Source: Candidatus Levyibacteriota bacterium
GTDB lineage: Bacteria; Patescibacteriota; Microgenomatia; Levybacterales; UBA12049
Direction of reading: 5' to 3'
DNA length: 64,000 nucleotides
Assembly: GCA_027459745.1 (NCBI GenBank)
Contig: DAIDHL010000003.1
Location: 129,125 to 193,124 of the forward strand
Part shown: positions 1 to 64,000 of the stretch, in pieces
Numbering within the stretch: the first letter of the stretch is position 1
How the letters are laid out: each line of letters opens with the position of its first letter
The notes under the pieces: generated by a model
Told to the model about the DNA's origin: nothing
The model's database searches: none
What the model saw: the letters and a program-made list of their open reading frames with translations, nothing else
Program-made: the position numbers and the translations under genes

Positions 1-910
1 GCTGTTGTTTATAATATGCTCCTAAATCAAAAGGCGCATAGCCGCTAGCTAACACTTCTGGTACATACACACTTCTCCAACCTTGTTGGTGAATTTTTAA
101 AGAAGTAATGAAATCTTCTGCTATGTTTTTCTCGTTAAATCCTCCAATGTCTTCTAAGGTGTTTTTTCTAATGACAAAATTTGTTCCACACAAGAATGAT
201 GCATTATAATGATTTTTACCCACCATAATAGGTCCAAAGAAAAAATCTTGTTGTTCCCATGCTCCCATAGTCACTTGATTGTCAGAATAATTTTCATAAT
301 ATTGTGGAGTTTGCACAAAAGCAACATTTTTATCTGCGAAATACAGCATAGTTTTTTCAAGAAAATCCTCCCTTGGTTTCATGTCAGCATCAAAAATCGC
401 TAGGTATTCTTCTTTCAATTTCGTTAATGCATGGTTGATATTTCCTGCCTTTGCACCACCTGATAACCTACGAGTAATTATTTTTATATTCAATCGCTCT
501 GCTAATATTTCATAATCCTGCCAGTTTATATTACCTGCCACATAACCATCGTTTAAGATGTAAATATTTTTGTTTTTATAGTTGACTGCTTTGGCATGTA
601 AAATAGTCTGTTCAACTACACTTACCGGCTCAGAAACAACAGGAATCAAAATTGCAACTGTGGCCTGCCCTGATGAATATGCTGATAGACTGACGGGTTT
701 ACTTCTATTTCTTTTTGGCCAAACAGTATGCCAAAAAAGAAAAGCCATCAAAATATGATAAGTCTCCCCTAAAAATAATAGAGAATATAAGAATAAATTG
801 CCGGCATTATAAAACTGGAACCACCAACTATAATAGATAATTCCCCATGCCATGGTTAATATCAATATGTTTTTCTGCAAACGTGAGTAATTAACTTTAT
901 ATTTTTCCAT
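1..910 (-). CDS. Processive family-2 glycosyltransferase, cellulose-synthase-like (N-terminal part; C-terminus runs off the window)
   Basis: Absent from the ORF track because it is truncated at the window edge. My translation of the reverse strand from the start (rc ATG at 908-910) gives a TM segment, then ILNDGY, IFDADM (DxD), AEDFITS and HQQGWRSVY (QxxRW-like). This is the D,D,D,QxxRW signature of processive GT2 enzymes. The GH8 stop at 912-914 abuts this start, implying translational coupling. Confidence 0.65.
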   Translation of the reverse strand, partial: MEKYKVNYSRLQKNILILTMAWGIIYYSWWFQFYNAGNLFLYSLLFLGETYHILMAFLFWHTVWPKRNRSKPVSLSAYSSGQATVAILIPVVSEPVSVVEQTILHAKAVNYKNKNIYILNDGYVAGNINWQDYEILAERLNIKIITRRLSGGAKAGNINHALTKLKEEYLAIFDADMKPREDFLEKTMLYFADKNVAFVQTPQYYENYSDNQVTMGAWEQQDFFFGPIMVGKNHYNASFLCGTNFVIRKNTLEDIGGFNEKNIAEDFITSLKIHQQGWRSVYVPEVLASGYAPFDLGAYYKQQ

Positions 911-911
911 A

Positions 912-2090
912 TTAGTAATAAGGCAAAGCTTTGTTATACATGGCTGCTCCAAACCATAACCAATTTTGCTCGTAATATCCTAAATCAGAGTTAAAACTAT
1001 TGTTGTCGTTGGAGTATAACTTGATAATCTTATTGTTATATATGTCCTGAGCCACTTGTGTATCTGCAATCATAAAATAACCAATGCTAGTTGCATACAT
1101 GTCAGGATTTTGATTATTATCCAGAGGCTTTCCATCATGAGTATACCCGGAAACTAACTGTTTATTCAGCTGATATTGCTTTAATAAGAAAATATAATCT
1201 GTCAATAAATATTGTTTAGCAGCATTGTTATTGTTCCAGAAATAATCAAGTGCTACTCGGAAAGGAACACGCATCGCATCAAATGAATAATTACTATCAG
1301 CATTAGGTATAGAAGCGACTTTAATAGTGCCATTATCTTTCTGCATCGTAAACCAGTCCGGCGGTAGACCAACACCAGAACCAGTATTAAAAGCTGCACT
1401 ACCCACGGCATCTAACATGCTATAGCCAGGCGCGATTAGAGAATTCCAATCGTCTTTAGTATCTATTTTGGCAAATATTCTATATTCATAAGGAGCAAAG
1501 TAAGAAGGGTTCATGACTACTTCATTGCCGCTGTTAGCCCAGTTACCTGCTGTTACATAGCGCTTACCATTGGCCTGAGTAGTTTCATATTTCCAAATGT
1601 CCGGAATAATCTGAGCTGCCTGATCCAGATAAATTTTATTATTCCATCGATGACCAGCTAAAATCAAAGCAAAAGCTATATCCTCATCAGCATCGGTAGC
1701 GCTATTATTACCTCCTCCTGATAGCGCACCATAACTACCATCGCTGCGTTTACCCCAACGCCATTCAAACAAATGATCACCGTTTTTATGTTGCAGATCG
1801 TTTTTTGTCCAGTTCCATACAGTTGCAAAGGTAGTACTATCGTTTGTCCAAACAGCTCTTAACAATGCATAGCTTTGTCCTTCTGAAGTCGTGATAGAAC
1901 CCTGAGAATAATCTATTACTCTACCATCTGAATTTATAAACTGCGCTTTATATTTTTGAAAAGCCGAGTCCAACAAAGTATAAGAAGAAAAAGTTCTAGT
2001 CGTTGAGCTATAAGGAGAATTAATATACCAGACTCCGACTATAATAATAATAGCGATAATAATTAAAGCAACACCTATATATTTTCTCAT
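912..2090 (-). CDS. Glycoside hydrolase family 8 (endoglucanase/BcsZ-like), membrane-anchored
   Basis: 392 aa. N-terminal TM helix. TSEGQSYALL matches the GH8 catalytic-Glu region. ATDADEDIAFALILAGHRW fits the GH8 PROSITE-type signature A-[ST]-D-[AG]-D-x2-[IM]-A-x-[SA]-[LIVM]-[LIVMG]-x-A-x3-[FW]. Confidence 0.75.
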   Translation of the reverse strand: MRKYIGVALIIIAIIIIVGVWYINSPYSSTTRTFSSYTLLDSAFQKYKAQFINSDGRVIDYSQGSITTSEGQSYALLRAVWTNDSTTFATVWNWTKNDLQHKNGDHLFEWRWGKRSDGSYGALSGGGNNSATDADEDIAFALILAGHRWNNKIYLDQAAQIIPDIWKYETTQANGKRYVTAGNWANSGNEVVMNPSYFAPYEYRIFAKIDTKDDWNSLIAPGYSMLDAVGSAAFNTGSGVGLPPDWFTMQKDNGTIKVASIPNADSNYSFDAMRVPFRVALDYFWNNNNAAKQYLLTDYIFLLKQYQLNKQLVSGYTHDGKPLDNNQNPDMYATSIGYFMIADTQVAQDIYNNKIIKLYSNDNNSFNSDLGYYEQNWLWFGAAMYNKALPYY

Positions 2091-2092
2091 CT

Positions 2093-2851
2093 TTATTTAT
2101 TAAAAGGAAAAACAATTTGCTGTAAAGGATTGTTCTCCCCAAAAGAAGACATTTTCCTATGTATCCAACCTATAAACATTTCCCATTTTTCGTAATAGAA
2201 AAAATAAATTCCAGTAACTAATAATAGAATTGCTATGAATAAAATAATTTTCGTTTCCCGAGGTGTAAATCCTGTTTGCTGGTAAAAGTCAGTATTATTC
2301 CCATAATTTAGTAAATTCATAAGTTTAGGTAATGTCCTTTGTAAAATTGGTGCTGTAGTGGGGGTGGGAGTAATCTGAGGCTTAGGTGTAGGAGTTATTC
2401 TAGTAGCAGTACCTAATACAACTGGACTGGGAGTAACAGTAACTACAGATTCCGGATAAATTACTGGCGCAATAGGAGTAGGCGTATTCATTACTATAGT
2501 AGGAGTCGGAGTCGATCTGGATGGCGTTGGGCTAGCCGTGGGATGTGTAGAAGGCGTGGGTGTAGTTGAGAGAGATGAGGTTGGAGATGGTGAAACTGTA
2601 GGATTTGTACTTGGTGATGGTTGTGTTGAAGGAGAAGGAGAAATAGATGGATTACCTGAGGGTGAAGGTAAGGAGTTCGTCGGACTAGGAGAAACATCTT
2701 CTGAAGGAGACGGTGAAGAGGAAATAGTTAATGTAATAAATTTGTTACTTTGCCCTTTTCTAGATTGTGCAAGTATCGAGGAGGGAAACAATAAAATTAC
2801 GACGAGTAATGCTATGAGTGCTAGATATAATGTAGATATATTTAATTTCAC
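2093..2851 (-). CDS. Secreted or membrane Pro/Thr/Ser-rich low-complexity protein (signal peptide, PT-rich linker, C-terminal TM)
   Basis: 252 aa. N-terminal hydrophobic signal-like segment ending in AQS, then about 150 aa of SPSPT low-complexity sequence, then a C-terminal TM helix. Tightly packed between the GH8 and KefB-like genes on the same strand. Confidence 0.5.
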   Translation of the reverse strand: MKLNISTLYLALIALLVVILLFPSSILAQSRKGQSNKFITLTISSSPSPSEDVSPSPTNSLPSPSGNPSISPSPSTQPSPSTNPTVSPSPTSSLSTTPTPSTHPTASPTPSRSTPTPTIVMNTPTPIAPVIYPESVVTVTPSPVVLGTATRITPTPKPQITPTPTTAPILQRTLPKLMNLLNYGNNTDFYQQTGFTPRETKIILFIAILLLVTGIYFFYYEKWEMFIGWIHRKMSSFGENNPLQQIVFPFNK

Positions 2852-2927
2852 GTGTGTATATTAATCTTTAGACCTTATATTGAAGTGTGGGATGTGTAAA
2901 ATATATGTAAGAAGCAGCAGGAATCTT

Positions 2928-4613
2928 CTAGATTTTAAAATATTCTAGGTCCTTATTTTTATATTTCTCAAATTCGCTTAAATCTTCATTTTTTAGTACT
3001 TTGGCCAAATGTCTACCCCCGGCCAAATGAGGTAAAACCACATAATCAGCTCCTGCCTTATATAAACGTTTAGCATCATCAATTTCATAGCACATAACCA
3101 CAATTTTGGCTCGTTTGTTTTCTTTATTTAATCTTTCAATAAGTAGCAAATTATCCTCAACATCAGGTACCGTAGAGATGACTAAACGCGCTCTATCCAA
3201 TCCTACTCTATCTTGTATTTCCGGATCGGCGATGTCTCCAAAAAAAGCTTTTATACCCTTCTGACGGAGTCTTCTTACTACATCTGGATCAAAGTCCACT
3301 ATCACCACCTCTTCATCTTTTTCTAAAGATTCTAATACACTATTTCCCATTTGATGACCTCCGATAATAACTAGATGCTTTTTTAAATTAAATAGGTCAT
3401 CTTCATTTTCTCCATCTTGTAAATGATGAATATGTGAGCTTTCTAAAAAAGTAAGTTTATCTCCCACTAATTTATAAAAGAAGTTACTATTTTGTGTGAC
3501 ATAAGATGAGACGGCAAAAGAGATTAAACCTGCTAAGACAATAGTTGTAACGACATCGGGTGTAAGTAAATTACTAACTAGAAATATGACTAGTAAGCTA
3601 AACTCAGAAATCTGTCCCAAACTGACACTTACCAAAAAGGATGTCCTTTTACGAAAACCAAATGCACTAGCGAGTAATAATAAAATGACTGGTTTCACCA
3701 ACAAAGCTATTACCGATAAGACTAATACCATCGGTAAAATAGATAGAACGTGAGCAAAACTCATTTGTAATCCCAGCATGACAAAAAATATGGTGATAAA
3801 GAAATCACGGAGTGGTTTCATTCTACCGACTATCTGGTACGTTTCGTTGGTATTCGCAAGAGCTAAACCCGCTAAAAAACCCCCAATTTCTATAGAAAAC
3901 CCTATCCATGGTGAGGATAGAATAGCAGTAAGCAAGAATACCCAGGCCAAACTAAATAAAAACAAAGATTCTGTAGAGCGAGCCACATAACGGGTAATTT
4001 TGGGGAAAATACTGTAGCTTAAGAAAGTAATGATGGCAAAGACGATAATAATTTTTATGAGTAAAGCTCCAACTTCCTCGGTAAGAGATATGGGAGAAAA
4101 AGAAATCTGATTATTGGACAGAAATACCAAGAGGATAATTGCTGCTAAATCTTGAGTTAGAGAGATACCAATAGCCAGCTTACCATGCAGGCTATTTAAA
4201 TCTTTTTTATCAGAAAAGATTTTTACTAGAATAACTGTGCTGGAGAAAGTTAAAGCAACTGCTGTAAAGAATGCAGGTGTAATAGCATAACTTAATACGC
4301 GCATAACGATAAATGAAATAGCAAAAGTAAACCACATTTGTAAAAATGCAATAACTATAGCTGTCTTCCCTATTGATGCTAATTCTTTTAGACGCAATTC
4401 CAAGCCCAACATGAATAACAACAACGTAATTCCGACGTAACCAAAAGATTGCAGATCGGTGGTGCTGGCAATATGGAAAAGCCCTAATGGTCCGAGTAGC
4501 ACTCCAGTGAGAATATATGCCAAAATAGCAGGTTGATTAAGAAGGCGAAATAATAGTGACAACCCAGCCGCTACACAAATTATAACTGTAATATCTAAAA
4601 AAATAGTCCCCAT
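2928..4613 (-). CDS. CPA2-family monovalent cation:proton antiporter with C-terminal RCK/TrkA-N domain (KefB/KefC-like)
   Basis: 561 aa. About 11 hydrophobic helices N-terminally. The C-terminal domain has a Rossmann GxGxxG (VIIGGHQMG), typical of KefB-type K+ efflux systems. Confidence 0.8.
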   Translation of the reverse strand: MGTIFLDITVIICVAAGLSLLFRLLNQPAILAYILTGVLLGPLGLFHIASTTDLQSFGYVGITLLLFMLGLELRLKELASIGKTAIVIAFLQMWFTFAISFIVMRVLSYAITPAFFTAVALTFSSTVILVKIFSDKKDLNSLHGKLAIGISLTQDLAAIILLVFLSNNQISFSPISLTEEVGALLIKIIIVFAIITFLSYSIFPKITRYVARSTESLFLFSLAWVFLLTAILSSPWIGFSIEIGGFLAGLALANTNETYQIVGRMKPLRDFFITIFFVMLGLQMSFAHVLSILPMVLVLSVIALLVKPVILLLLASAFGFRKRTSFLVSVSLGQISEFSLLVIFLVSNLLTPDVVTTIVLAGLISFAVSSYVTQNSNFFYKLVGDKLTFLESSHIHHLQDGENEDDLFNLKKHLVIIGGHQMGNSVLESLEKDEEVVIVDFDPDVVRRLRQKGIKAFFGDIADPEIQDRVGLDRARLVISTVPDVEDNLLLIERLNKENKRAKIVVMCYEIDDAKRLYKAGADYVVLPHLAGGRHLAKVLKNEDLSEFEKYKNKDLEYFKI

Positions 4614-4674
4614 ATTTTCAGTATATAGTATCTAGTATTTGGTAGCTAGTATTAGTAGTTTGTTGTTTATATAT

Positions 4675-6126
4675 TTAAGCAGCTTTATATTTATCTTGAG
4701 TATAATAAGCAGCAGCCGTGCTGTTCAAGTAATCATCAATATTAAAATCTTTAATTACCCTTTCTACAAGATCATAGTTTAAGCTTCTAACTGTAATAGA
4801 GTTGGGATCTATAATAGAAAAATCAGTGGGCATAAGATTTTCACCTTCAGCTAAAAGTGTACTCACATTATCTTTTAGGTTAGGTATAACAGCTAAAATT
4901 ACAGTTGGAATAATATTCTGCAATAACTTCCTTATTTTTTTCTCCACGGCTTCTTTTCTATAATTCTCAAACATTTCTTTGTATTCTTGATCTGTCATCA
5001 ATAAATGTTCTCCTTCTTCCGACTGGACAACTTTCCCTTCTTGTATTAATCTCTGTCTTAAAGCAATTTCACTTTGTTCATCCATTTTAGAGAAAAGTTC
5101 TACACTGGAAAAAAAACTGACTATTGTTAATAGAGTATGAGCTATATCATCTTCATATTTAGCCATCTGAACTTTATCATCCACTTCTTCATCAGCTTTT
5201 GTATAGGCAGTCTTTAGCTCAACTAAATTTAATCTTATTCCATCCTCCTCCATAGCCTTTGTTAACTCTTCAAAGAAAACACTGTATCTCATGGAGGATC
5301 CATCCTGTAGGGTAATTTCATCTTCTACAACTCTAGATAAATTCAATAAATTAAATTTCCCTCCTCGTGAATGCTCTATTTCTTTCCAAACCTCAGCCAA
5401 ATAAGCATATTGAGGTTTAAGGACTTGCAAACCGATAATATCCGGTTCTGCTGCCGGAGCAATAAGAGATTCACTTTCTGGATGATATACTAAGCCATGC
5501 AAAGATAATGCATTATCCATTTGTTCAAGATCTGCTTGTATATTTAGCATATTTTTCCCTTCCATAAAGTCGATTAATTTATTATCGTCTATTTCCCCTT
5601 CCATGCGTTTTTTGTTCGTCAGACGAAGATCATCCATCTGACCTTTAGAATAATAAAACCTCGGTTTTGACAACCAAGTTGATAATTTATTAGGGTCAAT
5701 CATTTCAGGAATATTTGCAGCAAGAAAATCTACAATTTTTAGCCAATTTTGTTCCAATTCATGATTATTTACTAGGTATTTTTTAATACCTTCTAATGAA
5801 TAGGGTTTTTTACCACCATCATCCACTCCATTTCGAGCTGTCATAGCGCTTCCAATGGTATGATGTATCAATCCTCCCAATAAAGGGAGCGCCCAGCCTT
5901 TTCCAGTCTCTTGCGTTGTTCTTTTTGTGATCTTTCTATTTGCCGGTGTTTCTCCTTCTTTTGTTACTAATCCAACAGTCTTTAACCTACTTCCTCGCCT
6001 ACGCTCATTTGCTTGTCCTTTCAGTACTCTTCGTTCAATCTTTTGCTCCTGTTGAACTTCAGAACTCTCGCTGCTATCAACAACTTCATGATCTTCTGGC
6101 ATAGATATTTCCGATTTATTATCCAT
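4675..6126 (-). CDS. Hypothetical acidic protein, no recognisable domain
   Basis: 483 aa long ORF. Strongly acidic with a charged low-complexity N-terminus. No TM or signal peptide seen. Confidence 0.5.
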   Translation of the reverse strand: MDNKSEISMPEDHEVVDSSESSEVQQEQKIERRVLKGQANERRRGSRLKTVGLVTKEGETPANRKITKRTTQETGKGWALPLLGGLIHHTIGSAMTARNGVDDGGKKPYSLEGIKKYLVNNHELEQNWLKIVDFLAANIPEMIDPNKLSTWLSKPRFYYSKGQMDDLRLTNKKRMEGEIDDNKLIDFMEGKNMLNIQADLEQMDNALSLHGLVYHPESESLIAPAAEPDIIGLQVLKPQYAYLAEVWKEIEHSRGGKFNLLNLSRVVEDEITLQDGSSMRYSVFFEELTKAMEEDGIRLNLVELKTAYTKADEEVDDKVQMAKYEDDIAHTLLTIVSFFSSVELFSKMDEQSEIALRQRLIQEGKVVQSEEGEHLLMTDQEYKEMFENYRKEAVEKKIRKLLQNIIPTVILAVIPNLKDNVSTLLAEGENLMPTDFSIIDPNSITVRSLNYDLVERVIKDFNIDDYLNSTAAAYYTQDKYKAA

Positions 6127-6258
6127 ATTATTATTTAGTATAAATTAAATTCTAAATTTAACACAAGGGTGGGTTTCAGAATATCAAACAAGAAAAGACG
6201 ATAGCATTATACTTTCAGCTTAACGCTTTACCCTTACCCCTACAGTCTGATAGACAGA

Positions 6259-8019
6259 TTACCCAAAAGTGAAGGCGAAAACTTGTGTACCCGAGCTTTC
6301 AAATTCCAATCTCAATAAATGGTTTTCTGTACTACCATGTAAATTAACTAAATCATACAATCTATCTGTATCGACATTCACTACCCCACTCTTCACATCA
6401 TTTCCAGCCACAGTTGGATCAATAGGTTTATTATCTAAGAAAACTTTCACTGTGGCTGATTTATTTAAGTTAGGTGACATAACTAAATAGACATGCTGGG
6501 CTAAGAAGTTGTAGTTCAACTCTGTCTTACCGATTGTTTGACCAAATTGAGACTGAATATCCCAAGTCCCTCCCAGACTAAAAGCATTCATATCTGGTGT
6601 TTGCAGAGTAAAATGATTTTGGCCTCCTGGATACGAACCATTGGGAAAATAATAACTCACCCGATCTGAGCCAATATAAGTTTCTGGAGAAATCTGAGTT
6701 TGAGGTGTTTTATCTGGTAAAGATGATAAACGCACGTTCACTTTTTTACCAGCATCTTTTAACAATAACTGAATTGCCTCTTCCATCTGAGTATATTGTC
6801 CTTCACCAAAATCAGTTCGACGCACGTTCCCATTAGAATCAATCAGATATTCAGCCGGCCAATACTCATTGTTGTAATTATTCCATATGTTATAGTTATT
6901 ATCCTGAACAACTGGATAGTGAATATTAAACATCTTAATCGCATTTATCACGTTGTATGCATCATGTTCAAAGGCAAATTCAGGGGTATGTACACCAATA
7001 ACTACCAAACCATCTTTTTGATACTTATCATACCACCTCGTAACGTGGGGTAAAGTACGGATACAATTAATACAAGTATAGGTCCAAAAGTCTACTAATA
7101 CTACTTTACCTTTTAATTGTTTAATACTTAAAGGTTTACTACTAGTGCCGGTTCCTACGGGATTGTTGAGCCATTGTGTCCCACCCGATAAAGCAGGCGC
7201 TGCATAATTTGTATTAAACAGGCTAGAATTGTCTACTTGCGGATTAGCATTCTTTTGACCTGGATGTTTGAGATTATTCAACTGGTTTATAACAGCTTGA
7301 TTATTATCAATATTCTCTACCCCGTTGGTCAGACTGGGAAAAAGATTCAATAAATAATTTTCTACTACTTTATCGTAATTAGTAGCAATAGCCAGAGAAA
7401 TAAAAATTACCAAAATTCCAAAGACGCGTTGCACATTCAAAGTATATTTGGAAAATGAACGTGTCTTGGCCAGTAATATACTTCCCCCATACGCCAGAAT
7501 GAACAATGGAATACCGACTCCCAAAACATAAAACAATGTGATGAAAATCAAAGTTACAGATATATTTCCGACCGCTGCTAAAGTAGCAACAGTTGCAAAT
7601 ACCGGCCCGGCACAAGGCGTCCAGACAATACCCAGAGATAGTCCAAGCAAAAAACCTGCCCAGAATTCATTTTGATTGGAACCAGGAGCTACTGCAAACT
7701 TGCCGCTAAATCGACTGACTAATCCTTCGAGAAGACGTGAAATAGCTGGAACTACCATTGATAAACCCAGAATCAATAATATGACTACCGCTAACCAACG
7801 TAAAATATTGGGGTTCAGATGAAAAAGACTAATTAACCAAGTGATTGCCAAAGTAAAAAAGGCAAAACTGATCATCAAACCTAAAGTAACTCCTAACGGA
7901 CGCCAATGCCCTTTACTTTGTGTTGATGAAGCTAAAATAATTGGTAGTAAAGGCCAAATACAAGGAGCAAATATCGTCACCAAACCCGATATAAATGCAA
8001 AAAAGAATAGTAATACCAT
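6259..8019 (-). CDS. Cytochrome-c-biogenesis/DsbD-like CcdA transmembrane domain fused to a TlpA/ResA-like thioredoxin domain and a C-terminal extracytoplasmic domain
   Basis: 586 aa. N-terminal TM block with the two CcdA cysteines (FAPC, TPCAGP). Thioredoxin CxxC (WTYTCINC) after the membrane domain. A further roughly 200-aa beta-rich C-terminal domain. Confidence 0.7.
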   Translation of the reverse strand: MVLLFFFAFISGLVTIFAPCIWPLLPIILASSTQSKGHWRPLGVTLGLMISFAFFTLAITWLISLFHLNPNILRWLAVVILLILGLSMVVPAISRLLEGLVSRFSGKFAVAPGSNQNEFWAGFLLGLSLGIVWTPCAGPVFATVATLAAVGNISVTLIFITLFYVLGVGIPLFILAYGGSILLAKTRSFSKYTLNVQRVFGILVIFISLAIATNYDKVVENYLLNLFPSLTNGVENIDNNQAVINQLNNLKHPGQKNANPQVDNSSLFNTNYAAPALSGGTQWLNNPVGTGTSSKPLSIKQLKGKVVLVDFWTYTCINCIRTLPHVTRWYDKYQKDGLVVIGVHTPEFAFEHDAYNVINAIKMFNIHYPVVQDNNYNIWNNYNNEYWPAEYLIDSNGNVRRTDFGEGQYTQMEEAIQLLLKDAGKKVNVRLSSLPDKTPQTQISPETYIGSDRVSYYFPNGSYPGGQNHFTLQTPDMNAFSLGGTWDIQSQFGQTIGKTELNYNFLAQHVYLVMSPNLNKSATVKVFLDNKPIDPTVAGNDVKSGVVNVDTDRLYDLVNLHGSTENHLLRLEFESSGTQVFAFTFG

Positions 8020-8195
8020 ATCCCAACAGCATTACATAATGCAGAGTAAAGTTCAAACTCATCTGTTGGTATCGACTCAAAGATTATATCTTATTTTCTT
8101 ACATTAAAATCATTGTTATTGGAACTCTCTTTTGTTAATATGTATCCACTTTTCTACAAGATCATAATTTTTGTTTTGAATTTTAATTTTAATCT

Positions 8196-9626
8196 ATGTT
8201 GCCTGCCAAACTTGCATTTGTAGACTTAGAAACTACCGGGACGAGATTTCCATATGATAGAGTCATCGAAATTGGAATTGTCCGTGTCGAAAACAATGAA
8301 ATAGTTGAAACCTACAATCAACTGCTTAATCCGCAGCGTTATTTGCCACCGGAAATAGAATTACTCACAGGCATAACCTCTAAGGATTTGGACAACCAAC
8401 CAACTTTTCATGATGTCAAAGATAAAGTTTACGAATTACTAAAAGACGCGGTATTTTGCGCACATAATGCCAGATTTGATTATGGATTTATTAAGCACGA
8501 ATTCAACCGCGAAGAACTACCTTTTACAGCTAAGCAATGTTGTACGGTTAAATTGTCTCGCAATTTATTTCCTGATGAACGACACCATAACCTGGATGCA
8601 GTTATGAATCGCATGCAGCTATCCTGCGATCATCGACATAGGGCTTATTCGGATGCTTTTTTAATTTATCAATTTTATCAAAAAGTACAATATCTTTTCC
8701 CTACAGAAAGATTTGTTTCGGCTTTAAAAGTAGCCATGAACAGACCATCTCTACCTTCTCAATTAAAACAAACTGATGTTGATAATCTACCGGAGTTACC
8801 GGGAGTTTACATTTTTTACGGTCAGGAAAATATTCCTTTATATGTAGGAAAAAGTAAAAATATTCACGAACGAGTTCTTTCTCATTTTAATGCTGACATT
8901 CGTTCTAGTACTGAAATGCAGATGAGTCAACAAGTAAAGAATATCGAAACAATTACAACAGCCGGTGAATTGGGTGCCTTATTTACTGAGTCAAAACTGA
9001 TAAAAAAACTTTTGCCTTTGTACAATCGTCAGCTACGAAGACAAACAGAATTAATTGGATTATATCGAGAAACAGATTCCAATGGTTATCCTATTGTTGC
9101 GTTGAAAACACTAACCAAACTTGAGCCTTCGGGATTAGAGAGATTTATAGGATTTTTCCGTTCTAGACGACAAGCTAAAAACTACTTGGCTCGCATGGTA
9201 AAAGAATACAATCTTTGTGAGAAATTGCTTGGTCTGGAAAAGACCCCTGGCAGCTGCTTTGCACATCGTTTAGGTATCTGTAAAGGAGCTTGTATGAAAA
9301 AAGAATCAGTGGTGAAATACTTACTAAGATTCACCACCGCCTTTTCTGGATTGAAAGTAAAGCCATGGCCGTTTAATGGACCTATTGCTATTGAAGAAAA
9401 GAATTTATTCACCAATAAACTTGAGTATTTTCTGGTAGATAAATGGTGCTATTTCGGTGATGTTCATGTAGATGAACACGGCAATGTGAAAGATGTTATA
9501 AAAGATGTCGAATTCGACTTAGATGTGTATAATATACTACGCAGATTTTTTAACGAAGAGAAGAATTTAAGTTCAATAAAACTTTTATCTCAGCTAGGTT
9601 TTAAGGACGTTGCAATGAATCTTTAA
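8196..9626 (+). CDS. DEDDh 3'-5' exonuclease (DnaQ/Pol III epsilon-like) fused to GIY-YIG nuclease domain (UvrC/Cho-like)
   Basis: 476 aa. Exo motifs FVDLETTG, HNARFDYGF and HRAYSDA. Then GIY-YIG (PGVYIFYG ... LYVGKSKNIHERV). Confidence 0.75.
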   Translation: MLPAKLAFVDLETTGTRFPYDRVIEIGIVRVENNEIVETYNQLLNPQRYLPPEIELLTGITSKDLDNQPTFHDVKDKVYELLKDAVFCAHNARFDYGFIKHEFNREELPFTAKQCCTVKLSRNLFPDERHHNLDAVMNRMQLSCDHRHRAYSDAFLIYQFYQKVQYLFPTERFVSALKVAMNRPSLPSQLKQTDVDNLPELPGVYIFYGQENIPLYVGKSKNIHERVLSHFNADIRSSTEMQMSQQVKNIETITTAGELGALFTESKLIKKLLPLYNRQLRRQTELIGLYRETDSNGYPIVALKTLTKLEPSGLERFIGFFRSRRQAKNYLARMVKEYNLCEKLLGLEKTPGSCFAHRLGICKGACMKKESVVKYLLRFTTAFSGLKVKPWPFNGPIAIEEKNLFTNKLEYFLVDKWCYFGDVHVDEHGNVKDVIKDVEFDLDVYNILRRFFNEEKNLSSIKLLSQLGFKDVAMNL

Positions 9627-9885
9627 CAGGAGAGGGCATACTGCTTTCTTGATTTACCTGATAATGCATATTATTGTCAAACATTTGATTTCCGGACATA
9701 AATTGATGTCCACCAAATTGATTTACTTTCATTACACCTAATAAATATAAGCAGAGAATTATTACTACCCCACCGGCAAGAATTAATAACAAAGAATTAG
9801 TCTCGTGATAATGATGATTTGTATAAGAAGAAGTTCCTACTTTTTTTTTAACCGATTTTTTAACTACTGCTCTCTTTTTCGCCAT
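9601..9885 (-). CDS. Small hypothetical membrane protein
   Basis: 94 aa, basic N-terminus plus one TM helix. Overlaps the 3' end of the exonuclease gene by about 25 nt on the opposite strand. Weak support. Confidence 0.3.
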   Translation of the reverse strand: MAKKRAVVKKSVKKKVGTSSYTNHHYHETNSLLLILAGGVVIILCLYLLGVMKVNQFGGHQFMSGNQMFDNNMHYQVNQESSMPSPVKDSLQRP

Positions 9886-9988
9886 ATCCTATTTATCATA
9901 AAGGGTTAAAAGATATGTTGTCAAGAGATATAAATTATATCAAAGAGGAATTCTAAGCTACACCTTCCAAACTTTATACACTGTTGTG

Positions 9989-10786
9989 CTATCCCGAATA
10001 GTAGTTTACCCAAGAAGTAATATGGGCATGGGTCTGTAAATTAGTAACAAATTGTTGTTCTTTTTGTTGCAGTTCTTGTTGCTGTAACTGTTGTTTTACT
10101 TGTGCTGTTGTAGTACCGGCTGGTAGAGAACCTTTATTTTGATCCATATAATCTTTGACCTGTTGATCACTGACAGCTATATTACCGACCATTTTTTGAA
10201 TTTCCTGTTGCAAAACAATTTGGTCAGTCAATTGTTGCTTGGTCATATGCTGTTGTTGTAAAGCAGCATCTAATGTCTCTCCCTGTTTTTTCAAATTGTT
10301 TTCAATAGTTGACATTTGAGAGTTAATTTCTTGCTGAGTAACTGTTATATGTCTCTTGTTTGCTTCTTGTTTTATCAAGGCTTGTGTTACCAAAGACTGC
10401 ATTTCTTGATCTCCATATTGTTGTTCTAGTTGATTTACAACATCCCAACGATAAATTGGTTGACCATTTACTAATGCAGCGATGAACCAACTTCTAATAG
10501 AATAAACAACTACTAGCACGATAATTGCTGCTAATACAGCGATTATATATGAACGTTTAATCTGCATACCACCCAATCTAGTAGACATACTTGACTGAGA
10601 AACTGACATTACGCCAACTGGTTGTTCATTTAAAGATTCATTTTTGTGAGATGATTTTGTCGTCTTTTTTGCAGATGTCATTGTAACAGATTTAGAGGAA
10701 ATACTTTTCTTTGCTGCAGTTTTTTTATTTTTTGCTGATGAAGATTTTGTCGCCATATTTTTGAATATGGTCGTATTGTAAAACAA
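9989..10786 (-). CDS. Membrane-anchored protein with SurA-N/PpiD-like chaperone domain (no PPIase domain seen)
   Basis: 265 aa. Lys/Ser-rich N-terminus, one TM helix, then a Gln-rich helical region resembling SurA N-terminal chaperone domains. Confidence 0.4.
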   Translation of the reverse strand: MFYNTTIFKNMATKSSSAKNKKTAAKKSISSKSVTMTSAKKTTKSSHKNESLNEQPVGVMSVSQSSMSTRLGGMQIKRSYIIAVLAAIIVLVVVYSIRSWFIAALVNGQPIYRWDVVNQLEQQYGDQEMQSLVTQALIKQEANKRHITVTQQEINSQMSTIENNLKKQGETLDAALQQQHMTKQQLTDQIVLQQEIQKMVGNIAVSDQQVKDYMDQNKGSLPAGTTTAQVKQQLQQQELQQKEQQFVTNLQTHAHITSWVNYYSG

Positions 10787-10960
10787 AGAAGAAAAATTTG
10801 CAAATAGTAATTTACTAATTAATTATAACTAATTAAAATCAAATTATTAAATCTTAAATTAAACGTAATCTTAATTTAATAATTTGTTTGTAATTTTATT
10901 TTGGACCATAAATCATACTCTTGGTTTTGTTTTCATTAGTGACAAGAGTATAATCATTCT

Positions 10961-11707
10961 ATGATTAATGAGCTCTCTATCATTATTCCTACATATAATG
11001 AAGAACATTACTTAGCTAAAACACTTCGTTCAATACAAAGACAAAAATTGCCTTCTCTCTTTGAAACAATAATTGTAGATGGATATTCAGAAGATAAAAC
11101 TTTGCAAGTTGCGAAATCTTTTCAAAACAAAATACATCATCTTTCAATTGTAAATACAAAACGCGGTACGGGACACCAAAGAAATGTTGGCGCACATAAA
11201 GCAAAATATAAATATGTACTTTTTTTAGATGCAGACATTATATTAAGTAAAAATCTTATTCCCCGTTTAATGCACGAAGCCAAATCAGATGAAGATTTTA
11301 TCTCCATGGTCACTGTATGGACAACAAGTAAAAATTTTTCAGACAATTTATTACTTGCTTTATGTTATCCGTTTATAATTTTGTTTTATCTTCTTAATCC
11401 TACTCCAGGCGCTGGTTTTATTTTCACTACCAAACATAACCATAAAAAAATTAATGGTTTTAACGAAAAAGCTATTTTAGGTGAAGATGCTGATTATGGC
11501 ACCAGATCATTAAAAGCAGGCGCTAAACCTCATTTTTATTTTTCTTTTCTAGTTTTCCATTCCGCTCGTAGAGCTGAAGAAATGGGTTTTTTGCAAATGT
11601 TATTTTTTTGGGCCAAAACTTATTTGTATATCAAAAAATATGGCCCTGTAATTGATAACAAAAAATTTAACTATCCTTACGGTCATTATAAAGGCATAAG
11701 TAGTTAA
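10961..11707 (+). CDS. Family-2 glycosyltransferase (small, non-processive type)
   Basis: 248 aa. IIIPTYNEE ... DGYSEDKT ... FLDADI (DxD) are typical GT-A fold GT2 motifs. Confidence 0.7.
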   Translation: MINELSIIIPTYNEEHYLAKTLRSIQRQKLPSLFETIIVDGYSEDKTLQVAKSFQNKIHHLSIVNTKRGTGHQRNVGAHKAKYKYVLFLDADIILSKNLIPRLMHEAKSDEDFISMVTVWTTSKNFSDNLLLALCYPFIILFYLLNPTPGAGFIFTTKHNHKKINGFNEKAILGEDADYGTRSLKAGAKPHFYFSFLVFHSARRAEEMGFLQMLFFWAKTYLYIKKYGPVIDNKKFNYPYGHYKGISS

Positions 11708-11761
11708 GATTCGATAAGCAGAATGATTTAGCACAAAATTGGATTTGGATTTAAATCAGAT

Positions 11762-12982
11762 TTACTGATTAGGAGCACTAGCCAAGGTAGCATTTAAAGT
11801 AGACGTATTCCCACTTCTCCAATAAGTTATATTAATAGTCTGACCAACTTTCTTTTTGGAAATAATATCTGAAAGTGCATTGGTTGTATTAAGAGTTTGA
11901 CCATCAATTTTTGTGATAATATCGCCCTGTTGTAGCCCTGCTGAATCAGCCGGAGAGCCAGACACTACTTGAGCGATATAGGCACCTTGTGGAACATTAT
12001 CTAAAATAGCCTGATTACGATCGATCATTTTGTATTGCACACCTAGATAAGGATAGGTAAATTTACCACCATTTTGGTTAAAATTATTTAATGCATCCTT
12101 TACCGTATTTATAGGCAATGCAAAACCAATATTTTGTCCACTTTGTGCAACAGCAGTATTAATACCAATAACCTGATTAGAATCATTAATTAAAGGCCCA
12201 CCTGAGTTACCGGGATTAATCGCAGCACTAGTCTGAATAACATCACTTAAGTTTTCTGTTTCACCCGCAAATTGATCACCAGCTGTTATACCTCTCCCCA
12301 AACCAGAAATGACACCAGTTGTGACTGTATTTCTGAATTCTCCTAGTGCTGTTCCAATGGCAACAACAAATTGACCAACCTGTAAGTTGTTGGAATTCCC
12401 TAAGGTTACCGGTTTTAGAGTTTGACCTGGATTATCGGAAGGATTAATTTTAATGACCGCAATATCATTTTGTGGATCTTGATAAATCTGCTGAACTTTG
12501 TATGTCTTATCATTGCTAGTGATAACTACATAAGTACCCGGATCCGAAACAACATGCTTATTGGTTACCACTAAACCATCTGAGGAAATAATAAAACCTG
12601 AGCCAATTGCTACGGGTGTATTGCCGCTGCCGCCCGAACTATTTCCACCATTATTACTACTGCCTCCTCCACTACCAAAAGGAGAACCGAACATACCTCC
12701 AAATGGATCGAAAAGCGGATTTAACTGTTGCTGATTTTGACTATTTGAAGAAGTTTCTTCTATCGTTACAACTGACGGACCGACTTTCTTGACTGCATTA
12801 ATAGTAACTGACTCTTCACTTACAACTCTTACTGTCTGAGTTGATCCAGAGGAAGAATTGTTACTGACATTTTGTCCCGAGATATAATTTCCAACTTGCG
12901 GCAAATAGACTTGTACTCCACTATATACCCCCAGTATAACAACTAAAACTACTATTAGAATTATCAATTTTCTCATATTCAT
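11762..12982 (-). CDS. htrA: HtrA/DegP-family serine protease with PDZ domain
   Basis: 406 aa. N-terminal TM, catalytic His (TNKHVV) and GNSGGPL Ser motif of trypsin-like proteases. C-terminal PDZ. Confidence 0.85.
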   Translation of the reverse strand: MNMRKLIILIVVLVVILGVYSGVQVYLPQVGNYISGQNVSNNSSSGSTQTVRVVSEESVTINAVKKVGPSVVTIEETSSNSQNQQQLNPLFDPFGGMFGSPFGSGGGSSNNGGNSSGGSGNTPVAIGSGFIISSDGLVVTNKHVVSDPGTYVVITSNDKTYKVQQIYQDPQNDIAVIKINPSDNPGQTLKPVTLGNSNNLQVGQFVVAIGTALGEFRNTVTTGVISGLGRGITAGDQFAGETENLSDVIQTSAAINPGNSGGPLINDSNQVIGINTAVAQSGQNIGFALPINTVKDALNNFNQNGGKFTYPYLGVQYKMIDRNQAILDNVPQGAYIAQVVSGSPADSAGLQQGDIITKIDGQTLNTTNALSDIISKKKVGQTINITYWRSGNTSTLNATLASAPNQ

Positions 12983-13035
12983 GTAGGTCTAAAAAATAAT
13001 AATCCCTCAACCTTAAATATTCCTGAAAGAAACCC

Positions 13036-14322
13036 CTATTCTTGTAACAAGGTCTCAATACCTGCTTCCAATTGAGTATCATGTGTTGGATCTTTAGGAT
13101 TTAAAGCTGCAGTTACATCTGGATGAAGACCTGTACCATTTTTACCATTACCAACCCAAGTACCATTTGGTGTAAGCCATTTGGCGATCGTAACATGTAA
13201 TCCTGCCCCATTACCCAAATCTTCTGCATCCTGCACAGTTCCTTTCCCAAAGGATTTTTCACCTACCAATTTCGCACGATTGTTATCACGTAATGCTCCC
13301 GAAACAATTTCACTAGCAGAAGCAGACCCGCCATCAATTAATACGACCATAGGAACATTTTGCAATACACCAGCTCTATCCACAGTTAATGCTTTTATGT
13401 TTCCATAAGCATCTTCTTGCTTCACAACTGTGGCACCCTGCGGAAGGAATTCTGAAGCTATATAAAGCGCATCTGTTAATAATCCACCAGGATTTTCACG
13501 TAAATCTAACACTACGCCTTTAATATTGGAGTTCTTTTTAAGCTGTAAAGCCAAATTATTAACCACGGGACTCCACTCCTGATCTGTCTGTTCGCCAAAT
13601 TCTGATAATCTAATATATGCAATTTGCTCATTTTTCTGATTTAGCAAAGCGCTCGCAGATGCGTTAATAGTAGGTATATCTTTTATTGCCTTCACCCATG
13701 AGCTAACAGTTTTTACATTTATATTGTCGCGCGTGATAATTATATCTTTGGCATTATTACTACCTTTAGGTAAAATAGTTAAGGTAACTTGTGTACCTTT
13801 GGGACCTTTAATCATATTCACAACTGTGTTCAAATCCATCCCCGTAATATCTTGTCCATTAACTTTTTCAATAATATCCCCAGACTTCAATCCAGCTTTT
13901 TGAGCAGGACTACCATCTAGAGGTGCCATAATTAGGACTTGTTTGTTATTTGTCGTTAATTCCGCTCCAATACCTTGAAATTGTCCAGAGATTTGTTGTT
14001 TGAATGCGGTATTATTAGTAGGAGGTAAATACATCGTGAAAGGATCATTCAGGGTACTTATCATACCCGAGATTGCTCCATTGACCATATTTTGTCCATT
14101 GATAGCTTTACGGTCATAAAAGTTAGTTTCAATTGCCTGAGCTACGGTCCAAAATGGAGCCATATCCATAGTCTGCATGCCGGCAGGAGGTTCTTGATTT
14201 ACGATGGATAGCTGAGGATGATAATTTTGCCAATCAAGTGTAATCTTATATATACCCCATAAATACCCCACTATACCAGCAATAATGACAAAAAGAATAA
14301 CTCTAAGTGATGAAGATTTCAT
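13036..14322 (-). CDS. ctpA: Carboxyl-terminal processing protease (S41, CtpA-like) with PDZ domain
   Basis: 428 aa. PDZ (KAGLKSGDIIEKVNGQ). S41 core motifs VLDLRENPGGLL and GGSASASEIVSGAL...GKGTVQ. Confidence 0.85.
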   Translation of the reverse strand: MKSSSLRVILFVIIAGIVGYLWGIYKITLDWQNYHPQLSIVNQEPPAGMQTMDMAPFWTVAQAIETNFYDRKAINGQNMVNGAISGMISTLNDPFTMYLPPTNNTAFKQQISGQFQGIGAELTTNNKQVLIMAPLDGSPAQKAGLKSGDIIEKVNGQDITGMDLNTVVNMIKGPKGTQVTLTILPKGSNNAKDIIITRDNINVKTVSSWVKAIKDIPTINASASALLNQKNEQIAYIRLSEFGEQTDQEWSPVVNNLALQLKKNSNIKGVVLDLRENPGGLLTDALYIASEFLPQGATVVKQEDAYGNIKALTVDRAGVLQNVPMVVLIDGGSASASEIVSGALRDNNRAKLVGEKSFGKGTVQDAEDLGNGAGLHVTIAKWLTPNGTWVGNGKNGTGLHPDVTAALNPKDPTHDTQLEAGIETLLQE

Positions 14323-14360
14323 ATTGATTTTAACTTCGTGAAAACTGTTCCAACTGGATG

Positions 14361-15131
14361 TTATTCCAAGAACAAAATAGTACTAGTTGATCCTTCAAGA
14401 TAAGCATTTTTACCTGATTTTTTACTTAATTTTACTAACTGGTCTTCTTCTATCAAAACGATTGGCACCAGCATATTACGCTGAATTAAATATTCAATAT
14501 CCTCGGGTAAAATTGTTGTAGCAATGATTCCCAAACTCTCCAGTCCAATCGCCTTAATCAGAGCATCTCTATGCAAAGACCTTGCCAAGACAACCTTGTT
14601 GGTAATCGAACTGTTGAGCTGGATCATCAACTGTTGCGAGTCTGCAGGAGTAAGAACACTAGGTAAAACATATATTGGGCCCTGAGCGTTTTTACCAAAA
14701 CCACTTATCCCCTGTACAATACTCTCATTGGTATCAATGACAATTTGCTCATTATTGCACATTTGCACAACACCATCAATAGGACTTATTATTTCTTTGG
14801 TTTCGCCAATTTCCCCTCCTACAGTTAAATCCCCAGTCTCCGAATCAAGTCGTGTAATCATGCCAGAAATATTACTGAGGAGTTTAACTTTGGAAAATCC
14901 CATACTCTTTTTCTTAGTGGCAATGACATCCCCCTTTTCCAAACTATCTCCTGGCCGTCTTAAAAGCAAACCTTCTACTTTATGAGGGGCTACGTGCAAA
15001 ACTTGAGCGACATGTATTACATGCTCATCTGAAGCTTCTTGTTTGGCAAGCAATTGTCCTTTGTTAACAGCCTCACCCTGTTTTACAAAAACAGTTGCAT
15101 CTTTAGGTAAGGGGATGGGCAAGGAAACCAT
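14361..15131 (-). CDS. Hypothetical protein with N-terminal biotinyl/lipoyl-like hybrid barrel
   Basis: 256 aa. The N-terminal region VFVKQGEAVNKGQLLA resembles barrel-sandwich hybrid domains. Sits directly upstream of ctpA on the same strand. Confidence 0.45.
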   Translation of the reverse strand: MVSLPIPLPKDATVFVKQGEAVNKGQLLAKQEASDEHVIHVAQVLHVAPHKVEGLLLRRPGDSLEKGDVIATKKKSMGFSKVKLLSNISGMITRLDSETGDLTVGGEIGETKEIISPIDGVVQMCNNEQIVIDTNESIVQGISGFGKNAQGPIYVLPSVLTPADSQQLMIQLNSSITNKVVLARSLHRDALIKAIGLESLGIIATTILPEDIEYLIQRNMLVPIVLIEEDQLVKLSKKSGKNAYLEGSTSTILFLE

Positions 15132-15231
15132 ATAGTTTATTGTATTTAGTATAAAGTATTATGTATAGTCTAGCAAGCCAATATCATAAGTTATTATTGA
15201 GCTACCTAGCTGAAGAAGATTTGAAATATTA

Positions 15232-15423
15232 TTAACGAGATAAGAGTGTAGATAGCTGAGGAACGGCTCGTTTACAGGCATTAAAGACTTCTTTTCTTAA
15301 AGCTTGGGGTGTTTTGGTAAAATAAATTCCTCCACGATCTTCATAAATACCACCTAAATTAGTACTGGCAAGTAAATGAAAATCTCCTGTTAAACGTTGA
15401 AAGCGTTCTTTATTTGCAATCAT
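15232..15423 (-). CDS. Small hypothetical ORF at the position normally occupied by rplI
   Basis: 63 aa. No similarity to ribosomal protein L9 by eye. Could be non-coding. Confidence 0.25.
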   Translation of the reverse strand: MIANKERFQRLTGDFHLLASTNLGGIYEDRGGIYFTKTPQALRKEVFNACKRAVPQLSTLLSR

Positions 15424-15426
15424 ACA

Positions 15427-15672
15427 TTATCCTCGAGAGAGGAAAGGAAGAAGAGCTAAATGACGCGCATATTTAATGGCCTTAGTTAAGGCTCTCTGAT
15501 TTTTGGCATTTAGACCACTGCGACTTCGTGGTAAAATCTTCCCGCGTTCAGTTAAAAACATTTTTAAAGTGTTTACATCTCCATAATATGGAGTTTTTTT
15601 ATTGTCCACAAAATAATCTGTACGTGGAGTTTGTACTTTTTGTATTCTTCTTTTGGTTACTTGTTTTTTCAT
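15427..15672 (-). CDS. rpsR: 30S ribosomal protein S18
   Basis: 81 aa. [58 protein letters not shown] is a textbook S18 sequence. Confidence 0.9.
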
Positions 15673-15709
15673 ATATTTTGTTTTTTATCTTATTGCTTCT
15701 CTTTATCTG

Positions 15710-16195
15710 TTAAAAAGGAATATCATCCGGTGATATTTCTTCTTCTCCACCTGCCTGAGATTCAACTCTTTCTTCTTTTTCTTCATGCTTGACAGGTGCT
15801 TTAGCCTTACGTGCTGGAGCAGCCTCTTCATGAACTGATTCACTTGCACCTGCACTTTGACCTTTGTTATCCAATAAAATCATATCATCGATCACAATTT
15901 CGGTCGTAGTGCGTTGTTGATTGTCTTGTGTTGTCCAACTTCGTGTCGATAGTCTACCTTCAACATACACTTTTCGTCCTTTGACCAAGAACTGACTACA
16001 AAGTTCTCCCAACTTATTCCAGGCTACTATACGATGATATTCTGTTTCTTCATGTTTTTCACCCGTATCAGTTGTCCAAGAACGATTGGTAGCCAAGCTA
16101 AATGAACAAACAGCCGTTCCGCTAGGCGTATAACGCAATTCAGGATCGCGTGTCAAATTACCAATCAATTGTACTCGATTCAAACTTCTTGCCAT
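15710..16195 (-). CDS. ssb: Single-stranded DNA-binding protein
   Basis: 161 aa. OB-fold consensus (VNRVQLIGNLTRDPELRYTPSGTAVCSFSLATNRSW...RIVAWNKLGE). Acidic C-terminal tail ending DDIPF. Confidence 0.9.
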   Translation of the reverse strand: MARSLNRVQLIGNLTRDPELRYTPSGTAVCSFSLATNRSWTTDTGEKHEETEYHRIVAWNKLGELCSQFLVKGRKVYVEGRLSTRSWTTQDNQQRTTTEIVIDDMILLDNKGQSAGASESVHEEAAPARKAKAPVKHEEKEERVESQAGGEEEISPDDIPF

Positions 16196-16203
16196 ATCTG
16201 TTA

Positions 16204-16286
16204 GTTATAAAGTTTGTAAAGTTCATAAAGTTATAAAATTACCTCCCCTTTATAAACTTTATAAACTTTTAACTTTATAAACTATT
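16204..16286 (-). repeat. AT-rich extended palindrome filling the rpsF-ssb intergenic space
   Basis: Left half carries ATAAAGTT three times. Right half carries its complement AACTTTAT three times (e.g. TTATAAAGTTT pairs with AAACTTTATAA), arranged around attacctcccct. Confidence 0.5.
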
Positions 16287-16584
16287 TAGTTCTTATTAAT
16301 AAATGTCTCAAAACTTCGTCTGTTTGTAATAATCTTCTTTCTACATCAGAAGGGAGACTTTCGCCTTCCAATTGTAGCATAACAAAATAACCTGCTTGTT
16401 CTTTCTTGATAGGATAAGCCAAAGGCTTTTGTCCCCATTCTTCCTCTTTGCTTACTTTTACGTCTTTCAACCAATCTTTAACTGTTTCCAAAAGCTTTTT
16501 TCTAGCTTTATCATCAAGCTTTGGCCGAAAAACTATAGTTAATTCATACTTTCGCATAACTAGCTGTAATTTTACTATACTCAC
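16282..16584 (-). CDS. rpsF: 30S ribosomal protein S6
   Basis: 100 aa. MRKYELTIVFRPKLDD ... GYFVMLQLEG is typical S6. Confidence 0.9.
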   Translation of the reverse strand: MSIVKLQLVMRKYELTIVFRPKLDDKARKKLLETVKDWLKDVKVSKEEEWGQKPLAYPIKKEQAGYFVMLQLEGESLPSDVERRLLQTDEVLRHLLIRTK

Positions 16585-16723
16585 GCTCTCGAGGCAAGTA
16601 GTAGATTCTAAATAACCTAACGCCTGTTCTCTACCTCATATTTCACAAATCGAAAGAGTTCGAAGCAGAAAGCCATACGCTAAAGGCCTATTTAATTCTT
16701 TTATGGTAATTAATTATAGGCTT

Positions 16724-16732
16724 TGTTATAAT
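16724..16732 (+). promoter_or_regulatory. Extended -10 element (TGTTATAAT) 10 nt upstream of the KAS III-like gene ATG, suggesting a leaderless transcript
   Basis: TGn-TATAAT at 16724-16732. ATG at 16743. No Shine-Dalgarno possible in the 10-nt gap. Confidence 0.35.
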
Positions 16733-16742
16733 CCATTTTAAT

Positions 16743-17825
16743 ATGTCTTACACAGAAAGATTCACTCCATCTCGTGAAAACTTACGTAATCCTGAAAGAT
16801 TACCTTCAACTAATTTACGCTTTGCTGAATATGTACCCAGCACGATATTAACTAATGATCATATCGTTGGTTGGAATATTCCCACACGAAACGGTACCTT
16901 AACCGCGGAAGAAATAAAAAGCAGAACTGGTGTAGAGCGCCGTTTTATCGCTGATCCAGAAGAGACGCAGTTAACCATGGCTACTATGGCTTTGGACCGC
17001 TTAGGTTTGCGACCAAGTCAGATAGATGCACTTTTTGTTTCTACGAGTCATGCTACCCTCATAAATCTAGCTCAGTCTTTACGTGATGAATTCGGTATGT
17101 CATCTCGTACACAAGTTATGGACGTTCACGCTGCTTGTTCCGGTACCGTCCGTGCTCTAGGAGAGATTAAAGAAAATGAAGCCGAATTTCAAGGTAAAAA
17201 TGTTGTGTTGTTGGCCAGTGAATTATATTCGCGAAGTTTGGTAGATTTATCTAAACCGGATGGGATAACAAAAGATCCTTCCTTAGCCCAAACTCTATTC
17301 ACGGACGGGGCAGTTGCTATGTCTGGTATATATGGCCAAGACTTTCGCGTTTTAGCTGCTCAACATAAATATTTGGGTGAAGAATATCGAGATCTTATTC
17401 GCATGCCTCAACAAACTGGATTTACACAACCAGCTATTGTAGAACCTGTTCCCCAATCAGAAACTGGTCGTTTTATACAAAATGGGAATGGAGTCTATAA
17501 ATTAGTTCGACGATTAATTCCGCCCATGGTACGACAATTAGTAAGTGACTCCGGATTAACACCTGAGGATATTCAATTGATTATCCCCCACCAAGGCAGC
17601 GGCCGCATGGTCGAAGGTTTAGCTCAGGATTTTGAAGCTGACTTCGCAGGCAAAACCATGGCTGACTATCGCGATGGAAATTTGTCCTCTGGATCGGTTT
17701 TGCGTGCAATGAAACGAGCTTTTGGCAATGGACAATTACAATTTGGCCAAAACGTCGTGTTACAACAATTTGGAGCGGGTATGTTTGCTGCGGGAGCCGT
17801 AGTAAATTTTCCTCGCGTGGCTTAG
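16743..17825 (+). CDS. Beta-ketoacyl-ACP synthase III-like thiolase-fold condensing enzyme (FabH/KAS III paralog 1)
   Basis: 360 aa. Cys (HAACSG), His (PHQGSG) and Asn (DGNLSSGS) at positions expected for the KAS III Cys-His-Asn triad. Confidence 0.65.
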   Translation: MSYTERFTPSRENLRNPERLPSTNLRFAEYVPSTILTNDHIVGWNIPTRNGTLTAEEIKSRTGVERRFIADPEETQLTMATMALDRLGLRPSQIDALFVSTSHATLINLAQSLRDEFGMSSRTQVMDVHAACSGTVRALGEIKENEAEFQGKNVVLLASELYSRSLVDLSKPDGITKDPSLAQTLFTDGAVAMSGIYGQDFRVLAAQHKYLGEEYRDLIRMPQQTGFTQPAIVEPVPQSETGRFIQNGNGVYKLVRRLIPPMVRQLVSDSGLTPEDIQLIIPHQGSGRMVEGLAQDFEADFAGKTMADYRDGNLSSGSVLRAMKRAFGNGQLQFGQNVVLQQFGAGMFAAGAVVNFPRVA

Positions 17826-17851
17826 ATCTGTAATTATTTTTTACTAACTGA

Positions 17852-18931
17852 TTAAAAATACTTCTGACTTTTTCCAACTGGTTTTTGTAGTCCATTCATC
17901 ACCATGAATCCCCCATTGTAATTTAGTCCCGCGCCAAAGCTGGTCCACAAAACTTTATGATTTCTTTGCATTCTGCCATCTACATAAGCCTCATACATCG
18001 CTACTGGCACAGTCGAAGTCGAAGTATTACCATACTTGTCTATCGTTACGACGACTTTTTTCATCGGAATTCCCAACGCCTCCGCAGTGTCTCTCATAAT
18101 TGCCAGATTAGCTTGATGCGGGACAAATAGATCCACTTCTTCAATCGGCATCTTTGCTTTTTTTAAAGCTTGCTCTGCGACTTGTTTCATTCGGAGAACT
18201 GCTTGTTCATGAATTACTGGCCCATTCATCGTCAAGGCATGTTCATCATTTTGGACTGTTTCTAAAGAAGTAGGCCTTCTGCTTCCTCCTGCTTTCACGC
18301 CCAAATCATCAGCGAATTTCCCATCCAAACCAAACGCAAAACCCATATTAATTGGTACTCCTGGATCTGGAGTTACCATGGTTACCAAAGCAGCACCAGC
18401 AGCATCGCCAAAAAGAAGACTATCGCGAACACGAGGGCTTAAATTGGTACTAATTACTTCTGCACCTACAGCTGCCTGCACTCCTCCTCTCCCATAAGGG
18501 CTACTTAAATCAGTAACTGTATTATAAAAAGTATAGGTCCAACCAGGACATGCATCAGCGTTATTACTTCCCATAACATCATTAGGCAAGTTTAATTTAT
18601 CCTGAACTATAGCTACGGTAGATACCCCTGGCATATCAGGAGAAGTAGATCCTAAACGAATAGCGGTTAAGGCTTCCTTATCAATACCTGTAAGTGCTAA
18701 GCTCTCTTGAATGGCTCGTACGGCTAAATCAGATGTGGCTTCTTCTCCAACTCTGACCCAATATCTTTGACCCATACCAGCCCCACTTGCTCTCATGGCT
18801 CTATCAGTAAAACCAACTTTTTTACCTAAGTAAGCATCTAAATCTGCATTTGTCATCAAGCGTGAGGGTACTGCATGACCAAAACCAACAATTGCGGGAA
18901 TTTGTCCTGTCAATTGCTCTCTATTTCTCAT
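17852..18931 (-). CDS. Beta-ketoacyl-ACP synthase III-like (FabH/KAS III paralog 2)
   Basis: 359 aa. Active-site Cys (ADACPGW), VPHQANLAIM His motif and YGNTSTSTVP Asn motif closely match E. coli FabH motifs. Confidence 0.7.
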   Translation of the reverse strand: MRNREQLTGQIPAIVGFGHAVPSRLMTNADLDAYLGKKVGFTDRAMRASGAGMGQRYWVRVGEEATSDLAVRAIQESLALTGIDKEALTAIRLGSTSPDMPGVSTVAIVQDKLNLPNDVMGSNNADACPGWTYTFYNTVTDLSSPYGRGGVQAAVGAEVISTNLSPRVRDSLLFGDAAGAALVTMVTPDPGVPINMGFAFGLDGKFADDLGVKAGGSRRPTSLETVQNDEHALTMNGPVIHEQAVLRMKQVAEQALKKAKMPIEEVDLFVPHQANLAIMRDTAEALGIPMKKVVVTIDKYGNTSTSTVPVAMYEAYVDGRMQRNHKVLWTSFGAGLNYNGGFMVMNGLQKPVGKSQKYF

Positions 18932-19048
18932 TACAGGAGAATACTAAACAAGAGTTATTAAGTCAACGACCATTTGTCATTGTTAATTTATCATTGGCCA
19001 TTTATTTTACGCTCCTATTTTGTACTCGACCGATCATCTTTTACTTGA

Positions 19049-19750
19049 TTAACCTGTAAACGGTCCTTCATCTTCACTCTCAACTTCATTCAATTTCGGA
19101 GGTGGCGGATATTTTTCAGGATTTATTCTCTCTAGCAACTCATGAACTCCAGCCGCCATTATCTCAATATCTGGTTCTATTGCTGTCACTGATTGAGAAA
19201 ATCGATTATTACTAGACCAAACAATTACTTTTTTAACTAACTCTCCTTGTGAATCGATTTCGTAACTAGTACGATTTGTTAATATTTTAGCATGATCATG
19301 CACAAACTCCTGGGGCTGTTGATCATAATCTTTATCTACAATAACAGGCATCTTTAATTCAAATGAATCTTCGCTATCACCTACTTCGTGACAGGTGAAA
19401 CTTACAAATGGATTCCGTTCGATAAATCTTTGTGACTTAATTGTAAACATTCGAGTTGATCCATCTTTAGAGTTAGGAGTAAATATACAATCAATTCTTT
19501 CGTCACCATTCACAGAAGGAAGGTAAACAATATTTTGTCCATCGTTTTTATATCTCTGCAACATCTCTTGTTTTAATGCTTCCATTTCTCTTCGAATAAG
19601 CATCACTGCTTTTCTATCTCTTTCTGTTTGTGCTGGATTGTCAGGAGGAAATAATTCACGTGGGGGTTGAGCTGGCAATAATTCTCTACGAGGAGGTGTG
19701 GGATCATTCCCTGTAAATGGGTTTATTTCTTGTGATCCATCTGTTGCCAT
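19049..19750 (-). CDS. Hypothetical protein with Pro-rich termini
   Basis: 233 aa, no recognisable domain. Confidence 0.45.
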   Translation of the reverse strand: MATDGSQEINPFTGNDPTPPRRELLPAQPPRELFPPDNPAQTERDRKAVMLIRREMEALKQEMLQRYKNDGQNIVYLPSVNGDERIDCIFTPNSKDGSTRMFTIKSQRFIERNPFVSFTCHEVGDSEDSFELKMPVIVDKDYDQQPQEFVHDHAKILTNRTSYEIDSQGELVKKVIVWSSNNRFSQSVTAIEPDIEIMAAGVHELLERINPEKYPPPPKLNEVESEDEGPFTG

Positions 19751-19813
19751 AGCATTTAGTCTACCAGGTTTTTAAAAACAACTATACACTATTCCCAATA
19801 TCCTATACCCAAA

Positions 19814-20917
19814 CTAAGCTCCTATTTTAAACTCGACAACGTCTCCATCTTGCATGATGTAATCTTTACCCTCTAATCTGGCTTTGCCATGTTCGCGGGC
19901 ACCTTTCCAGCCATTAACAGCCACAAAATCGGCATAACTAACTACTTCCGCTTTGATAAATTTCTTAGTGAAATCGGTATGGATGACTCCGGCTGCATCT
20001 GGAGCGACAGAACCTTTTTCTATCATCCAAGCTTTGACTTCTTTTTCTCCACAAGTTAAAAAAGAAATTAAACCCAATCGCTCATAAGCTTTTCGAATCA
20101 AACGTTCCAAACCAGAACCAGAAAAACCCAGATCAGCGATATACATATGTTGTTCACTTTCTTCCAATGCCACCAATTCTGATTCTATTTTGGCGCAAAT
20201 AACGACAATTCTTTCGCGCGAAACTTGTAACATATCAGCATAATGCTCAATCATCTTGAGAGCATTTTCGGCAGTATATTCATCTTCATTTACATTCAAG
20301 ACCAATATTTCTGGTTTGGCGGTCAATAAAAATAACGGCGTTAAGACTGCCAGTTCTTCCTCACTAAATTTAATCTCGCGAGCTGGAATTCCAGCATTGA
20401 GGTTGTCGATTAATTTATCAATGGCTATTTTAACCATGGGATCATCATTTCTTTTGATGCGCGACTGTACATTTTGAGCCGTGGTTAAATCTGCCAAAAT
20501 AAGTTCGGTTTGGATAGTGGCATAGTCATTTTCCGGATCACTACTTCCCTCGCGAATGATATTTTCATCCGTAAAGCCGCGCACCACATGACAAATGACA
20601 CTGACTTCACGAATATGAGATAAAAATTTATTACCCAATCCTGCTCCCTCAGCTGCTCCTTTGACCAAACCTGCGATATCGACAAATTTAACCGTCGCTG
20701 GTTTGAGTGGTGGCAAGCTAGACATTTTTTCTTCTTCTTTGGTGATCTGCGCAAGTTTATTCAATCTGCTATCTGGTACGGCTACAATGCCAATATTTGG
20801 CTCGATGGTCGCAAAAGGATAATTGGCAGCCAGAGCCAATTGTTTTTTCAACAAAGCATTAAATAAAGTGCTCTTGCCAACGTTCGGCAAACCTACTATT
20901 CCGACACTTAAATTCAT
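19814..20917 (-). CDS. ychF: Ribosome-binding ATPase YchF (Obg-family GTPase with C-terminal TGS domain)
   Basis: 367 aa. P-loop GLPNVGKSTLFNAL, the YchF-specific N-terminal pattern and a C-terminal TGS-like beta-grasp. Confidence 0.85.
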   Translation of the reverse strand: MNLSVGIVGLPNVGKSTLFNALLKKQLALAANYPFATIEPNIGIVAVPDSRLNKLAQITKEEEKMSSLPPLKPATVKFVDIAGLVKGAAEGAGLGNKFLSHIREVSVICHVVRGFTDENIIREGSSDPENDYATIQTELILADLTTAQNVQSRIKRNDDPMVKIAIDKLIDNLNAGIPAREIKFSEEELAVLTPLFLLTAKPEILVLNVNEDEYTAENALKMIEHYADMLQVSRERIVVICAKIESELVALEESEQHMYIADLGFSGSGLERLIRKAYERLGLISFLTCGEKEVKAWMIEKGSVAPDAAGVIHTDFTKKFIKAEVVSYADFVAVNGWKGAREHGKARLEGKDYIMQDGDVVEFKIGA

Positions 20918-20945
20918 ACGATCAGATTATAGCACGATTTAAATC

Positions 20946-21185
20946 TTATCTAAGTTTGCGTGCAATAATTTGTATTTTTTGATCAACCGTCTCTACTGCA
21001 TTTGAAAGATAGTCCAACTTTTTCTCCAATTTATGTATCAAGCTACCCGTGTGATTATAATCAACTACTCCTACGGGAACTCCACATGAAGAGCATTGAA
21101 TAAAATAGAATTTAAAATTTGATTTATTTGGAGAGACTTCTTCTAGCGAAAAGGAGAAGTTACCACAATTTCCACATTTTGACAT
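20946..21185 (-). CDS. Small zinc-ribbon protein
   Basis: 79 aa. Two CxxC pairs (CGNCGN ... CSSCG). Confidence 0.5.
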   Translation of the reverse strand: MSKCGNCGNFSFSLEEVSPNKSNFKFYFIQCSSCGVPVGVVDYNHTGSLIHKLEKKLDYLSNAVETVDQKIQIIARKLR

Positions 21186-21214
21186 TTTTTCTCACCTCCT
21201 TCAATAAGTATTTT

Positions 21215-21652
21215 CTAAACAAGCTGATGTCTTTCACCATAAGAATCCCATATAAATAAACTGTCATGGGATATCAACCAAATAGCTTCATAAAAATACT
21301 CCCACTTCTTTGACCATTTAAATATTGCATTTAGTGCATTAATTATTTCATCTTGAGTAGGATTTGAAGATTCTATACCAATGATTCCAGGACAATTAAT
21401 TAAATTCTCGCGTTCTTTATGTACTCGCCGAATATCTTTTGTAACAAATATTCTAAACTGTTTTTTAGCCCTCAAAAGATGTTCGTGATCATGCACATCG
21501 ACACCCTCTTGAAGTTCTGCTGTGACCGTATCAAACCCTAACTTATTAAGATATATGGAAACATCAGGCATTCCCACATCGAGATAAAATCTTAAGGAAA
21601 GATTTCTTCTTTTTAATTTGGTGAACTTACGCTTAGTAAGCTTAATTTTCAT
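21215..21652 (-). CDS. Hypothetical protein
   Basis: 145 aa, no confident domain. Adjacent to the zinc-ribbon gene. Confidence 0.4.
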   Translation of the reverse strand: MKIKLTKRKFTKLKRRNLSLRFYLDVGMPDVSIYLNKLGFDTVTAELQEGVDVHDHEHLLRAKKQFRIFVTKDIRRVHKERENLINCPGIIGIESSNPTQDEIINALNAIFKWSKKWEYFYEAIWLISHDSLFIWDSYGERHQLV

Positions 21653-21782
21653 AAAACTTTAATTCCGTGGGTGTGGCTCTACTGTAGACTTTGAGGAAGG
21701 CAGTTAGTCTCTTCGCGTTTTATCCCGCCTAGGACAATAATTACTATATACAAAATAAGCGAGGAAATCAAGAGATTATTGA

Positions 21783-21806
21783 TTGATTCTGGACAAGCCA
21801 GAATGA
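21783..21806. repeat. Repeat family C core hairpin (mini copy) between the GLUG gene and the downstream hypothetical gene
   Basis: tgattGATTCTGGacaagCCAGAATgacg: 8-mer inverted pair with a 5-nt loop, same arms as copies 1-3. Confidence 0.5.
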
Positions 21807-21814
21807 CGAAATTT

Positions 21815-23488
21815 TTAGCACCCTATTTTCAATGTTTGTCCGGCGCGAATTAAAGAAGAATTTAACCCATTTTGCTGCATGAGAGTACCAAACTTCGTAC
21901 CATTTCCCAACTTCAAACTTGCTATTCCCCACAACGTGTCTCCAGCTTGTACAGTGTAATTCGTGCATTTAGTAACCAAACCACTCCTGCTTGTTTCTAA
22001 ACCTAATACCTTACTACTTACTACTGACCCTTGACTACTAACTTTTACACTCATTACCCCCGACCACTCCCCCGGCATACAACCGTTTTGACCTCGCACT
22101 TTAAAATACCATGTACCTGGAAATAAATAGTTGATCGTGTATGGTACTGCACCCCCTTTATCTGTGTAATTAAAACTGGTGGTGTAACTGTCTGCATTAT
22201 TATTTATCCCGTAACTAATCGTATACCCACTGTCTTGTCCTGATACTGGGGCAAAGTATACTGTCACTGTATTGTCTGAGGCAGAAACTTGAAACAAATT
22301 AGGTAAACCAGTAGGTGCCGAATTGGAACACTCTTGTGGTTTGGGAGTTGATGGCCCTGGATTATAATTGGGATCTGTAGTCTGTGTATATCTGACTGGA
22401 TTTATAGGTGCTGGTGAACTAAACCCCTTCAACGTAGGATATCCTCCGCTATTTGTTTGCCATGTATTAACAAAATCCCAACTACTCATCGGTGCATTCG
22501 TATTATTCCCTTTGAAATAATTTGGTGTCGCATTCCCCGAATTAACAGCTGTACAAGTCGTTGCACCGGCGCCTGCACATGAATTTGTAGTCGCCAAATA
22601 TTCGTCAAAATATACACCGGTTGCAGTTGCTCCTCCATTACCAATGACAGCAGCTACATCAGTGCCCGTAGCGGAGATAACAGATACACTAAATGAGTCA
22701 GTAACTGTGCCTGTTTCATCAACTCCTACCAATCCCCCCACATTTTGTAATAATGAACCCGATAATGTAAAATTTGCATAACTATTGCTGATCTGAGAAG
22801 TGCCACCGATAGAAGTAAATCCTATCAATCCTCCTACATTGTTTGAACCCGCTGTTCCGACAGCATAACTATCGCTAATCACACTTGAATTGCCCTGCAT
22901 AGCACCAACCAATCCTCCTGTATTCAAGCCTCCATTCAGATTACCGTTATAAAAACTTTTTTCGATAGCCAAGCTTCCATTACTAACACCGACCAATCCC
23001 CCCGAATAAGCAGTTCCCGAGACATCGATCTGTGACGAGCTATGGGTAACAGTAGTCCCCGTACTTGCATCCCCTATCAAGCTCCCAACATACCAACCTG
23101 CATCTGTAACCGAACCGCTGACTACTCTGACATTTTCTATACTCGCTCCGGTTGTATAACCGAATAAGCCCGAATAGTTGGCTGACATATTAATGGTAAA
23201 GTTAGAAATTGCAAAATTTTTCCCGTCAAATGTGCCGGTGAAAGGATTGGTAGAAGAACCGATCGGAGTGATGGTTATACCACTACAATCAATATCATTA
23301 TCTTGTTGGTAGTACGCACTCAGATTATTGGCCATTTCTTCCAGCTGTGAACAAGTAGTAATTTGATAGGGATAATCACTCGTGCCGTTTCCATAACCTG
23401 AAAAAGCCAAGACAGGAGAAGTCAAAAAAAGGCTTAGTAAAAAAATAAATAAAGTGCTGAAGCTGAATTGGAATACGATTTTTTTCAT
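21815..23488 (-). CDS. Secreted GLUG-motif repeat protein with fibronectin-III-like region and C-terminal LysM domain
   Basis: 557 aa. Signal peptide. Many G-rich repeats containing GGLVG/GGLIG (GLUG motif). C-terminal LysM (YTVQAGDTLWGIA...IRAGQTLKIG). Confidence 0.7.
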   Translation of the reverse strand: MKKIVFQFSFSTLFIFLLSLFLTSPVLAFSGYGNGTSDYPYQITTCSQLEEMANNLSAYYQQDNDIDCSGITITPIGSSTNPFTGTFDGKNFAISNFTINMSANYSGLFGYTTGASIENVRVVSGSVTDAGWYVGSLIGDASTGTTVTHSSSQIDVSGTAYSGGLVGVSNGSLAIEKSFYNGNLNGGLNTGGLVGAMQGNSSVISDSYAVGTAGSNNVGGLIGFTSIGGTSQISNSYANFTLSGSLLQNVGGLVGVDETGTVTDSFSVSVISATGTDVAAVIGNGGATATGVYFDEYLATTNSCAGAGATTCTAVNSGNATPNYFKGNNTNAPMSSWDFVNTWQTNSGGYPTLKGFSSPAPINPVRYTQTTDPNYNPGPSTPKPQECSNSAPTGLPNLFQVSASDNTVTVYFAPVSGQDSGYTISYGINNNADSYTTSFNYTDKGGAVPYTINYLFPGTWYFKVRGQNGCMPGEWSGVMSVKVSSQGSVVSSKVLGLETSRSGLVTKCTNYTVQAGDTLWGIASLKLGNGTKFGTLMQQNGLNSSLIRAGQTLKIGC

Positions 23489-23530
23489 TCTATTATTAGA
23501 TTAGTGATCTACTTCACACTATGCAAGAGG

Positions 23531-23746
23531 TTATTTCCTTCCCCAACTTATATGTGCCCAAATTCGCTCATGAACATAGTACAAAATCGAGCTGGCTAGA
23601 TTAGTAAATACAACAAAACCAATGGTAATGTCATATCTATGAGTAATGGCAAAAGTAATCACAGCATCGGAGACCACTACCAGAAATCTAAAAGTCATAG
23701 ATTTAGTAAATGATCTCTGAGCCTTTTCACCTGTATATCTTTTCAT
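23531..23746 (-). CDS. Small membrane protein (DUF2061-like)
   Basis: 71 aa, two TM helices. Confidence 0.4.
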   Translation of the reverse strand: MKRYTGEKAQRSFTKSMTFRFLVVVSDAVITFAITHRYDITIGFVVFTNLASSILYYVHERIWAHISWGRK

Positions 23747-23845
23747 AATATTTCTAGTCTCTTTCTACTTTAAGGAATTTATCTCAGATAAAACAAGTGG
23801 CTTAAAAAATCTGTGAGCTAAATCACTGTTTTTCTTACTAAACTC

Positions 23846-24313
23846 TTGCATAACAATCTTGACTCGCTCATTTCAAACAGTTATAAACAAAACATGCCAA
23901 ATCGTGTAGTTCATTTTGAAATTGAAGCCCAAGACAAAAAAAGAGCCAGTAAATTTTATAGTGATGCTTTTGGCTGGGAAATGGTTACTCAACCGGAAGA
24001 ATACGGCGGATATATCATGGTGAAAACAGGTGATCCGATGGCAGCCGGTGGAATCAACGGCGGAATTTTTCAGAGGGGAGAAAAAGAACTTAATGCCTAT
24101 TCGTGTGTAATTGGGGTTGATGATATTAAAAAATCAATTGAGGATGTACGCACAGCAGGCGGAAAAGTAATCGAGCATAATACGAATGATGAAGGTAAAG
24201 ATATGGGTGAAGTTGTTGATATCCCAGGAGTGGGGTTATATGCCAAATGCGAAGACACTGAAGGCAATCATTTTACACTACTTCAACCAATTCCCGAAAG
24301 AGTATCGAAATAA
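23846..24313 (+). CDS. VOC-family (glyoxalase/bleomycin-resistance fold) protein
   Basis: 155 aa ORF. The conserved domain starts at MPNRVVHFEIE, so the true start is probably the ATG near 23894. Ends with GNHFTLLQP. Confidence 0.65.
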   Translation: MHNNLDSLISNSYKQNMPNRVVHFEIEAQDKKRASKFYSDAFGWEMVTQPEEYGGYIMVKTGDPMAAGGINGGIFQRGEKELNAYSCVIGVDDIKKSIEDVRTAGGKVIEHNTNDEGKDMGEVVDIPGVGLYAKCEDTEGNHFTLLQPIPERVSK

Positions 24314-24320
24314 TAAATAT

Positions 24321-24357
24321 AAAAAAATGAGATGCATCCTTTTATAGAATGCACCTC
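24321..24357 (-). terminator. Rho-independent terminator candidate for the SPW-repeat gene
   Basis: Hairpin gagatgcat / atgcacctc (8 of 9 bp) at 24329-24357. On the minus strand it is followed by a T7 run (plus-strand aaaaaaa at 24322-24328). Lies about 35 nt past the minus-strand stop at 24391. Confidence 0.45.
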
Positions 24358-24390
24358 ATATATGTTTATAATCATTATCTCAACTGAACA

Positions 24391-24780
24391 TTAGATAGCC
24401 GCACGTGTAGATCGACTACTACTGCTCGAGCCTGCCGCGCTATTCCAAATTGCGACCGCCGCTACAATTATCCCCAGTATAATATCATTTATTCTGGGCC
24501 CTATATTGGCATAACCCAAAACGAATGGCGCAATGATCAGCCAAATGCCGGCGACAATATTAATCCAACTCAACCAGACAGTACTTGTAGGCGTGAAAGC
24601 CCGAATAAGCGCTAAGACTCCAACAATAATTCCCAGCCAAATATCATTTGTGCGGGGTGCATTATTTACATATCCAAGCACGAAAGGTGCAATAATCAGC
24701 CATATTCCTGCTACTACGTTTATCCAACTTGCAGTTACCGATTGATTTCTGTTTTCCATCTTATCTTCACCTCCTTTCAT
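24391..24780 (-). CDS. SPW-repeat membrane protein (two tandem SPW repeats)
   Basis: 129 aa. Internal tandem duplication WINVVAGIWLIIAPFVLGY / WINIVAGIWLIIAPFVLGY. Confidence 0.65.
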   Translation of the reverse strand: MKGGEDKMENRNQSVTASWINVVAGIWLIIAPFVLGYVNNAPRTNDIWLGIIVGVLALIRAFTPTSTVWLSWINIVAGIWLIIAPFVLGYANIGPRINDIILGIIVAAVAIWNSAAGSSSSSRSTRAAI

Positions 24781-24963
24781 GTGTGTTACAGTCTAGTTTT
24801 ACCATATTACGATCGGGTGAAAGTTATGCAAGATTAAGATAAGAATAAAGTAATTTACTAAAATATATAATCTATGGGTGTTTTAAGAATCGAAAGAAGA
24901 ATTTTTCTTCCTACTAAGAAAGAAAATAATAACTAACAATATTAAGACTACTAAAATCCTATA

Positions 24964-25713
24964 ATGCAAGCATGGCCGATAGAGAACAAGAGGTATAATC
25001 CAGTCTGTATAATAAATATGCTAGAATTAACTATAATGTCATCTTTAGCCAAAAAAACTTTATCAAATACCTTGCTCTTCTTCCTTGGCTTAGCTTTATT
25101 AATTTTTCTACCTTCCATGACATTAAATTTTTGGCAAGGATGGGTTTATTTGTCAGTATTTTACATTTGCGTTGTATTAATAACCATATACTTTCTTAAA
25201 ACAGATCCAAAATTAATGGAAAGCCGTTTAAAAGCCGGCCCCACAGCTGAAAAAGAAATTGAACAAAAGAAAATTCAAACATTTACAGCGATCTGTCTTT
25301 TACTCCTATTTGTTTCTTGTGGTCTTAACCAACTATATCAGTGGAACTCTCTTAACCCAATTATTAATTTATTTGCCAACCTGTTTCTAATCGTAGGTTT
25401 TGCAATTGTATTCTTGACTTTTAAAATTAACAGCCACACTTCTGCTGTGATAGAGGTCGACAAAAATCAGAAAGTCATCTCTACTGGTGTTTATAGTCTG
25501 GTTCGCCATCCAATGTATCTTGGAGCTGTCCTGATTTTAGTCGCCACTCCTTTGGCTCTAAATTCATTATATTCACTATTCTTCTCTTTTGCAGGAATTT
25601 ATGGGGTGATTCTTCGATTAATCGCTGAAGAAAAATATCTTACTAAAAACTTATCAGGGTATCAGGGATTTTGCAAAAAAACTCGTTATCATCTCATACC
25701 CTTTGTTTGGTGA
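24964..25713 (+). CDS. Isoprenylcysteine carboxyl methyltransferase (ICMT)-family membrane methyltransferase
   Basis: 249 aa. Multi-TM. RHPMYLG matches the ICMT/PEMT RHPxY motif. True start probably the internal Met at about 25036. Confidence 0.65.
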   Translation: MQAWPIENKRYNPVCIINMLELTIMSSLAKKTLSNTLLFFLGLALLIFLPSMTLNFWQGWVYLSVFYICVVLITIYFLKTDPKLMESRLKAGPTAEKEIEQKKIQTFTAICLLLLFVSCGLNQLYQWNSLNPIINLFANLFLIVGFAIVFLTFKINSHTSAVIEVDKNQKVISTGVYSLVRHPMYLGAVLILVATPLALNSLYSLFFSFAGIYGVILRLIAEEKYLTKNLSGYQGFCKKTRYHLIPFVW

Positions 25714-25764
25714 TAAAAAACCAAATACGTTTTATTGAAATCAGTTCTTTTATAACTATAATTT

Positions 25765-26211
25765 ATGCAAGGTATCCCCAAAATTCCCTATTTCATCACA
25801 TCACGTTACCGTGTAGCCACAATGGTGGAATTGGCCAATGTAAAACCTACAGATATTGCTGCTGATCTTGGAAGTGGAGATGGAAGGATTTCTATTTCAT
25901 TAGCTAAAGCTGGCATTAAATATGTTGATGCATATGAAATAGATGATAACTTACGTTTAATAGCTACAAATTTAATCAAAAAAGATAATATCTACAATAT
26001 CAATCTTCTAAATCAAGATTTTTGGACGGTTAGTTTGTCCAAATATAATATAATCTGCTGTTATCCAATGCCAACCATAATGGGCCGTTTAGAAAGAAAA
26101 TTAAAAGAAGAGTTACAGCCTGGTACAAGAGTACTCTTAAATTACTTCCCTTTCCTACACTGGAAAGAAGAAATAATCAAAGATAATATTTACTTATACC
26201 TAAAAAAGTAA
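25765..26211 (+). CDS. Small class-I SAM-dependent methyltransferase
   Basis: 148 aa. SAM-binding motif I, DLGSGDGRI. Confidence 0.6.
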   Translation: MQGIPKIPYFITSRYRVATMVELANVKPTDIAADLGSGDGRISISLAKAGIKYVDAYEIDDNLRLIATNLIKKDNIYNINLLNQDFWTVSLSKYNIICCYPMPTIMGRLERKLKEELQPGTRVLLNYFPFLHWKEEIIKDNIYLYLKK

Positions 26212-26323
26212 CTCCTCTTGTATATTGATTAACGCCTATTATTTAATTAATACCAACTCAATCGCCAAGGTTCTATTTAGCTAAATTAATCTTAAATTGT
26301 AAGCAAATAAAAGTTCCCCTCTC

Positions 26324-26656
26324 TCATTTGGGAGAGCTTTTAACTCGACTTTTTGCGGACTTACTATCCAGGATCTTATCCTGAATTTGATCTTTTTTTT
26401 CCATCGCGGTCTCCCGCGCATCATGTAAAGTTTCACTCGCCTGATCTTTGACCTTAGTCAACATATCTTTGACTTTGGCTCTATTCTTTTCGTCTCTTAG
26501 TGCAGCAGCTCCTGCAATTGCCACTCCTGCACCTATCACAGCTCCTGCAGCACCCGCTACAACGGGATTAATTACATCTTTATCATGGACTCTTTTTTTA
26601 TGATCTCCCTTATGATCATGATTATGATTATGATTTTGATCTGCCATTAACATCAC
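26324..26656 (-). CDS. Small His-rich protein with Gly/Ala zipper segment
   Basis: 110 aa. N-terminal HNHNHDH run, AGAAGAVIGAGVAIAGAA zipper, charged helical tail. Confidence 0.45.
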   Translation of the reverse strand: MMLMADQNHNHNHDHKGDHKKRVHDKDVINPVVAGAAGAVIGAGVAIAGAAALRDEKNRAKVKDMLTKVKDQASETLHDARETAMEKKDQIQDKILDSKSAKSRVKSSPK

Positions 26657-26684
26657 CTCCTTCTATAAATAAACTCTATTGAAT

Positions 26685-27815
26685 CTAATTATCATCATTC
26701 AAATTAAGTTGTTTGGCTTGATGTCTGGGGTACCACAAAGCAGGAAACTGTTCTGCTGAGATAATGCTTTCATAAATCATTTCATACTCACTTGTCATTC
26801 TCTTAGCACTGAATCTATTCAATGCATAAGACCTGCAATAATGCCTATTTACCTCCTTAGCGTTATCTTTAATAAGTTGGGCTAATTCGTCCACTGTATC
26901 AGCAATCCAGCCGGTTTTTCCCTGCTGAATAATCTCAGGCATTGATCCCCGATTAAAAGCCGCAACAGGGGTTCCACACGCCATTGATTCAATCAGAGTT
27001 AATCCGAAAGGTTCTTCCCAGTCTAGAGTGTGCATAAAACATAAGGCGTTCGCCATCAGATCATTTCTTTCTTCTTGCGTTACTTCACCTATCCAGCATA
27101 TTTGCTCACCATCAATAAACGGTTTTACTTTCTCTTCATAATATGGTTTATCAACCTCGTCCAGTTTAGCTGCGATGATCAAGGGCAAATTCAATTTTTT
27201 AGCAATAGCTATAGCATGATGCACTCCTTTGATAGAAGCGATTCTCCCCACGTGTAATAAATAACTGCCCGGCCTGGCGGCAAAAGGATACTCATGCATT
27301 TCCAGTCCATTGTGAACTGTGGCAATGTAATTTAAATTTGGTGCAGGTTTTTTCTGTGCCTCCGAAATGGCCACTAGATAGGCGCGATTTAGTTTTTCAT
27401 AATTCTGTATGTTATGTTCAGTCAAAACACTATGCAACGTAGAAATCACTGGGACTTTAGAATATTGACCAAATGTTAAGCCCAAAGGCAGACTACGTAA
27501 AGTCGTATGATCATGAATAATGTCAAATTCCGCTGCCATTTTATAAGCTTTTACCAAATGTTGTACAAATGCCATGGTTCTTTGTGCATCGTCAAAAGGA
27601 CTCATATCCCGTGGGAATTGTTCCCTAATTCCTTTTGGAAAAGTCGATATTAACCTTGCGGAAGTCTTGGAGTCACCACTAGCAAATAGTGTCACATCAT
27701 GCCCACGATGTACTAATTCTTCGGTAAGAGCATAAACCACCCTTTCGGTCCCACCGTATTTTTTAGGTGGTACACTTTCATAGGGTGGAGCAATTTGTGC
27801 AATTTTCATAAACAT
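26685..27815 (-). CDS. Family-4 (GT-B) glycosyltransferase
   Basis: 376 aa. N-terminal GGTERVV motif. C-terminal EEPFGLTLIESMACGTPV, the GT4 E-x7-E region. Confidence 0.75.
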   Translation of the reverse strand: MFMKIAQIAPPYESVPPKKYGGTERVVYALTEELVHRGHDVTLFASGDSKTSARLISTFPKGIREQFPRDMSPFDDAQRTMAFVQHLVKAYKMAAEFDIIHDHTTLRSLPLGLTFGQYSKVPVISTLHSVLTEHNIQNYEKLNRAYLVAISEAQKKPAPNLNYIATVHNGLEMHEYPFAARPGSYLLHVGRIASIKGVHHAIAIAKKLNLPLIIAAKLDEVDKPYYEEKVKPFIDGEQICWIGEVTQEERNDLMANALCFMHTLDWEEPFGLTLIESMACGTPVAAFNRGSMPEIIQQGKTGWIADTVDELAQLIKDNAKEVNRHYCRSYALNRFSAKRMTSEYEMIYESIISAEQFPALWYPRHQAKQLNLNDDN

Positions 27816-27885
27816 CAGCAGTATACTTTTGAGGCTTAAGATTTAAAACATAACCAAGTAAGAATAACGCAAGAGGGATTTGAAG

Positions 27886-29190
27886 CTATTTGATCATGGA
27901 TATGAGTAAATCGTAGGCAGATGCTGCCGACCATGCTTGATTCATACAACTCTGCTGCCCACTGAAAGGATTTTTATAAGTTAAATATCGCCCCTGGCTT
28001 TCTATATATAACTCAATTGGCAAACCAAAATGTTGCAAAGCACTCAAGGTAGCCCTACTTAACATGGCTGCCTCAGAAAAATAATCAAAATTATGCAAGC
28101 CCTCTATGATCAAACCATTAAGCATTGGCCAAAAACTACCATTGTGATATGAAGCCTCAGTCGGATCAAAAGTTAACGATTTTGAACTCATGGTACGCAT
28201 CCCAGCTCCTGGTACAAATAAATCATCGGCAAATGCCCTCTGTACAAGCGAATCCAAATAATTATTATCAACTATACATTCAACTTGTTCCCCCACCTCA
28301 TAAGCAGCCCATAAACAAATCAAAGGATGGGATGTGACTGTTTTAATTTGTGTTTTATGCCCATCCAGTGCCTGAGCCAGATATAACCCATCGGCTGTAC
28401 TCATTAAGAACATACGATTAAATCTTTTTTTCATTTTTGCAGCAAAACGCTCTAATTTTTGACTGAATTTATGGTTTTTAGTTTCAGGATAAGCATCAGT
28501 AAAATAATCCGCCCATAGCTTTAACGCCAACCAGGCTATTCCTTGTACCTCAACAGGAGCAATCGGATAGTCAGGCAATTTACCTTCTTTATCAGCCAAA
28601 GATGGGATTGAATCTGCCCATGATTGAACTGCTAAGCCTCCATGTTCGCGCTCTATAGGTAAGGAATATTCTAATAAGTAATCATGATCCATATCTCCAT
28701 ATGACATTATCCACTTTAGGCCTAGCTCAACCGCTGGCAAAACAGTTAGCATAAAATTAGCGTCTTTAGTTAATTCCCAATAACGATAGATAGCAATCAA
28801 ACCTAGAGGTGTAGCATCAATACTGTCATAATTGCGCAATTTTTTATCAGGGTAAACATACCAAGGTCTTTTTCGTCCAGTCAGTCGTTCATAATTGTCT
28901 ACTCTATATTCATGAATGAATTTACCTGGCTGTTCTCCGCTTTCAATATTTGAGTTTTTTCCTTGTAGTTCTATATGTTTAAGTAAACTTTTCTTACATG
29001 TGGATAATAACTTCTCATCTGGACGTAGTTTAATGGTATGAAGAATTTTGAGAATTGTTATGAAACTATCACGTCCGAAGATGCATCCATAAACCTCACT
29101 TTTACCCGAGGCATTGAAACCTTCTTCATGTGATAATTCATTTAGACAAAAATAAATTTTCTTTTCTAATTCTTCTATTGGCATGAGCAC
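27886..29190 (-). CDS. Amylo-alpha-1,6-glucosidase/GDE_C-like (alpha/alpha)6-barrel glycoside hydrolase
   Basis: 434 aa. FGRDS motif and overall similarity to GDE_C/GH63-like hydrolases. Adjacent to the GT4 gene. Confidence 0.55.
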   Translation of the reverse strand: MLMPIEELEKKIYFCLNELSHEEGFNASGKSEVYGCIFGRDSFITILKILHTIKLRPDEKLLSTCKKSLLKHIELQGKNSNIESGEQPGKFIHEYRVDNYERLTGRKRPWYVYPDKKLRNYDSIDATPLGLIAIYRYWELTKDANFMLTVLPAVELGLKWIMSYGDMDHDYLLEYSLPIEREHGGLAVQSWADSIPSLADKEGKLPDYPIAPVEVQGIAWLALKLWADYFTDAYPETKNHKFSQKLERFAAKMKKRFNRMFLMSTADGLYLAQALDGHKTQIKTVTSHPLICLWAAYEVGEQVECIVDNNYLDSLVQRAFADDLFVPGAGMRTMSSKSLTFDPTEASYHNGSFWPMLNGLIIEGLHNFDYFSEAAMLSRATLSALQHFGLPIELYIESQGRYLTYKNPFSGQQSCMNQAWSAASAYDLLISMIK

Positions 29191-29265
29191 AAAAATAAAT
29201 ACTGTTTTACTAACTTATCTCTCACGGAGAACAGTGTCAAGCAGAACCGTAGTTAAAAGGGTCAA

Positions 29266-29655
29266 TTATTGCTCTAAATAATCTCTCAATGGACCTAAAT
29301 AATATTCTCCCCACCCATCGCTTATACCTTTAGCATATTCATCAGGCACATCTACTTGCAGTAAGTCTACCTGCGTACCTTCTTTTTCCGGACTTAACAT
29401 AAAATTTACGATTGAAGGTTTATCCCAAGGTTTGTCTTCCATGCTATACCATTCCTGAATCAACTGTTTTTGATGCACTACTTTTATATTTTTCCCCCAG
29501 ATATTTCCGCCCCACAAAGAAAATTCTGTACCGGTTCTTTCATCCATACGCGCAGGGGCTGCACTCCAGTTCTGAATGTCTTTAGCATTAGTTAAAGCTG
29601 TCCAAACCTCTTCAGGAGAAGCTTTTATATGATATGTTTGTTTAATTGTTTTCAT
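29266..29655 (-). CDS. SRPBCC-superfamily protein (AHSA1/Aha1-like)
   Basis: 129 aa. IKASPEEVWTALTNAKDIQNW is typical of the AHSA1 family. Confidence 0.6.
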   Translation of the reverse strand: MKTIKQTYHIKASPEEVWTALTNAKDIQNWSAAPARMDERTGTEFSLWGGNIWGKNIKVVHQKQLIQEWYSMEDKPWDKPSIVNFMLSPEKEGTQVDLLQVDVPDEYAKGISDGWGEYYLGPLRDYLEQ

Positions 29656-30008
29656 TTGAAGCTTACTTAAGATAATCGCCCTCGTTATTAGTCTAGCTGG
29701 TATATAGATGAGCTGTCAATTTATTTTTTTTGCACAATTATATACGTTAACACATCTATTATGACATTGCAAGACAATAGTTTCAGTACTTGAGAATCAA
29801 GGGAAAATTAGCTAGTATTGTAATAAATATGAATTTAAACGATTTTAAAAACAATAAGATGTTGTGGCTGGTTGCCGCTATTCTTGCCGCAGTCGCATTG
29901 TTCTTTGGCATTGTTAGATAGTACACTTCAAAACTATCCTTGGTAGTATTTATAAGATCAAATTTTAGTAATCCTTTCCTTGTCATCCGCGGTAAGACAA
30001 AGATAATT

Positions 30009-30773
30009 TTAAGCTTTCTGCTCATGCTCATTAGCGTAAATTGCTAGCGCATCACGCATGAAAACAGCCAAGCCATTAGCGCGTTTCTCATAAAAGTCTC
30101 TAAAGCTAGGGTCATCGACATACATTTGGCCGAGATTTTTAAACATTTTATAACTAAGATCATAAAAGTTACGCAAATGTTGGTAAAAACGTTCGACTTG
30201 AACTTGTACTCCACTACTATCTGTAGATACACCACTTTTAAACTGCGCTGTAAATTGTTTGTAAATATCTTCAGATTCATTCTTGATCCTTTCCCAGTCA
30301 GCTTTAGTCATTTTATTTGCTCTCTCTTTTGACTGTTTATAAGCTTGAGTTTGACCCCATCTTTGTTCTACTTCATCTTTGTATTTTTGATAAGTCGGAT
30401 CATTAAAGACAGAAAATTTATCATCATTACTCATACTTTCACCCCCTTTCAAGGAATTAATCGTTTTATCTATGGTCAATAACAAGTGTTCCAATCTCTT
30501 TTTCTTCAGTTCTAATAAACTTCTCTGATCATTCAATGCCTGTAAAGAATCAAATTCTGTGGCTTGCATAATCTGCTTAATTTTTTCCAAAGGAAATTCT
30601 AATTCACGAAAAAACAAGATTTGTTGTAGTTTTGTTAGTTCTTGATCACTATAAACTCGATAACCATTTTCCTTTATAGCCGATGGCTTTAGTAAACCAA
30701 TTTCATCATAATAGTGAATTGCCCGCACACTGATACCTGCTAAATTGGATAATTTTTTAACCGTGTAGTTCAT
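30009..30773 (-). CDS. MerR-family transcriptional regulator with TipAS-like C-terminal effector domain
   Basis: 254 aa. N-terminal HTH (YTVKKLSNLAGISVRAIHYYDEIGLL). Long C-terminal helical TipAS-like domain. Confidence 0.75.
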   Translation of the reverse strand: MNYTVKKLSNLAGISVRAIHYYDEIGLLKPSAIKENGYRVYSDQELTKLQQILFFRELEFPLEKIKQIMQATEFDSLQALNDQRSLLELKKKRLEHLLLTIDKTINSLKGGESMSNDDKFSVFNDPTYQKYKDEVEQRWGQTQAYKQSKERANKMTKADWERIKNESEDIYKQFTAQFKSGVSTDSSGVQVQVERFYQHLRNFYDLSYKMFKNLGQMYVDDPSFRDFYEKRANGLAVFMRDALAIYANEHEQKA

Positions 30774-30781
30774 ATATAGGC

Positions 30782-30812
30782 ATTATAAACTATTACGTAA
30801 CGGAAGGGTCAA
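30782..30812 (-). promoter_or_regulatory. Sigma70-like promoter with MerR-type 19-bp spacer and central palindrome upstream of the MerR/TipA-like gene; near-leaderless
   Basis: Minus-strand reading: TTGACC (rc at 30807-30812), 19 nt, TATAAT (rc at 30782-30787). Spacer contains the perfect palindrome TTACGTAA (30793-30800). The -10 ends only 8 nt before the start codon (30771-30773). Confidence 0.5.
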
Positions 30813-31003
30813 GAGTTTATTAAAAACTATTTAATTAATTTTAGTTTTGAATCTCAGGAGCTTTTAGCCGGCTGCGTATTTCATTCAACTCTTATAGTGC
30901 TAAATTGTTATAAGCATTCAACAATTTAATAATTTAACAATATAACAATCATTTTATTACTACTAGGATTGTTACTTTCATTCACTGACCTACTAAAATA
31001 AGA

Positions 31004-31516
31004 TTATACCTGGATCCAATATCTCATCTTACTTGGCTGGCCAGCAGATTCTCCCTCGATAATATTTTCTAATACTCCCCCATTAGCTTCGATGATCTTG
31101 CGGGAACCGATATTTGTCTCATCACACGTGACTAAAACCTTTTTTAAACCTAATTTCCCTGCCTCGATCAATCCTAAACTCAATGCTTCTTTACCATAAC
31201 CCATTCTCCTTTTACTTGGTTTGATGTAATAACCAATATGACCACCATATTTTAGTAAATGTTCATTTAACTCATGACGTATTTGCAATCTGCCGATTAC
31301 TTCTTCTCCAACTATCAGCCAAAAAGTAGAAGCAGGCACATAACCTGGCGGCAGACTTAAACCATACACGTTATCTTTTAATCGCTTTACGAAATCGGCA
31401 AAAGATTCCTTCTCTGCTGGTTTTTCCAAGATGGTAATGCTTCTTTCATGTTTGGAATCCACCAAAGCATCCATATATGCTTGTTTATATTTTAACGAAG
31501 GTGTAATTAATTTCAT
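31004..31516 (-). CDS. GNAT-family N-acetyltransferase
   Basis: 170 aa. Acetyl-CoA binding motif A (RRMGYGKEAL). Confidence 0.65.
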   Translation of the reverse strand: MKLITPSLKYKQAYMDALVDSKHERSITILEKPAEKESFADFVKRLKDNVYGLSLPPGYVPASTFWLIVGEEVIGRLQIRHELNEHLLKYGGHIGYYIKPSKRRMGYGKEALSLGLIEAGKLGLKKVLVTCDETNIGSRKIIEANGGVLENIIEGESAGQPSKMRYWIQV

Positions 31517-31600
31517 AATCTATGATTATGGCTCAGTCCAGAATCTTTTTATTATGAAGTTCCCAGATTCTGGAGTCATCACTCTGAGCGGGATTCCCCA
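31517..31600. repeat. Repeat family C, copy 1 (GATTCTGG/CCAGAATC hairpin element) in the leader of the GNAT gene
   Basis: aatctatgattatggctcagtCCAGAATCtttttattatgaagttcccaGATTCTGGagtcatcactctgagc. Confidence 0.65.
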
Positions 31601-31624
31601 AAATCACTAATTGCTTACTACTCA

Positions 31625-32152
31625 CTAGTTAATACCAACAACCCTGTACTTCAACAAAATCGTGCCCTGTTCATTCAATTTTTCTATACTCAACAACTGT
31701 AAATCTACCTCCATCCTCTCTATCACCAGAGCGTTGCCTGCACCAAAAATTTTTGGCTCAATAGTCAACCAAACTTCAGTAATTAAATTTTCCTTGAAAA
31801 ACTCAGTCGTTACTTTCTGTCCTGCCACCAATAACATTTGTTCATACCCTAAGTCTTCCAGTCTCTCAACGAGCTCTGCGGGAGATTCTTTACTAAACTC
31901 TATTTGTCCGGGTACCATCTCATTTGCATATCTTTCTGGCTTACTAGTTAATACTATCCTCAACCTAGCTTTTTCTGCCAAGGGTTTTACTATGTCATAA
32001 GTACCACTGCCCATGACAATCAAACTATGTTCATTACGTGTTTGTAAAAAATGAAATGCATCTTCATCAGAAGACCATTCATGAACCAGTGGACTGTCGC
32101 CTCTCGTCATTTTGCCGTCCAGCGAAGTGACCGCAACGAAGATTATTTTCAT
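31625..32152 (-). CDS. RibD C-terminal/dihydrofolate-reductase-like reductase (paralog 1 of 3)
   Basis: 175 aa. MKIIFVAVTSLDGK ... IVMGSGTY matches the DHFR-like fold family. Confidence 0.6.
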   Translation of the reverse strand: MKIIFVAVTSLDGKMTRGDSPLVHEWSSDEDAFHFLQTRNEHSLIVMGSGTYDIVKPLAEKARLRIVLTSKPERYANEMVPGQIEFSKESPAELVERLEDLGYEQMLLVAGQKVTTEFFKENLITEVWLTIEPKIFGAGNALVIERMEVDLQLLSIEKLNEQGTILLKYRVVGIN

Positions 32153-32808
32153 GCATTAGATTTTTCGTTTTTTAACCATTTTACACCTAAATACACTAAA
32201 GGTGTTTCGATAATTGACATGCAACAGCGGAGTAACCAATAAGGGATGGACAAACCAGCGATAAAATTGAAATTTGTTCCTAAGGGTAAATTTAAAGCAT
32301 AAAAAGCCAGGGTCATAAATAATGCTGTATCAAAAAATTCACTCACGAAGTTGGAGACGTTCGTGCGCAACCATAATTTCTTTTTACCCAATTTTTGACG
32401 CATACGTGCAAAGATATAAACATCAAGAAATTCGCTGACTGCAAAAGCAATTAAACTAGCCGCTGAGAAACGAATGGAAATGCCAAAAATGTCATTATAC
32501 TCTTTATTTTGTGGAGAAAAACGTGCATCGGGGGGAAGTAAAGTAGCTAAGATGGAAAACAAAAATAAGAAGAAAATCATCATCAAACTTGATCTGACTA
32601 CACTTTGTGCCCTCGCTTTGCCGAAAACTTCCACAATTATGTCATTGGCCGCATAAACAAAAGGCAAAACAAAAATGACGACAGTGGCACTGAGATGAAA
32701 ACCTGCGATAGTCGCAACAGGAAAAGTCTTGGCTCCCATCAACTCCGAGATCATAACGCATGTGACATAGAAAGCAATTAGAAAATCTAATTTTTGTATT
32801 TTAAACAT
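32149..32808 (-). CDS. YhhQ/VUT-family membrane transporter (putative queuosine-precursor transporter)
   Basis: 219 aa. About 6 TM helices. N-terminal pattern resembles the YhhQ family. Overlaps the downstream gene by 4 nt. Confidence 0.5.
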   Translation of the reverse strand: MFKIQKLDFLIAFYVTCVMISELMGAKTFPVATIAGFHLSATVVIFVLPFVYAANDIIVEVFGKARAQSVVRSSLMMIFFLFLFSILATLLPPDARFSPQNKEYNDIFGISIRFSAASLIAFAVSEFLDVYIFARMRQKLGKKKLWLRTNVSNFVSEFFDTALFMTLAFYALNLPLGTNFNFIAGLSIPYWLLRCCMSIIETPLVYLGVKWLKNEKSNA

Positions 32809-32948
32809 GTTCGTAATTTTAACTGATCTTTTGCAAAAAGTGAATAAGCAAGTGTGAAAAGGAAAGATTCACTATTGAAAAAATGACTGAAAATTATATA
32901 AAAACCTATCACGATATAAGCAAAATAAAGATTTGATAAAATTGACTC

Positions 32949-33611
32949 CTACTTTAAAATAATATGTATTCTAGATTGAACTAAATTAGCAGGCGCTTGT
33001 AATTGAGTTTGCATTTGTACTTGATATAGTTTTAAACCAAAATCATAACTTATAGGCCCCGAAATTAGATAGTTGTTGTTGCTGCTGGTACTGGTTACTT
33101 GCGAATACCAAACAGGATGATTATCAGTTACGTTATATAACCTTACAGCTACTGTTTCATTCGTATTGGGAATAAGTACTGATGCCTCAAAGTGTATCTC
33201 CTTTATATTTTGATACTTTCCGAAGTCAATTTCCGCTTCCGCACCAGGAATATTTGTCCAATCCTTGGCTTGTGTATTACCTGATCCAAGAGGAATATAT
33301 AAATCTTTTACTCCACCGGTTTGTTGAGTAGCTATCGTGGTTACTAAATTATTATTGGAACCAACATTAGGTTCTGAAGTCGGAGATACACCTGTTGGAG
33401 TAATTTTTTCTGGTAAAGGAGTAACGACAATTGTTTTAACATTGGTCATGTTGGCATAATTATTACGATCAAAAAATAATACGTTTAAATAAATAAGATT
33501 AATTACAATCGCTGTGCAAATTATACCTAAGATAAAAAATGCCAATCTGACATATCTTTCATCTCTAGATAGTTTGATAAACAGTAAACGATCACGAAAA
33601 TTATTTAACAC
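32949..33611 (-). CDS. Membrane-anchored extracytoplasmic hypothetical protein
   Basis: 220 aa. One N-terminal TM helix, then a beta-rich domain. Confidence 0.45.
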   Translation of the reverse strand: MLNNFRDRLLFIKLSRDERYVRLAFFILGIICTAIVINLIYLNVLFFDRNNYANMTNVKTIVVTPLPEKITPTGVSPTSEPNVGSNNNLVTTIATQQTGGVKDLYIPLGSGNTQAKDWTNIPGAEAEIDFGKYQNIKEIHFEASVLIPNTNETVAVRLYNVTDNHPVWYSQVTSTSSNNNYLISGPISYDFGLKLYQVQMQTQLQAPANLVQSRIHIILK

Positions 33612-33693
33612 AATAACAGCTTACAAAAGTATACACACAAAGTAAACCTTTTATAGTTCTGCGAGAAATCTGACTTATCTACCCTCTTTTACC

Positions 33694-34626
33694 ATGCTAT
33701 ACTTAATTTGTAGCATGAAATATTTTATCAGACTGATTATTGCTGCATTTATTATCTCGGATATCATAATTGTAGGCTGGATCGGCTTACATAACTACAA
33801 TTTCGCCGTATTAAATCCGCAAGGAATAATTGCCAGTCAAGAAAAACAATTAATGGAAATTGCCCTCATAATGATGTCAATTGTCATCGTGCCCGTGTTT
33901 ATATTTGCCATTTTTGTGGCTATAACATACCGTGCATCCAATACAAAAGCAAATTATATGCCAGATTGGGATCATAATCATGTTATTCAAATTTTCTGGT
34001 GGACATTTACTATTTTTATGGTCAGTACCATGGGCTTTATCAACTGGAATTTCACTCATCATTTAGATCCCAGTCAGGCAATTGCTTCCACTACTCCCCA
34101 GTTGACTGTGCAGGTAATTGCCTTACGTTGGAAATGGTTATTTATATACCCTCAACAAGGTGTCGCCTCGGTTAATTTACTGGAAATACCCGAGCAGACG
34201 CCAATTCATTTTGAGCTAACAGCCGATCAATCCCCTATGACATCTTTTTGGATTCCCCAATTGGGTGGACAAATCTATGCTATGTCTGGTATGTCTACAC
34301 AGACCCACCTGCTTGCAAATAGCCTAGGACAATATTACGGCACCAACACCGAAATTAATGGTCAGGGATTTGCAGAAATGAAATTTATCGCCAAATCAGT
34401 ATCTCACTCTGACTTTGAGAACTGGGTCAGTAATATTAAGCGAGATTCTAAGCCTCTAAATCAGACTCTATATAATCAGTTAACCCAACCAACTGAAGAT
34501 GTGCCAGTGGTAACTTATGCTTCTCCGGTGAATAATCTATTTACATCGGTTATAATGAGATATATGGCCCCTAGTTCTACTCCACAGATGAAGTCAGATA
34601 ATTCCCAATCCAATATGCAAATGTAA
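33694..34626 (+). CDS. cyoA: Cytochrome bo3-type quinol oxidase subunit II
   Basis: 310 aa. Two N-terminal TM helices plus a cupredoxin-fold domain. The CuA ligand cysteines are absent (YYGTNTEINGQGFAEM in place of CxExCG), indicating a quinol rather than cytochrome-c oxidase. Confidence 0.8.
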   Translation: MLYLICSMKYFIRLIIAAFIISDIIIVGWIGLHNYNFAVLNPQGIIASQEKQLMEIALIMMSIVIVPVFIFAIFVAITYRASNTKANYMPDWDHNHVIQIFWWTFTIFMVSTMGFINWNFTHHLDPSQAIASTTPQLTVQVIALRWKWLFIYPQQGVASVNLLEIPEQTPIHFELTADQSPMTSFWIPQLGGQIYAMSGMSTQTHLLANSLGQYYGTNTEINGQGFAEMKFIAKSVSHSDFENWVSNIKRDSKPLNQTLYNQLTQPTEDVPVVTYASPVNNLFTSVIMRYMAPSSTPQMKSDNSQSNMQM

Positions 34627-34633
34627 TCTAAAT

Positions 34634-36628
34634 ATGAACTGGCAATCTTTTATTTTTGGTCAACTTAGCTGGTCTGATCTTCCTCATCAATGGTTCACCA
34701 TTGGTGGTACCGGTGCTATCTTCACCATGCTGGCAGCCGTGGCTCTTTTTCTGACTATAACAAAACGCTGGCAGTGGTTGTGGACCAATTGGTTAACTTC
34801 AACAGATCCCAAAAAAATAGGTGTAATGTATCTGGTGATAGCTTTCTTAATGTTCATTCGGGGGGGATTGGATGCGCTGATGATTTTCGCTCAGCAAGTC
34901 GTAACAGTCGGTCCTGGTTATCTAGGTGCTCAACATGGCTATCTGGATGCCAATCATTTCCAGCAAATTTTTACCGCCCATGGCGATATTATGGTATTTT
35001 TTGTCACCATGGGCTTTTTGTTTGGTTTAATCAATCTAATTGTTCCCCTGCAAATTGGGGCACGCGACCTCGCCTTTCCTTTTCTTAACTCGCTAGGTTT
35101 TTGGCTATATGTGGCTGGTGCAATATTAATTAATATGTTCTTTGTTTTAGGAGGAGAATTTGCCGCCACTGGTTGGCTGGCCGTCGCACCATTGTCTGAA
35201 TTACAATTTCAGCCTGGTGTGGGAGTTAACTATTGGATCTGGAGCCTGCAGATTTCTGGTCTAGGAACTCTTATTGGTGGAATTAACTTTGTAGTAACCA
35301 TATTAAAAATGCGCGCACCAGGCATGACATTAATGCGCATGCCAATGTTTACCTGGACTTCACTGATGAGTATGCTGCTGGTAATTTCTATCTTCCCTAT
35401 TTTGGCCATGACTATCGCTCTTTTGACCCTTGACCGCTATTTGGGTATGCATTTCTTCACTCTCAACAATGCCGGCAATCAGATGATGTACTGGAATCTG
35501 ATCTGGATGTGGGGTCATCCTGAAGTTTATGTCCTGATTATTCCAGCTTTTGGTATTTACTCAGAAGTTGTTTCGACTTTCGCACAAAAAAAAGTCTTTG
35601 GTTATCCCTCACTAGTTGCCGCCGCTGGATTAATCACTCTCTTATCATTCACAGTCTGGCTGCATCATTTTTTTACCATGGGAGCCGGAGCTGATGTAAA
35701 TGCATTTTTTGGCATTATGACCATGTATATTGGTATACCAACGGGTGTACAGATTGTTAACTGGCTGTTGACCATGTTTCGCGGACGTATCAGATTCTAT
35801 TCGCCGATTTATTGGTTTTTTGGTTTTATCAGTACTTTTACTTTCGGTGGTATGGCCGGTATGCTTATGGCTCTACCTCCGGTTGATTTCCAAATTCACA
35901 ACAGTCTGTTTCTGGTCGCACATTTTCATACTATGATCGTCGGAGGTGCTTTGTTTGGTATTTTTGCCGGATTTACTTATTGGTTCCCTAAGATTACCGG
36001 ATTTAAACTGAATGAAAAATTGGGTAAGTATGTTTTTTGGACTTGGCTAGTAGGTTTTTTTGTCTCTTTCGTACCTTTATATATTCTTGGCATGATGGGT
36101 GCAACTCGCCGTATGGATCATTATTCTCCTTCTACCGGCTGGCAATATCTATTTTTAGTGTCGCTTATCGGAGCCTTAATTATTGTGGTAGCTGTAATTT
36201 TACAGGTTGTGCAACTGGTAGTAAGTATCAAACAACGCAAGCAACTGCGTGATACTACCGGAGATCCCTGGAACGGTCGCTCACTCGAATGGTCTACGCC
36301 ATCACCTGTACCATTTTACAATTTTGTGGTTATTCCCCAGGTTAATAGTCGAGATGCCTTTTGGGAGATGAAGCAACAAAAAAATAAGATACCTGTCAGA
36401 TATGAAGACATTGTTTTACCTAAAAATACGGCTTTAGGAATATACCTGGCTAGTTTTCTTTTCTTATTTGGTCTAGCTATGGTTTGGCAGGCAATCTTAT
36501 TTGCTATCATCGGGCTTGTAGGTGCTGTTGTATGTGTAATAAAACGCACATTTGCAGAAGATACGGAATATGTTTTACCAGCCGCTGAGGTAGCCAAACT
36601 GGATAGACAATATCGTCTAGCAGTATAA
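34634..36628 (+). CDS. cyoB: Quinol oxidase subunit I (haem-copper oxidase catalytic subunit)
   Basis: 664 aa. Canonical subunit-I motifs (WMWGHPEVY, HHFFTMG, HFHTMIVGG). Confidence 0.9.
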   Translation: MNWQSFIFGQLSWSDLPHQWFTIGGTGAIFTMLAAVALFLTITKRWQWLWTNWLTSTDPKKIGVMYLVIAFLMFIRGGLDALMIFAQQVVTVGPGYLGAQHGYLDANHFQQIFTAHGDIMVFFVTMGFLFGLINLIVPLQIGARDLAFPFLNSLGFWLYVAGAILINMFFVLGGEFAATGWLAVAPLSELQFQPGVGVNYWIWSLQISGLGTLIGGINFVVTILKMRAPGMTLMRMPMFTWTSLMSMLLVISIFPILAMTIALLTLDRYLGMHFFTLNNAGNQMMYWNLIWMWGHPEVYVLIIPAFGIYSEVVSTFAQKKVFGYPSLVAAAGLITLLSFTVWLHHFFTMGAGADVNAFFGIMTMYIGIPTGVQIVNWLLTMFRGRIRFYSPIYWFFGFISTFTFGGMAGMLMALPPVDFQIHNSLFLVAHFHTMIVGGALFGIFAGFTYWFPKITGFKLNEKLGKYVFWTWLVGFFVSFVPLYILGMMGATRRMDHYSPSTGWQYLFLVSLIGALIIVVAVILQVVQLVVSIKQRKQLRDTTGDPWNGRSLEWSTPSPVPFYNFVVIPQVNSRDAFWEMKQQKNKIPVRYEDIVLPKNTALGIYLASFLFLFGLAMVWQAILFAIIGLVGAVVCVIKRTFAEDTEYVLPAAEVAKLDRQYRLAV

Positions 36629-36636
36629 ATAAGCAT

Positions 36637-37233
36637 ATGAGGAATATACAAAGTGGTAGTTTACAATCAGAAATCGATAATAATGATAAAACCACTCTCG
36701 GCTTTTGGATCTATCTGATGACCGATTTGGTGATGTTTGGTGTATTGTTTGCTACTTATACAGTCTTACGGGGCAATACTTTTGGCGGTCCCTTGGATCG
36801 CCAGGTATTTAATTTACCTTTTGCTTTAGTTGAGACATTAATATTATTAACCAGCAGTTTTACCTGTGGTCTGGCAATCCTGGCAATGCAGACAAAGAAT
36901 AAGACACAGGTATTGATGTGGTTTGTCATCACTTTTCTACTTGGTCTGTCCTTTTTAGGACTGGAGTTAAATGAATTTAATAAGCTAATAAGTGAAGGTA
37001 ACAGTTGGCAGCGCAGTGGATTTTTATCTGCCTATTTTTCCCTTGTCGGAACTCATGGGTTACATATTACTGCCGGACTAGTGTGGATGGGGATTTGTTT
37101 GGTAAAAGTCTGGAAGGAAGGATTAAATTCCAGTTTGTCACGTAAGTTAACTTTACTTAGTCTGTTTTGGCATTTTCTCGATATTGTTTGGATCTTTATT
37201 TTTACAATAGTATATTTACTAAGTGGAATTTAA
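36637..37233 (+). CDS. cyoC: Quinol oxidase subunit III
   Basis: 198 aa, 5 TM helices, conserved FWHFLDIVWIF. Confidence 0.8.
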   Translation: MRNIQSGSLQSEIDNNDKTTLGFWIYLMTDLVMFGVLFATYTVLRGNTFGGPLDRQVFNLPFALVETLILLTSSFTCGLAILAMQTKNKTQVLMWFVITFLLGLSFLGLELNEFNKLISEGNSWQRSGFLSAYFSLVGTHGLHITAGLVWMGICLVKVWKEGLNSSLSRKLTLLSLFWHFLDIVWIFIFTIVYLLSGI

Positions 37234-37612
37234 TATGACAAAAATCAAGCAATCAAATAACAATTTAGAAGAAAGGCCTGTGAAAAATTTAAAAACTTAT
37301 ATCATAGGCTTTGTTAGTTCAATTGTTTTGACTTTAATTCCTTATTTTTTAATTATTAATCACTTTACTACTTCCTATGTTTTACTTACTGTCATTCTTG
37401 TTTTCGCTCTATTGCAGATGCTAGTGCAATTAATATTTTTTTTACATTTGGGCCGAGAGACTAAACCACGTTGGAAACTTGCCGTACTAATTTCTTTTGT
37501 TGGTATTATTTTAATCATTGTAGGTGGCTCTATTTGGATCATGCAGCACCTTAATTACAGTATGAGCCTTTTGCAGTTAAATAATTTAATGCAGTATGGT
37601 GAAGGATTCTAG
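37223..37612 (+). CDS. cyoD: Quinol oxidase subunit IV
   Basis: 129 aa, 3 TM helices. Overlaps cyoC by 11 nt. Confidence 0.65.
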   Translation: MEFNMTKIKQSNNNLEERPVKNLKTYIIGFVSSIVLTLIPYFLIINHFTTSYVLLTVILVFALLQMLVQLIFFLHLGRETKPRWKLAVLISFVGIILIIVGGSIWIMQHLNYSMSLLQLNNLMQYGEGF

Positions 37613-37655
37613 TCTCCACCTGCTTAACTAATTAATTTAAAATATTACTAAAATC

Positions 37656-38510
37656 ATGTTTAAACATTACTATCTTCTAGCCAAACCAGGCATGGTGTAT
37701 GGTAATACTATTTCGGCCATAGCTGGTTTTTTATTTGCCTCCAAAGGAAATTTCAATTTAATCCTATTTGTTACCACCATTTTGGGTATTTCCTTGGTCA
37801 TCGCTTCTGCCTGTGTTTTTAATAATTATCTTGATCGTGAAATCGACAAAAAAATGTTGCGAACAAGTAAACGCCCCCTGGTTATGGGCTCGATATCTCC
37901 ACTTCATGCTTTAATTTACGGTACAATTCTGGCAATCTTAGGTTTTGGTTTATTATTAATTTTTACTAACCTACTTACTCTTGCCTTGGGCTTTATAGGT
38001 TGGTTTTTTTATGTAGCAATTTATGGATTTGTCAAAAGACGCTCAACTTTTGGAACCTTAGTTGGAAGTGTTTCTGGATCTATGCCTCTAGTAGGCGGCT
38101 ATTGTGCCGTGACAAATCAGTTTGATACCGCAGCTTTGCTTTTATTTATAATTATGACAATCTGGCAAATGCCTCATTTTTATGCAATTGCCATTTATCG
38201 TTTGGCAGATTATAAAAAAGCTGGTTTACCAGTATTGCCGGTTGTTAAGGGTACTAATATTACCAAAGTAGACATAATTATTTATGTTCTCGCATTTTTA
38301 GTCGCCAGCTATTTATTATTTTTTTATCACTATGCTGGCTATATATACCTTATAATTATGCTTGGTTTAGGCTTATATTGGCTAAGGCTGAGTACAATTG
38401 GACTTCATACTAGCAATGATGAACTATGGGGACGTTCTGTATTTAAATTCTCCTTAATAATTTTGTTAGTTTTTTGTGTTCTACTATCTTTTTCTTATTG
38501 GCTGCCATAA
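37656..38510 (+). CDS. cyoE: Protohaem IX farnesyltransferase (haem O synthase)
   Basis: 284 aa. UbiA-family motif NNYLDREIDKKM plus multiple TM helices. Last gene of the cyo operon. Confidence 0.8.
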   Translation: MFKHYYLLAKPGMVYGNTISAIAGFLFASKGNFNLILFVTTILGISLVIASACVFNNYLDREIDKKMLRTSKRPLVMGSISPLHALIYGTILAILGFGLLLIFTNLLTLALGFIGWFFYVAIYGFVKRRSTFGTLVGSVSGSMPLVGGYCAVTNQFDTAALLLFIIMTIWQMPHFYAIAIYRLADYKKAGLPVLPVVKGTNITKVDIIIYVLAFLVASYLLFFYHYAGYIYLIIMLGLGLYWLRLSTIGLHTSNDELWGRSVFKFSLIILLVFCVLLSFSYWLP

Positions 38511-38525
38511 AAATATAAAGTTAAC

Positions 38526-38834
38526 TTGCGTATCTGTATTTTTTTATTTACAATAATTATTGCTATGAGTTTATTTTTAATCTTTCATATTATAATTGCC
38601 CTTTTAAGTATTATTTTCACAGCTTTACTTTTCCTTAAACCAAGTATAAAAAAGATATATATCAATTATTTTCTCATCGGCCTAACTGTAGTAAGTGGTA
38701 CCTATCTTATTTTTAAATACTCCTCTCATTTGACTGAAATTTGCTTTACAGGTATTGTATATCTATGTTTTGTTACAGCGGGGATGGTTGCTTCGCATCA
38801 TAGACTTTCCAAATTAGAAAAAATGTATCATTAA
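38526..38834 (+). CDS. Small membrane protein
   Basis: 102 aa, three hydrophobic helices. Follows cyoE. Confidence 0.4.
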   Translation: MRICIFLFTIIIAMSLFLIFHIIIALLSIIFTALLFLKPSIKKIYINYFLIGLTVVSGTYLIFKYSSHLTEICFTGIVYLCFVTAGMVASHHRLSKLEKMYH

Positions 38835-39409
38835 TAGCTTTTATTTCCGATATCGTAAATATTTAAAACATTTCCACTACTAAACTCACGAGTGTTGGAT
38901 AATTTCATCTCTAACTTTTGAGTTAATCCATGAAACACCGTTGTACCTTGTCCAAGTATGACTGGGTTAATCATCAATCTAACTTCATCTAATAGCCCCA
39001 TTTTTAATAAAGTTACACATAAAGTAGAACTACCCAAAACAACGATGTCTTTTCCTGGCTGGGATTTTAATTCTTGTATAAACTCATTATCTACTGCGTG
39101 TTTTAGAGTTACATTCTTCCATAGTTCTGTTTCTTTTACTTCGTTTAAACTCTTAGAGAAAACTATTTTCTTTAAACTATTCATCCTTTTGGCCGTTTCA
39201 GGATCTTCTTTTAATCCTGTCTCAGAAGGCCAGAAACTTTCCATTAATTCATATGTTCGTCGGCCATACAACACAGTATCTATCTCATCTAACTGTTGAT
39301 TGGCAAACTGATTAAACTCCTCATCAACATTATGCCAAGATAAATCATGACCAGGAGCTTCAAAATATCCATCCAGGGATCTCATCATGAATAGAAATAT
39401 TTTCCTCAT
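38831..39409 (-). CDS. RibD_C/DHFR-like reductase (paralog 2 of 3)
   Basis: 192 aa. RSLDGYFEAPGHDLSWH ... YGRRTYE. Confidence 0.6.
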   Translation of the reverse strand: MRKIFLFMMRSLDGYFEAPGHDLSWHNVDEEFNQFANQQLDEIDTVLYGRRTYELMESFWPSETGLKEDPETAKRMNSLKKIVFSKSLNEVKETELWKNVTLKHAVDNEFIQELKSQPGKDIVVLGSSTLCVTLLKMGLLDEVRLMINPVILGQGTTVFHGLTQKLEMKLSNTREFSSGNVLNIYDIGNKSY

Positions 39410-39438
39410 ATGTTTCGTTTGCTATAATTTATATAAAG

Positions 39439-39798
39439 ATGAGTAAAATTTATATCTTGAGATTTTTTCATGGTATTTTTGCCTTATATTTTATATGTTG
39501 TATAATTTATCTCTATTATGCCGCAATTACAGCTAATTTTAATTTCTTACTTATACTAGCACTTATTAGCTTATCTTTGGAAGGAATTGCTGTTTTTATT
39601 TTAAATAAAGGAGATTGTCCTCTTATTTATATTCAAAATAAACTAGGTGATAATATACCTTTCTTTGAACTCTTCCTTCCTAAAAAAGCTGCAAAACAAG
39701 CAGTTCCTTTTTTTTCAATATTAACTTGGCTAGCTGTTATCTTACTTTCTATTCGATTTATTGTTATGGTTTATAAATTATTTTATTCACTCCAGTAG
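39439..39798 (+). CDS. Small hypothetical membrane protein
   Basis: 119 aa, 3-4 TM helices. Confidence 0.4.
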   Translation: MSKIYILRFFHGIFALYFICCIIYLYYAAITANFNFLLILALISLSLEGIAVFILNKGDCPLIYIQNKLGDNIPFFELFLPKKAAKQAVPFFSILTWLAVILLSIRFIVMVYKLFYSLQ

Positions 39799-40324
39799 CA
39801 AATGACGTGAATTCTACTAATTTTAATTTCTCCATTTCAGCTCCCTCAAACAATTTCTTCCCCGTTCCTAGAACGATTGGAAAAAGCAATATATTTATTT
39901 GGTCAATCAATTTATTATTCAACAAAAACCTTACTAGTTGTCCACTCCCGGCAACGAGGATATCTCCTCCTTCTTCTGCTTTAATTTTCTGAATTTCATC
40001 GACAACATTATCTTTGATGATATGTGAATTAGTCCAACTGGCTTCGGTCAAACTTTTGGACACCACATATTTTTTCATGCTATTAAACTTATCGGAAAAC
40101 TTATCTCCCCTTCTTTTAGGCCAAGCTTTAGCAAAACCATCATAAGTAATTCGTCCTAATAACTGCACCTCGGCCGCTTCTATCTCAGATAGTTTAAACT
40201 TCATGAATTCCTCATTCCCATAAGGCATCGTCCAGCCTTCATATTTAAAACCTGATCCATCTGGACCAGGTGCTTCAAATACACCATCCAAAGATAAAAA
40301 TTCTGTTACAACCAATTTCCTCAT
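39764..40324 (-). CDS. RibD_C/DHFR-like reductase (paralog 3 of 3)
   Basis: 186 aa. FLSLDGVFEAPGPDGS ... GRITYDGF. Confidence 0.6.
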   Translation of the reverse strand: MRKLVVTEFLSLDGVFEAPGPDGSGFKYEGWTMPYGNEEFMKFKLSEIEAAEVQLLGRITYDGFAKAWPKRRGDKFSDKFNSMKKYVVSKSLTEASWTNSHIIKDNVVDEIQKIKAEEGGDILVAGSGQLVRFLLNNKLIDQINILLFPIVLGTGKKLFEGAEMEKLKLVEFTSFATGVNKIIYKP

Positions 40325-40376
40325 ACAGAAATATATATTAACACTTTTACTTTATTTTGCAATTGAACAAAGGTAA

Positions 40377-40805
40377 TTATTTTGCTGGGGGGATTTCTTC
40401 TATCCACAATCTTGTCTTATCATCTGGTCTGCCATGATTATAATTTACTGTTATTTCCTCATCTGTCTTGATATTTTTTATTGCAATAAATTCAATTATT
40501 TCTTCTTTAATTAATTTCCGATATGTAGCATTCGGTGAATATGAGTGATTGTACATTGAACCAAATCCCAAGCAGATCGCTCCTTTATGATACCTCTCAT
40601 CATTACCCCACATAAAATAATAATTATGTAATTTGGTTTTTCTGATTTCTAAAATATCCGGTTCATCCAATAAAATGATGGGACATCTTTCAATTATTTC
40701 CCCCATTTTAATATCTCTAGCGGTAAACACTCCCAATCCCGCATTCTCAATCTTTGATTGTGCAATATAAATATTATCTGCTGGAAGCAACTTTTTGCTT
40801 GGCAT
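40377..40805 (-). CDS. SET-domain protein (putative protein-lysine methyltransferase)
   Basis: 142 aa. GLGVFTARDIKMGEII, NHSYSPNA and EEITVNY match the SET GxG, NHSxxPN and ELxxxY motifs. Confidence 0.65.
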   Translation of the reverse strand: MPSKKLLPADNIYIAQSKIENAGLGVFTARDIKMGEIIERCPIILLDEPDILEIRKTKLHNYYFMWGNDERYHKGAICLGFGSMYNHSYSPNATYRKLIKEEIIEFIAIKNIKTDEEITVNYNHGRPDDKTRLWIEEIPPAK

Positions 40806-40809
40806 ATGT

Positions 40810-41235
40810 TTAATAAATTTTTCTTAAATCTCCATTTATAAATTCAACCCCAAATGCTAATAATTCCTCTTTATAGGTAGAATTTTCACCTATTAGGTTC
40901 CAAATATAAATCTTTAAACCTAAATAAAAAGCCAAACCTATTTCCATTAAAACATTTGCTCCAATATATCCGTTGATTCCATTCTTCTCCCCATTCACAA
41001 CTAAAATACTATCCCCTTCTGCAATTTTTTTAAAATTTGTTAAAATAAATTTACCTCTCTCTTTTGGTGTATAAACTCCTTTAAAATGACTTACTTCGAA
41101 ATCATTATTTTTTTTCATTACTTGAGTAGAAATCGGAATATTTACTTTAAAACTTTTTTCTTTTAATTTTTTTTCAATCTCAACTAATTCTTTATAACAA
41201 GACATGCTAGCACATAAAAAAATTGTTTTGTTCAT
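40810..41235 (-). CDS. Hypothetical protein (weak resemblance to nucleoside 2-deoxyribosyltransferase-like Rossmann proteins)
   Basis: 141 aa, by-eye resemblance only. Confidence 0.3.
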   Translation of the reverse strand: MNKTIFLCASMSCYKELVEIEKKLKEKSFKVNIPISTQVMKKNNDFEVSHFKGVYTPKERGKFILTNFKKIAEGDSILVVNGEKNGINGYIGANVLMEIGLAFYLGLKIYIWNLIGENSTYKEELLAFGVEFINGDLRKIY

Positions 41236-41308
41236 ACTTCTTGCATCCTAACAAAAAACACCAGCTTTCGCTAGTGCTTTTGTATAGCATTTCAGAAAAT
41301 TTTTTACC

Positions 41309-41814
41309 TTACTTTCCTGCTATATTTACCCTCCAGTGAATGCCGAATTTATCAGTCAACATACCAAAAGTATCTTCCCAAAATTGTTTGCCTAAAGGCA
41401 TATCAACTTTGCCTCCTTCAGCTAAAAGGAGGGCAGCATCTCTCTTTAATTTTCTGGCTCCCAAGGAGTCATCAGCTGGAAATAATTTCCATCTGGATCC
41501 GCAAAAGTAGCAATCCATGTATCGCCCTCACCCATTTGATATGGCTGTGCGATGACTTTTGCCCCGAGTCCCTTAATACGTTCAGCTTCCTCTTTCACAT
41601 TTTTTGTTTCAAAGTTGAACAATATACGCTCAGGTTGTGGATTTACACCTTTGATTTTATCGTGCGGTCCGATTCCCATAAATGTTTTACCTGCTACGAA
41701 ACCTTGAAAATCTCCATCCGACATATCCGGTTGTTTTTCAAATACTTTCCCGTAAAATTCAACCAATTGTTGTGGATTTTCTGATCCAATTAAAATTGAT
41801 CCAAAATTCAACAT
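41309..41814 (-). pseudogene. Frameshifted or truncated VOC/PhnB-like tandem-domain gene
   Basis: Two overlapping ORFs in different frames (41446..41814 and 41309..41518). The first is a complete VOC domain. The second is only the C-terminal end of a second VOC/PhnB-like domain (...FGIHWRVN). Confidence 0.4.
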
Positions 41815-41838
41815 AATTATTTTTCACCCCCTTTCATT

Positions 41839-42120
41839 TTAAATGTTAGACCTTTTTCTGTAAGTGTTTTTTATTGCAGATATTGAGTGTGGACCGAATC
41901 CATGTAATGCTAGTAACTCTTCTTCCGAAACGTTGTTTAGATCTTTCAGTTTGGTTATTCCGGAGTTTTGCAATGCCCTTGAAGCTGGTGTAGAAAGTTT
42001 AGAGAAATTAGTTTGTGTCTTATCTCTATAGCATTTTGGCCAGCAAATAGGACAAATTGGACAATCACTACTTTTGTTAAATTTATGACCACGATTACAC
42101 ATTTTTAATTTACTTTTCAT
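41839..42120 (-). CDS. Small zinc-ribbon plus helix-hairpin-helix protein
   Basis: 93 aa. CxxC...CPICPIC cluster. C-terminal HhH-like motif (LHGFGPHSISAI). Confidence 0.45.
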   Translation of the reverse strand: MKSKLKMCNRGHKFNKSSDCPICPICWPKCYRDKTQTNFSKLSTPASRALQNSGITKLKDLNNVSEEELLALHGFGPHSISAIKNTYRKRSNI

Positions 42121-42122
42121 AA

Positions 42123-43304
42123 TTAGTTGAAAGCCGATTCTTTTACACCTGGCTTAAATGCCCGAAAAGATAGTGCAAAACATATAACTGTCAACACCGC
42201 TCCTACAAAAAAAGTTAAGGGAATCTGAATTGTAGCGATAACCCCTCCTATAATCGGCCCAACGATCATACCCATACTCTGGTAAGAAGAATTTAAACCC
42301 ATAATCGAACCCTGCGATTTTTCATCTGTTTCCTGAGAGAGAATTGTGGGAATAAGCGTCTGCACAATACTATTAAATAAGCCTAGAACAAGTGCTATTA
42401 CTACAAAAATAATCAGGGTATGCGACAACCACATACCAGCCAAAGCCATGCCAGACAGCAAAATAGAATACTTGAAGGAATGCTCTATGCCGAATTTTTT
42501 GGAGAATAAAGATACTAAAAATGTTTGGGTTATTAAACCTACAATGCCAAATAAGGTAAAAATTAGGGCATTTTCCATCGGAGAAATTTTCAAGATATTA
42601 ACAGTAAATGGCTGAAAACCGTAGATAATCGCACAAGAAAAAGCCAACATAAAAATAAATGATATTAAAAATGTTACACCAACATTGGGATCAAATAGTG
42701 TATGCCATAATTTAGACAAATCAAACAATTTTCCTGATTGCACTTCCCCCATATGCTTGTTGGTTTCTGGTAGATATATGGCAGTCAAAATTACGGCAAT
42801 AGTGGTAATTATACCAGCTATGATAAAAGGTACTCCGGAACCAAAGCCTACAGTTAAGGCAGCAATTGCCGGTCCGAATATAAACCCGAAGTTAAAAGCT
42901 GCACCTATTAACCCAAAAGCCTGTGGACGTTCTTCAGGTTTGGTCGAGTCGGAAATAACAGCAAAAGCCACAGGTATATTCCCGGCTGTTAATCCATCCA
43001 ACATTCGTGCAAAAAACAGAAAAGCTGCGTTGGGAGCAAATGCTGTTAAGAAAAAGGAAATAGCAGTACCAATAATGGAAATCAGCAATAATGGCCGCCT
43101 GCCATATTTATCTGACATACGTCCAATAAGAGGTGTCGACAAAAACTGGCAAATCGAGTAGCTGGCAAACAAAAGTCCATTCTGAAAGTCACTCAATCCA
43201 TACTTCTTCGAATAGGCATACAAAATCGGAATGATGATTCCATATCCTAGCATATTGACTAAAACTATAAGGGCAATGATAGCGAAATTTCTATTTCTGA
43301 GCAT
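42123..43304 (-). CDS. MFS transporter (drug:H+ antiporter-like)
   Basis: 393 aa, 12 TM helices. MFS signature GRMSDKYGRRP between TM2 and TM3. Confidence 0.8.
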   Translation of the reverse strand: MLRNRNFAIIALIVLVNMLGYGIIIPILYAYSKKYGLSDFQNGLLFASYSICQFLSTPLIGRMSDKYGRRPLLLISIIGTAISFFLTAFAPNAAFLFFARMLDGLTAGNIPVAFAVISDSTKPEERPQAFGLIGAAFNFGFIFGPAIAALTVGFGSGVPFIIAGIITTIAVILTAIYLPETNKHMGEVQSGKLFDLSKLWHTLFDPNVGVTFLISFIFMLAFSCAIIYGFQPFTVNILKISPMENALIFTLFGIVGLITQTFLVSLFSKKFGIEHSFKYSILLSGMALAGMWLSHTLIIFVVIALVLGLFNSIVQTLIPTILSQETDEKSQGSIMGLNSSYQSMGMIVGPIIGGVIATIQIPLTFFVGAVLTVICFALSFRAFKPGVKESAFN

Positions 43305-43426
43305 GAGTTTTTATTTTAGTTAATAGTGACTCAAATCACAATAACAAGTATAACCATCAGCCCAAAAGGCTTAGTTTGACTAGATTTTCCTTCATGTTTT
43401 CACTAAGCCTTTTATCAAAATCTTTA

Positions 43427-43900
43427 TTAGTCTTTTTCCACAAATTTAACTAATTTGTCCAATTGCTGATTCCAGCCCATCTCCATACCTTGCAGTGGAC
43501 CTGCAGCTTCTGGTGTAGTTTTGGTGACTGAGATATGAATTGTTAATTTGGTCTTATCACCTTCTTGGACTAAATTAACTGTTACTAAATTCTCTAGAAC
43601 CGGCTCGTCATTTACGATCGCTTGTCCCGTAAACACCAATTTATTGGGAGCTTCTACTTCTTTCACTTCACCTTTCATTGGCCATCGCTGTCCTTTCATA
43701 GGCCCCAATTCTTCCCCCGCTAACATCACGATGTCTATTTTCCCCCCCGGCTTTACTTCAAATACGCAGGTTGGATTGGTAACACCGTTGGGTCCCCACC
43801 ATTGTTGGAGCAAGCTGGTGTCAGTCCAATATTTCCACACTTTTTGTATTGGAGCGTCAAAATTTCGGGTTAAAGTTAATTCTCTTTTTGCTTCTTGCAT
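43427..43900 (-). CDS. SRPBCC-superfamily protein (AHSA1-like), paralog 2
   Basis: 157 aa. RNFDAPIQKVWKYWTD ... WWGP is typical AHSA1. Co-oriented with the upstream ArsR gene. Confidence 0.65.
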   Translation of the reverse strand: MQEAKRELTLTRNFDAPIQKVWKYWTDTSLLQQWWGPNGVTNPTCVFEVKPGGKIDIVMLAGEELGPMKGQRWPMKGEVKEVEAPNKLVFTGQAIVNDEPVLENLVTVNLVQEGDKTKLTIHISVTKTTPEAAGPLQGMEMGWNQQLDKLVKFVEKD

Positions 43901-43920
43901 TATTTCACCCCCTTTCCTTA

Positions 43921-44250
43921 TTATTTGTCTTTTTCGGTTGCTAATAATTTATCTAATTTATCAAAGCTTTTTTCCCAATGTGTTTGGAACTGCTTCAACC
44001 AATTATCCAATTCGCTGATGCGCTCAGGATTTACCTTATATAACCGCTGCTGTGCTTTCTTCTCTACTCTTACTAAATCAGTTTCACGCAGAACTTTTAA
44101 ATGCTGGGAAACGGCTGGATGAGACATGCTAAATTCACCATAAATGTCTGTAGCTGACAACTGACCTTTATCCGACAGTAACTCCAAAATTTCTCGTCGT
44201 GTTGGCTCTGATAATGCATAAAATATTTTTGAAACCGAAAAACTATCCAT
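43921..44250 (-). CDS. ArsR/SmtB-family transcriptional regulator
   Basis: 109 aa. FYALSEPTRREILELL...SQHLKVL is an ArsR-type wHTH. Confidence 0.75.
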   Translation of the reverse strand: MDSFSVSKIFYALSEPTRREILELLSDKGQLSATDIYGEFSMSHPAVSQHLKVLRETDLVRVEKKAQQRLYKVNPERISELDNWLKQFQTHWEKSFDKLDKLLATEKDK

Positions 44251-44321
44251 AGTTATATATTAAAGTTTTGGCTTAATTAAGTCAATACTTAATAATATAT
44301 GCTTGAAGGTTTGAAAATTGT

Positions 44322-44858
44322 TTAATTTTCTGTAGCCAGAAGAATTTTTTGGGTGGTATGCCAAAAACGAGTGGTGGTCGCTACCCCGATTTTCTTTTCC
44401 ATCAGGCCATAAGAATTTGTAGGTCTACCGTTTTTTAAATGCCAAACCACAAACAGCTCCGTATCTGTCTTTGCCACTAATTTGTATCCTCCATCCGGGG
44501 TAGTAAAAGGCACTGGTAAATCTACTTTGGTTGGCTCTGCAAGAAATACGATAGATAAACGTATATCATCAGTTACCTTAACTTTGGCAAAAGGATCTAT
44601 GGACATAATTTTTTTTAATTGTTCTAAAGTCCTCAGAAACACCGGCACATTAAAACCTAACTCAGCTGCCAAATATTTTTGTATTTTTTGGCGTAATAAA
44701 CTTTGATCTTTTTCTTCTGACTCAAAAAATATATTTCCTGACTGAATAAATGAACGAACATTCTCTAGGTTCAAATTAGTAAACAAACCACGTAATTTGT
44801 CCATTTTCACATTATGACCACCTACATTTATTCCTCTGAGTAAAGCAATATAAATCAT
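44322..44858 (-). CDS. DUF1697-family protein
   Basis: 178 aa. N-terminal MIYIALLRGINVGGHNVKM is characteristic of DUF1697. Confidence 0.55.
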   Translation of the reverse strand: MIYIALLRGINVGGHNVKMDKLRGLFTNLNLENVRSFIQSGNIFFESEEKDQSLLRQKIQKYLAAELGFNVPVFLRTLEQLKKIMSIDPFAKVKVTDDIRLSIVFLAEPTKVDLPVPFTTPDGGYKLVAKTDTELFVVWHLKNGRPTNSYGLMEKKIGVATTTRFWHTTQKILLATEN

Positions 44859-44859
44859 A

Positions 44860-45936
44860 TTAATTTGTTATAATTTCGACTGGAAGGTTTATAAACTGTC
44901 CATATTTTTTTGCTGCTAACTGCAAGGCTTTGTTTTGCTCTTCAGTAATCTTAACCAATATCTTAAGCTTAATCACGACTTTCGTCGCTTGAATAACTCT
45001 TCTCCAACTTCCCGCCATTTTACCATTTATCAAAACTACACCCATTATCATTCCCGAACCAATATTCAAATATTTTACATGTTCATTGTCTAAAACGTCT
45101 AACCTATCTTTATAGGCAATAAAATATTCATCAAAACCTGGCAATAAATAAACTGAAGGTGAAAAACTTAGCTGTTGTGTGCTAGCAAAAAAATAATAAT
45201 CTTTGACCCCAATTTGTTGTTTATTTATTTTATTACCAAGTAAGTTTAGACCTTTTTGTGTCTCTACTTTCGTCAAGCCTGACCACCACACAAAATCACT
45301 AATCTGAGCAGGTCCATGACTTTGGAAATAACGTTTAATTAATTCGACTAATGCTTCCTCATGGGTTAATTTTTTATATTTCTTCACTCTGTCTTCCAAT
45401 AACATATATGTAAACTGTTTGCCTTTTCTCGGACCACTACAAATTAATCCTTCCAATTCAGCTTGCATAAGCACAAAAGCCAAACGAATATCTTGCGTAG
45501 GAATTTTTGCTTCTTTAAGATAAATATTTAATTCTTCACGTGTCAGTTGTTTGCCACCTTTTAATACTTGGTGAAGTATCTTATTACTTTTCTGAAAAAT
45601 CTCATTATCAAAACCTAATTTACGGTAATAGGAATTATTGAAAGCATGTACTCTGGCTGAGGTGAGATCTTGTAACCAGACAATATCTTCTGGGGTAACA
45701 AAATGCCAGGTTGGACGCATAGTGTGAGTACGTAAAATTAAACCTTCGTTAAAAGCTCTTTCAACTTGTGCATCGGTCTGTTCATGGGTACGTAGACTAA
45801 CTGCACACTTCGCAGCAGCAAAATCTTGTGCCTGCATAGCACCCAACCAATGAACTATTTCTTGTGGAGTACTAAAATTTGGGTTGATTAATTTCTGGTT
45901 AACTAATCTTAAGTTTATAACGTCTAAACTGTTCAT
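44860..45936 (-). CDS. Winged-helix DNA-binding protein, YcaQ/AlkZ-like (putative crosslink-repair DNA glycosylase family)
   Basis: 358 aa. Family resemblance by eye (HWLGAMQAQDF near N-terminus). Moderate support. Confidence 0.5.
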   Translation of the reverse strand: MNSLDVINLRLVNQKLINPNFSTPQEIVHWLGAMQAQDFAAAKCAVSLRTHEQTDAQVERAFNEGLILRTHTMRPTWHFVTPEDIVWLQDLTSARVHAFNNSYYRKLGFDNEIFQKSNKILHQVLKGGKQLTREELNIYLKEAKIPTQDIRLAFVLMQAELEGLICSGPRKGKQFTYMLLEDRVKKYKKLTHEEALVELIKRYFQSHGPAQISDFVWWSGLTKVETQKGLNLLGNKINKQQIGVKDYYFFASTQQLSFSPSVYLLPGFDEYFIAYKDRLDVLDNEHVKYLNIGSGMIMGVVLINGKMAGSWRRVIQATKVVIKLKILVKITEEQNKALQLAAKKYGQFINLPVEIITN

Positions 45937-45984
45937 GATAGAAATAAGTATATCACCTACGTAACTTCATCCAGCTAAGGTCAA

Positions 45985-46066
45985 GGCACCGAAAAAGTAA
46001 AAAGCACCAAATGTGCCGAAGGTTAATAACCTCCGGCACATTTGGGACATCACGAACCTTCGATGC
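45985..46066 (+). other. Candidate structured RNA (nested hairpins) in the divergent intergenic region upstream of glycerate kinase
   Basis: Outer stem GGCACCGAA (45985-45993) with TTCGaTGCC (46058-46066). Inner perfect 10-bp stem AAATGTGCCG / CGGCACATTT flanking a ttaataa loop (about 46008-46044). GC-rich relative to its surroundings. Confidence 0.35.
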
Positions 46067-46136
46067 CCTTTAATATTGTGTTACAGATCACCACACCTTT
46101 ACAAACCTTTATGATGTCTCTAGTATAGATATAGAC

Positions 46137-47423
46137 ATGGCAAAATTTATTAAGAACTACGAGACTTTAGCTACGACTGAAGAAAGGAAATTAGTATTAG
46201 ATCTCATAGACACCGCAATTACGGCTATTCAACCACAAGAAGTCATAAATTCTCACTTTACAATTGTAGATGAAGTCCTGCACGTACAAGATCAACAATT
46301 TAATTTACACAATTTTAGTCGTATTTTTCTCATCGGTTTTGGTAAAGGTTCCGGCGAAATTTCTTTTCTAATAGAAAAAGTTTTAGGCGAGAAACTTACG
46401 ACAGGTTATGTAATCGACGCCAAGCAACAAACGTTTAATAAGGCCCAATTTACCTTAGGTACTCATCCCCTCCCTTCATTAGCCAACCTGGATTTCACAC
46501 AAAATGTTTTGGAACAACTTAGCGGCTTAACAGAAAGTGATTTGGTAATCATGGTAACGTGCGGCGGCGGCTCAGTAATGTTTGAGAAGCCACATAGTTT
46601 GAGTCTGGAAAAATTAATTGACTTTAATAAAGCTCTTTTACATGCCGGTGCCAATATCCACGATATGAATGTCATGCGCAAACACGTCTCCAAAGTTAAA
46701 GGCGGCGGACTGGCAGAACATTTATATCCTGCGACCGTAGTAAATCTGGTTTTCTCTGACGTGCCGGGAGATGATTTATCGGTTATTGCTTCCGGCCCAC
46801 TTATTAAAGATGAATCAACAGTCGGCGAAGCTTGGGATTTATATATAAAATTTAAAATTAACCAAACGATTAAATTAAAAGAGCGAGATTTTTTTGAAAC
46901 GCCTAAGGATGATAAGTTTTTTACCCATACACATAATATTTTGATGGATACGAATATGACCGCTATGAGCAAAATGCAAGATCTGGCCAAGCAACGCAAT
47001 ATAAATGTGCAAATTTATTCTAATTCTTTTCAGTCTGACGCCGACTCGGCTGGCAAAAAGCTTATAGATAAAACACCCGATAATACATTGCTGTTGGCGG
47101 GAGGAGAAACTACGGTAAAAGTAAGTGGCAAGGGTGGTGAAGGCGGCAGAAATCAGGAACTAGTCTTGGCTGCTCTACCCTATTTGGGAGACAAAATTAC
47201 TATCGCGGCTTTTGATTCAGACGGATGGGATAATTCACCTATCGCCGGTGCAATTGGTGATAAACAAACCTTAACCACAGCTAAAGAGAAGAATCTTGAC
47301 CCTCACACTTATTTAAAAGCGCACAATAGCTCTCCATTTTTCCGAGCTGTAAACGATGCCATCATTACAGATAAGCTTTCTTCCAACGTCTCCGATTTAA
47401 TGATAGTATATAAGAAAGCATAG
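46137..47423 (+). CDS. Glycerate kinase, MOFRL family (glycerate 2-kinase type)
   Basis: 428 aa. LLLAGGETTVKVSGKGGEGGRNQELVLAA matches the MOFRL GGETTV...GGRNQE core. Confidence 0.7.
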   Translation: MAKFIKNYETLATTEERKLVLDLIDTAITAIQPQEVINSHFTIVDEVLHVQDQQFNLHNFSRIFLIGFGKGSGEISFLIEKVLGEKLTTGYVIDAKQQTFNKAQFTLGTHPLPSLANLDFTQNVLEQLSGLTESDLVIMVTCGGGSVMFEKPHSLSLEKLIDFNKALLHAGANIHDMNVMRKHVSKVKGGGLAEHLYPATVVNLVFSDVPGDDLSVIASGPLIKDESTVGEAWDLYIKFKINQTIKLKERDFFETPKDDKFFTHTHNILMDTNMTAMSKMQDLAKQRNINVQIYSNSFQSDADSAGKKLIDKTPDNTLLLAGGETTVKVSGKGGEGGRNQELVLAALPYLGDKITIAAFDSDGWDNSPIAGAIGDKQTLTTAKEKNLDPHTYLKAHNSSPFFRAVNDAIITDKLSSNVSDLMIVYKKA

Positions 47424-47480
47424 ATAACATTGGAAAGAGGAATGATTTTTTCACTGTATTAAGCAATGTTATTCACGTCT

Positions 47481-47553
47481 TTGCGAGGAGCATAGCGACG
47501 AAGCAATCTAGATTGCTTCGCTCCATTTCATTTCGCTCGCAATGACAATCATC
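47481..47553. repeat. Repeat family A, copy 1: about 70-bp imperfect palindrome with perfect 22-bp palindrome CGAAGCAATCTAGATTGCTTCG, abutting the start of the transketolase N-subunit gene
   Basis: ttgcgaggagcatagcgacGAAGCAATCTAGATTGCTTCgctccatttcatttcgctcgcaatgacaatcatcta. The gene's ATG at 47555 lies in the element tail. Confidence 0.8.
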
Positions 47554-47554
47554 T

Positions 47555-48418
47555 ATGATTGCAGAGTTGAACGATTTACAATTAAAACATTTACAAGAAA
47601 AAGCTGTCGAGATGCGTGAGCATATTATTGAAATGCTACTGGAAGCCAAATCGGGACATTCGGCCGGTCCGTTGGGTATGGCCGATATTTTTACCGCCTT
47701 TTATTTCCATATTCTCAACCATGATCCACGCAACCCCGATTGGGATGACCGTGATCGTTTGGTTCTTTCCAATGGACATATATGCCCGGTACAATATGCT
47801 GCTCTGGCTATGTCGGGCTATTTCCCGATTGAAGAATTGAAAACTCTGCGCAAAATTAACTCTCGTTTGCAGGGACATCCTCACCGAGGAACATTACCCG
47901 GTATTGAGACCACATCGGGCCCTTTAGGTGAGGGACTTTCGCAAGCTATAGGTATGGCTTTAGCCCTCAAACTGGATAATAAAGTTGCTCATGTCTATTG
48001 TTTGGGCTCTGATGGTGAATTACAGGAAGGCAATCCTTGGGAAGCAGCAATGTTTGCGGGCAAAAATAGATTATCAAATCTAACCTTAGTAATCGATCGT
48101 AACAATATTCAGATTGATGGTTTTACAGAAGATGTCATGCCTATTGAACCCCTCAAAGATAAATTTGCTGCGTTTAACTGGCATGTGTTAGAAATTGATG
48201 GACATAATATGCAAATGTTAGTGGATGCTGTCAACGAAGCCAAAGCTATTCATCAACAGCCCACTGTGATTATCGCTCACACTATCCCTGGCAAAGGCGT
48301 CGACTTCATGGAAAACAAATTTGAATGGCACGGCATGCCGCCTGATAAAGATCAAGCCAAAAAAGCACTCGATGAATTAAGGACTTTACAAGGAAAGATA
48401 GAAAATGAAAGTCAGTAA
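47555..48418 (+). CDS. Transketolase, N-terminal (TPP-binding) subunit of a split transketolase
   Basis: 287 aa. SGHSAGPLG and GSDGELQEGNPWEA are the TPP-binding motifs of the transketolase N-terminal half. Confidence 0.85.
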   Translation: MIAELNDLQLKHLQEKAVEMREHIIEMLLEAKSGHSAGPLGMADIFTAFYFHILNHDPRNPDWDDRDRLVLSNGHICPVQYAALAMSGYFPIEELKTLRKINSRLQGHPHRGTLPGIETTSGPLGEGLSQAIGMALALKLDNKVAHVYCLGSDGELQEGNPWEAAMFAGKNRLSNLTLVIDRNNIQIDGFTEDVMPIEPLKDKFAAFNWHVLEIDGHNMQMLVDAVNEAKAIHQQPTVIIAHTIPGKGVDFMENKFEWHGMPPDKDQAKKALDELRTLQGKIENESQ

Positions 48419-48440
48419 GATAGTAAGATAAAATATAATA

Positions 48441-48545
48441 GCGAGGAATAATTTTTTCGCGGTAAACCTAGAAGGGATGAACAACCGGATAAGTTCAAAC
48501 CAAGATAGTCCGACGGGTGCACAAGAAAAAATTCGTTCCTAGCGA
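48441..48545 (+). repeat. Repeat family B, copy 1 (candidate cis-regulatory leader) between the transketolase N- and C-subunit genes
   Basis: Begins gcgaggaataatttttt. Shares the family core GTAAACCTAGnAGGGnTnAAnAACCGGATAAGTTCAAACCAAGATAGTCCGACGGGTGCACAAGAAAAAATT with the copies at 49556, 51519 and 53686. Ends about 12 nt before the transketolase C-subunit ATG. Confidence 0.8.
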
Positions 48546-48556
48546 CAAAGAAAAAT

Positions 48557-49549
48557 ATGTTAAATCCAAATTTAAAACTTAACGATAAAATGTTTGACCA
48601 AGATGCTAACAAAAAAGCTACGCGTGACGGCTTTGGCGAAGGTTTGGTAGAATTGGGCAATTCAAATCCCAATGTAGTGGTGCTCACAGCCGATTTATCT
48701 GACTCCACTCGTACCGATAAATTTGCTAAGGCACATCCTGAGAGATTTTTTGAAGTCGGAGTGGCTGAACAAAATATGGCTGCTATTGCTGCTGGCTTGG
48801 CCGAAGCTGGGAAAATAGCTTTCATCTCTTCTTACGCTACTTTCTCCCCTGGTAAAAACTGGGAAACAATTCGCACTACTGCTGTTTATAATCGAGCTAA
48901 CGTGAAAATTGCTGGCCACCACAGCGGAGTGATGACGGGACCTGATGGAGCAACTCATCAAGCCACCGAAGATATCGCAATCACCCGTTGCTGGCCGGAT
49001 ATCCAGATCTATGTCCCCTGTGACAGTGTTGAAGGTAAAAAAGCCACCCTCGCTAGTGCTAATATCCCCACTGCTGTCTATTTAAGATTTACCAGAGATA
49101 AATCAGCCGTCATGACTACAGAAGAAACATCTTTTGAGGTGGGTAAAATTCAGGACTTCTGGATTTCTGATAATCCTCAAGTAACCATTTTTGCTACCGG
49201 TTATTTACTTTATCAAGCTTTATTAGCAGCTAAGCAATTAGAAGAGGAAGGTATTCAAACCATAGTCGCTAACGTTTCAACTATCAAACCACTTGACGGC
49301 GAGGGCATTTTAAGATTAACTGATAAGACCCGTGCAGTCATTACAGTCGAAGATCACCAAATCATGGGCGGATTAGGCGGAGCAATTGCCGAATTTCTAG
49401 CTAAGAATCAGCCTTTGCCAATGGAGTTTATTGGTTTGCAAGATACTTTTGCACAGTCAGGAACACCGGATGAGTTGCTGGCTAAATATAAAATGGATGC
49501 ACCCGCCATCAAAGAAGCTGTTAAGAAGGTAATAGGAAGAAAAACCTAA
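48557..49549 (+). CDS. Transketolase, C-terminal (pyrimidine-binding/C-domain) subunit
   Basis: 330 aa. FEVGVAEQNMAAIAAGLA and the downstream transketolase C domain. Confidence 0.85.
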   Translation: MLNPNLKLNDKMFDQDANKKATRDGFGEGLVELGNSNPNVVVLTADLSDSTRTDKFAKAHPERFFEVGVAEQNMAAIAAGLAEAGKIAFISSYATFSPGKNWETIRTTAVYNRANVKIAGHHSGVMTGPDGATHQATEDIAITRCWPDIQIYVPCDSVEGKKATLASANIPTAVYLRFTRDKSAVMTTEETSFEVGKIQDFWISDNPQVTIFATGYLLYQALLAAKQLEEEGIQTIVANVSTIKPLDGEGILRLTDKTRAVITVEDHQIMGGLGGAIAEFLAKNQPLPMEFIGLQDTFAQSGTPDELLAKYKMDAPAIKEAVKKVIGRKT

Positions 49550-49555
49550 AACAAA

Positions 49556-49660
49556 GAGCGAGAAATGATTTTTCGCAGTAAACCTAGGAGGGATGAAAAA
49601 CCGGATAAGTTCAAACCAAGATAGTCCGACGGGTGCACAAGAAAAAATTATTTCAAGCGA
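49556..49660 (+). repeat. Repeat family B, copy 2, in the leader of the FAD-linked oxidase gene
   Basis: gcgagaaatgatttttcgcaGTAAACCTAGgAGGGATGAAaAACCGGATAAGTTCAAACCAAGATAGTCCGACGGGTGCACAAGAAAAAATT. Differs from copy 1 at only about 2 core positions. Confidence 0.8.
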
Positions 49661-49674
49661 AAATACAAAAATAT

Positions 49675-51330
49675 ATGAATGAACAACTTTTAAATGAACT
49701 AAAATCAATTATTAAAGGCGAAGTCCACACCGATGACGATACACTCGTCGAATACAGCCATTGTGCCTCTCTTTTTGAAATCAAACCCAAAGTAGTGGTT
49801 TTCCCTCGTGATGAAGAAGATGTAAAAAACTTGGTCAAATTTGTGGATAAATATAAAACGGAACATTCGGAACTATCTTTGACAGCCCGTTCGGCTGGAA
49901 CTGATATGGGTGGGGGGCCACTCAGTGAATCAATCGTAGTCGGATTTCAGAAGTTCTTTAATCATCTACCCACGGTAGTTGAGCAAACAGCTACTACTCA
50001 ACCCGGAGTTTTTTATCGCGATTTTGAAAAAGAAACACTCAAGCATGGTTTGATTTTCCCTTCTTATCCAGCATCGCGTGAACTCTGTGCCATGGGTGGC
50101 ATAGTCAACAATAATTCCGGTGGAGAAAAATCCTTACAATACGGCAAAACAGAAAGATATGTAGAAAGTCTGCAAGTTGTTTTATCCGATGGCAACCAAT
50201 ATGAATTCAAACCCTTAAATGAAGAAGAATTAAATAAAAAAATGGCCCAAAATGATTTCGAAGGAGAATTGTACAAAAAAATGTTTAATTTAATCAATGA
50301 TAATTATGACTTGTTACAGCAACATAAACCTAAAGTTTCTAAAAATTCTGCAGGATACTATTTGTGGAATGTTTATGATCGTGAGAAAAAAGTGTTCGAT
50401 CTATCCAAATTATTTGTCGGAGCACAAGGAACTTTGGGATTTTTGACCAGTGCGAACATAAAACTTGTTCCCGTCAAAAAGCATGCTGAGATGATGATTT
50501 TGTTTTTACACAACATCGATCATTTAGGAGAAATTATTAATCTGGTGTTGCCTTTGCAGCCAGATACATTTGAAACTTATGATGATAATACTCTTAAGCT
50601 TGCTCTCAAATTTTTCCCCGAATTTGCTAAATTCCTGGGAACCAAGGGTATTATTCAAACTGGTTTACAGTTTATTCCAGAATTTATGATGGTCTTGACC
50701 GGCGGCTTGCCCAAATTAATTTTGCAGATTGATTTCCAGTCTGATGATCGTGCACAACTGGACAAAGACATTGCGCAGTTAAAAGAAAAATTAAAACCTT
50801 TACATCCTGAAACTCGTATTGCCCACAATGAAGATCAGGAAAAGAAATATTGGATGATCAGACGTGAAAGTTTCAATTTGTTACGCAATAAAGTCAAAGA
50901 TATGCACACTGCTCCTTTTATCGATGATTTTGCTGTCGAGCCGAAATATCTGTCTGAATTTTTGCCTAAATTAAATGCCATTTTTGTCAAATATCCCAAA
51001 TTAATCTATACGGTTGCAGGTCATGTTGGAGATGGTAATTTCCACATCATTCCTTTGATGAAAATTGAAGATCCCAAACAGCGCGAAATCATCCCGGTAT
51101 TAGGCAAAGAGGTTTATGACCTGGTGTTGCAATATCATGGAACTATTACCGCCGAACACAATGACGGGATTATCAGAACTCCCTATCTGAAACAAATGTA
51201 TGGTGAAGAAGTATATAAATTATTTGAGCAAACGAAGCAGATTTTTGATCCGCAGAATATATTTAACCCCGGTAAAAAAGTGGGAGGAACTATGGATTAT
51301 GCCATGTCTCACATCCGCCAAAGCTGGTAA
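49675..51330 (+). CDS. FAD-linked oxidase (GlcD / D-lactate dehydrogenase family: FAD_binding_4 plus FAD-oxidase C domain)
   Basis: The ORF track starts at a GTG at 49633 that lies inside repeat B2. The first ATG is 49675 (MNEQLL...), taken as the start. PCMH-type FAD-binding domain (PRDEEDVKNLVKFV ... ARSAGTDMGGGPL). Confidence 0.75.
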   Translation: MNEQLLNELKSIIKGEVHTDDDTLVEYSHCASLFEIKPKVVVFPRDEEDVKNLVKFVDKYKTEHSELSLTARSAGTDMGGGPLSESIVVGFQKFFNHLPTVVEQTATTQPGVFYRDFEKETLKHGLIFPSYPASRELCAMGGIVNNNSGGEKSLQYGKTERYVESLQVVLSDGNQYEFKPLNEEELNKKMAQNDFEGELYKKMFNLINDNYDLLQQHKPKVSKNSAGYYLWNVYDREKKVFDLSKLFVGAQGTLGFLTSANIKLVPVKKHAEMMILFLHNIDHLGEIINLVLPLQPDTFETYDDNTLKLALKFFPEFAKFLGTKGIIQTGLQFIPEFMMVLTGGLPKLILQIDFQSDDRAQLDKDIAQLKEKLKPLHPETRIAHNEDQEKKYWMIRRESFNLLRNKVKDMHTAPFIDDFAVEPKYLSEFLPKLNAIFVKYPKLIYTVAGHVGDGNFHIIPLMKIEDPKQREIIPVLGKEVYDLVLQYHGTITAEHNDGIIRTPYLKQMYGEEVYKLFEQTKQIFDPQNIFNPGKKVGGTMDYAMSHIRQSW

Positions 51331-51334
51331 AGGT

Positions 51335-51420
51335 AATTTAAAATTTAGAATTATTCCTGATTCTCTAAAATTTGATTCTGGAGTCACTACGTTCCGAATG
51401 ACTATGAAGTCTCGTCATTG
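51335..51420. repeat. Repeat family C, copy 2 (degenerate) 3' of the FAD-oxidase gene
   Basis: ttattcctgattctctaaaatttGATTCTGGAGTCACTACGttccgaatgactatgaagtc. Shares GATTCTGGAGTCACTACG with copy 3. Confidence 0.55.
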
Positions 51421-51437
51421 CAAGGGTTTGAAAAACC

Positions 51438-51495
51438 CAAAGCAATCTAGATTGCAACGTCGTTCGCTTCGCTCACTCCTAGCAATGACAATCTA
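51438..51495. repeat. Repeat family A, copy 2 (degenerate; left arm replaced by a gggtttgaaaaaccc mini-hairpin)
   Basis: aAGCAATCTAGATTGCaacgtcgttcgcttcgctcactcctagcaatgacaatcta. Confidence 0.6.
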
Positions 51496-51518
51496 AATTT
51501 TTAAAAAAGGCCAAGGAA

Positions 51519-51610
51519 CGTGTTTTTTTCGCAGTAAACCTAGTAGGGTTTAACAACCGGATAAGTTCAAACCAAGATAGTCCGACGGGTATACAAGAAA
51601 AAAAATATTC
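51519..51610 (+). repeat. Repeat family B, copy 3 (orphan: no downstream plus-strand gene; lies 3' of the convergent kinase/aldolase gene)
   Basis: tgtttttttcgcaGTAAACCTAGtAGGGtTtAACAACCGGATAAGTTCAAACCAAGATAGTCCGACGGGTatACAAGAAAAAAAAT. Confidence 0.8.
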
Positions 51611-51618
51611 TCGGCAAA

Positions 51619-53541
51619 TTATTTGTCAGTGAACACCTGATAATAGTGGAAGAAATTTGTGGAGATTTTTTCAATTGTTTCTTCTCTACTCGCTTTTTTA
51701 TTATAGAAATCTGAGATCGCATCCCAAAAAATTGTTCTTCCCACGGCAAACCCAATCACTCCCGGCACTTGCGAACCTAATTTAATCCAGTTATCCACTG
51801 TAGCATCATCCGCCCCTCTTCCTAATACCACAATCCCCACACCTTGCCTCTCATCAATCTGCGCTTGATGCACACAATTTTTATATGCTCCCTCTGATTC
51901 CATCCCTTCCAGCTTCCACACATCCGGCTCTACGCCGGCATCTTGTAATTCTTTGATCATTTGCACGGTCAAACCGGGACGAATTGTTTTATCATATTCT
52001 TTCTTATCCCCATTGGCTTTGGCTAACTGTTCCTCATTTGCCCCCACCAACACTTCTAACAAAAATTTATGTCCATGTTCATGACAATAATTGCTAATTT
52101 TTTTCAAAGTAACTTGTTGTCGTTGACGCGAATCGGCTGCATCGGCTGGATTATATTTAATTAATACTTTAGCAAATGTAGGTTTATACTTTTCAATATG
52201 TTCGGCAAAATGTTCTCCGTATTCAAAAGCAAATTCTTCCTGACCACTTTTTTCTACTGTCAAGATTGTGACAAAACCCTGCTGCTTGGCAGTCTTTAGT
52301 ACTTCATCGCCATATTCTTCGTCAACCAAAATACCGGCCATTTCTTTGGGAAGGCCTTTATTTATGGATGATTGGAAACCAGCAAAAATAATATTTTTGA
52401 AATCTCTAATTGCTTCTTTTTGTTCCTCTGTCATTTCCTCCATCTTCACATTAAACAAATGCTGAGCAAACGTATTGCGATGATCAAATGGCAAAATATA
52501 TAAATTTTTATCGTAACCGAGTTTTAATTTGGTCATAGAAAATCCACCCTCTGCTGCTTTTTTATCCGCTAATTTACTCACTATTTTATCTTGCGTTAAC
52601 AATCCAACTTGTGCGCCCACTTGACCGATCACAGATATGGCATTCTGTGTCCCCCATTCCATGGCATCATCTATCGAGCGATTCATTTGCCAAGCCGCTA
52701 AAAATCCGGCTGTATAGGCATCACCGGCACCTGTTTTCTCGACAATTTCTACTTCTGGCGTGAAATGATAATAAAAACTGCCTTCATCATCCCGGACATA
52801 TGAACCATGTACCCCATTAGTTATAACACAAACTTTAACTCCTAACTCCGCAAGTTTGTCCATTAATCCTTGAATATATTCTTTACTATCATTAGCTTGT
52901 TGTGGTTCTTGACCAAACAATAATTGCTCGGCTTCTTCTTTATTCACAAAAAGTATTTGTGTGCGCTTTAAAACTTCTTTGCTTAACTCCATGTCTTCAT
53001 GTAGTTGTAACGACCCAGGATTAAAAGCGAGAGGGATTTGTGTCTTATCAATAAAATCAATCGTTTGTTGATAAACTTTTTTCCATTCATTACCCAAACT
53101 CGTCAGAAAAATTAACTTGGCTTTTTTCATTTTGCTAAAGTTGAATGCATGTTCTCTCACTGGTCTATCAGTAAACAAAGTCCGATCTCCTTGATAATTC
53201 ATACCTACGGTTAAAGAAGAAGATTTAGTAGGAGTTTTAATCAATAAACTTTCATCTATTTGCTCTTTGTTTAATCCATCCAAAATCAAGCCAGATAAAC
53301 TATCATCGCCCAACTCAGCGGCTAGAGCTGTACTCACACCCAAACGACATAAACCAACGGCCACATTGGCTGCATTACCACCAACCGAAGTGGCACAATG
53401 ATCCACATCAATTTTCTCACCATATTTGAAGCAAAATTCACGTGTACCTGAATTCAAACGAATTTCTTTATTTTCAGGCAAAAAACTTAAAAAAATATCT
53501 ACTGTGGTATCACCTATAGTCACTACCTCAAACTCGGGCAT
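51619..53541 (-). CDS. Bifunctional PfkB-family sugar kinase fused to DUF2090 class-I-aldolase-like domain (IolC/IolJ-like kinase/aldolase fusion)
   Basis: 640 aa. PfkB signatures GGNAANVAVGL and GAGDAYTAGFLAAW in the N-terminal half. C-terminal roughly 300 aa has TIM-barrel aldolase-like character, as in the DUF2090 domain fused to the kinase in some IolC annotations. Confidence 0.6.
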   Translation of the reverse strand: MPEFEVVTIGDTTVDIFLSFLPENKEIRLNSGTREFCFKYGEKIDVDHCATSVGGNAANVAVGLCRLGVSTALAAELGDDSLSGLILDGLNKEQIDESLLIKTPTKSSSLTVGMNYQGDRTLFTDRPVREHAFNFSKMKKAKLIFLTSLGNEWKKVYQQTIDFIDKTQIPLAFNPGSLQLHEDMELSKEVLKRTQILFVNKEEAEQLLFGQEPQQANDSKEYIQGLMDKLAELGVKVCVITNGVHGSYVRDDEGSFYYHFTPEVEIVEKTGAGDAYTAGFLAAWQMNRSIDDAMEWGTQNAISVIGQVGAQVGLLTQDKIVSKLADKKAAEGGFSMTKLKLGYDKNLYILPFDHRNTFAQHLFNVKMEEMTEEQKEAIRDFKNIIFAGFQSSINKGLPKEMAGILVDEEYGDEVLKTAKQQGFVTILTVEKSGQEEFAFEYGEHFAEHIEKYKPTFAKVLIKYNPADAADSRQRQQVTLKKISNYCHEHGHKFLLEVLVGANEEQLAKANGDKKEYDKTIRPGLTVQMIKELQDAGVEPDVWKLEGMESEGAYKNCVHQAQIDERQGVGIVVLGRGADDATVDNWIKLGSQVPGVIGFAVGRTIFWDAISDFYNKKASREETIEKISTNFFHYYQVFTDK

Positions 53542-53586
53542 AGATTTATCATAAAGAATTTTTGCCGGTGCTACAAGTACTATCGT

Positions 53587-53660
53587 AATTGCGAGCGAAA
53601 TGAAATGTAACGAAGCAATCTAGATTGCTTCGTCGCTACGCTCCTCGCAATAACAATTAT
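53587..53660. repeat. Repeat family A, copy 3, inverted relative to copy 1; contains perfect 24-bp palindrome ACGAAGCAATCTAGATTGCTTCGT
   Basis: attgcgagcgaaatgaaatgtaACGAAGCAATCTAGATTGCTTCGTcgctacgctcctcgcaataacaattatcta. The reverse complement of copy 1's 60-bp hairpin part matches this copy at about 57 of 60 positions by my hand alignment. The 3' tail (caat[g/a]acaat[c/t]atcta) is in the same orientation in both. Confidence 0.75.
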
Positions 53661-53685
53661 CTATTTATCCTTTCCTCTGATAACT

Positions 53686-53785
53686 AGCGAGAAATATTTT
53701 TTAGCTGTAAACCTAGAAGGGTTTAACAACCAGATAAGATCAAACCAAGATAGTCCGACAGATGCACAAGAAAAAATTGTTTCAA
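53686..53785 (+). repeat. Repeat family B, copy 4, in the ndh leader
   Basis: gcgagaaatattttttagctGTAAACCTAGAAGGGtTtAACAACCaGATAAGaTCAAACCAAGATAGTCCGACaGaTGCACAAGAAAAAATT. ATG of ndh about 55 nt downstream. Confidence 0.8.
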
Positions 53786-53840
53786 GCAATAAAGCAGAGA
53801 TTGTATTACCGAGAGAATACTAGTAACATAATTAGAGTCA

Positions 53841-55058
53841 ATGGAAAACAAACTTAACATCGTGGTTCTTGGTGGTGGATTCGCAGGCGTAGCGGCTATC
53901 AAAGAATTACTCAAATACCAATCAGAAATTAAAGCTAACATTACTCTAGTCGATCGCAATAACTATCATCTATTTACTCCCTCCTTGTATGAGGTAGCCA
54001 CTTCAGAAGAACCCATGAAAAATATTGCCATACCCTTCGTAGAAATCTTTGGCCAAAAAATTAATTATTTAACTGGCAGCATTGAAAAAATTGATCAAGC
54101 TAATCATAGCATTCAAATTAATCAACAAACTATAAATTATGATTATTTAATTGTTTGTCTGGGCAGTGAACCAGCTTATTACCATATCCCTGGACTGCAA
54201 GAACATAGTTTGGCTCTCAAATCTTTACAGGAAGCCGTTGATATAAAAGAAAAAATTAAGTCAGCCTGTTGTAAAGAAAATGAATGCCACAAAAAAGCGC
54301 AGATCATCGTGGGAGGAGGCGGTTTTGCCGGCACTGAACTGGCAGCTGAATTACTTACTTATAAAGATCGTCTGGCCACACAAAATAAATTGGATAAAGA
54401 TTGTCTGGAAGTCACCATTATTCAAGGCTCAGATCGGCTATTAAAGGAGTTAGATAATCATGTTTCTGATCTGGCCAGTAAAAGACTAGCTACTCCCATG
54501 GTACATTTGGCTTTCGGTGGTCATATCAAAGAAGTAACTGACACAAATGTAGTGACTGATGATGGAAAAACTTATAATTATGACGTTTTATTGTGGACCG
54601 GCGGAGTGAAAGCTAATTCGTTAGTGGAAAAAAATGGTTTTGAGGTTAATAAACGTGGACAGATTAATGTTAACAATTTCCTGCAGACTAAAGATGCAAA
54701 AATCTTTGCGGCGGGAGATATTGCTGGATATATAGATACTAAAACCCAAAGTCCTGTCCCTAATGTTGCCCAAGTAGCCGAAGATCAAGGCAGGATTGCG
54801 GCCTTTAATGTTTACAATTTAATCACTAAGAAAACTTTATTGGAGTATAAATTTAGACATTGGGGCTATGTCGTACCACTAAAAGGTAGATTTGCAGCCG
54901 CAGAATTAGAAGGCAATTTACATTTTGATGGATTTTTAGGTTGGGTCTTACAACAACTCGTTTTTCTCTACTATTTATTAGGCATTGTTAGTATCTTGAA
55001 AGCCTTTAAAAGATGGGATGAAGTTCTGATGGATTATGATAAAAATATTTCCAATTAG
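53841..55058 (+). CDS. ndh: Type II NADH:quinone oxidoreductase (NDH-2)
   Basis: 405 aa. Two GxGxxG dinucleotide folds (VVLGGGFAGV, VGGGGFAGTELAAEL). NNYHLFTPSLYEVAT matches the NDH-2 quinone-site motif. C-terminal membrane-anchoring helix. Confidence 0.75.
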   Translation: MENKLNIVVLGGGFAGVAAIKELLKYQSEIKANITLVDRNNYHLFTPSLYEVATSEEPMKNIAIPFVEIFGQKINYLTGSIEKIDQANHSIQINQQTINYDYLIVCLGSEPAYYHIPGLQEHSLALKSLQEAVDIKEKIKSACCKENECHKKAQIIVGGGGFAGTELAAELLTYKDRLATQNKLDKDCLEVTIIQGSDRLLKELDNHVSDLASKRLATPMVHLAFGGHIKEVTDTNVVTDDGKTYNYDVLLWTGGVKANSLVEKNGFEVNKRGQINVNNFLQTKDAKIFAAGDIAGYIDTKTQSPVPNVAQVAEDQGRIAAFNVYNLITKKTLLEYKFRHWGYVVPLKGRFAAAELEGNLHFDGFLGWVLQQLVFLYYLLGIVSILKAFKRWDEVLMDYDKNISN

Positions 55059-55099
55059 AATTAATTCACGCTTCTAAAAAAATTTGTTTATTTTTAACC

Positions 55100-56782
55100 C
55101 TACCAACTCCCTCCTCCACCACCCCCACCGCCGCCACCAGAAAATCCTCCACTGCTAAAGCCTGATGAAGATGCAGGCGCGGCATATTGCACGCTATTCC
55201 GAAAAGAAGAGGCAAAGGCTGGATACATCAAATAGAAACTTCTGTTCCCAGTATAGAATGTTGGTTGATATTGTGGATTTAAGATCTGCAATTGCTGCAT
55301 AAATTTATCGATATAACCTAAAGAAATAGCATAAGGAATCATTTGTTCTACCACATAAACTTTATCGGCTTGCCATTGATATTCAGGCTTCATATTTTTC
55401 AGGAAAAGTTCTAGTCCTTTAATTTTCCAACTCTGTAAATCTCCTTCTGCTGTTCTATTGGTGAACTTACGAGCCATGATTATTAAAACTATCCCTAGCA
55501 CGAAATTTAAACTAATAAATGACAAAATAGCAAAGATTATAACGGGAATTTTATGTGGATCAGAAGATTTATTATACAAACCTTTATCAACTAACTGATT
55601 ATAATTTGTGGTCTGCAAATTATTAAATTGTGTATATGTAAGTTTTTCATCAGATAAATATACTTCACTTTTGTCTCCAAACATATCACTGGTCAAAGTC
55701 TTTTCAAAATCATTTAAATCAGCAAATGTTTTTAATTTAGTTAATTTATAATCGGTGCTTTTTCCCAAACCTAAAATCCCCCCCTTAGTATTAATTTCCT
55801 CAATTTTTAGATAATGTCTGACGCCTAAATCAAAAATTGTGGCTGATATACAATTACTATCAATTAATGGCTGATCAATTGTAGCGGCTTGAGCTGGAGA
55901 GATACGTGCTCCCGAAGAAGTTTTGGGCAGATCAAAATTCACGGTTACTGGCCCAAATCTTTTCTGATGTTTGGTCTTTCGATACCATACTATGGCTAGC
56001 ACTGATCCTAAAATATTTATTATTAACCAACCATAGAAAAGATAACTTAAAACTTTATACGAACCTGAATAATCTACGGGTTGGATTTGTTGAACTACAC
56101 TTTTGGGAAAAGTTCCCAGTGGAAAAGCAAGCGCAAAACTAAATCCTTCGTTGGGATTTAAAGGAACATTCGTACTAATTACTTTGGCATCAGTCGAGTC
56201 ACTAATTACACAATTAGTTGCTTTTGAACCATAAACACCTGTGTAACAAACCGAGTTTGAGGGTGTCAAACCAAGATCATTTTTGACATTTGCTGATGCT
56301 TCCATAATGGGCACACTCCAACCAGTACCCGTCACATTCCAGTAAAATTCATCATGATCGGCATAATTGCCAATTCCATTACTTACACTATAGGAAACAA
56401 CATAATCATGTGTACCCGTCATCGTATAACCTGGATTACCAATCTTGATTTCCAAGTTATTATCTGCAGTATTACTCACAGCATATTGTTCGGGCTGTCC
56501 ATCACGCAAAACCGAACCCACATTAATATTTAGTACACGATATAAATTATTTCCTAATGACGTATCTAGAGGTATATCTCTGGTTATGCCGTGGTGTTGT
56601 ACGTCACCAAAATCATATTGAATGTTTTCTGTAACATCAGTGGTTCCATCTTTATGTATGACAATGGTATCGTCGAAACTCTTGATACTTTCCGCAAAAA
56701 CACTTGTGGTAGAAGCTAAAGAAGATAAGCCTAGAAATAAACTCAGAAACAAAACAAATTTTAAGATCTTTTTTCTAATCAA
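55100..56782 (-). CDS. DUF2207-family membrane protein with Gly-rich C-terminal tail
   Basis: 560 aa. Signal peptide, large extracytoplasmic domain, TM helices, C-terminus FSSGGFSGGGGGGGGGGSW as in DUF2207. Confidence 0.55.
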   Translation of the reverse strand: MIRKKILKFVLFLSLFLGLSSLASTTSVFAESIKSFDDTIVIHKDGTTDVTENIQYDFGDVQHHGITRDIPLDTSLGNNLYRVLNINVGSVLRDGQPEQYAVSNTADNNLEIKIGNPGYTMTGTHDYVVSYSVSNGIGNYADHDEFYWNVTGTGWSVPIMEASANVKNDLGLTPSNSVCYTGVYGSKATNCVISDSTDAKVISTNVPLNPNEGFSFALAFPLGTFPKSVVQQIQPVDYSGSYKVLSYLFYGWLIINILGSVLAIVWYRKTKHQKRFGPVTVNFDLPKTSSGARISPAQAATIDQPLIDSNCISATIFDLGVRHYLKIEEINTKGGILGLGKSTDYKLTKLKTFADLNDFEKTLTSDMFGDKSEVYLSDEKLTYTQFNNLQTTNYNQLVDKGLYNKSSDPHKIPVIIFAILSFISLNFVLGIVLIIMARKFTNRTAEGDLQSWKIKGLELFLKNMKPEYQWQADKVYVVEQMIPYAISLGYIDKFMQQLQILNPQYQPTFYTGNRSFYLMYPAFASSFRNSVQYAAPASSSGFSSGGFSGGGGGGGGGGSW

Positions 56783-56828
56783 TTAACTTTATTATAGTGA
56801 ATAACGGAGAAATAGTTAATAAGGATAT

Positions 56829-57311
56829 TTAGTTATCTAAAAGACTACGCAGACTGACCATGATCCTTCCATTCTGCTGATAAATCACTTCAAATTCTCC
56901 ATGTTCCTTCTCAATCCTTTCAATATATTTTTTATTCTTATTATCTTTAAATATCTCTTCCAACGCATCTCTGGCGTGTTCAAAAATTAAAATTTCTATC
57001 GAAATATGTTCTGCTCTAGCTCTTTCATGCAAGTTCCTGACTATCAACTCATTCATGACAATCTTTTTCTCCAATTCATGAATATCAAAAATCTCGTTTG
57101 TACCCTTAAGCACGTAATAAATCTTAACCGGAACCATTATTTCATAAAAAGTATCCATATTGACTTTCATAAAGGGTATTTTAGCAAGAATTGTCAAAAT
57201 GACAAAGAGTAAATAAAAATCCAGGTACTTAATATTCTTTAAATACCCCTCTCCTTTTAGGAGAGGTCCTGGGTGAGGTTTGCTAAAATCTAAAAAATAC
57301 TTTAAAAACAA
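56829..57311 (-). CDS. Hypothetical membrane-anchored protein (possibly LemA-like partner of DUF2207)
   Basis: 160 aa, one TM then a charged helical domain. LemA assignment rests on context only. Confidence 0.35.
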   Translation of the reverse strand: MFLKYFLDFSKPHPGPLLKGEGYLKNIKYLDFYLLFVILTILAKIPFMKVNMDTFYEIMVPVKIYYVLKGTNEIFDIHELEKKIVMNELIVRNLHERARAEHISIEILIFEHARDALEEIFKDNKNKKYIERIEKEHGEFEVIYQQNGRIMVSLRSLLDN

Positions 57312-57392
57312 ACCTCATCCTATCCTTCTCCTAATAGGAGAAGGGATAATATGCAACAATTATTTGAAATTTATTATTTGATTTTTGGAATT

Positions 57393-58934
57393 TTACTTCG
57401 TGGCTATTCCGTAGATTTCTGAATACTTTTTAATAATATACTCAGTGAAATAAGTATAATCCAAAGGCTTACCTGTTACTTTTTTAATTAATTCACTTGG
57501 AAAATATAAACTCCCATATTGATGTAAATTTTCATCCAACCAATTCTTAACTGGCAATAAATTTCCTCGCAATAATTCTTTATCCACATTAACTTTTTTC
57601 TGCATCACGGATAAAACTTGTGCACCATATAGATTTCCCATAGCATAAGCTGGAAAATAACCCAAATTACCATATGCCCAATGCACATCTTGCAATACTC
57701 CTTCACTATCTGTTTTTGGCTCTACTCCCAATAATTTCTTAGACTTTTCTCTCCAAGCTTCCGGGGCATCTTTGACGGCAATTTTACCATTAATAATTTC
57801 ATTTTCCATTTCAAAACGCAATACAATATGCAAAGAATAAGTCACTTCATCAGCATGAATACGGATCAAACTTGGCTTGACCAAATCAAAGGCTTTGATC
57901 AATTCTGCTTCATCTACCCCAGCTAGTTGTTTGTCATAAAATGATTTAAATATTGGCGTTACAAAACGTAAGAAATTAGGATTTTTACCAACCATGTTTT
58001 CCCAAAATCTAGACATTCCTTCATGCACTCCCAAAGATACTCCGCCTTCTAACGGTGTCGAGGCAAAGTCTGAATTGATGCCTAATTCATATAGTGCATG
58101 CCCTGTTTCATGCACTGAAGATGTAAATGATTCACGAAAATCAGTTTCACTATAAAAAGTGGTAGTACGAATATCATGTGGACCCAACGTGGTGGTAAAA
58201 GGATGAGCTGAAATATCTACTCTACCCCGAGAGAAATCAAAACCCATTTTTTCGACCGTATAATTTAAAATCTTTTCCTGATCTGCTTTGGGATAATGCG
58301 TTAATCCGTTGATAAACTTAATCTGATCTGTATAATCTTTACTCTTAGTAATTTTTTTGATAAATGGTACCAATTCTTTTTTGATACCATTAAATAATCT
58401 GGTACATTCGGCCGCAGTCAGCTCTGGTTCATACAAATCTAGCAATGCATCATAAGGATTACTCTTATAACCTAAATGTTCGGCTATCTGCTTATCTATT
58501 TCTACAATTTTAGTGAGATGTGGTTGAAACTTTTTAAAGTTATTTTCTTCTTTGGCCGTTCGCCAATCTATAAAAGCACCCGAAGTAACTTTTTCATTTT
58601 CGATGATTAATTCTTTGGGAACTTTGTAGTAAATCTTGGCAGTAAAATTTAAATTACGTACTATGGCTTTTTCTTCGAGGGTTAAGTCTTTTTCGCTGTT
58701 GGCTTTTTCCAATAACGAACGAAACTTGCTATCAAGCCATTTATCTGTGATTACTTCTGCGATATATGCGGATTGCTCGGAACGAAAGGCTGAAGCTTGT
58801 CTAGGCAAATTTACATTCAAATCCCAACCCAATAAAGCATTCACTTTCCCCAATAAGGAAATCTCTTTATATTTCTCAAGTAACTTTTTAATAGTGGGAT
58901 TATTTACATTCTTCATAGAGGTCATTATATACAA
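57393..58934 (-). CDS. M32 carboxypeptidase (carboxypeptidase Taq family)
   Basis: 513 aa. HETGHALYE (HExxH) and HDIRTTTFY (DIRxT-like) are hallmark M32 motifs. Confidence 0.8.
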   Translation of the reverse strand: MYIMTSMKNVNNPTIKKLLEKYKEISLLGKVNALLGWDLNVNLPRQASAFRSEQSAYIAEVITDKWLDSKFRSLLEKANSEKDLTLEEKAIVRNLNFTAKIYYKVPKELIIENEKVTSGAFIDWRTAKEENNFKKFQPHLTKIVEIDKQIAEHLGYKSNPYDALLDLYEPELTAAECTRLFNGIKKELVPFIKKITKSKDYTDQIKFINGLTHYPKADQEKILNYTVEKMGFDFSRGRVDISAHPFTTTLGPHDIRTTTFYSETDFRESFTSSVHETGHALYELGINSDFASTPLEGGVSLGVHEGMSRFWENMVGKNPNFLRFVTPIFKSFYDKQLAGVDEAELIKAFDLVKPSLIRIHADEVTYSLHIVLRFEMENEIINGKIAVKDAPEAWREKSKKLLGVEPKTDSEGVLQDVHWAYGNLGYFPAYAMGNLYGAQVLSVMQKKVNVDKELLRGNLLPVKNWLDENLHQYGSLYFPSELIKKVTGKPLDYTYFTEYIIKKYSEIYGIATK

Positions 58935-58953
58935 ATCTAATAGAAATTTACAA

Positions 58954-59451
58954 TTAGATATCTAATCTATAAAAACTACCATCGCTATCATGTGCCCTTC
59001 TAAATCCATATCTACTTAGAAACTTTGGTTGAAATGTATGATTATAATTTTGTATCTCTACTCTTTGTGCTCCATATTCTCTTGCCATCTCAATTCTTCT
59101 ATCAATCATTTCTCTATAAAGACCTCTTTTTCTAAAATCTGGACTGATATAGGCATATGCTAAGTCAAGTGTAGGAAATCTCCTTTTTGCGGATGAATGC
59201 GCCAATGCACTAAAGCCCACAAGTTCTTCATTTACGTCTATTATAATGATTGCTCCTACCCATGATTTAGTTTGAATCTTTAAATTGGCAATTGTTGATT
59301 CTAAGGTCATTTTGGGATTGGACTGCTCATATCCATTTTCAACGAATATTGCTTCCTGCATGAAAGCTAGTTCACGTGTATAAGGATCCACATTCATTAT
59401 TCCCCTATCACCTGGATAAATATATTCACATCTATAGTCTTGTTCTGACAT
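58954..59451 (-). CDS. GNAT-family acetyltransferase
   Basis: Track ORF extends to 59583 and would overlap the upstream gene by about 100 nt. An internal Met (MSEQDY...) at about 59451 is the more plausible start. Confidence 0.5.
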   Translation of the reverse strand: MSEQDYRCEYIYPGDRGIMNVDPYTRELAFMQEAIFVENGYEQSNPKMTLESTIANLKIQTKSWVGAIIIIDVNEELVGFSALAHSSAKRRFPTLDLAYAYISPDFRKRGLYREMIDRRIEMAREYGAQRVEIQNYNHTFQPKFLSRYGFRRAHDSDGSFYRLDI

Positions 59452-59485
59452 GGAAAAGATTATACATCTAAATAAAGATTTCAAA

Positions 59486-60421
59486 CTAAAAAAACAAGAA
59501 TGGTTTGAGACCGAATTGATAAACTCGATAGGGTTTGGGGCCGACAAATGCTTTTCCATTAATAAAGAGAGTCGGCGTACCATAAACTCCTGTCCCTACT
59601 AATTGATCAATCTGTTTATTAACCAAAGTTTTAGTGGCCTGACTATTCACACACGCCTTGATCTTCCCTACATCATAACCTTCCTTGCCTAACAAACTTT
59701 GCACATATTCCGGTTTAAATAAATCTTCTTTACTCGAGGCGAACATCTTATCATTCCATTCCCAGAATTTATCTTTATTTTGTTGATATGCGCAATCAAC
59801 ATATGCAGTTAAATAGGAAGAAGCAGACTTAGTGGGATAATGGGCAAAAGTATATTGCACGTTATTCTCAGTTACAAATTTTTTAATTAAAGGATAGGCT
59901 TTACGCGTATAATCACACAAATAACAACCTATCAGCACAACTTTATTTTTGGCTTGAGTATTTTTAGTGGGAAATAAACTTACATTGACATTTTTTAATG
60001 TCAGATCGGATTCTGTTGGCGGCTTCAAAGAACAAGGTCTGGTCGAGATAGTAGAAACAGCACTATTATTCCCCTTGGGATCAAAGGCGCAAAACCCAGT
60101 TGAATTCAAACCATTACAATTACCATAAACATAAAAGTCATACACTCCCTTGGCTACCCAGACTGTACTGACTATGGATAAAATAAAAAATATCCAGGCC
60201 AATAATTCAAAACGATGACTAACAAATTTGGCTACCCGTGACGAACGATTTATTAATTTCCCCAAAATCTTAGCCTGCATTTTTTCTTTAAAACCCGTAT
60301 TGCATGCACGCAAAGTCACCCGGCGGAATACGCACTGAAAAGCTTCTTTCGCCAACGCCCGATGCGACGCGCTAAAGATACCTAAAATAGCGAAAACAAT
60401 TAAAGCAATAAAACAAAACAT
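59486..60421 (-). CDS. Membrane-anchored DsbA-like thioredoxin-fold thiol:disulfide oxidoreductase
   Basis: 311 aa. Two N-terminal TM helices with a CxxxxxxxxxxC pair between them. Periplasmic thioredoxin domain with CYLC (CxxC) and DsbA-like tail. Confidence 0.55.
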   Translation of the reverse strand: MFCFIALIVFAILGIFSASHRALAKEAFQCVFRRVTLRACNTGFKEKMQAKILGKLINRSSRVAKFVSHRFELLAWIFFILSIVSTVWVAKGVYDFYVYGNCNGLNSTGFCAFDPKGNNSAVSTISTRPCSLKPPTESDLTLKNVNVSLFPTKNTQAKNKVVLIGCYLCDYTRKAYPLIKKFVTENNVQYTFAHYPTKSASSYLTAYVDCAYQQNKDKFWEWNDKMFASSKEDLFKPEYVQSLLGKEGYDVGKIKACVNSQATKTLVNKQIDQLVGTGVYGTPTLFINGKAFVGPKPYRVYQFGLKPFLFF

Positions 60422-60423
60422 AA

Positions 60424-61626
60424 CTATAACAAAACATTCATTATCTTCTTCAACTCTCTCACAAACCTATCCACTTCTTCTTTGGTGTTATAAAAATAAA
60501 ATGATACACGGACAGAACCTTTTAACTGATGGGCATTAAACCATGAATGTACACAGTGCTGACCTGAACGTACCATAATCCCCTGTTCACTCAGCATCAA
60601 GGCAATTTGATGCACATCAACTTTCTCAACATAAAAACTAACAATTCCCCCTCGTTGTTTGGCATCTTCCGGACCAAGAATTTTAACTTTAGGCAATTTC
60701 AACAGTTCTGTTGTTAAATATTCATTCAACTCTTCTTCTTGTTGGGCAATTTTTTCTAAACCAACTTTCTGTAAATATCTAACTGCCTCGGCCAAACCAA
60801 TAATTCCCGCATAATCTTGTAATCCAGCTTCAAATTTTTCAGGTACAGGCAAAAATTCATGTTCGGTGTAAGTTGATGAGGCAACTGTATCCCCGCCGAC
60901 TAGAAATGGTTGCAAGTTGTCTAATAATTTTTGTTTACCATATAAAATTCCTGTCCCTGATGGACCCAACATTTTGTGTCCAGAAAAAACTACAAAGTCT
61001 GCATCTAATTTTTGTACGTCAATTTTTTCATGTGGTGCAGATTGTGCCGCATCGATTGAAACTAAAGCCTGGTGCTGATGGGCAACGTTAATAATTTGCT
61101 CAATCGGATTAGTCACGCCATCTAAATTGGAGGTCTGCACAATGGAAACTAATTTAACTTTATTTTTCTTTAATAAAGTCTCAAAGGCTGCCAAATCAAA
61201 TGTATTGTCTGGCAAAGACTTAACAATTAAATGTTTTATACCTAATTTTTCGGCTAAAACTTGCCAAGGAATTAAATTGGAATTATGTTCTTTGTCTGAA
61301 GTGACAACTATGTCACCTGATTTAAAACCCAAACTATTGGCAATTAGATTAATACCTTCAGTCGTATTGCGTGTGAAGATAATTTCTTCCTTTTTTTTCG
61401 CATTTAAGAACTTGGCAATTGTTGCTCGTGCTGCATCTACCTCTTCAGTCACCCTCGCAGCTAATTTATGCATGCTTCTGCCGCCACAGGCGGGATAATC
61501 AGTGTAGTACTCTACGATTTTATCTATCACCGATTGAGAACGCAGACTTTGACAAGCTGAATCAAAATAGACAATTTTATTATCTCGCAACAGTGGAAAA
61601 TCCTGACGAATGTGTTGTAAATCCAT
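60424..61626 (-). CDS. sufS: Cysteine desulfurase (class-V aminotransferase, SufS/CsdA-like)
   Basis: 400 aa. PLP-lysine motif FSGHKMLGPSGTGILYG. C-terminal RSGQHCVHSW resembles the SufS RAGHHCA persulfide-cysteine loop. Confidence 0.75.
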   Translation of the reverse strand: MDLQHIRQDFPLLRDNKIVYFDSACQSLRSQSVIDKIVEYYTDYPACGGRSMHKLAARVTEEVDAARATIAKFLNAKKKEEIIFTRNTTEGINLIANSLGFKSGDIVVTSDKEHNSNLIPWQVLAEKLGIKHLIVKSLPDNTFDLAAFETLLKKNKVKLVSIVQTSNLDGVTNPIEQIINVAHQHQALVSIDAAQSAPHEKIDVQKLDADFVVFSGHKMLGPSGTGILYGKQKLLDNLQPFLVGGDTVASSTYTEHEFLPVPEKFEAGLQDYAGIIGLAEAVRYLQKVGLEKIAQQEEELNEYLTTELLKLPKVKILGPEDAKQRGGIVSFYVEKVDVHQIALMLSEQGIMVRSGQHCVHSWFNAHQLKGSVRVSFYFYNTKEEVDRFVRELKKIMNVLL

Positions 61627-61715
61627 AAAAATCTATGATTCTGGCTTGACCAGAATCGAGAGAATTAAACCTAGATTCTGGAGTCACTACGCTCCCCAGA
61701 ATCATATTGTTTATC
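61627..61715. repeat. Repeat family C, copy 3, forming the sufS 5' leader: four alternating GATTCTGG / CCAGAATC 8-mers
   Basis: aaaaatctatGATTCTGGcttgaCCAGAATCgagagaattaaacctaGATTCTGGAGTCACTACGctccCCAGAATCatattg. Lies immediately upstream (minus sense) of the sufS start at 61626. Confidence 0.7.
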
Positions 61716-61932
61716 TCCCAAAGTATAAATCAAAACAAGCCTCATCAGGTGTGACCCAAGTCACAAGAAAATAATGCGGCGTAAAGTGAGAAGCGTTAAG
61801 AGTAAGTAATAAAATATTAGATCTATGATTTAAGATTAAAGATTTAAGAAACCCCGTAGAAGAAATCTTCTTAATTCCTATATCATAAATCTATAATCAT
61901 CTCTTCCTACTTAACACTTTACCCTCTAAAAC

Positions 61933-63297
61933 TTAGAATTTAGAATTTAATCTCTCTACATCTCTCCACCCAATATCTGTACGGAAATGTAGATTATTAC
62001 CTTCTATACTAATTAAGGACATGGCACTATATGCTTTATGTCTTGCTTCTATGACATTTCTCCCTTCACCAACAATATAAAATAACCTTCCACCATTGAC
62101 ATAATATTTTTTATCCTTAAATTTTACTCCCGCCCCATAAATTTTAACTCCCGGAATTTTCTTCGCCAAATGTAGACCAAAAATCTGTTTACCTTTTACA
62201 TCTGCATAATTATCTGGATAGCCTTTAGAAGCACCTGCTACTACTACTCTGGATTTTTTATTTATTTTTAATTTTAGTTTGGCTAATTTTCCCTCCACTA
62301 TCGCCATACTCACCTCAAATAAATCATTTCGCAAACCCGGCAGCATCACTTCTACTTCCGGATCACCCCAACGTGCATTAAATTCAATCACATAAGGCAC
62401 AGTTCTACCCTTATGCTTAATGATAATTCCACCCAGATATAAAACTCCTTTGTATGACCGATTTTCTTTGAACAAACCAGCAATTGTTTTTTGCACAATG
62501 TCTTTTTTTACTTGTGATAACAAACTGACATTTACTAATAACGGCGGTGTACTTGCACCCATGCCTCCAGTGTTCTCACCTTCATCAAAATCATTAACTC
62601 GTTTATGATCCTGTGCACTACCTAAAATTTGATAACTTTTGCCATCGGATAAAATAAATAAAGAAAATTCTTCGCCATTGCTGCCATCGTCATTTTGCAA
62701 CCATTCCTCCAATACATAAACTTGTCCTGCTTCCCCAAATTTTTCTAACTCTTTGATGCGCACTAATGCTTCTAAGTTATTTTTGGCTGGCAAAGCACCT
62801 TTACCTTCAGCCAACCCCGCGGCTTTAACAAACCAAGCGTTATCAATAGATTGCGATTTAAGAAATTTTTCTCCCTCTGCCACTGATTTACAAACTTTAA
62901 ATTTAGGCTGAGGCAATCCATATTTCTCACCAAAATTTCTGGCCCAAGCTTTGTCCCATTCAATTTGACCTGCTGCTTTACTCGGACCAACAACAGGAAT
63001 ATTGAGAGCTACTAATTTATCGACCAAACCAGCAGCTATGGCATTATCCTGAGCTACGTCGACCAAATCGACCTTCTCCACTTTGCATATTTCTACAATG
63101 TCTTCAATGCTGGTAGTTTTCAAATTTGGGTAAATTTTAACTGGTTTTTTAGAATTAAAACCCATCATATCATTGCCCGGTACAGCCAAAATCTTTTTAA
63201 CTTTTTTACTTTTGGCATATGCATCTACCAATGCACTCCCTCTGCCTCCAGCATCAATGACTAAAACTGTATTTAATTTTTTTCGCATAATTCTCAT
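61933..63297 (-). CDS. purD: Phosphoribosylamine--glycine ligase
   Basis: 454 aa. N-domain VLVIDAGGRGSAL. ATP-grasp with VIEFNARWGDPE (cf. the PurD motif IEFNCRFGDPE). Confidence 0.75.
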   Translation of the reverse strand: MRIMRKKLNTVLVIDAGGRGSALVDAYAKSKKVKKILAVPGNDMMGFNSKKPVKIYPNLKTTSIEDIVEICKVEKVDLVDVAQDNAIAAGLVDKLVALNIPVVGPSKAAGQIEWDKAWARNFGEKYGLPQPKFKVCKSVAEGEKFLKSQSIDNAWFVKAAGLAEGKGALPAKNNLEALVRIKELEKFGEAGQVYVLEEWLQNDDGSNGEEFSLFILSDGKSYQILGSAQDHKRVNDFDEGENTGGMGASTPPLLVNVSLLSQVKKDIVQKTIAGLFKENRSYKGVLYLGGIIIKHKGRTVPYVIEFNARWGDPEVEVMLPGLRNDLFEVSMAIVEGKLAKLKLKINKKSRVVVAGASKGYPDNYADVKGKQIFGLHLAKKIPGVKIYGAGVKFKDKKYYVNGGRLFYIVGEGRNVIEARHKAYSAMSLISIEGNNLHFRTDIGWRDVERLNSKF

Positions 63298-63376
63298 TTA
63301 TTTGTCATTCCAGCAAAAGCTGGAAACCAGAAAAAAATCCGCCTGGATCCCAGATCAAGTCTTGGATGACAGAATA

Positions 63377-64000
63377 TTATCCCTCCGGATAAGCTGCTAT
63401 CGCTTTCTTTTTGCATTCTCTTAACAATTCTTCTTCCTCTGGCCACACCAAACTACCTCTTTTGGCTTCTTCTTTCACTTTACCAGCGGCCACATCTTGC
63501 AATAAAGCAATTTGCACATGATGTTCATATGGCAAAACACGTGCCTGTAAACTGTCTATACTATCATCTCGTTTTATTTCAATTCGTTGAGATTTAACCA
63601 CTGCGCCTTGATCAAAATTTCTGTCCACTCGCTGAGCAATCGCCTCTGTCCACCAATCTCTATCAGTCTGTTGAACAAATTCCAACCTCGCTGCATGCAC
63701 TCTTCTACCATACATCCCCATACCCCCAAATTCGGGCACTGGGCCTGGATGCTGATTGAAAATAAATCCTGGATAAGCATCTATAACATTTTCCGGTGTC
63801 AAAGGTAGCCAGCCATTCTGGGTAACTACCGTGATATTACGGCCTTTTAGCTCTTCTAGTATTGCTTCTCCAAATCTAACACGATCAACTTTACCATTTG
63901 TTTTATACTCGTAAGGATTTATGACAACAATATTTTCTCGAGGAATTTCTAATTGTCTAGCTTTAACTATTCCACCCGCAGTAGGTGTACTGGAGATTAT
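63377..64000 (-). CDS. purN: Phosphoribosylglycinamide formyltransferase-like (formyl_trans_N domain), N-terminus beyond window
   Basis: The reading frame stays open upstream of the track ORF's Met all the way to the window edge (my translation). GWLPLTPENVIDAYPGFIFNQHPGP resembles the PurN region (ILSPEFV...NIHPSLLP). Confidence 0.5.
   Translation of the reverse strand: MISSTPTAGGIVKARQLEIPRENIVVINPYEYKTNGKVDRVRFGEAILEELKGRNITVVTQNGWLPLTPENVIDAYPGFIFNQHPGPVPEFGGMGMYGRRVHAARLEFVQQTDRDWWTEAIAQRVDRNFDQGAVVKSQRIEIKRDDSIDSLQARVLPYEHHVQIALLQDVAAGKVKEEAKRGSLVWPEEEELLRECKKKAIAAYPEG

Follow-up and report, generated by a model that had tools for sequence, protein, structure and literature searches.

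The 64,000-nt stretch of DNA analysed here (the window), from the genome of a Candidatus Levyibacteriota bacterium, carries a carbohydrate gene cluster whose intergenic spacers contain three copies of a palindromic element, family A (Table 1). Copy 1 lies between the glycerate kinase gene, whose stop codon is found 53 nt before it, and the transketolase gene TK_N, whose ATG follows after 8 nt. Copy 2 separates the convergent FAD-oxidase and PfkB-DUF2090 genes, and copy 3 is situated between the divergent PfkB-DUF2090 and ndh genes, both of which start downstream of it, at distances of 43 nt and 186 nt, respectively. A preliminary description of this DNA had assigned the genes around the copies correctly, and had placed the TK_N start codon in the tail of copy 1, where its A (47555) indeed falls.

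Table 1. Repeat features of the carbohydrate gene cluster (positions refer to the window)
Feature	Position	Strand	Remarks
A copy 1	47476..47547	+	72 nt, conserved terminal tags included
Perfect 22-bp CTAG-centred palindrome, copy 1	47499..47520	.	formed by the abutting tails of two hairpin units
Flank ATCATCTAT	47548..47556	+	direct-orientation match to the copy 3 flank; overlaps the TK_N start codon (ATG 47555)
Separate REP-like hairpin unit GTCATTCGGAACGTAGTGACTCCAGAATC (minus-strand reading)	51374..51402	-	abuts copy 2
A copy 2, degenerate	51413..51490	+	78 nt
A copy 3	53584..53655	-	72 nt; interior inverted with respect to copy 1 (45/48 as reverse complement)
Perfect 24-bp palindrome, copy 3	53610..53633	.	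CTAG-centred
Flank ATTATCTAT	53656..53664	+	direct match to the copy 1 flank

Copy 1 consists of a CGTC tag, the outer arm TTTGCGAG, the long-unit arm GAGCATAGCGACGAA, the core, a second arm, the outer arm CTCGCAAT and GACA, whereas copy 2 reads CGTCATTGCAAG, a local hairpin GGGTTTGAAAAACCC, a core with three mismatches, an arm and CTAGCAATGACA, its interior being oriented as in copy 3. The tags of the three copies are CGTC, CGTC and CGTA. The 22-mer CGAAGCAATCTAGATTGCTTCG, for which no match is expected in the shuffled window, occurs exactly at 47499-47520 and 53611-53632, and with three mismatches at 51438-51459. This confirms two full, mutually inverted copies with a perfect CTAG-centred core (copy 1, 22 bp; copy 3, 24 bp); they are 93% complementary over 69 nt. 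A degenerate third copy, earlier placed at 51438-51495, also exists, but its true start lies about 25 nt further to the left. Copies 1 and 3 have lineage-specific arms in common that are absent from the other 55 family copies, and are therefore recent copies of each other. Folded as RNA, copy 1 reaches -27.8 kcal/mol (z -3.2), and the A copies as a group form stable folds in either orientation (-26 to -30 kcal/mol, z of about -3 to -3.8).

Strong G+C-rich hairpins in an A+T-rich genome might act as intrinsic (rho-independent) transcription terminators, and a terminator scan did give a minus-strand hit at the inner hairpin of copy 3. However, no T-run follows copies 1 or 2, across 51 family copies T-rich flanks lie 5' and A-rich flanks 3' of the element, which is the reverse of a terminator, copy 1 stands between genes that are translationally coupled in relatives, and terminator-like matches in the region are no commoner than in shuffled sequence. 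Termination is thus extremely improbable as the function of these hairpins. Searches against Rfam 15 gave no match in the window at the gathering score and only chance-level hits at permissive thresholds for 47300-53950 (E of at least 1.1); neither tRNA nor tmRNA genes were detected in the window by ARAGORN, and literature searches with the element sequence strings and encoded peptides returned primer coincidences only.

Each A element comprises two hairpin units in head-to-head arrangement, so that both outer ends carry a YGTC tag. A unit runs from YGTC through ATTGC, GA(G), a short stem-loop at the distal end, (GA)CGNN and GCAAT to a terminal CTA, and in the CTAG variant the fusion of two CTA tails creates the CTAG-centred core. 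A gapped pattern search for this architecture (YGTC-ATTGCGAG...GCAATCTAGATTGC...CTCGCAAT-GACR) retrieved 50 contigs from about ten phyla, the hosts being Patescibacteria, Micavibrio, Pseudobdellovibrionaceae, Planctomycetota, Omnitrophota, Chloroflexia, Spirochaetota, Peptococcales, Thermodesulfobacteriota, Sphingomonas and Methylotenera, and several MAGs held three to four matches each. A version with a spacer between the units was present in Novosphingobium (one replicon with at least 40 occurrences), on N. aromaticivorans pNL2, in Methylosinus, Methylobacterium, Legionella lytica and the cyanobacterium Aulosira. The same version was found in 115 contigs of viral or GTA-like type. A search of viral contigs with the strict CTAG-type pattern gave no match.

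Tags stand at both outer ends in all 57 CTAG-type and 89 spacer-type elements. In a set of 51 copies, TGTC forms the left tag 26 times and CGTC 19 times, mirrored at the right end by GACG (25) and GACA (18). Beyond the tag the flanks of these copies are not conserved, and apart from a few copies the palindrome extends no further than expected by chance (Watson-Crick pairs in 14/51 at position -6/+6). In 483 kb of loci, GTCATTGCGAG was counted 60 times and CTCGCAATGAC 56 times, nearly always as pairs. The distal arms are still paired, with at least two terminal Watson-Crick pairs in 41 of the 50 distinct arms as opposed to 10% in shuffles, and at least three pairs in 28% against 1.9%; this anchored end-pairing test is the informative one. 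MFE z-scores of isolated long arms are weak (mean -0.54). Conservation of the 11-nt termini and the core across phyla is thus combined with internal arms that vary through compensatory substitution.

Copies of the family are intergenic in 56 of 57 cases, with a median distance of 17.5 nt from the upstream stop codon and 48.5 nt to the downstream start, a placement that is mostly post-stop-codon. Among the 49 scorable copies, 38 lie between co-directional, 8 between convergent and 3 between divergent genes. The neighbouring 97 proteins represent 149 Pfam families, none of which occurs more than twice, so that no gene family is enriched. These data bear on the earlier suggestion that a dimeric transcription factor uses the palindrome as its operator, in a role dedicated to this metabolic locus. 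A perfect palindrome of 22-24 bp, positioned just before a start codon in copy 1 and in a divergent promoter region in copy 3, would suit such a regulator. However, an identical core with its arms is found in about ten phyla beside genes of diverse families and mostly after stop codons, copy 2 is located between convergent gene ends, and relatives have the same operon without the palindrome. An operator function is therefore not supported, and we regard it as highly improbable.

Six Patescibacteria relatives (L051, L060, L061, L062, L052 and L054) contain the same cluster, in which glycerate kinase (DUF4147/MOFRL), TK_N, TK_C and FAD-oxidase genes are tightly packed, and neither A nor B elements, a second repeat of the window, are present at the junctions. 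The FAD-oxidase of L051 is 91% identical to that of the window, and the two sequences are collinear over 34172-51331, running through copy 1, which occupies a site between genes that are translationally coupled in relatives. According to an earlier proposal, a 6-kb non-autonomous mobile unit with the transketolase, FAD-oxidase and kinase/aldolase genes would end in the two full copies as its terminal inverted repeats. The copies are indeed inverted, 93% complementary and bracket these genes. Comparing the presence of the 6-kb block in relatives revealed synteny across the position of copy 1, and neither a target-site duplication nor any direct repeat was detected at the element ends. Copy 1 lies inside a conserved operon, and the mobile-unit idea is therefore refuted: the glycerate kinase gene to its left belongs to the same cluster in all six relatives, and every one of them lacks the A element. 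In addition, a third copy resides within the block, no transposase or recombinase gene is encoded in the 64 kb, and elsewhere the element occurs as a solitary unit of 50-70 nt. The probability left to this proposal is close to negligible.

The properties described above resemble those of the CGTC-tagged REP superfamily, to which Neisseria dRS3 and Rickettsia RPE-4/RPE-6 belong (Di Nocera, De Gregorio & Rocco 2013, BMC Genomics 14:522; PMC3733652). Its units have a terminal CGTC tag (variants TGTC, CCTC) at one end, a stem of 8-9 bp with complementary A/T at the first two positions, a 4-5 nt loop and an unpaired 3-nt tail with the consensus CCA. They mostly form head-to-head dimers with the tags outside, and they reside between unidirectional and convergent ORFs, near the upstream ORF, without a dedicated transposase (PMC3733652). 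Family A likewise has a terminal CGTC or TGTC tag, a stem that begins with AT (ATTGC.../GCAAT) in agreement with the A/T rule, and a 3-nt tail, which is CTA in the CTAG variant and CCA in the relatives from Novosphingobium, Methylosinus and viral contigs (GCAATCCAG...). Its units are arranged head-to-head with outer tags, it prefers the same intergenic positions, and no transposase was found among the 97 and 150 flanking ORFs. The host ranges overlap in Micavibrio, sphingomonads and Spirochaetes (PMC3733652), and the sequence family of A is represented on N. aromaticivorans pNL2. The ATGAC motif, described as a hallmark of RPE-4/6/7 (PMC3767692), corresponds to the arm-plus-tag complement of A. 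In contrast to the published repeats, which have a plain 8-9 bp stem, an A unit has five Watson-Crick pairs, G/A mismatches and a variable distal stem of 2-9 bp, and two units abut without a spacer, their tails being fused into the CTAG palindrome. The host also differs, as CGTC repeats are listed for five phyla that do not include Patescibacteria (PMC3733652).

Taken together, we consider it probable (about 0.78) that family A represents three copies of a short, hairpin-forming, cosmopolitan REP-type selfish repeat between genes of a conserved sugar-metabolism operon. The basis is the observed cross-phylum spread, the post-stop intergenic sites, the absence at orthologous junctions and the lack of a neighbouring transposase. 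The family is probably CGTC-2, which was reported in N. aromaticivorans, an assignment that follows the text description of the families. Of the roles proposed in the preliminary description, REP-like hairpins are thus supported as to identity; an effect on mRNA stability is putative.

Other small repeats share part of these features. The GTAG REPs and BIMEs of Enterobacteria and Pseudomonas are short extragenic hairpin repeats that often form inverted pairs after stop codons, as A elements do. They are mobilised by RAYT (TnpA-REP) HUH tyrosine transposases, presumably in the form of single-stranded DNA, and a role as hairpins in mRNA is proposed for them. The tag of A, however, is YGTC and not GTAG, and no RAYT (Y1 HUH) gene flanked by repeats exists in the window or next to the copies. 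Nor has a RAYT gene flanked by CGTC repeats been reported in the CGTC-repeat literature (PMC3733652). MITEs such as Neisseria Correia/NEMIS, pneumococcal RUP and enterobacterial ERIC are likewise small, non-autonomous, palindromic intergenic insertions, co-transcribed with their neighbours and folding into hairpins. In contrast, A is below the typical MITE length (50-78 nt), lacks target-site duplications and similarity to known IS ends, and its interior arms vary by compensatory change instead of simple decay.

In this reading, A is a local lineage of non-autonomous, probably selfish DNA which, within a Patescibacteria lineage, was copied in either orientation into three intergenic spacers of the conserved carbohydrate gene cluster. 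Mobilisation may have occurred in trans, the element moving as a folded single strand with the help of an enzyme that is encoded at another place or has been lost. Against this reading, no mobilising enzyme was found in the window or beside the copies, and CGTC repeats have no known one. After insertion, the element would be transcribed as part of the operon mRNA and fold in either orientation, which would uncouple translation of the neighbouring genes and could block 3' exonucleases or provide an RNase target. A related possibility is that the copies are not tolerated selfish DNA but domesticated REPs, kept as RNA hairpins of the operon that make stability or decay differ along the polycistronic mRNA. 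The stable folds, the clustering of seven repeats in one operon and the location after stop codons, a position proposed for REP action on mRNA (PMC3733652), agree with this. On the other hand, the copies are absent from the six relatives, copy 2 is in decay, copy 3 is placed between divergent genes and not in a 3' UTR, and the G.U-capable strand shows no bias with respect to transcription (11:17, i.e. 11/28, p=0.34). We therefore consider domestication unlikely.

The orientation of the copies deserves separate consideration. A 3' tail had been described as staying in direct orientation in copies 1 and 3 while the hairpin is inverted. Such a tail is real, but smaller than stated, because CAATGAC/CAATAAC is the outer palindrome arm and hence present on both sides of the element. 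The truly direct part is AATCATCTAT versus AATTATCTAT, with 9/10 identical positions; for random 9-mers of the window, the probability of at least 8/9 matches is 2.5e-4. The outer arms agree slightly better in direct (21/24) than in inverted orientation (19/24), whereas the 48-nt interior matches at 45/48 positions as reverse complement and at 15/48 directly. The flank match of these oppositely oriented copies is statistically real and is not predicted by the REP interpretation.

Reverse-complementary interiors between direct arms and a direct flank could also point to a flip/flop switch, in which the interior inverts between the inverted arms beside a fixed tail and alters expression of the adjacent gene. 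However, the window lacks genes for an invertase or recombinase, a promoter-like site is missing from the interior, and in the region as a whole such sites are no commoner than in shuffles. Moreover, the comparison spans two sites and not two states of one site, and across the family the orientation is not significantly related to the direction of transcription (short-to-long unit 23:14; G.U-capable strand as above), as expected for insertion either way. This invertible switch, also raised in the preliminary description, lacks support and is very unlikely. A structural parallel may be seen in the flip/flop of the parvovirus AAV ITR, with its outer stem, two small internal palindromes and fixed D sequence. 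By analogy, A has small, asymmetric hairpins within an outer stem, which follow each other in opposite order in different copies, and the orientation of the adjacent unpaired flank is constant. In contrast to the ITR, A is chromosomal, with no replication role and no known nicking enzyme, and its flip is deduced by comparing one site with another, not two states of the same site. It is conceivable, albeit doubtful, that the palindrome interior flips relative to its own arms and flank, the YGTC tag being the nick site of a widespread single-strand nuclease and the hairpin then being copied or resolved. If true, this would account for the reverse-complement interiors alongside direct arms and tail in copies 1 and 3, and for how an element of ~60 nt whose termini are identical could spread through at least ten phyla without a dedicated transposase. 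Persistence in reduced Patescibacteria genomes and local build-up in one operon would be covered as well.

If the REP interpretation holds, the palindromes at this locus constitute neither regulatory logic nor boundaries of a mobile island, but dispersed-repeat insertions interrupting an operon whose genes are translationally coupled in relatives. The CGTC-type REP superfamily would be extended to Patescibacteria and several other phyla, and the question raised in 2013 of what mobilises or maintains CGTC elements would span a wider host range. As such repeats produce spurious ORFs and contig breaks in MAGs, their recognition is useful for annotation.

All three A and four B copies fall into six consecutive spacers within 6 kb, with none in the remaining 58 kb, a clustering that simple random insertion does not predict. 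For the B element, no real match was obtained in the fetched loci, viral contigs, JGI metagenomes or plasmids; one chance 20-mer match in the JGI metagenomes lay on a high-GC contig. Its consensus fold is weak (-9.4 kcal/mol). A relative of the separate REP-like hairpin unit next to copy 2 is located at 61666-61695.

The 22-mer CGAAGCAATCTAGATTGCTTCG was found twice without mismatch in the window (47499-47520 and 53611-53632) and once with three mismatches (51438-51459), against an expectation of 0 matches from 100 shuffles of the window. The exact matches lie in perfect palindromes of 22 bp (copy 1) and 24 bp (copy 3), and these copies are mutual inversions over 69 nt with 93% complementarity, which confirms the inverted CTAG-centred palindromes of the preliminary description and establishes this element, termed A here, as a real, non-random sequence feature. 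The previously assigned coordinates also held, except for the left limit of the degenerate copy 2, which lies at 51413. The G+C content of the A elements is 44-49% versus 36.5% in the window, and RNA folding predicted a single long hairpin for copies 1 and 3 on either strand (-26 to -30 kcal/mol, z -2.9 to -3.8). The arms common to both copies are absent from every other genome compared, which argues that the two arose from each other in the lineage of the window.

Positions of genes, repeats and small hairpins in the window
Feature	Position	Strand	Basis
DUF4147/MOFRL glycerate kinase	46137-47423	plus	gene calls
A copy 1	47476-47547		conserved terminal tags
Transketolase N subunit (TK_N)	47555-48418	plus	gene calls
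B repeat	48440-48531	plus	
Transketolase C subunit (TK_C)	48557-49549	plus	gene calls
B repeat	49557-49647	plus	
FAD-linked oxidase	true ATG 49675, end 51330	plus	gene calls
A copy 2, degenerate	51413-51490		conserved terminal tags
B repeat	51511-51605	plus	
PfkB-DUF2090 fusion	51619-53541	minus	gene calls
A copy 3	53584-53655		conserved terminal tags
B repeat	53686-53776	plus	
Type-II NADH dehydrogenase-like flavoprotein (ndh)	53841-55058	plus	gene calls
CGTC-like hairpin CGTCATTCTGGCTTGTCCAGAATCAA	21785-21808	minus	
Small CGTC-like hairpin	31538-31580		
Small CGTC-like hairpin	51374-51402	minus	
Small CGTC-like hairpin	61637-61703		

One earlier proposal was that the A copies form the terminal inverted repeats of a 6-kb mobile unit. 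The closest relative found, the Patescibacteria locus L051, carries a 91% identical FAD-linked oxidase and is collinear with 34172-51331 of the window; according to the gene calls, its glycerate kinase, TK_N, TK_C and oxidase genes overlap one another or leave gaps of 8-10 nt, whereas the same spacers measure 131, 138 and 125 nt in the window and are occupied by copy 1 and two copies of a separate direct repeat, B. The same cluster is retained at 68-81% identity in the related loci L052, L054, L060, L061 and L062, none of whose clusters contains A or B elements, and in L054 the oxidase is likewise followed by convergent DUF2090 and PfkB genes. Because the relatives keep the cluster across that junction, copy 1 marks the interior of a conserved operon rather than an edge, and this synteny in loci devoid of A refutes a mobile unit bounded by the A copies. 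As judged from these sequence comparisons, A and B are lineage-specific insertions. The remaining window has ordinary chromosomal content free of transposase or recombinase genes, and the best homologues of the FAD-linked oxidase are labelled Patescibacteria, Saccharimonadales or Daviesbacteria.

Further features of the neighbourhood were noted. PfkB and DUF2090 form a single 640-aa ORF in the window but two adjoining genes in L054 (11668-13546). Just left of the metabolic cluster, an indel sets approximately 4.9 kb (40776-45702) against approximately 0.6 kb in L051 (5842-6475), the extra segment encoding an MFS transporter, an AHSA1/SRPBCC protein, a DUF1697 protein and an AlkZ-like DNA glycosylase. 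Also present in this Patescibacteria-like genome, and kept in L051, is a haem-copper quinol/cytochrome oxidase operon (COX2, COX1, COX3 and a UbiA-type haem O synthase; 33694-38510), with three RibD_C paralogues nearby (31625-32152, 38831-39409 and 39764-40324).

B is approximately 92 nt long, with a nearly invariant 70-nt core (GTAAACCTAG...CAAACCAAGATAGTCCGAC...CAAGAAAAAA). A small hairpin (GCGAGAAA/TTTTTCGC) precedes the core, and a weak fold is predicted for the repeat. Its copies end 25-27 nt upstream of the ATGs of TK_C and the FAD-linked oxidase and 64 nt upstream of that of ndh, and one lies 13 nt from where the convergent PfkB-DUF2090 gene stops. The equivalent junctions of the six relatives lack B, and searches of Rfam, plasmids, viral contigs and JGI metagenomes gave no relative of it. 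All three A and four B copies fall within six consecutive spacers of one cluster (47400-53800), and neither occurs in the other approximately 58 kb of the window; this clustering may stem from local copying, from relaxed constraint, or from selection that favours an uncoupled operon.

The A family extends far beyond this lineage. A gapped pattern of TTGCGAG, GCAATCTAGATTGC and CTCGCAA, describing elements with abutting halves (CTAG-type), matched 50 contigs in a species-representative genome collection, with a G+C content of 36-61% at the loci and three to four matches in some MAGs. The hosts comprise several Patescibacteria classes, Micavibrio, Pseudobdellovibrionaceae, Planctomycetota including Brocadiales, Omnitrophota, Chloroflexia, Spirochaetales/Treponema, Peptococcales, Thermodesulfobacteriota, Sphingomonas and Methylotenera. 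BLAST against plasmids located the same termini and half-core in cultured organisms, namely at 40 or more places on one replicon of Novosphingobium resinovorum, on pNL2 of N. aromaticivorans, and in Methylosinus trichosporium OB3b, Methylocystis, Methylobacterium, Legionella lytica, Halomonas and the cyanobacterium Aulosira. A more general pattern matched 115 contigs of the viral collection, most of them alphaproteobacterial GTA or prophage clusters; on one viral-collection contig (L140, 3052-3440) three spacer-type elements stand in tandem at a spacing of approximately 157 nt. High-GC versions have a variable spacer of 15-30 nt between the halves (GCAATCCAG...CTGGATTGC), whereas in the window variant the halves abut, so that their tails CTA and TAG fuse into a CTAG-centred palindrome. 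Two CTAG-type elements (L012, 2113-2194; L043, 3979-4044), each interrupted at its centre by 11-26 nt of additional sequence, link both forms.

Among the 51-57 copies compared, the elements end in YGTC (TGTC 26, CGTC 19) and its mirror GACR, outside of which neither conserved sequence nor a target-site duplication was found; the sequence to the left of the elements is rich in T and that to the right in A, the reverse of the intrinsic-terminator pattern. Each half reads ATTGC, GA(G), a distal stem-loop, (GA)CGNN and GCAAT, the short form being ATTGC-GA-GC-NNA-GC-GA-A-GCAAT. In the long form the distal stem varies in sequence among copies while pairing is kept: the variable segment is closed at its ends by two or more Watson-Crick pairs in 41 of 50 distinct long arms (10% of shuffles) and by three or more in 28% (1.9% of shuffles).

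The preliminary description had also considered an operator dedicated to the metabolic locus. Nearly all copies (56/57) are intergenic, between co-directional (38), convergent (8) or divergent (3) gene pairs; the upstream stop and the downstream start lie at median distances of 17.5 and 48.5 nt, respectively. The 97 flanking proteins of CTAG-type copies fall into 149 Pfam families, each seen at most twice and none a transposase, and the 150 ORFs adjoining spacer-type elements likewise include no enriched family and no transposase. Orientation is unrelated to transcription (23:14 by unit order; 11:17 for the G.U-capable strand, p=0.34). Such varied neighbours, placement and indifference to orientation argue against both a dedicated operator and a strand-specific RNA gene; placement and orientation fit a dispersed, usually co-transcribed DNA repeat.

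The suggestion of a REP-like identity was supported by the agreement with the CGTC-tagged REPs as the text of Di Nocera et al. 2013 (PMC3733652) describes them. These have a CGTC, often TGTC, tag, stems starting with A/T and a 3-nt tail near CCA, are mostly paired head-to-head with tags outward, lie between unidirectional or convergent ORFs near the upstream ORF without a dedicated transposase, and occur in Micavibrio, sphingomonads, Spirochaetes, Rickettsia (RPE-4/6) and Neisseria (dRS3). A agrees with this description in tag, stem start, tail, pairing, placement, hosts and absence of a transposase, although the stem of 8-9 bp and loop of 4-5 nt given there are not obviously matched. ATGAC, the motif reported to typify RPE-4/6/7 (PMC3767692), is the arm-plus-tag complement of A. 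Since A occurs in N. aromaticivorans, for which the text of PMC3733652 reports CGTC-2 as the sole CGTC family, A is probably a CGTC-2 relative, as judged from that description. Simpler hairpins of the type (CGTC)ATTCTGG-loop-CCAGAAT, single or paired, are likewise present in the window and look like canonical single CGTC-type REP units; that at 51374-51402 adjoins copy 2 and shares 87% identity with 61666-61695 over 30 nt.

The interiors of copies 1 and 3 are reverse complements (45/48), whereas their outer arms match better directly (21/24) than inverted (19/24), and the 10 nt that follow them on the right match directly at 9/10 positions (P ~2.5e-4). This may reflect a similar target struck twice in opposite orientations, or a flip of the interior between its own inverted arms via template switching or nick-and-copy. 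In one Saccharibacteria MAG, two loci (L045, 3176-3570; L047, 3882-4078) share the same 105-nt left and 79-nt right repeats around A-type elements that differ in interior and are opposite in unit order, and in L047 and another locus (L019, 6660-6749) the element is central in a longer perfect palindrome. These arrangements suggest insertion into hairpin centres or interior turnover at a fixed site.

We conclude that A is a known kind of repeat and not a locus-specific regulatory or mobile structure. Most likely it is largely selfish, non-autonomous DNA that a factor acting in trans would mobilise as a folded single strand and that would be tolerated at landing sites between genes. Three junctions coupled translationally elsewhere would have been opened in the window, where the strong hairpin of copy 1 ends 8 nt upstream of the TK_N start codon, and transcripts through A copies would bear a stable stem-loop. 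What remains of interest is that A is conserved across phyla with no known enzyme to mobilise it, and that its interior may flip.

Other repeats were observed nearby. A second large imperfect palindrome lies at 57246-57345 (CCCCTCTCCTTTTAGGAGAGGTCCTGGGTGAGG...); its motif CCTCTCC..GGAGAGG..GGGTGAGG occurs in more than 120 viral-collection contigs among the matches listed, which marks it as a further short repeat family of cosmopolitan distribution in this genome. The divergent spacer that precedes the glycerate kinase gene contains a 19-bp near-perfect hairpin (CCAAATGTGCCGAAGGTTA/TAACCTCCGGCACATTTGG, 46007-46045), and a 9-bp inverted repeat (ATAACATTG...CAATGTTAT, 47424-47473) lies between the stop of that gene and A copy 1.

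Follow-up and report, generated by a model that had tools for sequence, protein, structure and literature searches.

A lineage-restricted, probably mobile ~103-nt palindromic repeat in the gaps of a sugar and respiration gene cluster of an uncultured Patescibacteria bacterium

Introduction

When the same conserved non-coding sequence stands before several genes of a cluster, is it a regulatory leader or a repeat that has been inserted there? The question is raised by the genome of an uncultured Patescibacteria bacterium, in which near-identical elements sit in the gaps of one sugar/respiration gene cluster. The first-pass annotation of this DNA offered two readings, a cis-regulatory RNA and an amplified REP/BOX/MITE-like intergenic repeat, one copy of which was inserted in a split transketolase. 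Our analysis of the window (the whole 64-kb stretch of DNA) gave no support to the first reading and favours the second.

Results

A repeat search of the 64-kb window recovered four copies of a ~103-nt non-coding element (101–106 nt), here called family B, all on the plus strand and within 5.3 kb. The host operon (47555..51330, plus strand), as annotated with Pfam, comprises TktN (47555-48418), TktC (48557-49549) and an FAD-linked oxidase (49675-51330). Copy 1 (48441..48543; 5′ arm 48441-48458, core 48459-48524, 3′ arm 48525-48543) lies between the TktN stop (48418) and the TktC ATG (48557), and copy 2 (49558..49658) between the TktC stop (49549) and the oxidase ATG (49675). Copy 3 (51510..51615) is upstream of no gene and sits where the oxidase (ends 51330) and PfkB-DUF2090 (minus strand, ends 51619) converge; copy 4 (53687..53787) lies where PfkB-DUF2090 (minus strand, start 53541) and ndh (ATG 53841) diverge. 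Covariance model R1 scores copies 1 to 4 at 133, 128, 113 and 127 bits (48437-48550, 49554-49665, 51510-51622 and 53683-53794); run with filters off over the whole 64 kb, it gives everything else at most 14 bits, with no copy in the other ~58 kb. An 18-mer, AAACCAAGATAGTCCGAC, which is the invariant part of the core, occurs four times in the window against 0.02 expected.

Each copy consists of a 68-nt core, 85–96% identical between copies, flanked by AT-rich, imperfectly complementary arms. Four near-identical plus-strand copies had been described at essentially these coordinates, and the repeat family, the 18-mer count and the R1 scores all agree with that description. The ~2–6 core substitutions reported earlier are too few, since pairwise differences amount to 3–10 of the 68 positions, and copy 3, first placed at 51519-51610, is longer than was thought, reaching from 51510 to 51615. 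Copies 1, 2 and 4 end about 13, 16 and 53 nt before the respective ATGs, matching the distances first given.

The gene order TktN-TktC-oxidase is conserved in the relatives L009, L012, L022 and L023, and also in L010, where extra ORFs are inserted. In the closest relative, L009, whose oxidase is 91% identical, 9 nt separate TktN from TktC and another 9 nt TktC from the oxidase; the two spacers read 'aacaaacat' at the copy 1 site and 'gttttagat' at the copy 2 site. The same two spacers measure 8 and 65 nt in L012 and 64 and 30 nt in L022; in L023 both are long and filled by unrelated sequence. That copy 1 splits TktN from TktC, as had been proposed, is thus confirmed, these genes being 8–9 nt apart in two relatives. 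The Ndh/PfkB spacer, 299 nt in the window, is shorter in L024 (105 nt) and L025 (78 nt). At the copy 3 site the relative's contigs end, and the comparison covers the other three. The sites of copies 1, 2 and 4 are therefore empty in L009/L024 and in L012, L022 and L025, a presence/absence polymorphism, and R1 found no family B copy over ~48 kb of the relatives' syntenic DNA. Because the closest relative's spacers measure 9, 9 and 105 nt, at least three copies (1, 2 and 4) are lineage-specific insertions that postdate the split from the nearest sequenced relative.

Family B is not the only repeat in the region. Family A, palindromic and unrelated to B, has three copies in the window, all in the same 6.3 kb as B. 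Its copy 1 (47481..47549, plus strand) lies between glycerate kinase and TktN and forms an inverted repeat with its copy 3, being 93% complementary to 53582-53650; since the glycerate kinase and TktN genes overlap in L009, this copy is an insertion. A diverged copy 2 (51400..51490, minus strand) sits immediately upstream of B copy 3 and is preceded by a fragment of a third family, C (51366-51395), which occurs elsewhere in the window. Copy 3 (53582..53650, minus strand), immediately upstream of B copy 4, is absent from L024 and L025, so that two family A copies (47481 and 53582) are insertions relative to the relatives. A composite transposon, with these inverted repeats around 6 kb, was considered and rejected because the enclosed genes are in ancestral syntenic order. 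Given the presence of families A and C besides B, the source genome accumulates small palindromic insertions generally.

The arms of family B span ~15–18 bp (5′ GCGAGRAAU.AUUUUUU ... AAAAAAUU.RUUYC.AGC 3′), and 88% of arm cells are paired versus 36–62% in controls with the partner slid. Three arm pairs are changed on both sides among the four copies with pairing kept, the arms of copy 3 remain complementary with ~46% difference from those of the other copies, and on the plus strand the arms hold four G·U pairs versus one A·C mismatch. Pairing maintained through double changes is a hint that selection acts on a hairpin, not on ends bound by a transposase. Conservation is higher in the core than in the arms (Fisher p = 0.004 to 3e-5 in comparisons involving copy 3 or copies 1–2). 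Folded alone, cores do no better than shuffles (z-scores −0.19, +0.83, −0.42 and −0.71), and the folds differ among copies. Core covariation, sought in four sequences and hence with low power, was not found, and every double-changed pair sits in the outer stem; an apparent covariation of columns 27 and 60 was discarded as it had no stacking neighbours. A hexamer palindrome in the core, GTGCAC, becomes GTATAC in copy 3, a double change that preserves the palindrome in this single copy.

Family B is non-coding, because differences in its open frames are mostly non-synonymous and the plus-strand ATG is missing in copies 3 and 4, and a small-peptide reading was rejected on these grounds. The minus-strand frame is open in all four copies, where 12 variable core columns would translate into about 10 amino-acid changes; in the plus-strand frame three of the four codon differences between copies 1 and 4 are non-synonymous.

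We found no match to family B in the collections searched, though the kind of element is fairly ordinary. Rfam at gathering thresholds gave no family match across the whole window, and at E ≤ 10 nothing between 48300 and 53900 overlapped any copy; the first-pass annotation had not recognised the element as a riboswitch class either. A tRNA/tmRNA search found none. The 18-mer had seven hits in GTDB representative genomes, nine in JGI metagenomes and one in IMG/VR; these scans demanded an exact match, which diverged homologs could escape, and as none of the hits has flank similarity, all are chance matches. A second core pattern had 0 hits in viral contigs, and blastn against plasmids and phages gave no match. 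Six-frame pseudo-peptides, aimed at spurious ORFs called over copies in other assemblies, had no hit among 5.8 billion proteins. Literature searches turned up nothing relevant on small repeats or structured RNAs specific to CPR bacteria.

The terminator scan placed no site at the four copies, neither terminators nor promoters were enriched in the region, and no Shine-Dalgarno-like sequence is visible by eye between the 3′ arm and the ATG of copies 1 and 2. A promoter-like block (53801..53829, plus strand; TTGTAT, 17 nt, TAACAT), conserved in an alignment of three genomes, ends 11 nt before the ndh ATG; it is the likely ndh promoter, and copy 4 lies upstream of it. The proposal of a riboswitch or protein-binding leader co-regulating a regulon finds no support in these data: the element is not conserved at orthologous leaders, the core has no fold, there is no expression platform, copy 3 precedes no gene and copy 4 probably precedes the ndh promoter. 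Family B is probably not a metabolite- or protein-sensing leader.

Discussion

Family B is probably an insertion element of the MITE/ERIC/Correia/bcr1 kind: palindromic, ~103 nt long, non-coding and restricted to one lineage. The suggestion of an amplified intergenic repeat is supported, with three of four sites empty in the closest and other relatives and the element absent from the public collections searched. Reviews describe elements of this class: a core lies between terminal inverted repeats (TIRs), the elements are co-transcribed and form long RNA stem-loops, related genomes differ in whether they carry them, and in bcr1 there are compensatory changes (PMC3184786, PMC10969869). Family B has terminal inverted repeats around a core, with arms that are imperfect and vary between copies; it is small (101–106 nt), with neither a transposase gene nor coding capacity; and it shows presence/absence polymorphism at the orthologous sites of copies 1, 2 and 4.

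The element entered a conserved gene cluster at three or more intergenic spacers, two of which were 9-nt junctions of the tktN-tktC-oxidase operon. The enzyme that mobilised it would be encoded outside the window and have acted in trans. A Pfam search of the main ORFs of at least 120 aa, which are most but not all of the ORFs in the 64-kb window, found no transposase, integrase or reverse transcriptase, nor a RAYT/Y1 transposase or TnpA gene. Apart from a 2-nt GA at copy 2, no copy is directly bordered by a direct repeat, the longest shared flank words were matched by 21–88% of shuffles, and alignments of filled and empty sites show no duplicated target. The lack of a target-site duplication and the uniform orientation would be better explained by a mechanism of the IS200/IS605 or REP/RAYT type, which is strand-specific and makes no duplication, than by a classical DDE cut-and-paste transposase. 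Copies 1 and 2 would be co-transcribed in sense with the operon, and their arms could fold into a long mRNA hairpin. The effect on the host may be neutral or modest, for example an uncoupling of the translation of adjacent genes or a site for RNase III/RNase E processing or stabilisation, of the sort described for Correia and ERIC elements. Termination of the convergent transcripts may be aided by copy 3.

Several observations do not sit easily with a MITE. No target-site duplication was found, nor, among the main ORFs of at least 120 aa in the 64 kb, any transposase, integrase or reverse transcriptase. The four known copies share one orientation within 5.3 kb, whereas the hallmark of these elements is genome-wide dispersal. 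A core conserved above the arms is the reverse of what is typical.

It is useful to compare family B with characterized elements, none of which it fully resembles. ERIC (~127 bp) is likewise an imperfect, non-coding palindrome of ~100–130 nt in transcribed intergenic regions, including operons, and forms a long RNA hairpin able to alter mRNA decay (PMC3184786, PMC10969869). As with family B, its presence at a locus varies between relatives; the two share no sequence similarity. ERIC has tens to hundreds of dispersed copies in both orientations, and in Photorhabdus and Xenorhabdus the termini of ERIC-type copies are flanked by TA and the target is duplicated (PMC3184786, PMC10969869), whereas family B has no such duplication and four known copies, in one orientation, in one 5.3-kb region. 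Correia elements (Neisseria MITEs, ~104–157 bp) are similar in size, have inverted-repeat arms and insert beside or within operons, where they are co-transcribed and their mRNA hairpin is an RNase III substrate (PMC10969869). Their TIRs are, however, the conserved part, whereas it is the arms that vary in family B. Correia elements also carry promoters or IHF sites, and neither motif was identified in family B. Correia elements have a TA duplication. The bcr1 repeat of the Bacillus cereus group (~155 bp) is also a transcribed small repeat whose distribution differs between close relatives, and compensatory base changes keep its RNA stem (PMC3184786). It is flanked by 5-bp direct repeats, which family B does not have, and there is no sequence similarity between them. 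REP/REPIN elements, which RAYT (Y1/HUH) transposases mobilise, and IS200/IS605-derived PATEs are, like family B, hairpin-based and make no target-site duplication. Mobilisation in the IS200/IS605 family is strand-specific, which would explain the uniform orientation. In REPs the arms are conserved and the loop variable, the reverse of what family B shows. The palindromes of REPs are short and rich in G+C (PMC3184786), while the arms of family B are AT-rich and its least conserved part.

A newly arisen, lineage-specific cis-regulatory RNA (riboswitch-like or protein-binding), copied within one locus and co-regulating pentose-phosphate and respiratory genes, seems to us unlikely. All four copies are sense-oriented, three end 13–53 nt before an ATG, and no further copy is present elsewhere in the window. 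Family B also resembles riboswitch aptamers in having a variable but paired closing stem (P1) around a conserved core, with arms that pair through double changes and favour G·U over A·C on the plus strand. It differs from them in its want of cross-species conservation, of a significant or shared core fold or covariation, of an expression platform and of an Rfam family. The orthologous junctions in relatives are 8–9-nt spacers, so no ancestral regulation existed there, and no homolog turned up in the collections searched. None of the copies is followed by a terminator, no Shine-Dalgarno-like sequence can be seen at copies 1 and 2, copy 3 has no downstream gene and copy 4 stands upstream of a conserved promoter-like block. 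The unrelated family A clusters likewise, so clustering needs no function specific to family B. A broader formulation, which we regard as unlikely, is a de novo, lineage-restricted functional RNA module, be it a new small ribozyme or a newly born leader or processing signal specific to a regulon. The existence of only four sense copies in one carbon/respiration cluster would then reflect local copying, with retention because they rewire expression of tktC, the FAD oxidase and their neighbours; function would reside in the 68-nt core, with the co-varying arms serving as a P1-like clamp.

It is improbable that family B acts at the DNA level, its copies being bound by a regulator or nucleoid protein or serving a site-specific recombinase as attC-like sites, in double-stranded DNA or as a folded single strand. 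A core conserved without an RNA fold, one orientation and gene-boundary positions like cassette junctions would agree with this, as would the GTGCAC palindrome kept as GTATAC, an observation that rests on one copy. Yet the genes between copies are in ancestral operon order and are not mobile cassettes, the RYYYAAC/GTTRRRY core sites of integron attC were not seen by eye at the ends, and the Pfam search of main ORFs of at least 120 aa found no integrase or recombinase in the 64 kb. Transcription terminators or insulator hairpins recruited between genes are very unlikely, since termination would be harmful at copies 1 and 2, which an operon encloses, the scan finds no site at any copy and no regional enrichment, and AT-rich arms around a ~68-nt loop are far outside intrinsic-terminator geometry; copy 3 would fit, lying between convergent genes and having on its minus strand, right behind the stop codon of PfkB-DUF2090, a GGCC-closed hairpin and then UUUUUU. 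Small ribozymes are often found in clusters of several copies whose role is unknown, and a mobile RNA that is structured and active in its own right, for example a new self-cleaving class, would suit the long closing stem around a conserved ~68-nt core, the several copies within a few kb and the absence of an Rfam match, but it is the least credible reading: the core has no stable or shared secondary structure or internal covariation, five core substitutions in copy 4 break most candidate pairings, and no homologs were found, whereas known ribozyme classes are widespread.

If family B is indeed a small insertion element, its significance is mostly a matter of housekeeping: a small, streamlined Patescibacteria genome would have been colonised by several tiny palindromic insertion families. 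Such elements could enter 9-nt junctions between genes that, from their short spacer, are probably translationally coupled, and leave the operon intact. It would also warn against taking a repeated conserved leader upstream of related genes for a riboswitch where paralogous insertion accounts for the copies. Three oddities are left: the core is conserved above the arms, the target is not duplicated, and two repeat families that are unrelated to each other keep to the same 6.3 kb. They could be signs of an uncharacterised mechanism of mobilisation in CPR bacteria, either strand-specific or acting locally. On a smaller scale, the GTG start called for the oxidase at 49633 does fall inside copy 2, as had been noticed; alignment of orthologs favours the ATG at 49675 as the real start, and the insertion would explain the mis-called codon.

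Four copies of a palindromic element

Family B is probably a lineage-restricted palindromic insertion element that would be mobilised in trans and would be neutral for its host or mildly affect mRNA processing or translational coupling. A repeat search recovered it as the one direct-repeat family with four members in the 64-kb window, its invariant 18-mer AAACCAAGATAGTCCGAC occurs there four times against 0.02 expected, and the copies score 113-133 bits with R1, the covariance model made from them, with no other match above 14 bits in the window with filters off. The four copies described in the first-pass annotation are thus confirmed by all three approaches. R1 places them on the plus strand at 48437-48550 (copy 1), 49554-49665 (copy 2), 51510-51622 (copy 3) and 53683-53794 (copy 4). 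Measured across its outermost base pair, each copy spans 101-106 nt and consists of two AT-rich arms, with a U-run in the 5′ arm and an A-run in the 3′ arm, around a 68-nt core. The near-identity of the cores reported earlier holds, but the count of 2-6 substitutions was somewhat low, since copy pairs differ at 3-10 of the 68 positions. In copy 3, ~46% of arm positions are unlike the other copies, yet the arms are still mutually paired.

By Pfam, the genes run from glycerate kinase (46137-47423) through TktN (47555-48418), followed by copy 1, TktC (48557-49549), followed by copy 2, an FAD-linked oxidase (49675-51330), whose homologs carry the source names Patescibacteria, Daviesbacteria or Saccharimonadales, followed by copy 3, and PfkB-DUF2090 (51619-53541, minus strand), followed by copy 4, to an Ndh-type flavoprotein (53841-55058). 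The names of the oxidase homologs mark the source as a CPR bacterium. The distances first given from copies to start codons hold, and so does the placement of a GTG at 49633 inside copy 2. Alignment with the ortholog on L009, a contig of the closest relative GCA_027459725.1, supports the ATG at 49675 as the true oxidase start; annotations that use the mechanical GTG start gain 14 spurious residues.

Filled and empty sites in relatives

The closest relative (oxidase 91% identical, PfkB-DUF2090 80% identical) has the same gene order as the window, with glycerate kinase overlapping TktN on L009. Its TktN/TktC spacer holds nothing but 'aacaaacat' and its TktC/oxidase spacer nothing but 'gttttagat', and the divergent Ndh/PfkB spacer is 299 nt in the window against 105 nt on the relative's second contig, L024, and 78 nt at L025, a locus of another relative. 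At least copies 1, 2 and 4 are therefore insertions. At the TktN/TktC and TktC/oxidase junctions of further relatives, spacers measure 8 and 65 nt (L012, 77% identical), 64 and 30 nt (L022, 81% identical), and 104 nt (1013-1116) and 128 nt (2107-2234) (L023, 79% identical). The L023 spacers are AT-rich and unrelated to family B, so different lineages acquired different sequence at the same places, and small insertions seem to have landed repeatedly at both junctions. With filters off, R1 had no match above 15 bits in ~48 kb of relatives' DNA.

The closest relative's two contigs, DAIDHK010000006.1 and DAIDHK010000010.1, each break off within the oxidase/PfkB convergent spacer (L009 11657-11838, L024 11924-12008) and share there an outward-facing 26-nt repeat, ggcttaattaagaattagtgtggtaa, read outward from each gene, which is not family B. 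This indicates an inverted repeat in the relative's spacer, which probably broke its assembly where the window has family A and copy 3. A short contig from another sample extends 70 nt past the oxidase stop codon without family B.

Other small palindromic insertions

A second palindromic repeat, family A, is unrelated to family B, contains GAAGCAATCTAGATTGCTTC and follows the pattern …TTGCGAGGAGCGTAGCGACGAAGCAATCTAGATTGCTTCG…CTCGCAATGAC. Its exactly three window copies all fall within 6.3 kb that also hold family B: one on the plus strand at 47481-47549, and two on the minus strand at about 51400-51490 and at 53582-53650, directly preceding copies 3 and 4 of family B, respectively. Two of the three (47481 and 53582) are absent from the closest relative, where their sites are empty, and family A had zero matches in IMG/VR. 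A third hairpin family, C (GATTCTGG...CCAGAATC), lies at 61640-61705 and 21785-21815, and part of it recurs at 51366-51395. It sits in the GARS/aminotransferase spacer, which measures 306 nt in the window and 107 nt in L024, and therefore counts as another lineage-specific insertion. Together, the three families point to a genome that keeps gaining small palindromic insertions of various types. Since the unrelated family A shares the clustering near carbon and redox genes, no function specific to family B is needed to account for it.

Nature and distribution of family B

Of the two readings first offered, a MITE- or REP-like repeat is the best explanation, from the filled and empty sites and the anatomy, although in the strict sense it is only a candidate MITE. 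What argues for it is the arrangement of arms around a non-coding core, the length of ~100 nt, the filled and empty sites, the transcribed spacers and the predicted long RNA hairpin. The same anatomy is found in ERIC, Correia, RUP and bcr1, bacterial MITE-like repeats in which Correia arms undergo RNase III cleavage, ERIC triggers RNase E-dependent decay and the bcr1 stem is kept by compensatory changes (PMC3184786, PMC10969869).

The four known copies all lie within 5.3 kb and show no target-site duplication, and Pfam identified no transposase, integrase or reverse transcriptase among most window ORFs of at least 120 aa. IS200/IS605 or RAYT-like mobilisation is strand-specific and non-duplicating. 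Because duplications are absent and the copies uniformly oriented, such a mechanism would fit better than a DDE transposase, although four copies would share one orientation by chance with a probability of 1/8.

The distribution of family B is extremely narrow. A scan with the invariant 18-mer TCAAACCAAGATAGTCCG returned seven matches in 185,579 GTDB species representatives, nine in 241 M JGI metagenome records and one in IMG/VR. None had similarity outside the 18-mer and all came from unrelated taxa, which marks every one as a chance match. Should the source assembly be a GTDB representative of which the window alone was masked, the scan would imply that its genome has no other exact-core copies. 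Blastn against plasmid and phage collections gave zero matches, as did a search of concatenated family B ORFs against 5.8 billion predicted proteins, which sought spurious ORFs over copies.

Alternative explanations

Three features keep other explanations alive. In four of six pairwise comparisons the arms have diverged significantly more than the core (Fisher p from 0.004 to 3e-5), whereas MITEs usually show the opposite; the arms stay paired through double changes; and the core hexamer palindrome GTGCAC reads GTATAC in copy 3, so that the palindrome is kept. For each of the four rivals considered here, the positive support is this architecture alone.

A young cis-regulatory RNA, the other reading first proposed, is unlikely. 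The arms do pair in all four copies: in the four-copy alignment, 88% of the cells of the 15-pair outer helix are standard pairs against 36-62% with the partner slid by 1-3 columns. Three arm pairs are altered on both sides, which 18 of 500 shuffles also attained. On the plus strand the arms have four G.U pairs and a single A.C mismatch, weakly hinting that the hairpin of this strand may be the form maintained. Covariation, proposed at first pass as a check, is seen as double changes in the arms but not in the core, where none of the 12 variable columns of the four-copy alignment shows covariation backed by a helix. Folded alone, the core had an MFE no better than shuffles (z-scores -0.19, +0.83, -0.42 and -0.71), its predicted structure differs in each copy, and the five core substitutions of copy 4 break most candidate pairs.

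Gene context, together with this lack of a core fold and the empty 8-9-nt junctions in relatives, also argues against a riboswitch or leader. Because the operon holding copies 1 and 2 is contiguous in relatives, both are most probably part of its transcript, in sense orientation. Copy 3 is flanked by convergent genes. Closely following copy 4 is a non-coding block shared by three genomes (53801-53829; TTGTAT, 17 nt, TAACAT) and ending 11 nt ahead of the ndh ATG, which suggests a promoter yielding a nearly leaderless ndh mRNA and would place copy 4 upstream of it, outside any leader. No more than two copies of the four can thus count as leaders in any way, and these two have recently intruded into junctions for which 9 nt suffice in the sister lineage.

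A protein-binding or recombination site acting at the DNA level, with which the kept hexamer palindrome would agree, is improbable. We give still less weight to a terminator or insulator; no terminator-like site falls on a copy, and 47300-54000 shows no excess of promoter- or terminator-like sites over shuffles. A novel ribozyme is the least credible. No Rfam family reached its gathering score in the whole window, the three weak matches at E<=10 over 48300-53900 all fall outside the copies, which thus match no known RNA family, and ARAGORN found neither tRNA nor tmRNA.

Observations on neighboring genes

In other Patescibacteria, three proteins of ~882-894 aa (P0087, P0093 and P0119) join TktC domains (Transket_pyr, Transketolase_C) to FAD-oxidase domains; they could be genuine gene fusions or products of reading through the tight tktC-oxidase junction. 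CPR bacteria are mostly described as fermentative, and an aerobic respiratory chain is unusual among them. The NDH-2-type flavoprotein (53841-55058) occurs in the same Patescibacteria genome as a quinol-oxidase-type heme-copper oxidase operon (33694-38510), which encodes COX2 with a COX_ARM motif, COX1, COX3 and COX4, has a UbiA-family heme O synthase-like gene, and is conserved in the closest relative (L009).

Follow-up and report, generated by a model that had tools for sequence, protein, structure and literature searches.

Four interleaved octamers in the sufS leader of a Levyibacteriota bacterium are probably stem arms of a dispersed hairpin repeat related to the Ssn/SRM system

The start codon of a sufS gene in a Candidatus Levyibacteriota bacterium is preceded by an octamer and its exact complement, each present twice and in alternation. 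The question raised by this locus is whether such an arrangement is a regulatory device of sufS or part of something else. In this study, a stretch of 64,000 nucleotides carrying the locus (contig DAIDHL010000003.1, positions 129,125 to 193,124; called the window throughout) was analysed. The octamer GATTCTGG was found on the plus strand at 61637-61644 and 61674-61681 and its complement CCAGAATC at 61650-61657 and 61696-61703, giving four interleaved arms (arms 1 to 4), all of them between 61705 and the minus-strand start codon (ATG, 61626-61624) of an ORF of 400 aa. Together the two octamers had 9 matches in the 64-kb window as against 1.71 expected, and none of 100 shuffles reached 9. An earlier, sequence-only reading had reported these positions and the clustering. 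The positions were confirmed and the excess over chance stood, except that the ninth octamer (7767-7774, inside a DsbD-like gene) looks like a chance match. The same reading had proposed that the arms form an alternative-hairpin switch or bind an Fe-S or redox regulator. The analysis below makes it highly probable that the four octamers instead form the stems of a single ~71-nt element, one of many dispersed copies of a REP-like hairpin repeat related to the Ssn nucleases and the Ssn-related motif (SRM), with no switch of sufS involved.

The 400-aa product belongs to the SufS family, as had been proposed; its score against TIGR01979 was 456 bits, under the cut-off of 475, and the gene stands alone between purD and a thioredoxin-like gene, with no sufBCD operon around it. 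The named best matches of the window's SufS and cytochrome oxidase subunit I were from Patescibacteria, Levyibacteriota and Saccharimonadales.

The outer arms of the element in the sufS leader, designated copy A, were 10 nt long (ATGATTCTGG at 61635-61644 and CCAGAATCAT at 61696-61705) and complementary to each other. On the minus strand, copy A reads ATGATTCTGG-GGAGCGTAGTGACT-CCAGAATC-spacer(16)-GATTCTGG-TCAAG-CCAGAATCAT. Its heads are ATG at both ends, where the canonical head is GTC, and the C after the palindrome is retained. In the vocabulary of Di Nocera, copy A would be called a head-to-head dimer of CGTC-tagged palindromes, and in that of Chenal two NTS-like Ssn-related motifs forming a pair. 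The features of the locus and the other copies found in the window are listed in Table 1.

Table 1. Features of the sufS locus and copies of the hairpin repeat, in positions of the 64,000-nucleotide window
Feature	Position	Strand	Remark
Copy A, complete head-to-head dimer in the sufS leader, ~71 nt	61635-61705	-	absent in orthologous leaders
Copy A, long-loop unit (arms 61674-61681, 61696-61705)	61674-61705	-	counterpart: 5' hairpin of ssn-containing element
Copy A, short-loop unit (arms 61635-61644, 61650-61657; loop TCAAG on minus strand)	61635-61657	-	
Copy B, decayed four-arm dimer, directly upstream of GNAT gene start (31516)	31522-31607	-	flank AATCTATGATT common with copy A
Copy C, one long-loop unit GATTCTGG-AGTCACTACGTTCC-[CCA deleted]GAATGAC, between convergent genes	51374-51402	-	
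Copy D, solo short-loop unit GATTCTGG-ACAAG-CCAGAATGACG, canonical GACG tag	21785-21808	+	
Variant head-to-head dimer TGTCATTCCAGC-AAAA-GCTGGAA...GATCCCAGA-TCAAG-TCTTGGATGACA, just upstream of purD start	63303-63371		
Head-to-head dimer, second stem subfamily: CGTCATTGC-loop-GCAATC-TAG-ATTGC-loop-GCAATGACA	51413-51490		
ATTGC-subfamily dimer, left head decayed	47476-47547		
ATTGC-subfamily dimer, heads decayed	53584-53655		
SufS-family (class II) cysteine desulfurase gene, 400 aa, leader hit by insertion	60424-61626	-	
41-codon uORF, ATG in copy A outer arm, 9 nt past GGGAG (61715-61719)	61580-61705	-	
Leader block kept in relatives: TGTGA-N6-TCACA (61750-61765), 22 nt, -10-like TATACT (61722-61727), GGGAG	61716-61767	-	

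The sufS leader was compared with those of the closest available relative, GCA_027459725.1 (L008; SufS 76% and COX1 93% identical in amino acids), and of two further contigs (L009 and L010; SufS 73% identical), in all of which the order purD-sufS-thioredoxin is kept. The purD-sufS spacer of the relatives is ~107 nt long and aligns with that of the window through the TGTGA-N6-TCACA/TATACT/GGGA block. In all three relatives, the leader is shared up to TATACTTGGG and the ATG follows 11-15 nt on, with no element between them; at exactly that place, the window has ~80 extra nt, made up of the four-arm element and a few bases. In the syntenic DNA compared, copy B, the adjoining GNAT gene and copy C were all missing from the closest relative, and 40 kb of the relative's syntenic DNA contained zero units of this kind. 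Since the orthologous leaders lack the ~71-nt element, copy A is an insertion into the sufS leader that is peculiar to this lineage.

The insertion would have changed the leader in several ways. The GGGAG that stands before the ATG in the relatives would have been displaced to 80 nt upstream, where it now precedes the ATG in the outer arm and would open the uORF. The predicted peptide, MILGSVVTPES..DSGQARII, is in the same frame as in-frame intragenic copies of the element elsewhere, and the uORF overlaps the sufS start out of frame. The sufS ATG would now be preceded, at a distance of 8 nt, by a stable 9-bp hairpin, and the leader would have gained a weak terminator-like hairpin: a consensus scan flagged 61657-61637(-) together with ATAGATTTTT, the T-run starting 5 nt past the stem. 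A regulatory side-effect of this short-loop hairpin and ATAGATTTTT on sufS is possible. Should TATACT be the -10 element, almost all of the 5' UTR would consist of the insert. Any effects on sufS expression, as judged from this anatomy, may be a by-product of the landing site and no designed switch.

A related possibility, compatible with the reading of copy A as a dispersed repeat, is that a selfish insertion has been co-opted and now sets the translation or mRNA stability of sufS. The leader anatomy just described favours it, with GGGAG pushed 80 nt off the ATG, the uORF, and the stable hairpin 8 nt before the ATG. Copies A and B have the same junction to the start codon, and a post-transcriptional role has been suggested for CGTC and GTAG REPs located in 5' regions (PMC3733652). 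Both copies lie 5-8 nt from a start codon with the common flank AATCTATGATT, which pure chance insertion does not obviously explain; the ATG heads of copy A and this shared junction could reflect a sub-lineage of altered specificity, or decay. The arrangement is found, however, in one lineage only, and co-option is considered unlikely.

The switch itself fared worse. According to the earlier proposal, the leader is an alternative-hairpin attenuator or riboswitch-like element in which the ATG-proximal hairpin and a U-run act as terminator, or occlude the RBS, and so control sufS. The four-arm topology is real, a fold with 1:4 and 2:3 is possible, and the ATG-proximal hairpin followed by ATAGATTTTT was flagged as terminator-like. 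Folding of the leader with RNA parameters, however, gave a minimum-energy structure with 1:2 and 3:4 at -41.5 kcal/mol, whereas forcing 2:3, with or without 1:4, gave -30.8 kcal/mol, a gap of 10.7 kcal/mol. The 1:2 and 3:4 pairings each had a probability of at least 0.98, the 2:3 and 1:4 pairings one of 0.0, so that two independent hairpins are favoured.

The wider repeat family was in agreement. In 208 pattern matches, the Y/R position of the stem was Watson-Crick between arm 1 and arm 2 in 205 (3 were not), whereas between arm 2 and arm 3 it was Watson-Crick in 120, the remaining 88 being 42 G·T and 46 A·C combinations; 111 curated dimers gave the same pairing picture. The Y/R position thus covaries within each hairpin and not between hairpins. 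Moreover, the element is absent from the orthologous leaders, occurs in every genomic context including the interiors of ORFs, and has its U-run beginning 5 nt past the stem. Compared with Rfam, the whole window had no match at the gathering threshold and the segment 61560-61960 had none at E<=1, and a search of 12 family loci returned nothing but tRNAs. An attenuator at this locus is thus very improbable.

The other sites named in the sequence-only reading proved to be copies of the same element in various states. The site in the GNAT leader, taken for a single hairpin, is in fact a decayed four-arm copy, its exact octamers corresponding to arms 2 and 3. At the site after the FAD oxidase gene, one unit is indeed present, but it has lost CCA from its 3' arm and forms no simple hairpin; it lies 10 nt from another dimer. 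At the GLUG-gene site, a related solo unit was found just past the stop codon of a LysM/GLUG gene, with the canonical tag and at the coordinates given in Table 1. A second subfamily, with ATTGC/GCAAT stems, accounts for three dimers. In total, at least 8 loci, which fall into three stem subfamilies, were counted in the 64-kb window; the canonical head is present in copy D and in the dimer at 51413-51490.

Beyond the window, an exact 18-mer from the long-loop unit matched 7 loci when compared with genomes, which is about the chance number; 6 of the 7 nevertheless carried the same bipartite element, in low-GC MAGs. A degenerate scan of metagenome contigs then yielded at least 120 loci. The family consensus is YGTCATYCTGG-loop-CCAGRATC-spacer(1-30 nt)-GATYCTGG-loop-CCAGRATGACR. 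Among the matches listed, 111 were dimers with the tags outside, GTC being present in 104/111 and GAC in 108/111; likewise among these matches, the spacer was flanked by C..G in 109/111 dimers, Y (C or T) stood at -1 and R at +1 of the element, and 47/111 were T/C-type heterodimers, C/C homodimers being rare. The conserved stem has 7 bp. Typically one loop is 5 nt long (CTTGT/ACAAG; CTTGT in 42/263 units) and the other is structured and 14-29 nt long. The loops vary in sequence yet retain internal stems, for example GGAGCGAAGCGACT and TCCGCCAGCTGGCGGA. This keeping of hairpin potential by compensatory changes points to folding as a single strand rather than to recognition as a duplex.

Between genes, whatever their orientation, copies of the family take up very short gaps, and they also follow stop codons. 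Approximately 20 are deep inside long ORFs and in frame (carB, copA-like and others). In the carbamoyl-phosphate synthase large subunit and a CopA-type ATPase, the element peptide is an insertion relative to solved structures of homologues. In Patescibacteria-type contigs, the architecture is met again at hundreds of sites that are unrelated to one another. The sequence-only reading had offered the core of a repeat family as an alternative and had named plain multi-copy REP behaviour as what would speak against a switch; the at least 8 loci of the window and the wide spread in non-leader positions, with any gene orientation, past stop codons and within genes, show such behaviour and uphold that alternative. 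The cyanobacterial families HIP1, STRR and SDR were rejected as candidates, as GCGATCGC is missing, the GC content is 36.5%, and the best named protein matches are to Patescibacteria.

With respect to transcription, in-ORF copies were biased in orientation (19 vs 3) and intergenic copies were distributed 7 vs 6; selection on translatability is a more likely cause of the in-ORF bias than strand-specific insertion. Genes for 23S-rRNA-IVP four-helix-bundle proteins recur in family loci without an adjoining repeat, and neighbour-gene enrichment concerned mostly housekeeping families. No target-site duplication was found, the only regularity being Y at -1 and R at +1, nor was recent transposition observed between near-identical genomes; mobility and its mechanism are for these reasons matters of inference.

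This distribution also bears on the suggestion that the octamers are operator half-sites of a dimeric Fe-S or redox regulator controlling all genes that carry them, sufS included. Palindromic, strongly conserved arms and the two copies adjoining start codons would suit such sites. The neighbouring genes, however, are unrelated in function (GNAT, FAD oxidase, LysM protein, carB, copA, ATP synthase and others), further sites lie past stop codons and inside genes, and the compensatory loop changes indicate a folded single strand and not a duplex. A sufS-specific regulator site in the octamers is thus extremely improbable. A better candidate is available in the conserved block of the orthologous leaders: the palindrome TGTGA-N6-TCACA is perfect and unique in the window (0.07 expected), is conserved in L008 and has one mismatch in L009/L010, and its centre is about 41-42 nt upstream of the would-be transcription start. 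Judged by sequence, it is the more credible regulator site for sufS. A false lead is thereby removed at sufS, the octamers being neither riboswitch nor operator, and TGTGA-N6-TCACA is left as the sequence of regulatory interest.

A nuclease gene was found nested in the repeat. At three loci selected by the pattern (L028, L033 and L082), an ORF for a single-domain GIY-YIG protein of ~95 aa occupied exactly the spacer of the dimer. The association was then approached from the protein side: 1,760 GIY-YIG homologues were collected at E<=1e-10, and the DNA around five of them, chosen regardless of the repeat, was fetched. All five (P0247, P0345, P0321, P0358 and P0333; loci L132, L134, L142, L146 and L147) were bracketed by both hairpins, so that 8 loci in all have the gene bracketed by the repeat. 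The layout of these autonomous copies is CGTCATTCTGG-loop-CCAGAATC, 2-15 nt, ATG...ORF..., GATTCTGG-loop-CCAGAATGACG, with a full length of ~400 nt. In 4 of the 5 protein-first loci, the 3' loop is a short pentamer of the ACAAG type and the TGA of the ORF lies in the terminal arm (end ...ILDKPE*); L147 has the two loops in exchanged positions, and its ORF ends 2 nt short of the right hairpin.

The encoded protein, a match to PF01541, shares 49% identity with the 94-aa SsnA orthologue of N. gonorrhoeae (Y6, Y17), which is itself flanked by CGTCATTCCCGC..GCGGGAATC (NTS) repeats. The Ssn proteins (cd10448) are ssDNA-specific nucleases that bind the NTS/SRM hairpin and cut a few nt upstream of it (Chenal 2025, PMC11893778). 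The gene is apparently single-copy and often at a conserved syntenic spot, adjoining yqeY or secF. At L080, a more distant Ssn is flanked by stem variants of its own, as would be expected for co-varying enzyme/site pairs. Comparison of the CPR Ssn with NCBIfam and with PDB sequences was uninformative, and no ssn homologue was present within the 64-kb window.

The bracketed gene makes mobilisation by a RAYT (an IS200-like Y1 transposase, acting on REPINs as in Pseudomonas and E. coli) scarcely credible: two REPs are arranged in inversion, the CTAC in one loop is GTAG on the other strand, and the family locus L017 contains one Y1_Tnp gene (4077-4787), but this gene is bracketed by the unrelated hairpin TACACCTCCGAGGTGTA, a phmmer search seeded with E. 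coli YafM found no other RAYT in ~860 kb of element-bearing DNA, the tag is CGTC and not GTAG, and what is bracketed in 8 loci is instead the GIY-YIG gene.

Copy A can be placed in relation to the gene-carrying elements. On the sense strand of sufS, its long-loop unit comes first and its short-loop unit last, which is the order of the ssn-carrying elements, and the short-loop unit is the counterpart of the 3' hairpin that bears the ssn stop codon in autonomous copies. As the hairpin order is the same and only 16 nt stand in the gene's place, copy A may be read as a gene-less, MITE-like derivative, presumably formed by internal deletion from an ssn-carrying element. The hairpins would act as ssDNA recognition sites of an Ssn-type nuclease, which would bind the hairpin, cut ssDNA just outside the GTC head, and probably spread or maintain the repeats. 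Going by the mutagenesis data from Neisseria, copy A with its ATG heads may still bind the nuclease yet be cut poorly; alternatively, it may represent a sub-lineage of altered specificity.

More generally, the identical ends, the ORF located exactly in the spacer, and the stop codon in the terminal arm argue that gene-less dimers derive from an ssn-carrying unit, and they provide the cleanest anatomical argument so far for this derivation. We propose tentatively, as a possibility that falls somewhat short of probable, that the short dimers are MITE-like non-autonomous elements whose spread depends in trans on a GIY-YIG ssDNA nuclease of the Ssn type, encoded by a single-copy gene and passed on largely by vertical descent.

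Several observations count against the preferred reading of copy A as one copy of an Ssn/SRM-related repeat. The cognate nuclease of this organism is putative, the window having no ssn homologue; the published SRM search sequence does not match units of the ATYCTGG type; copy A lacks the GTC heads, which matter for cleavage in Neisseria; neither target-site duplication nor recent transposition was seen; copies A and B are near start codons with a common flank; and the short-loop hairpin with ATAGATTTTT scores as terminator-like.

If spread by the nuclease is true, a second REPIN-like replicator, one that does not depend on a RAYT, would be at hand, and DNA transposition driven by a GIY-YIG enzyme would be described in bacteria for the first time; the tiny genomes of Patescibacteria would be thoroughly colonised by the repeat, with essential genes entered in frame and leaders such as that of sufS rewired. 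In the literature covered, no work combining GIY-YIG proteins with REPs or MITEs and no follow-up on mobility was found. The present findings extend the Ssn/SRM system and the CGTC-REP class to Patescibacteria, with a stem variant missed by the published search string. In-frame insertions resembling Rickettsia palindromic elements (RPE) in conserved genes of very small genomes are also relevant when genes are called and proteins annotated in CPR MAGs.

Among known systems, attenuators of the trp type have the same four segments, in which 2 pairs with 1 or 3 and 3 with 2 or 4, and Ts after the distal hairpin. Unlike them, the leader studied here is not conserved in orthologues, has no pathway-linked leader-peptide logic and shows a large energy gap between the folds, and its sequence is dispersed genome-wide. 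The Rickettsia palindromic elements are similar in their in-frame insertions, here in carB and copA-like genes. The REPIN-RAYT system (Bertels & Rainey 2011) is similar in having two inverted palindromic units in a short non-autonomous doublet and a bracketed, apparently single-copy nuclease gene, often with conserved synteny; it differs in that the nuclease here is GIY-YIG and not HUH/Y1, the tag is CGTC and not GTAG, and the units fold separately and not into one long hairpin.

Greater likeness is found with the CGTC-tagged REPs (Di Nocera 2013, PMC3733652), which carry a CGTC or TGTC tag on a hairpin whose stem, 8-9 bp long, begins with AT and whose loop measures 4-5 nt, and are mostly head-to-head dimers with the tags outside, with frequent heterodimers, intragenic copies and no dedicated transposase. 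The class (CGTC-1 to CGTC-4) takes in dRS3 of Neisseria and RPE-4/RPE-6 of Rickettsia (PMC3733652). The family described here shares the tag, the AT start of the stem, one unit with a 5-nt loop, the head-to-head dimers with outside tags, the common heterodimers, the intergenic and in-frame intragenic copies, and the lack of an associated RAYT. It differs in its stem of 7 bp as against 8-9, in the second unit, whose loop of 14-29 nt has a stem of its own, in a host phylum outside the five listed in PMC3733652, and in having a candidate nuclease where none is described there.

As to the SRM/NTS-SsnA system, hairpin binding and cleavage have been demonstrated only for the Neisseria and Wolbachia enzymes; cleavage depends most on the three bases that precede the palindrome and binding on the C that follows it, and NTS-ssnA-NTS has been likened to an insertion sequence (PMC11893778). 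Patescibacteria are not mentioned in PMC11893778. The SRM search sequence, HGTCWYN(0-2)YYVSBRHN(0-5)WNVSBRGN(0-2)RNCYNB, was applied with the N. gonorrhoeae locus as control, in which 5 NTS were found; it matched no ATYCTGG unit in L090, L132 and L134 and left copy A unmatched, and its sole match in the window, at 63303-63330, was the left unit of the variant dimer.

Both systems have an oriented hairpin with a CGTCAT head, a stem starting with ATTC, and a C and then YRG past the palindrome (CGTCATTCCCGCG-MAV-GCGGGAATCYRG in the SRM/NTS system against CGTCATTCTGG-CTTGT-CCAGAATCYAG in the family), and both have a bracketed gene for a GIY-YIG protein of ~95 aa, 49% identical to SsnA here, with many gene-less copies besides. 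The differences are the 7-bp ATYCTGG stem of the family and its one unit usually with a long, structured and variable loop, the Patescibacteria-type hosts, the ssn stop codon in the terminal arm, the many copies in frame in genes as against 2% of N. meningitidis NTS that are intragenic, and, in copy A of the window, ATG in place of the GTC heads. The element most probably belongs to the CGTC-REP/Ssn-related-motif system, and both its phylum and its stem variant are new to that system.

A perfect TGTGA-N6-TCACA palindrome of the CRP/FNR type was observed upstream of the sufS-like gene, followed by a -10-like hexamer (Table). It occurred once in the window, with 0.07 occurrences expected. The leaders of the sufS orthologues kept it, without a mismatch in the closest relative (L008) and with one mismatch in two further relatives (L009 and L010). 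The palindrome is a candidate binding site for an activator of the sufS-like gene. The purD-sufS spacer also carried a second insertion, missing in the relatives, whose spacer was 107 nt; it looks like another MITE-type element. On the purD start side, a variant head-to-head dimer was present; therefore, repeats of this kind lie on both flanks of purD.

Elsewhere in the window, three head-to-head dimers of the CGTC type formed a second subfamily. The 14-mer GCAATCTAGATTGC recurred in them as the junction between their two units, and one was located 10 nt from the single long-loop unit, copy C, giving a small repeat cluster. The closest relative had neither the GNAT acetyltransferase gene nor the decayed dimer beside it, copy B (window 31004-31607 compared with 6680-6765 of the relative's DNA, L131); there, the MerR-like and RibD_C genes adjoined, with no GNAT gene between. 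The GNAT gene and copy B may have been gained, or lost, together.

Locations of repeat elements, candidate sites and genes
Feature	Location	Details
CGTC-type head-to-head dimers, second subfamily	window 47476-47547, 51413-51490, 53584-53655	ATTGC/GCAAT stems
CRP/FNR-type palindrome TGTGA-N6-TCACA	window 61750-61765	perfect
-10-like TATACT	window 61722-61727	22 nt downstream of palindrome
Second insertion, about 140 nt, purD-sufS spacer	window 61781-61922	imperfect inverted repeats GTAAAGTGAGAAGCGTTAAGAG / CTCTTCCTACTTAACACTTTAC at ends
Variant head-to-head dimer TGTCATTCCAGC-AAAA-GCTGGAA ... GATCCCAGA-TCAAG-TCTTGGATGACA	window 63303-63371	between purD start codon and gene upstream
ssn gene	1201-1500 in each of L132, L134, L142, L146	
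IS200-like Y1 transposase gene	L017 4077-4787	PF01797, E=1.4e-9
PF05635 genes	L043, L050, L057, L084, L087, L089, L100, L109, L118, L130	sometimes two per locus

Among the matches listed, repeat dimers were found in frame within conserved genes at 4773-4829 of L130, 675-730 of L056 and about 17 further loci. The host genes included that of CarB, where the dimer lay in the ATP-grasp region, and that of a CopA-type ATPase, where it directly followed DKTGTLT; the dimers specified peptides such as VILGSEATPES..DSGQARMT. Copies within ORFs were in the ssn-sense orientation in 19 cases vs 3, and intergenic copies in 7 vs 6, again among the matches listed.

Dimers in which both hairpins were of the ATCCTGG type numbered 2 of 208 among the matches listed for the metagenome loci L011-L130; given how frequent this hairpin type is, about 9 would be expected. 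Such rarity agrees with the heterodimer preference, unexplained, reported for CGTC REPs. The 9-nt inter-unit spacer CTAACAACG was common to dimers in L032, L060 and L108, and its reverse complement was present in L036 and L077. Because this spacer recurred on separate contigs with unlike flanks, the sequences are consistent with copying of the dimer as one unit.

Five of the six genome records bearing the family (L002-L007) are titled "uncultured Gammaproteobacteria", and L005 only "bacterium". These titles conflict with the window and with both the repeat family and the ssn homologues, all of which indicate Patescibacteria; either the Gammaproteobacteria label is unreliable or the repeat family crosses phyla.

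PF05635 genes, encoding small four-helix-bundle proteins ("S23 ribosomal protein / 23S rRNA intervening sequence"), recurred in repeat-bearing contigs and were not adjacent to the repeat in the ten loci tabulated. The Y1 transposase gene of L017 was bracketed by TACACCTCCGAGGTGTA, a hairpin other than the CGTC-type repeat that this contig also carries; transposase and hairpin are a separate RAYT/REP-like pair. The neighbourhood of ssn, next to yqeY, after secF or recR, recurred across different CPR lineages. This recurrence suggests that ssn, like the RAYTs, is single-copy and passed on vertically, rather than moving freely as an IS would.
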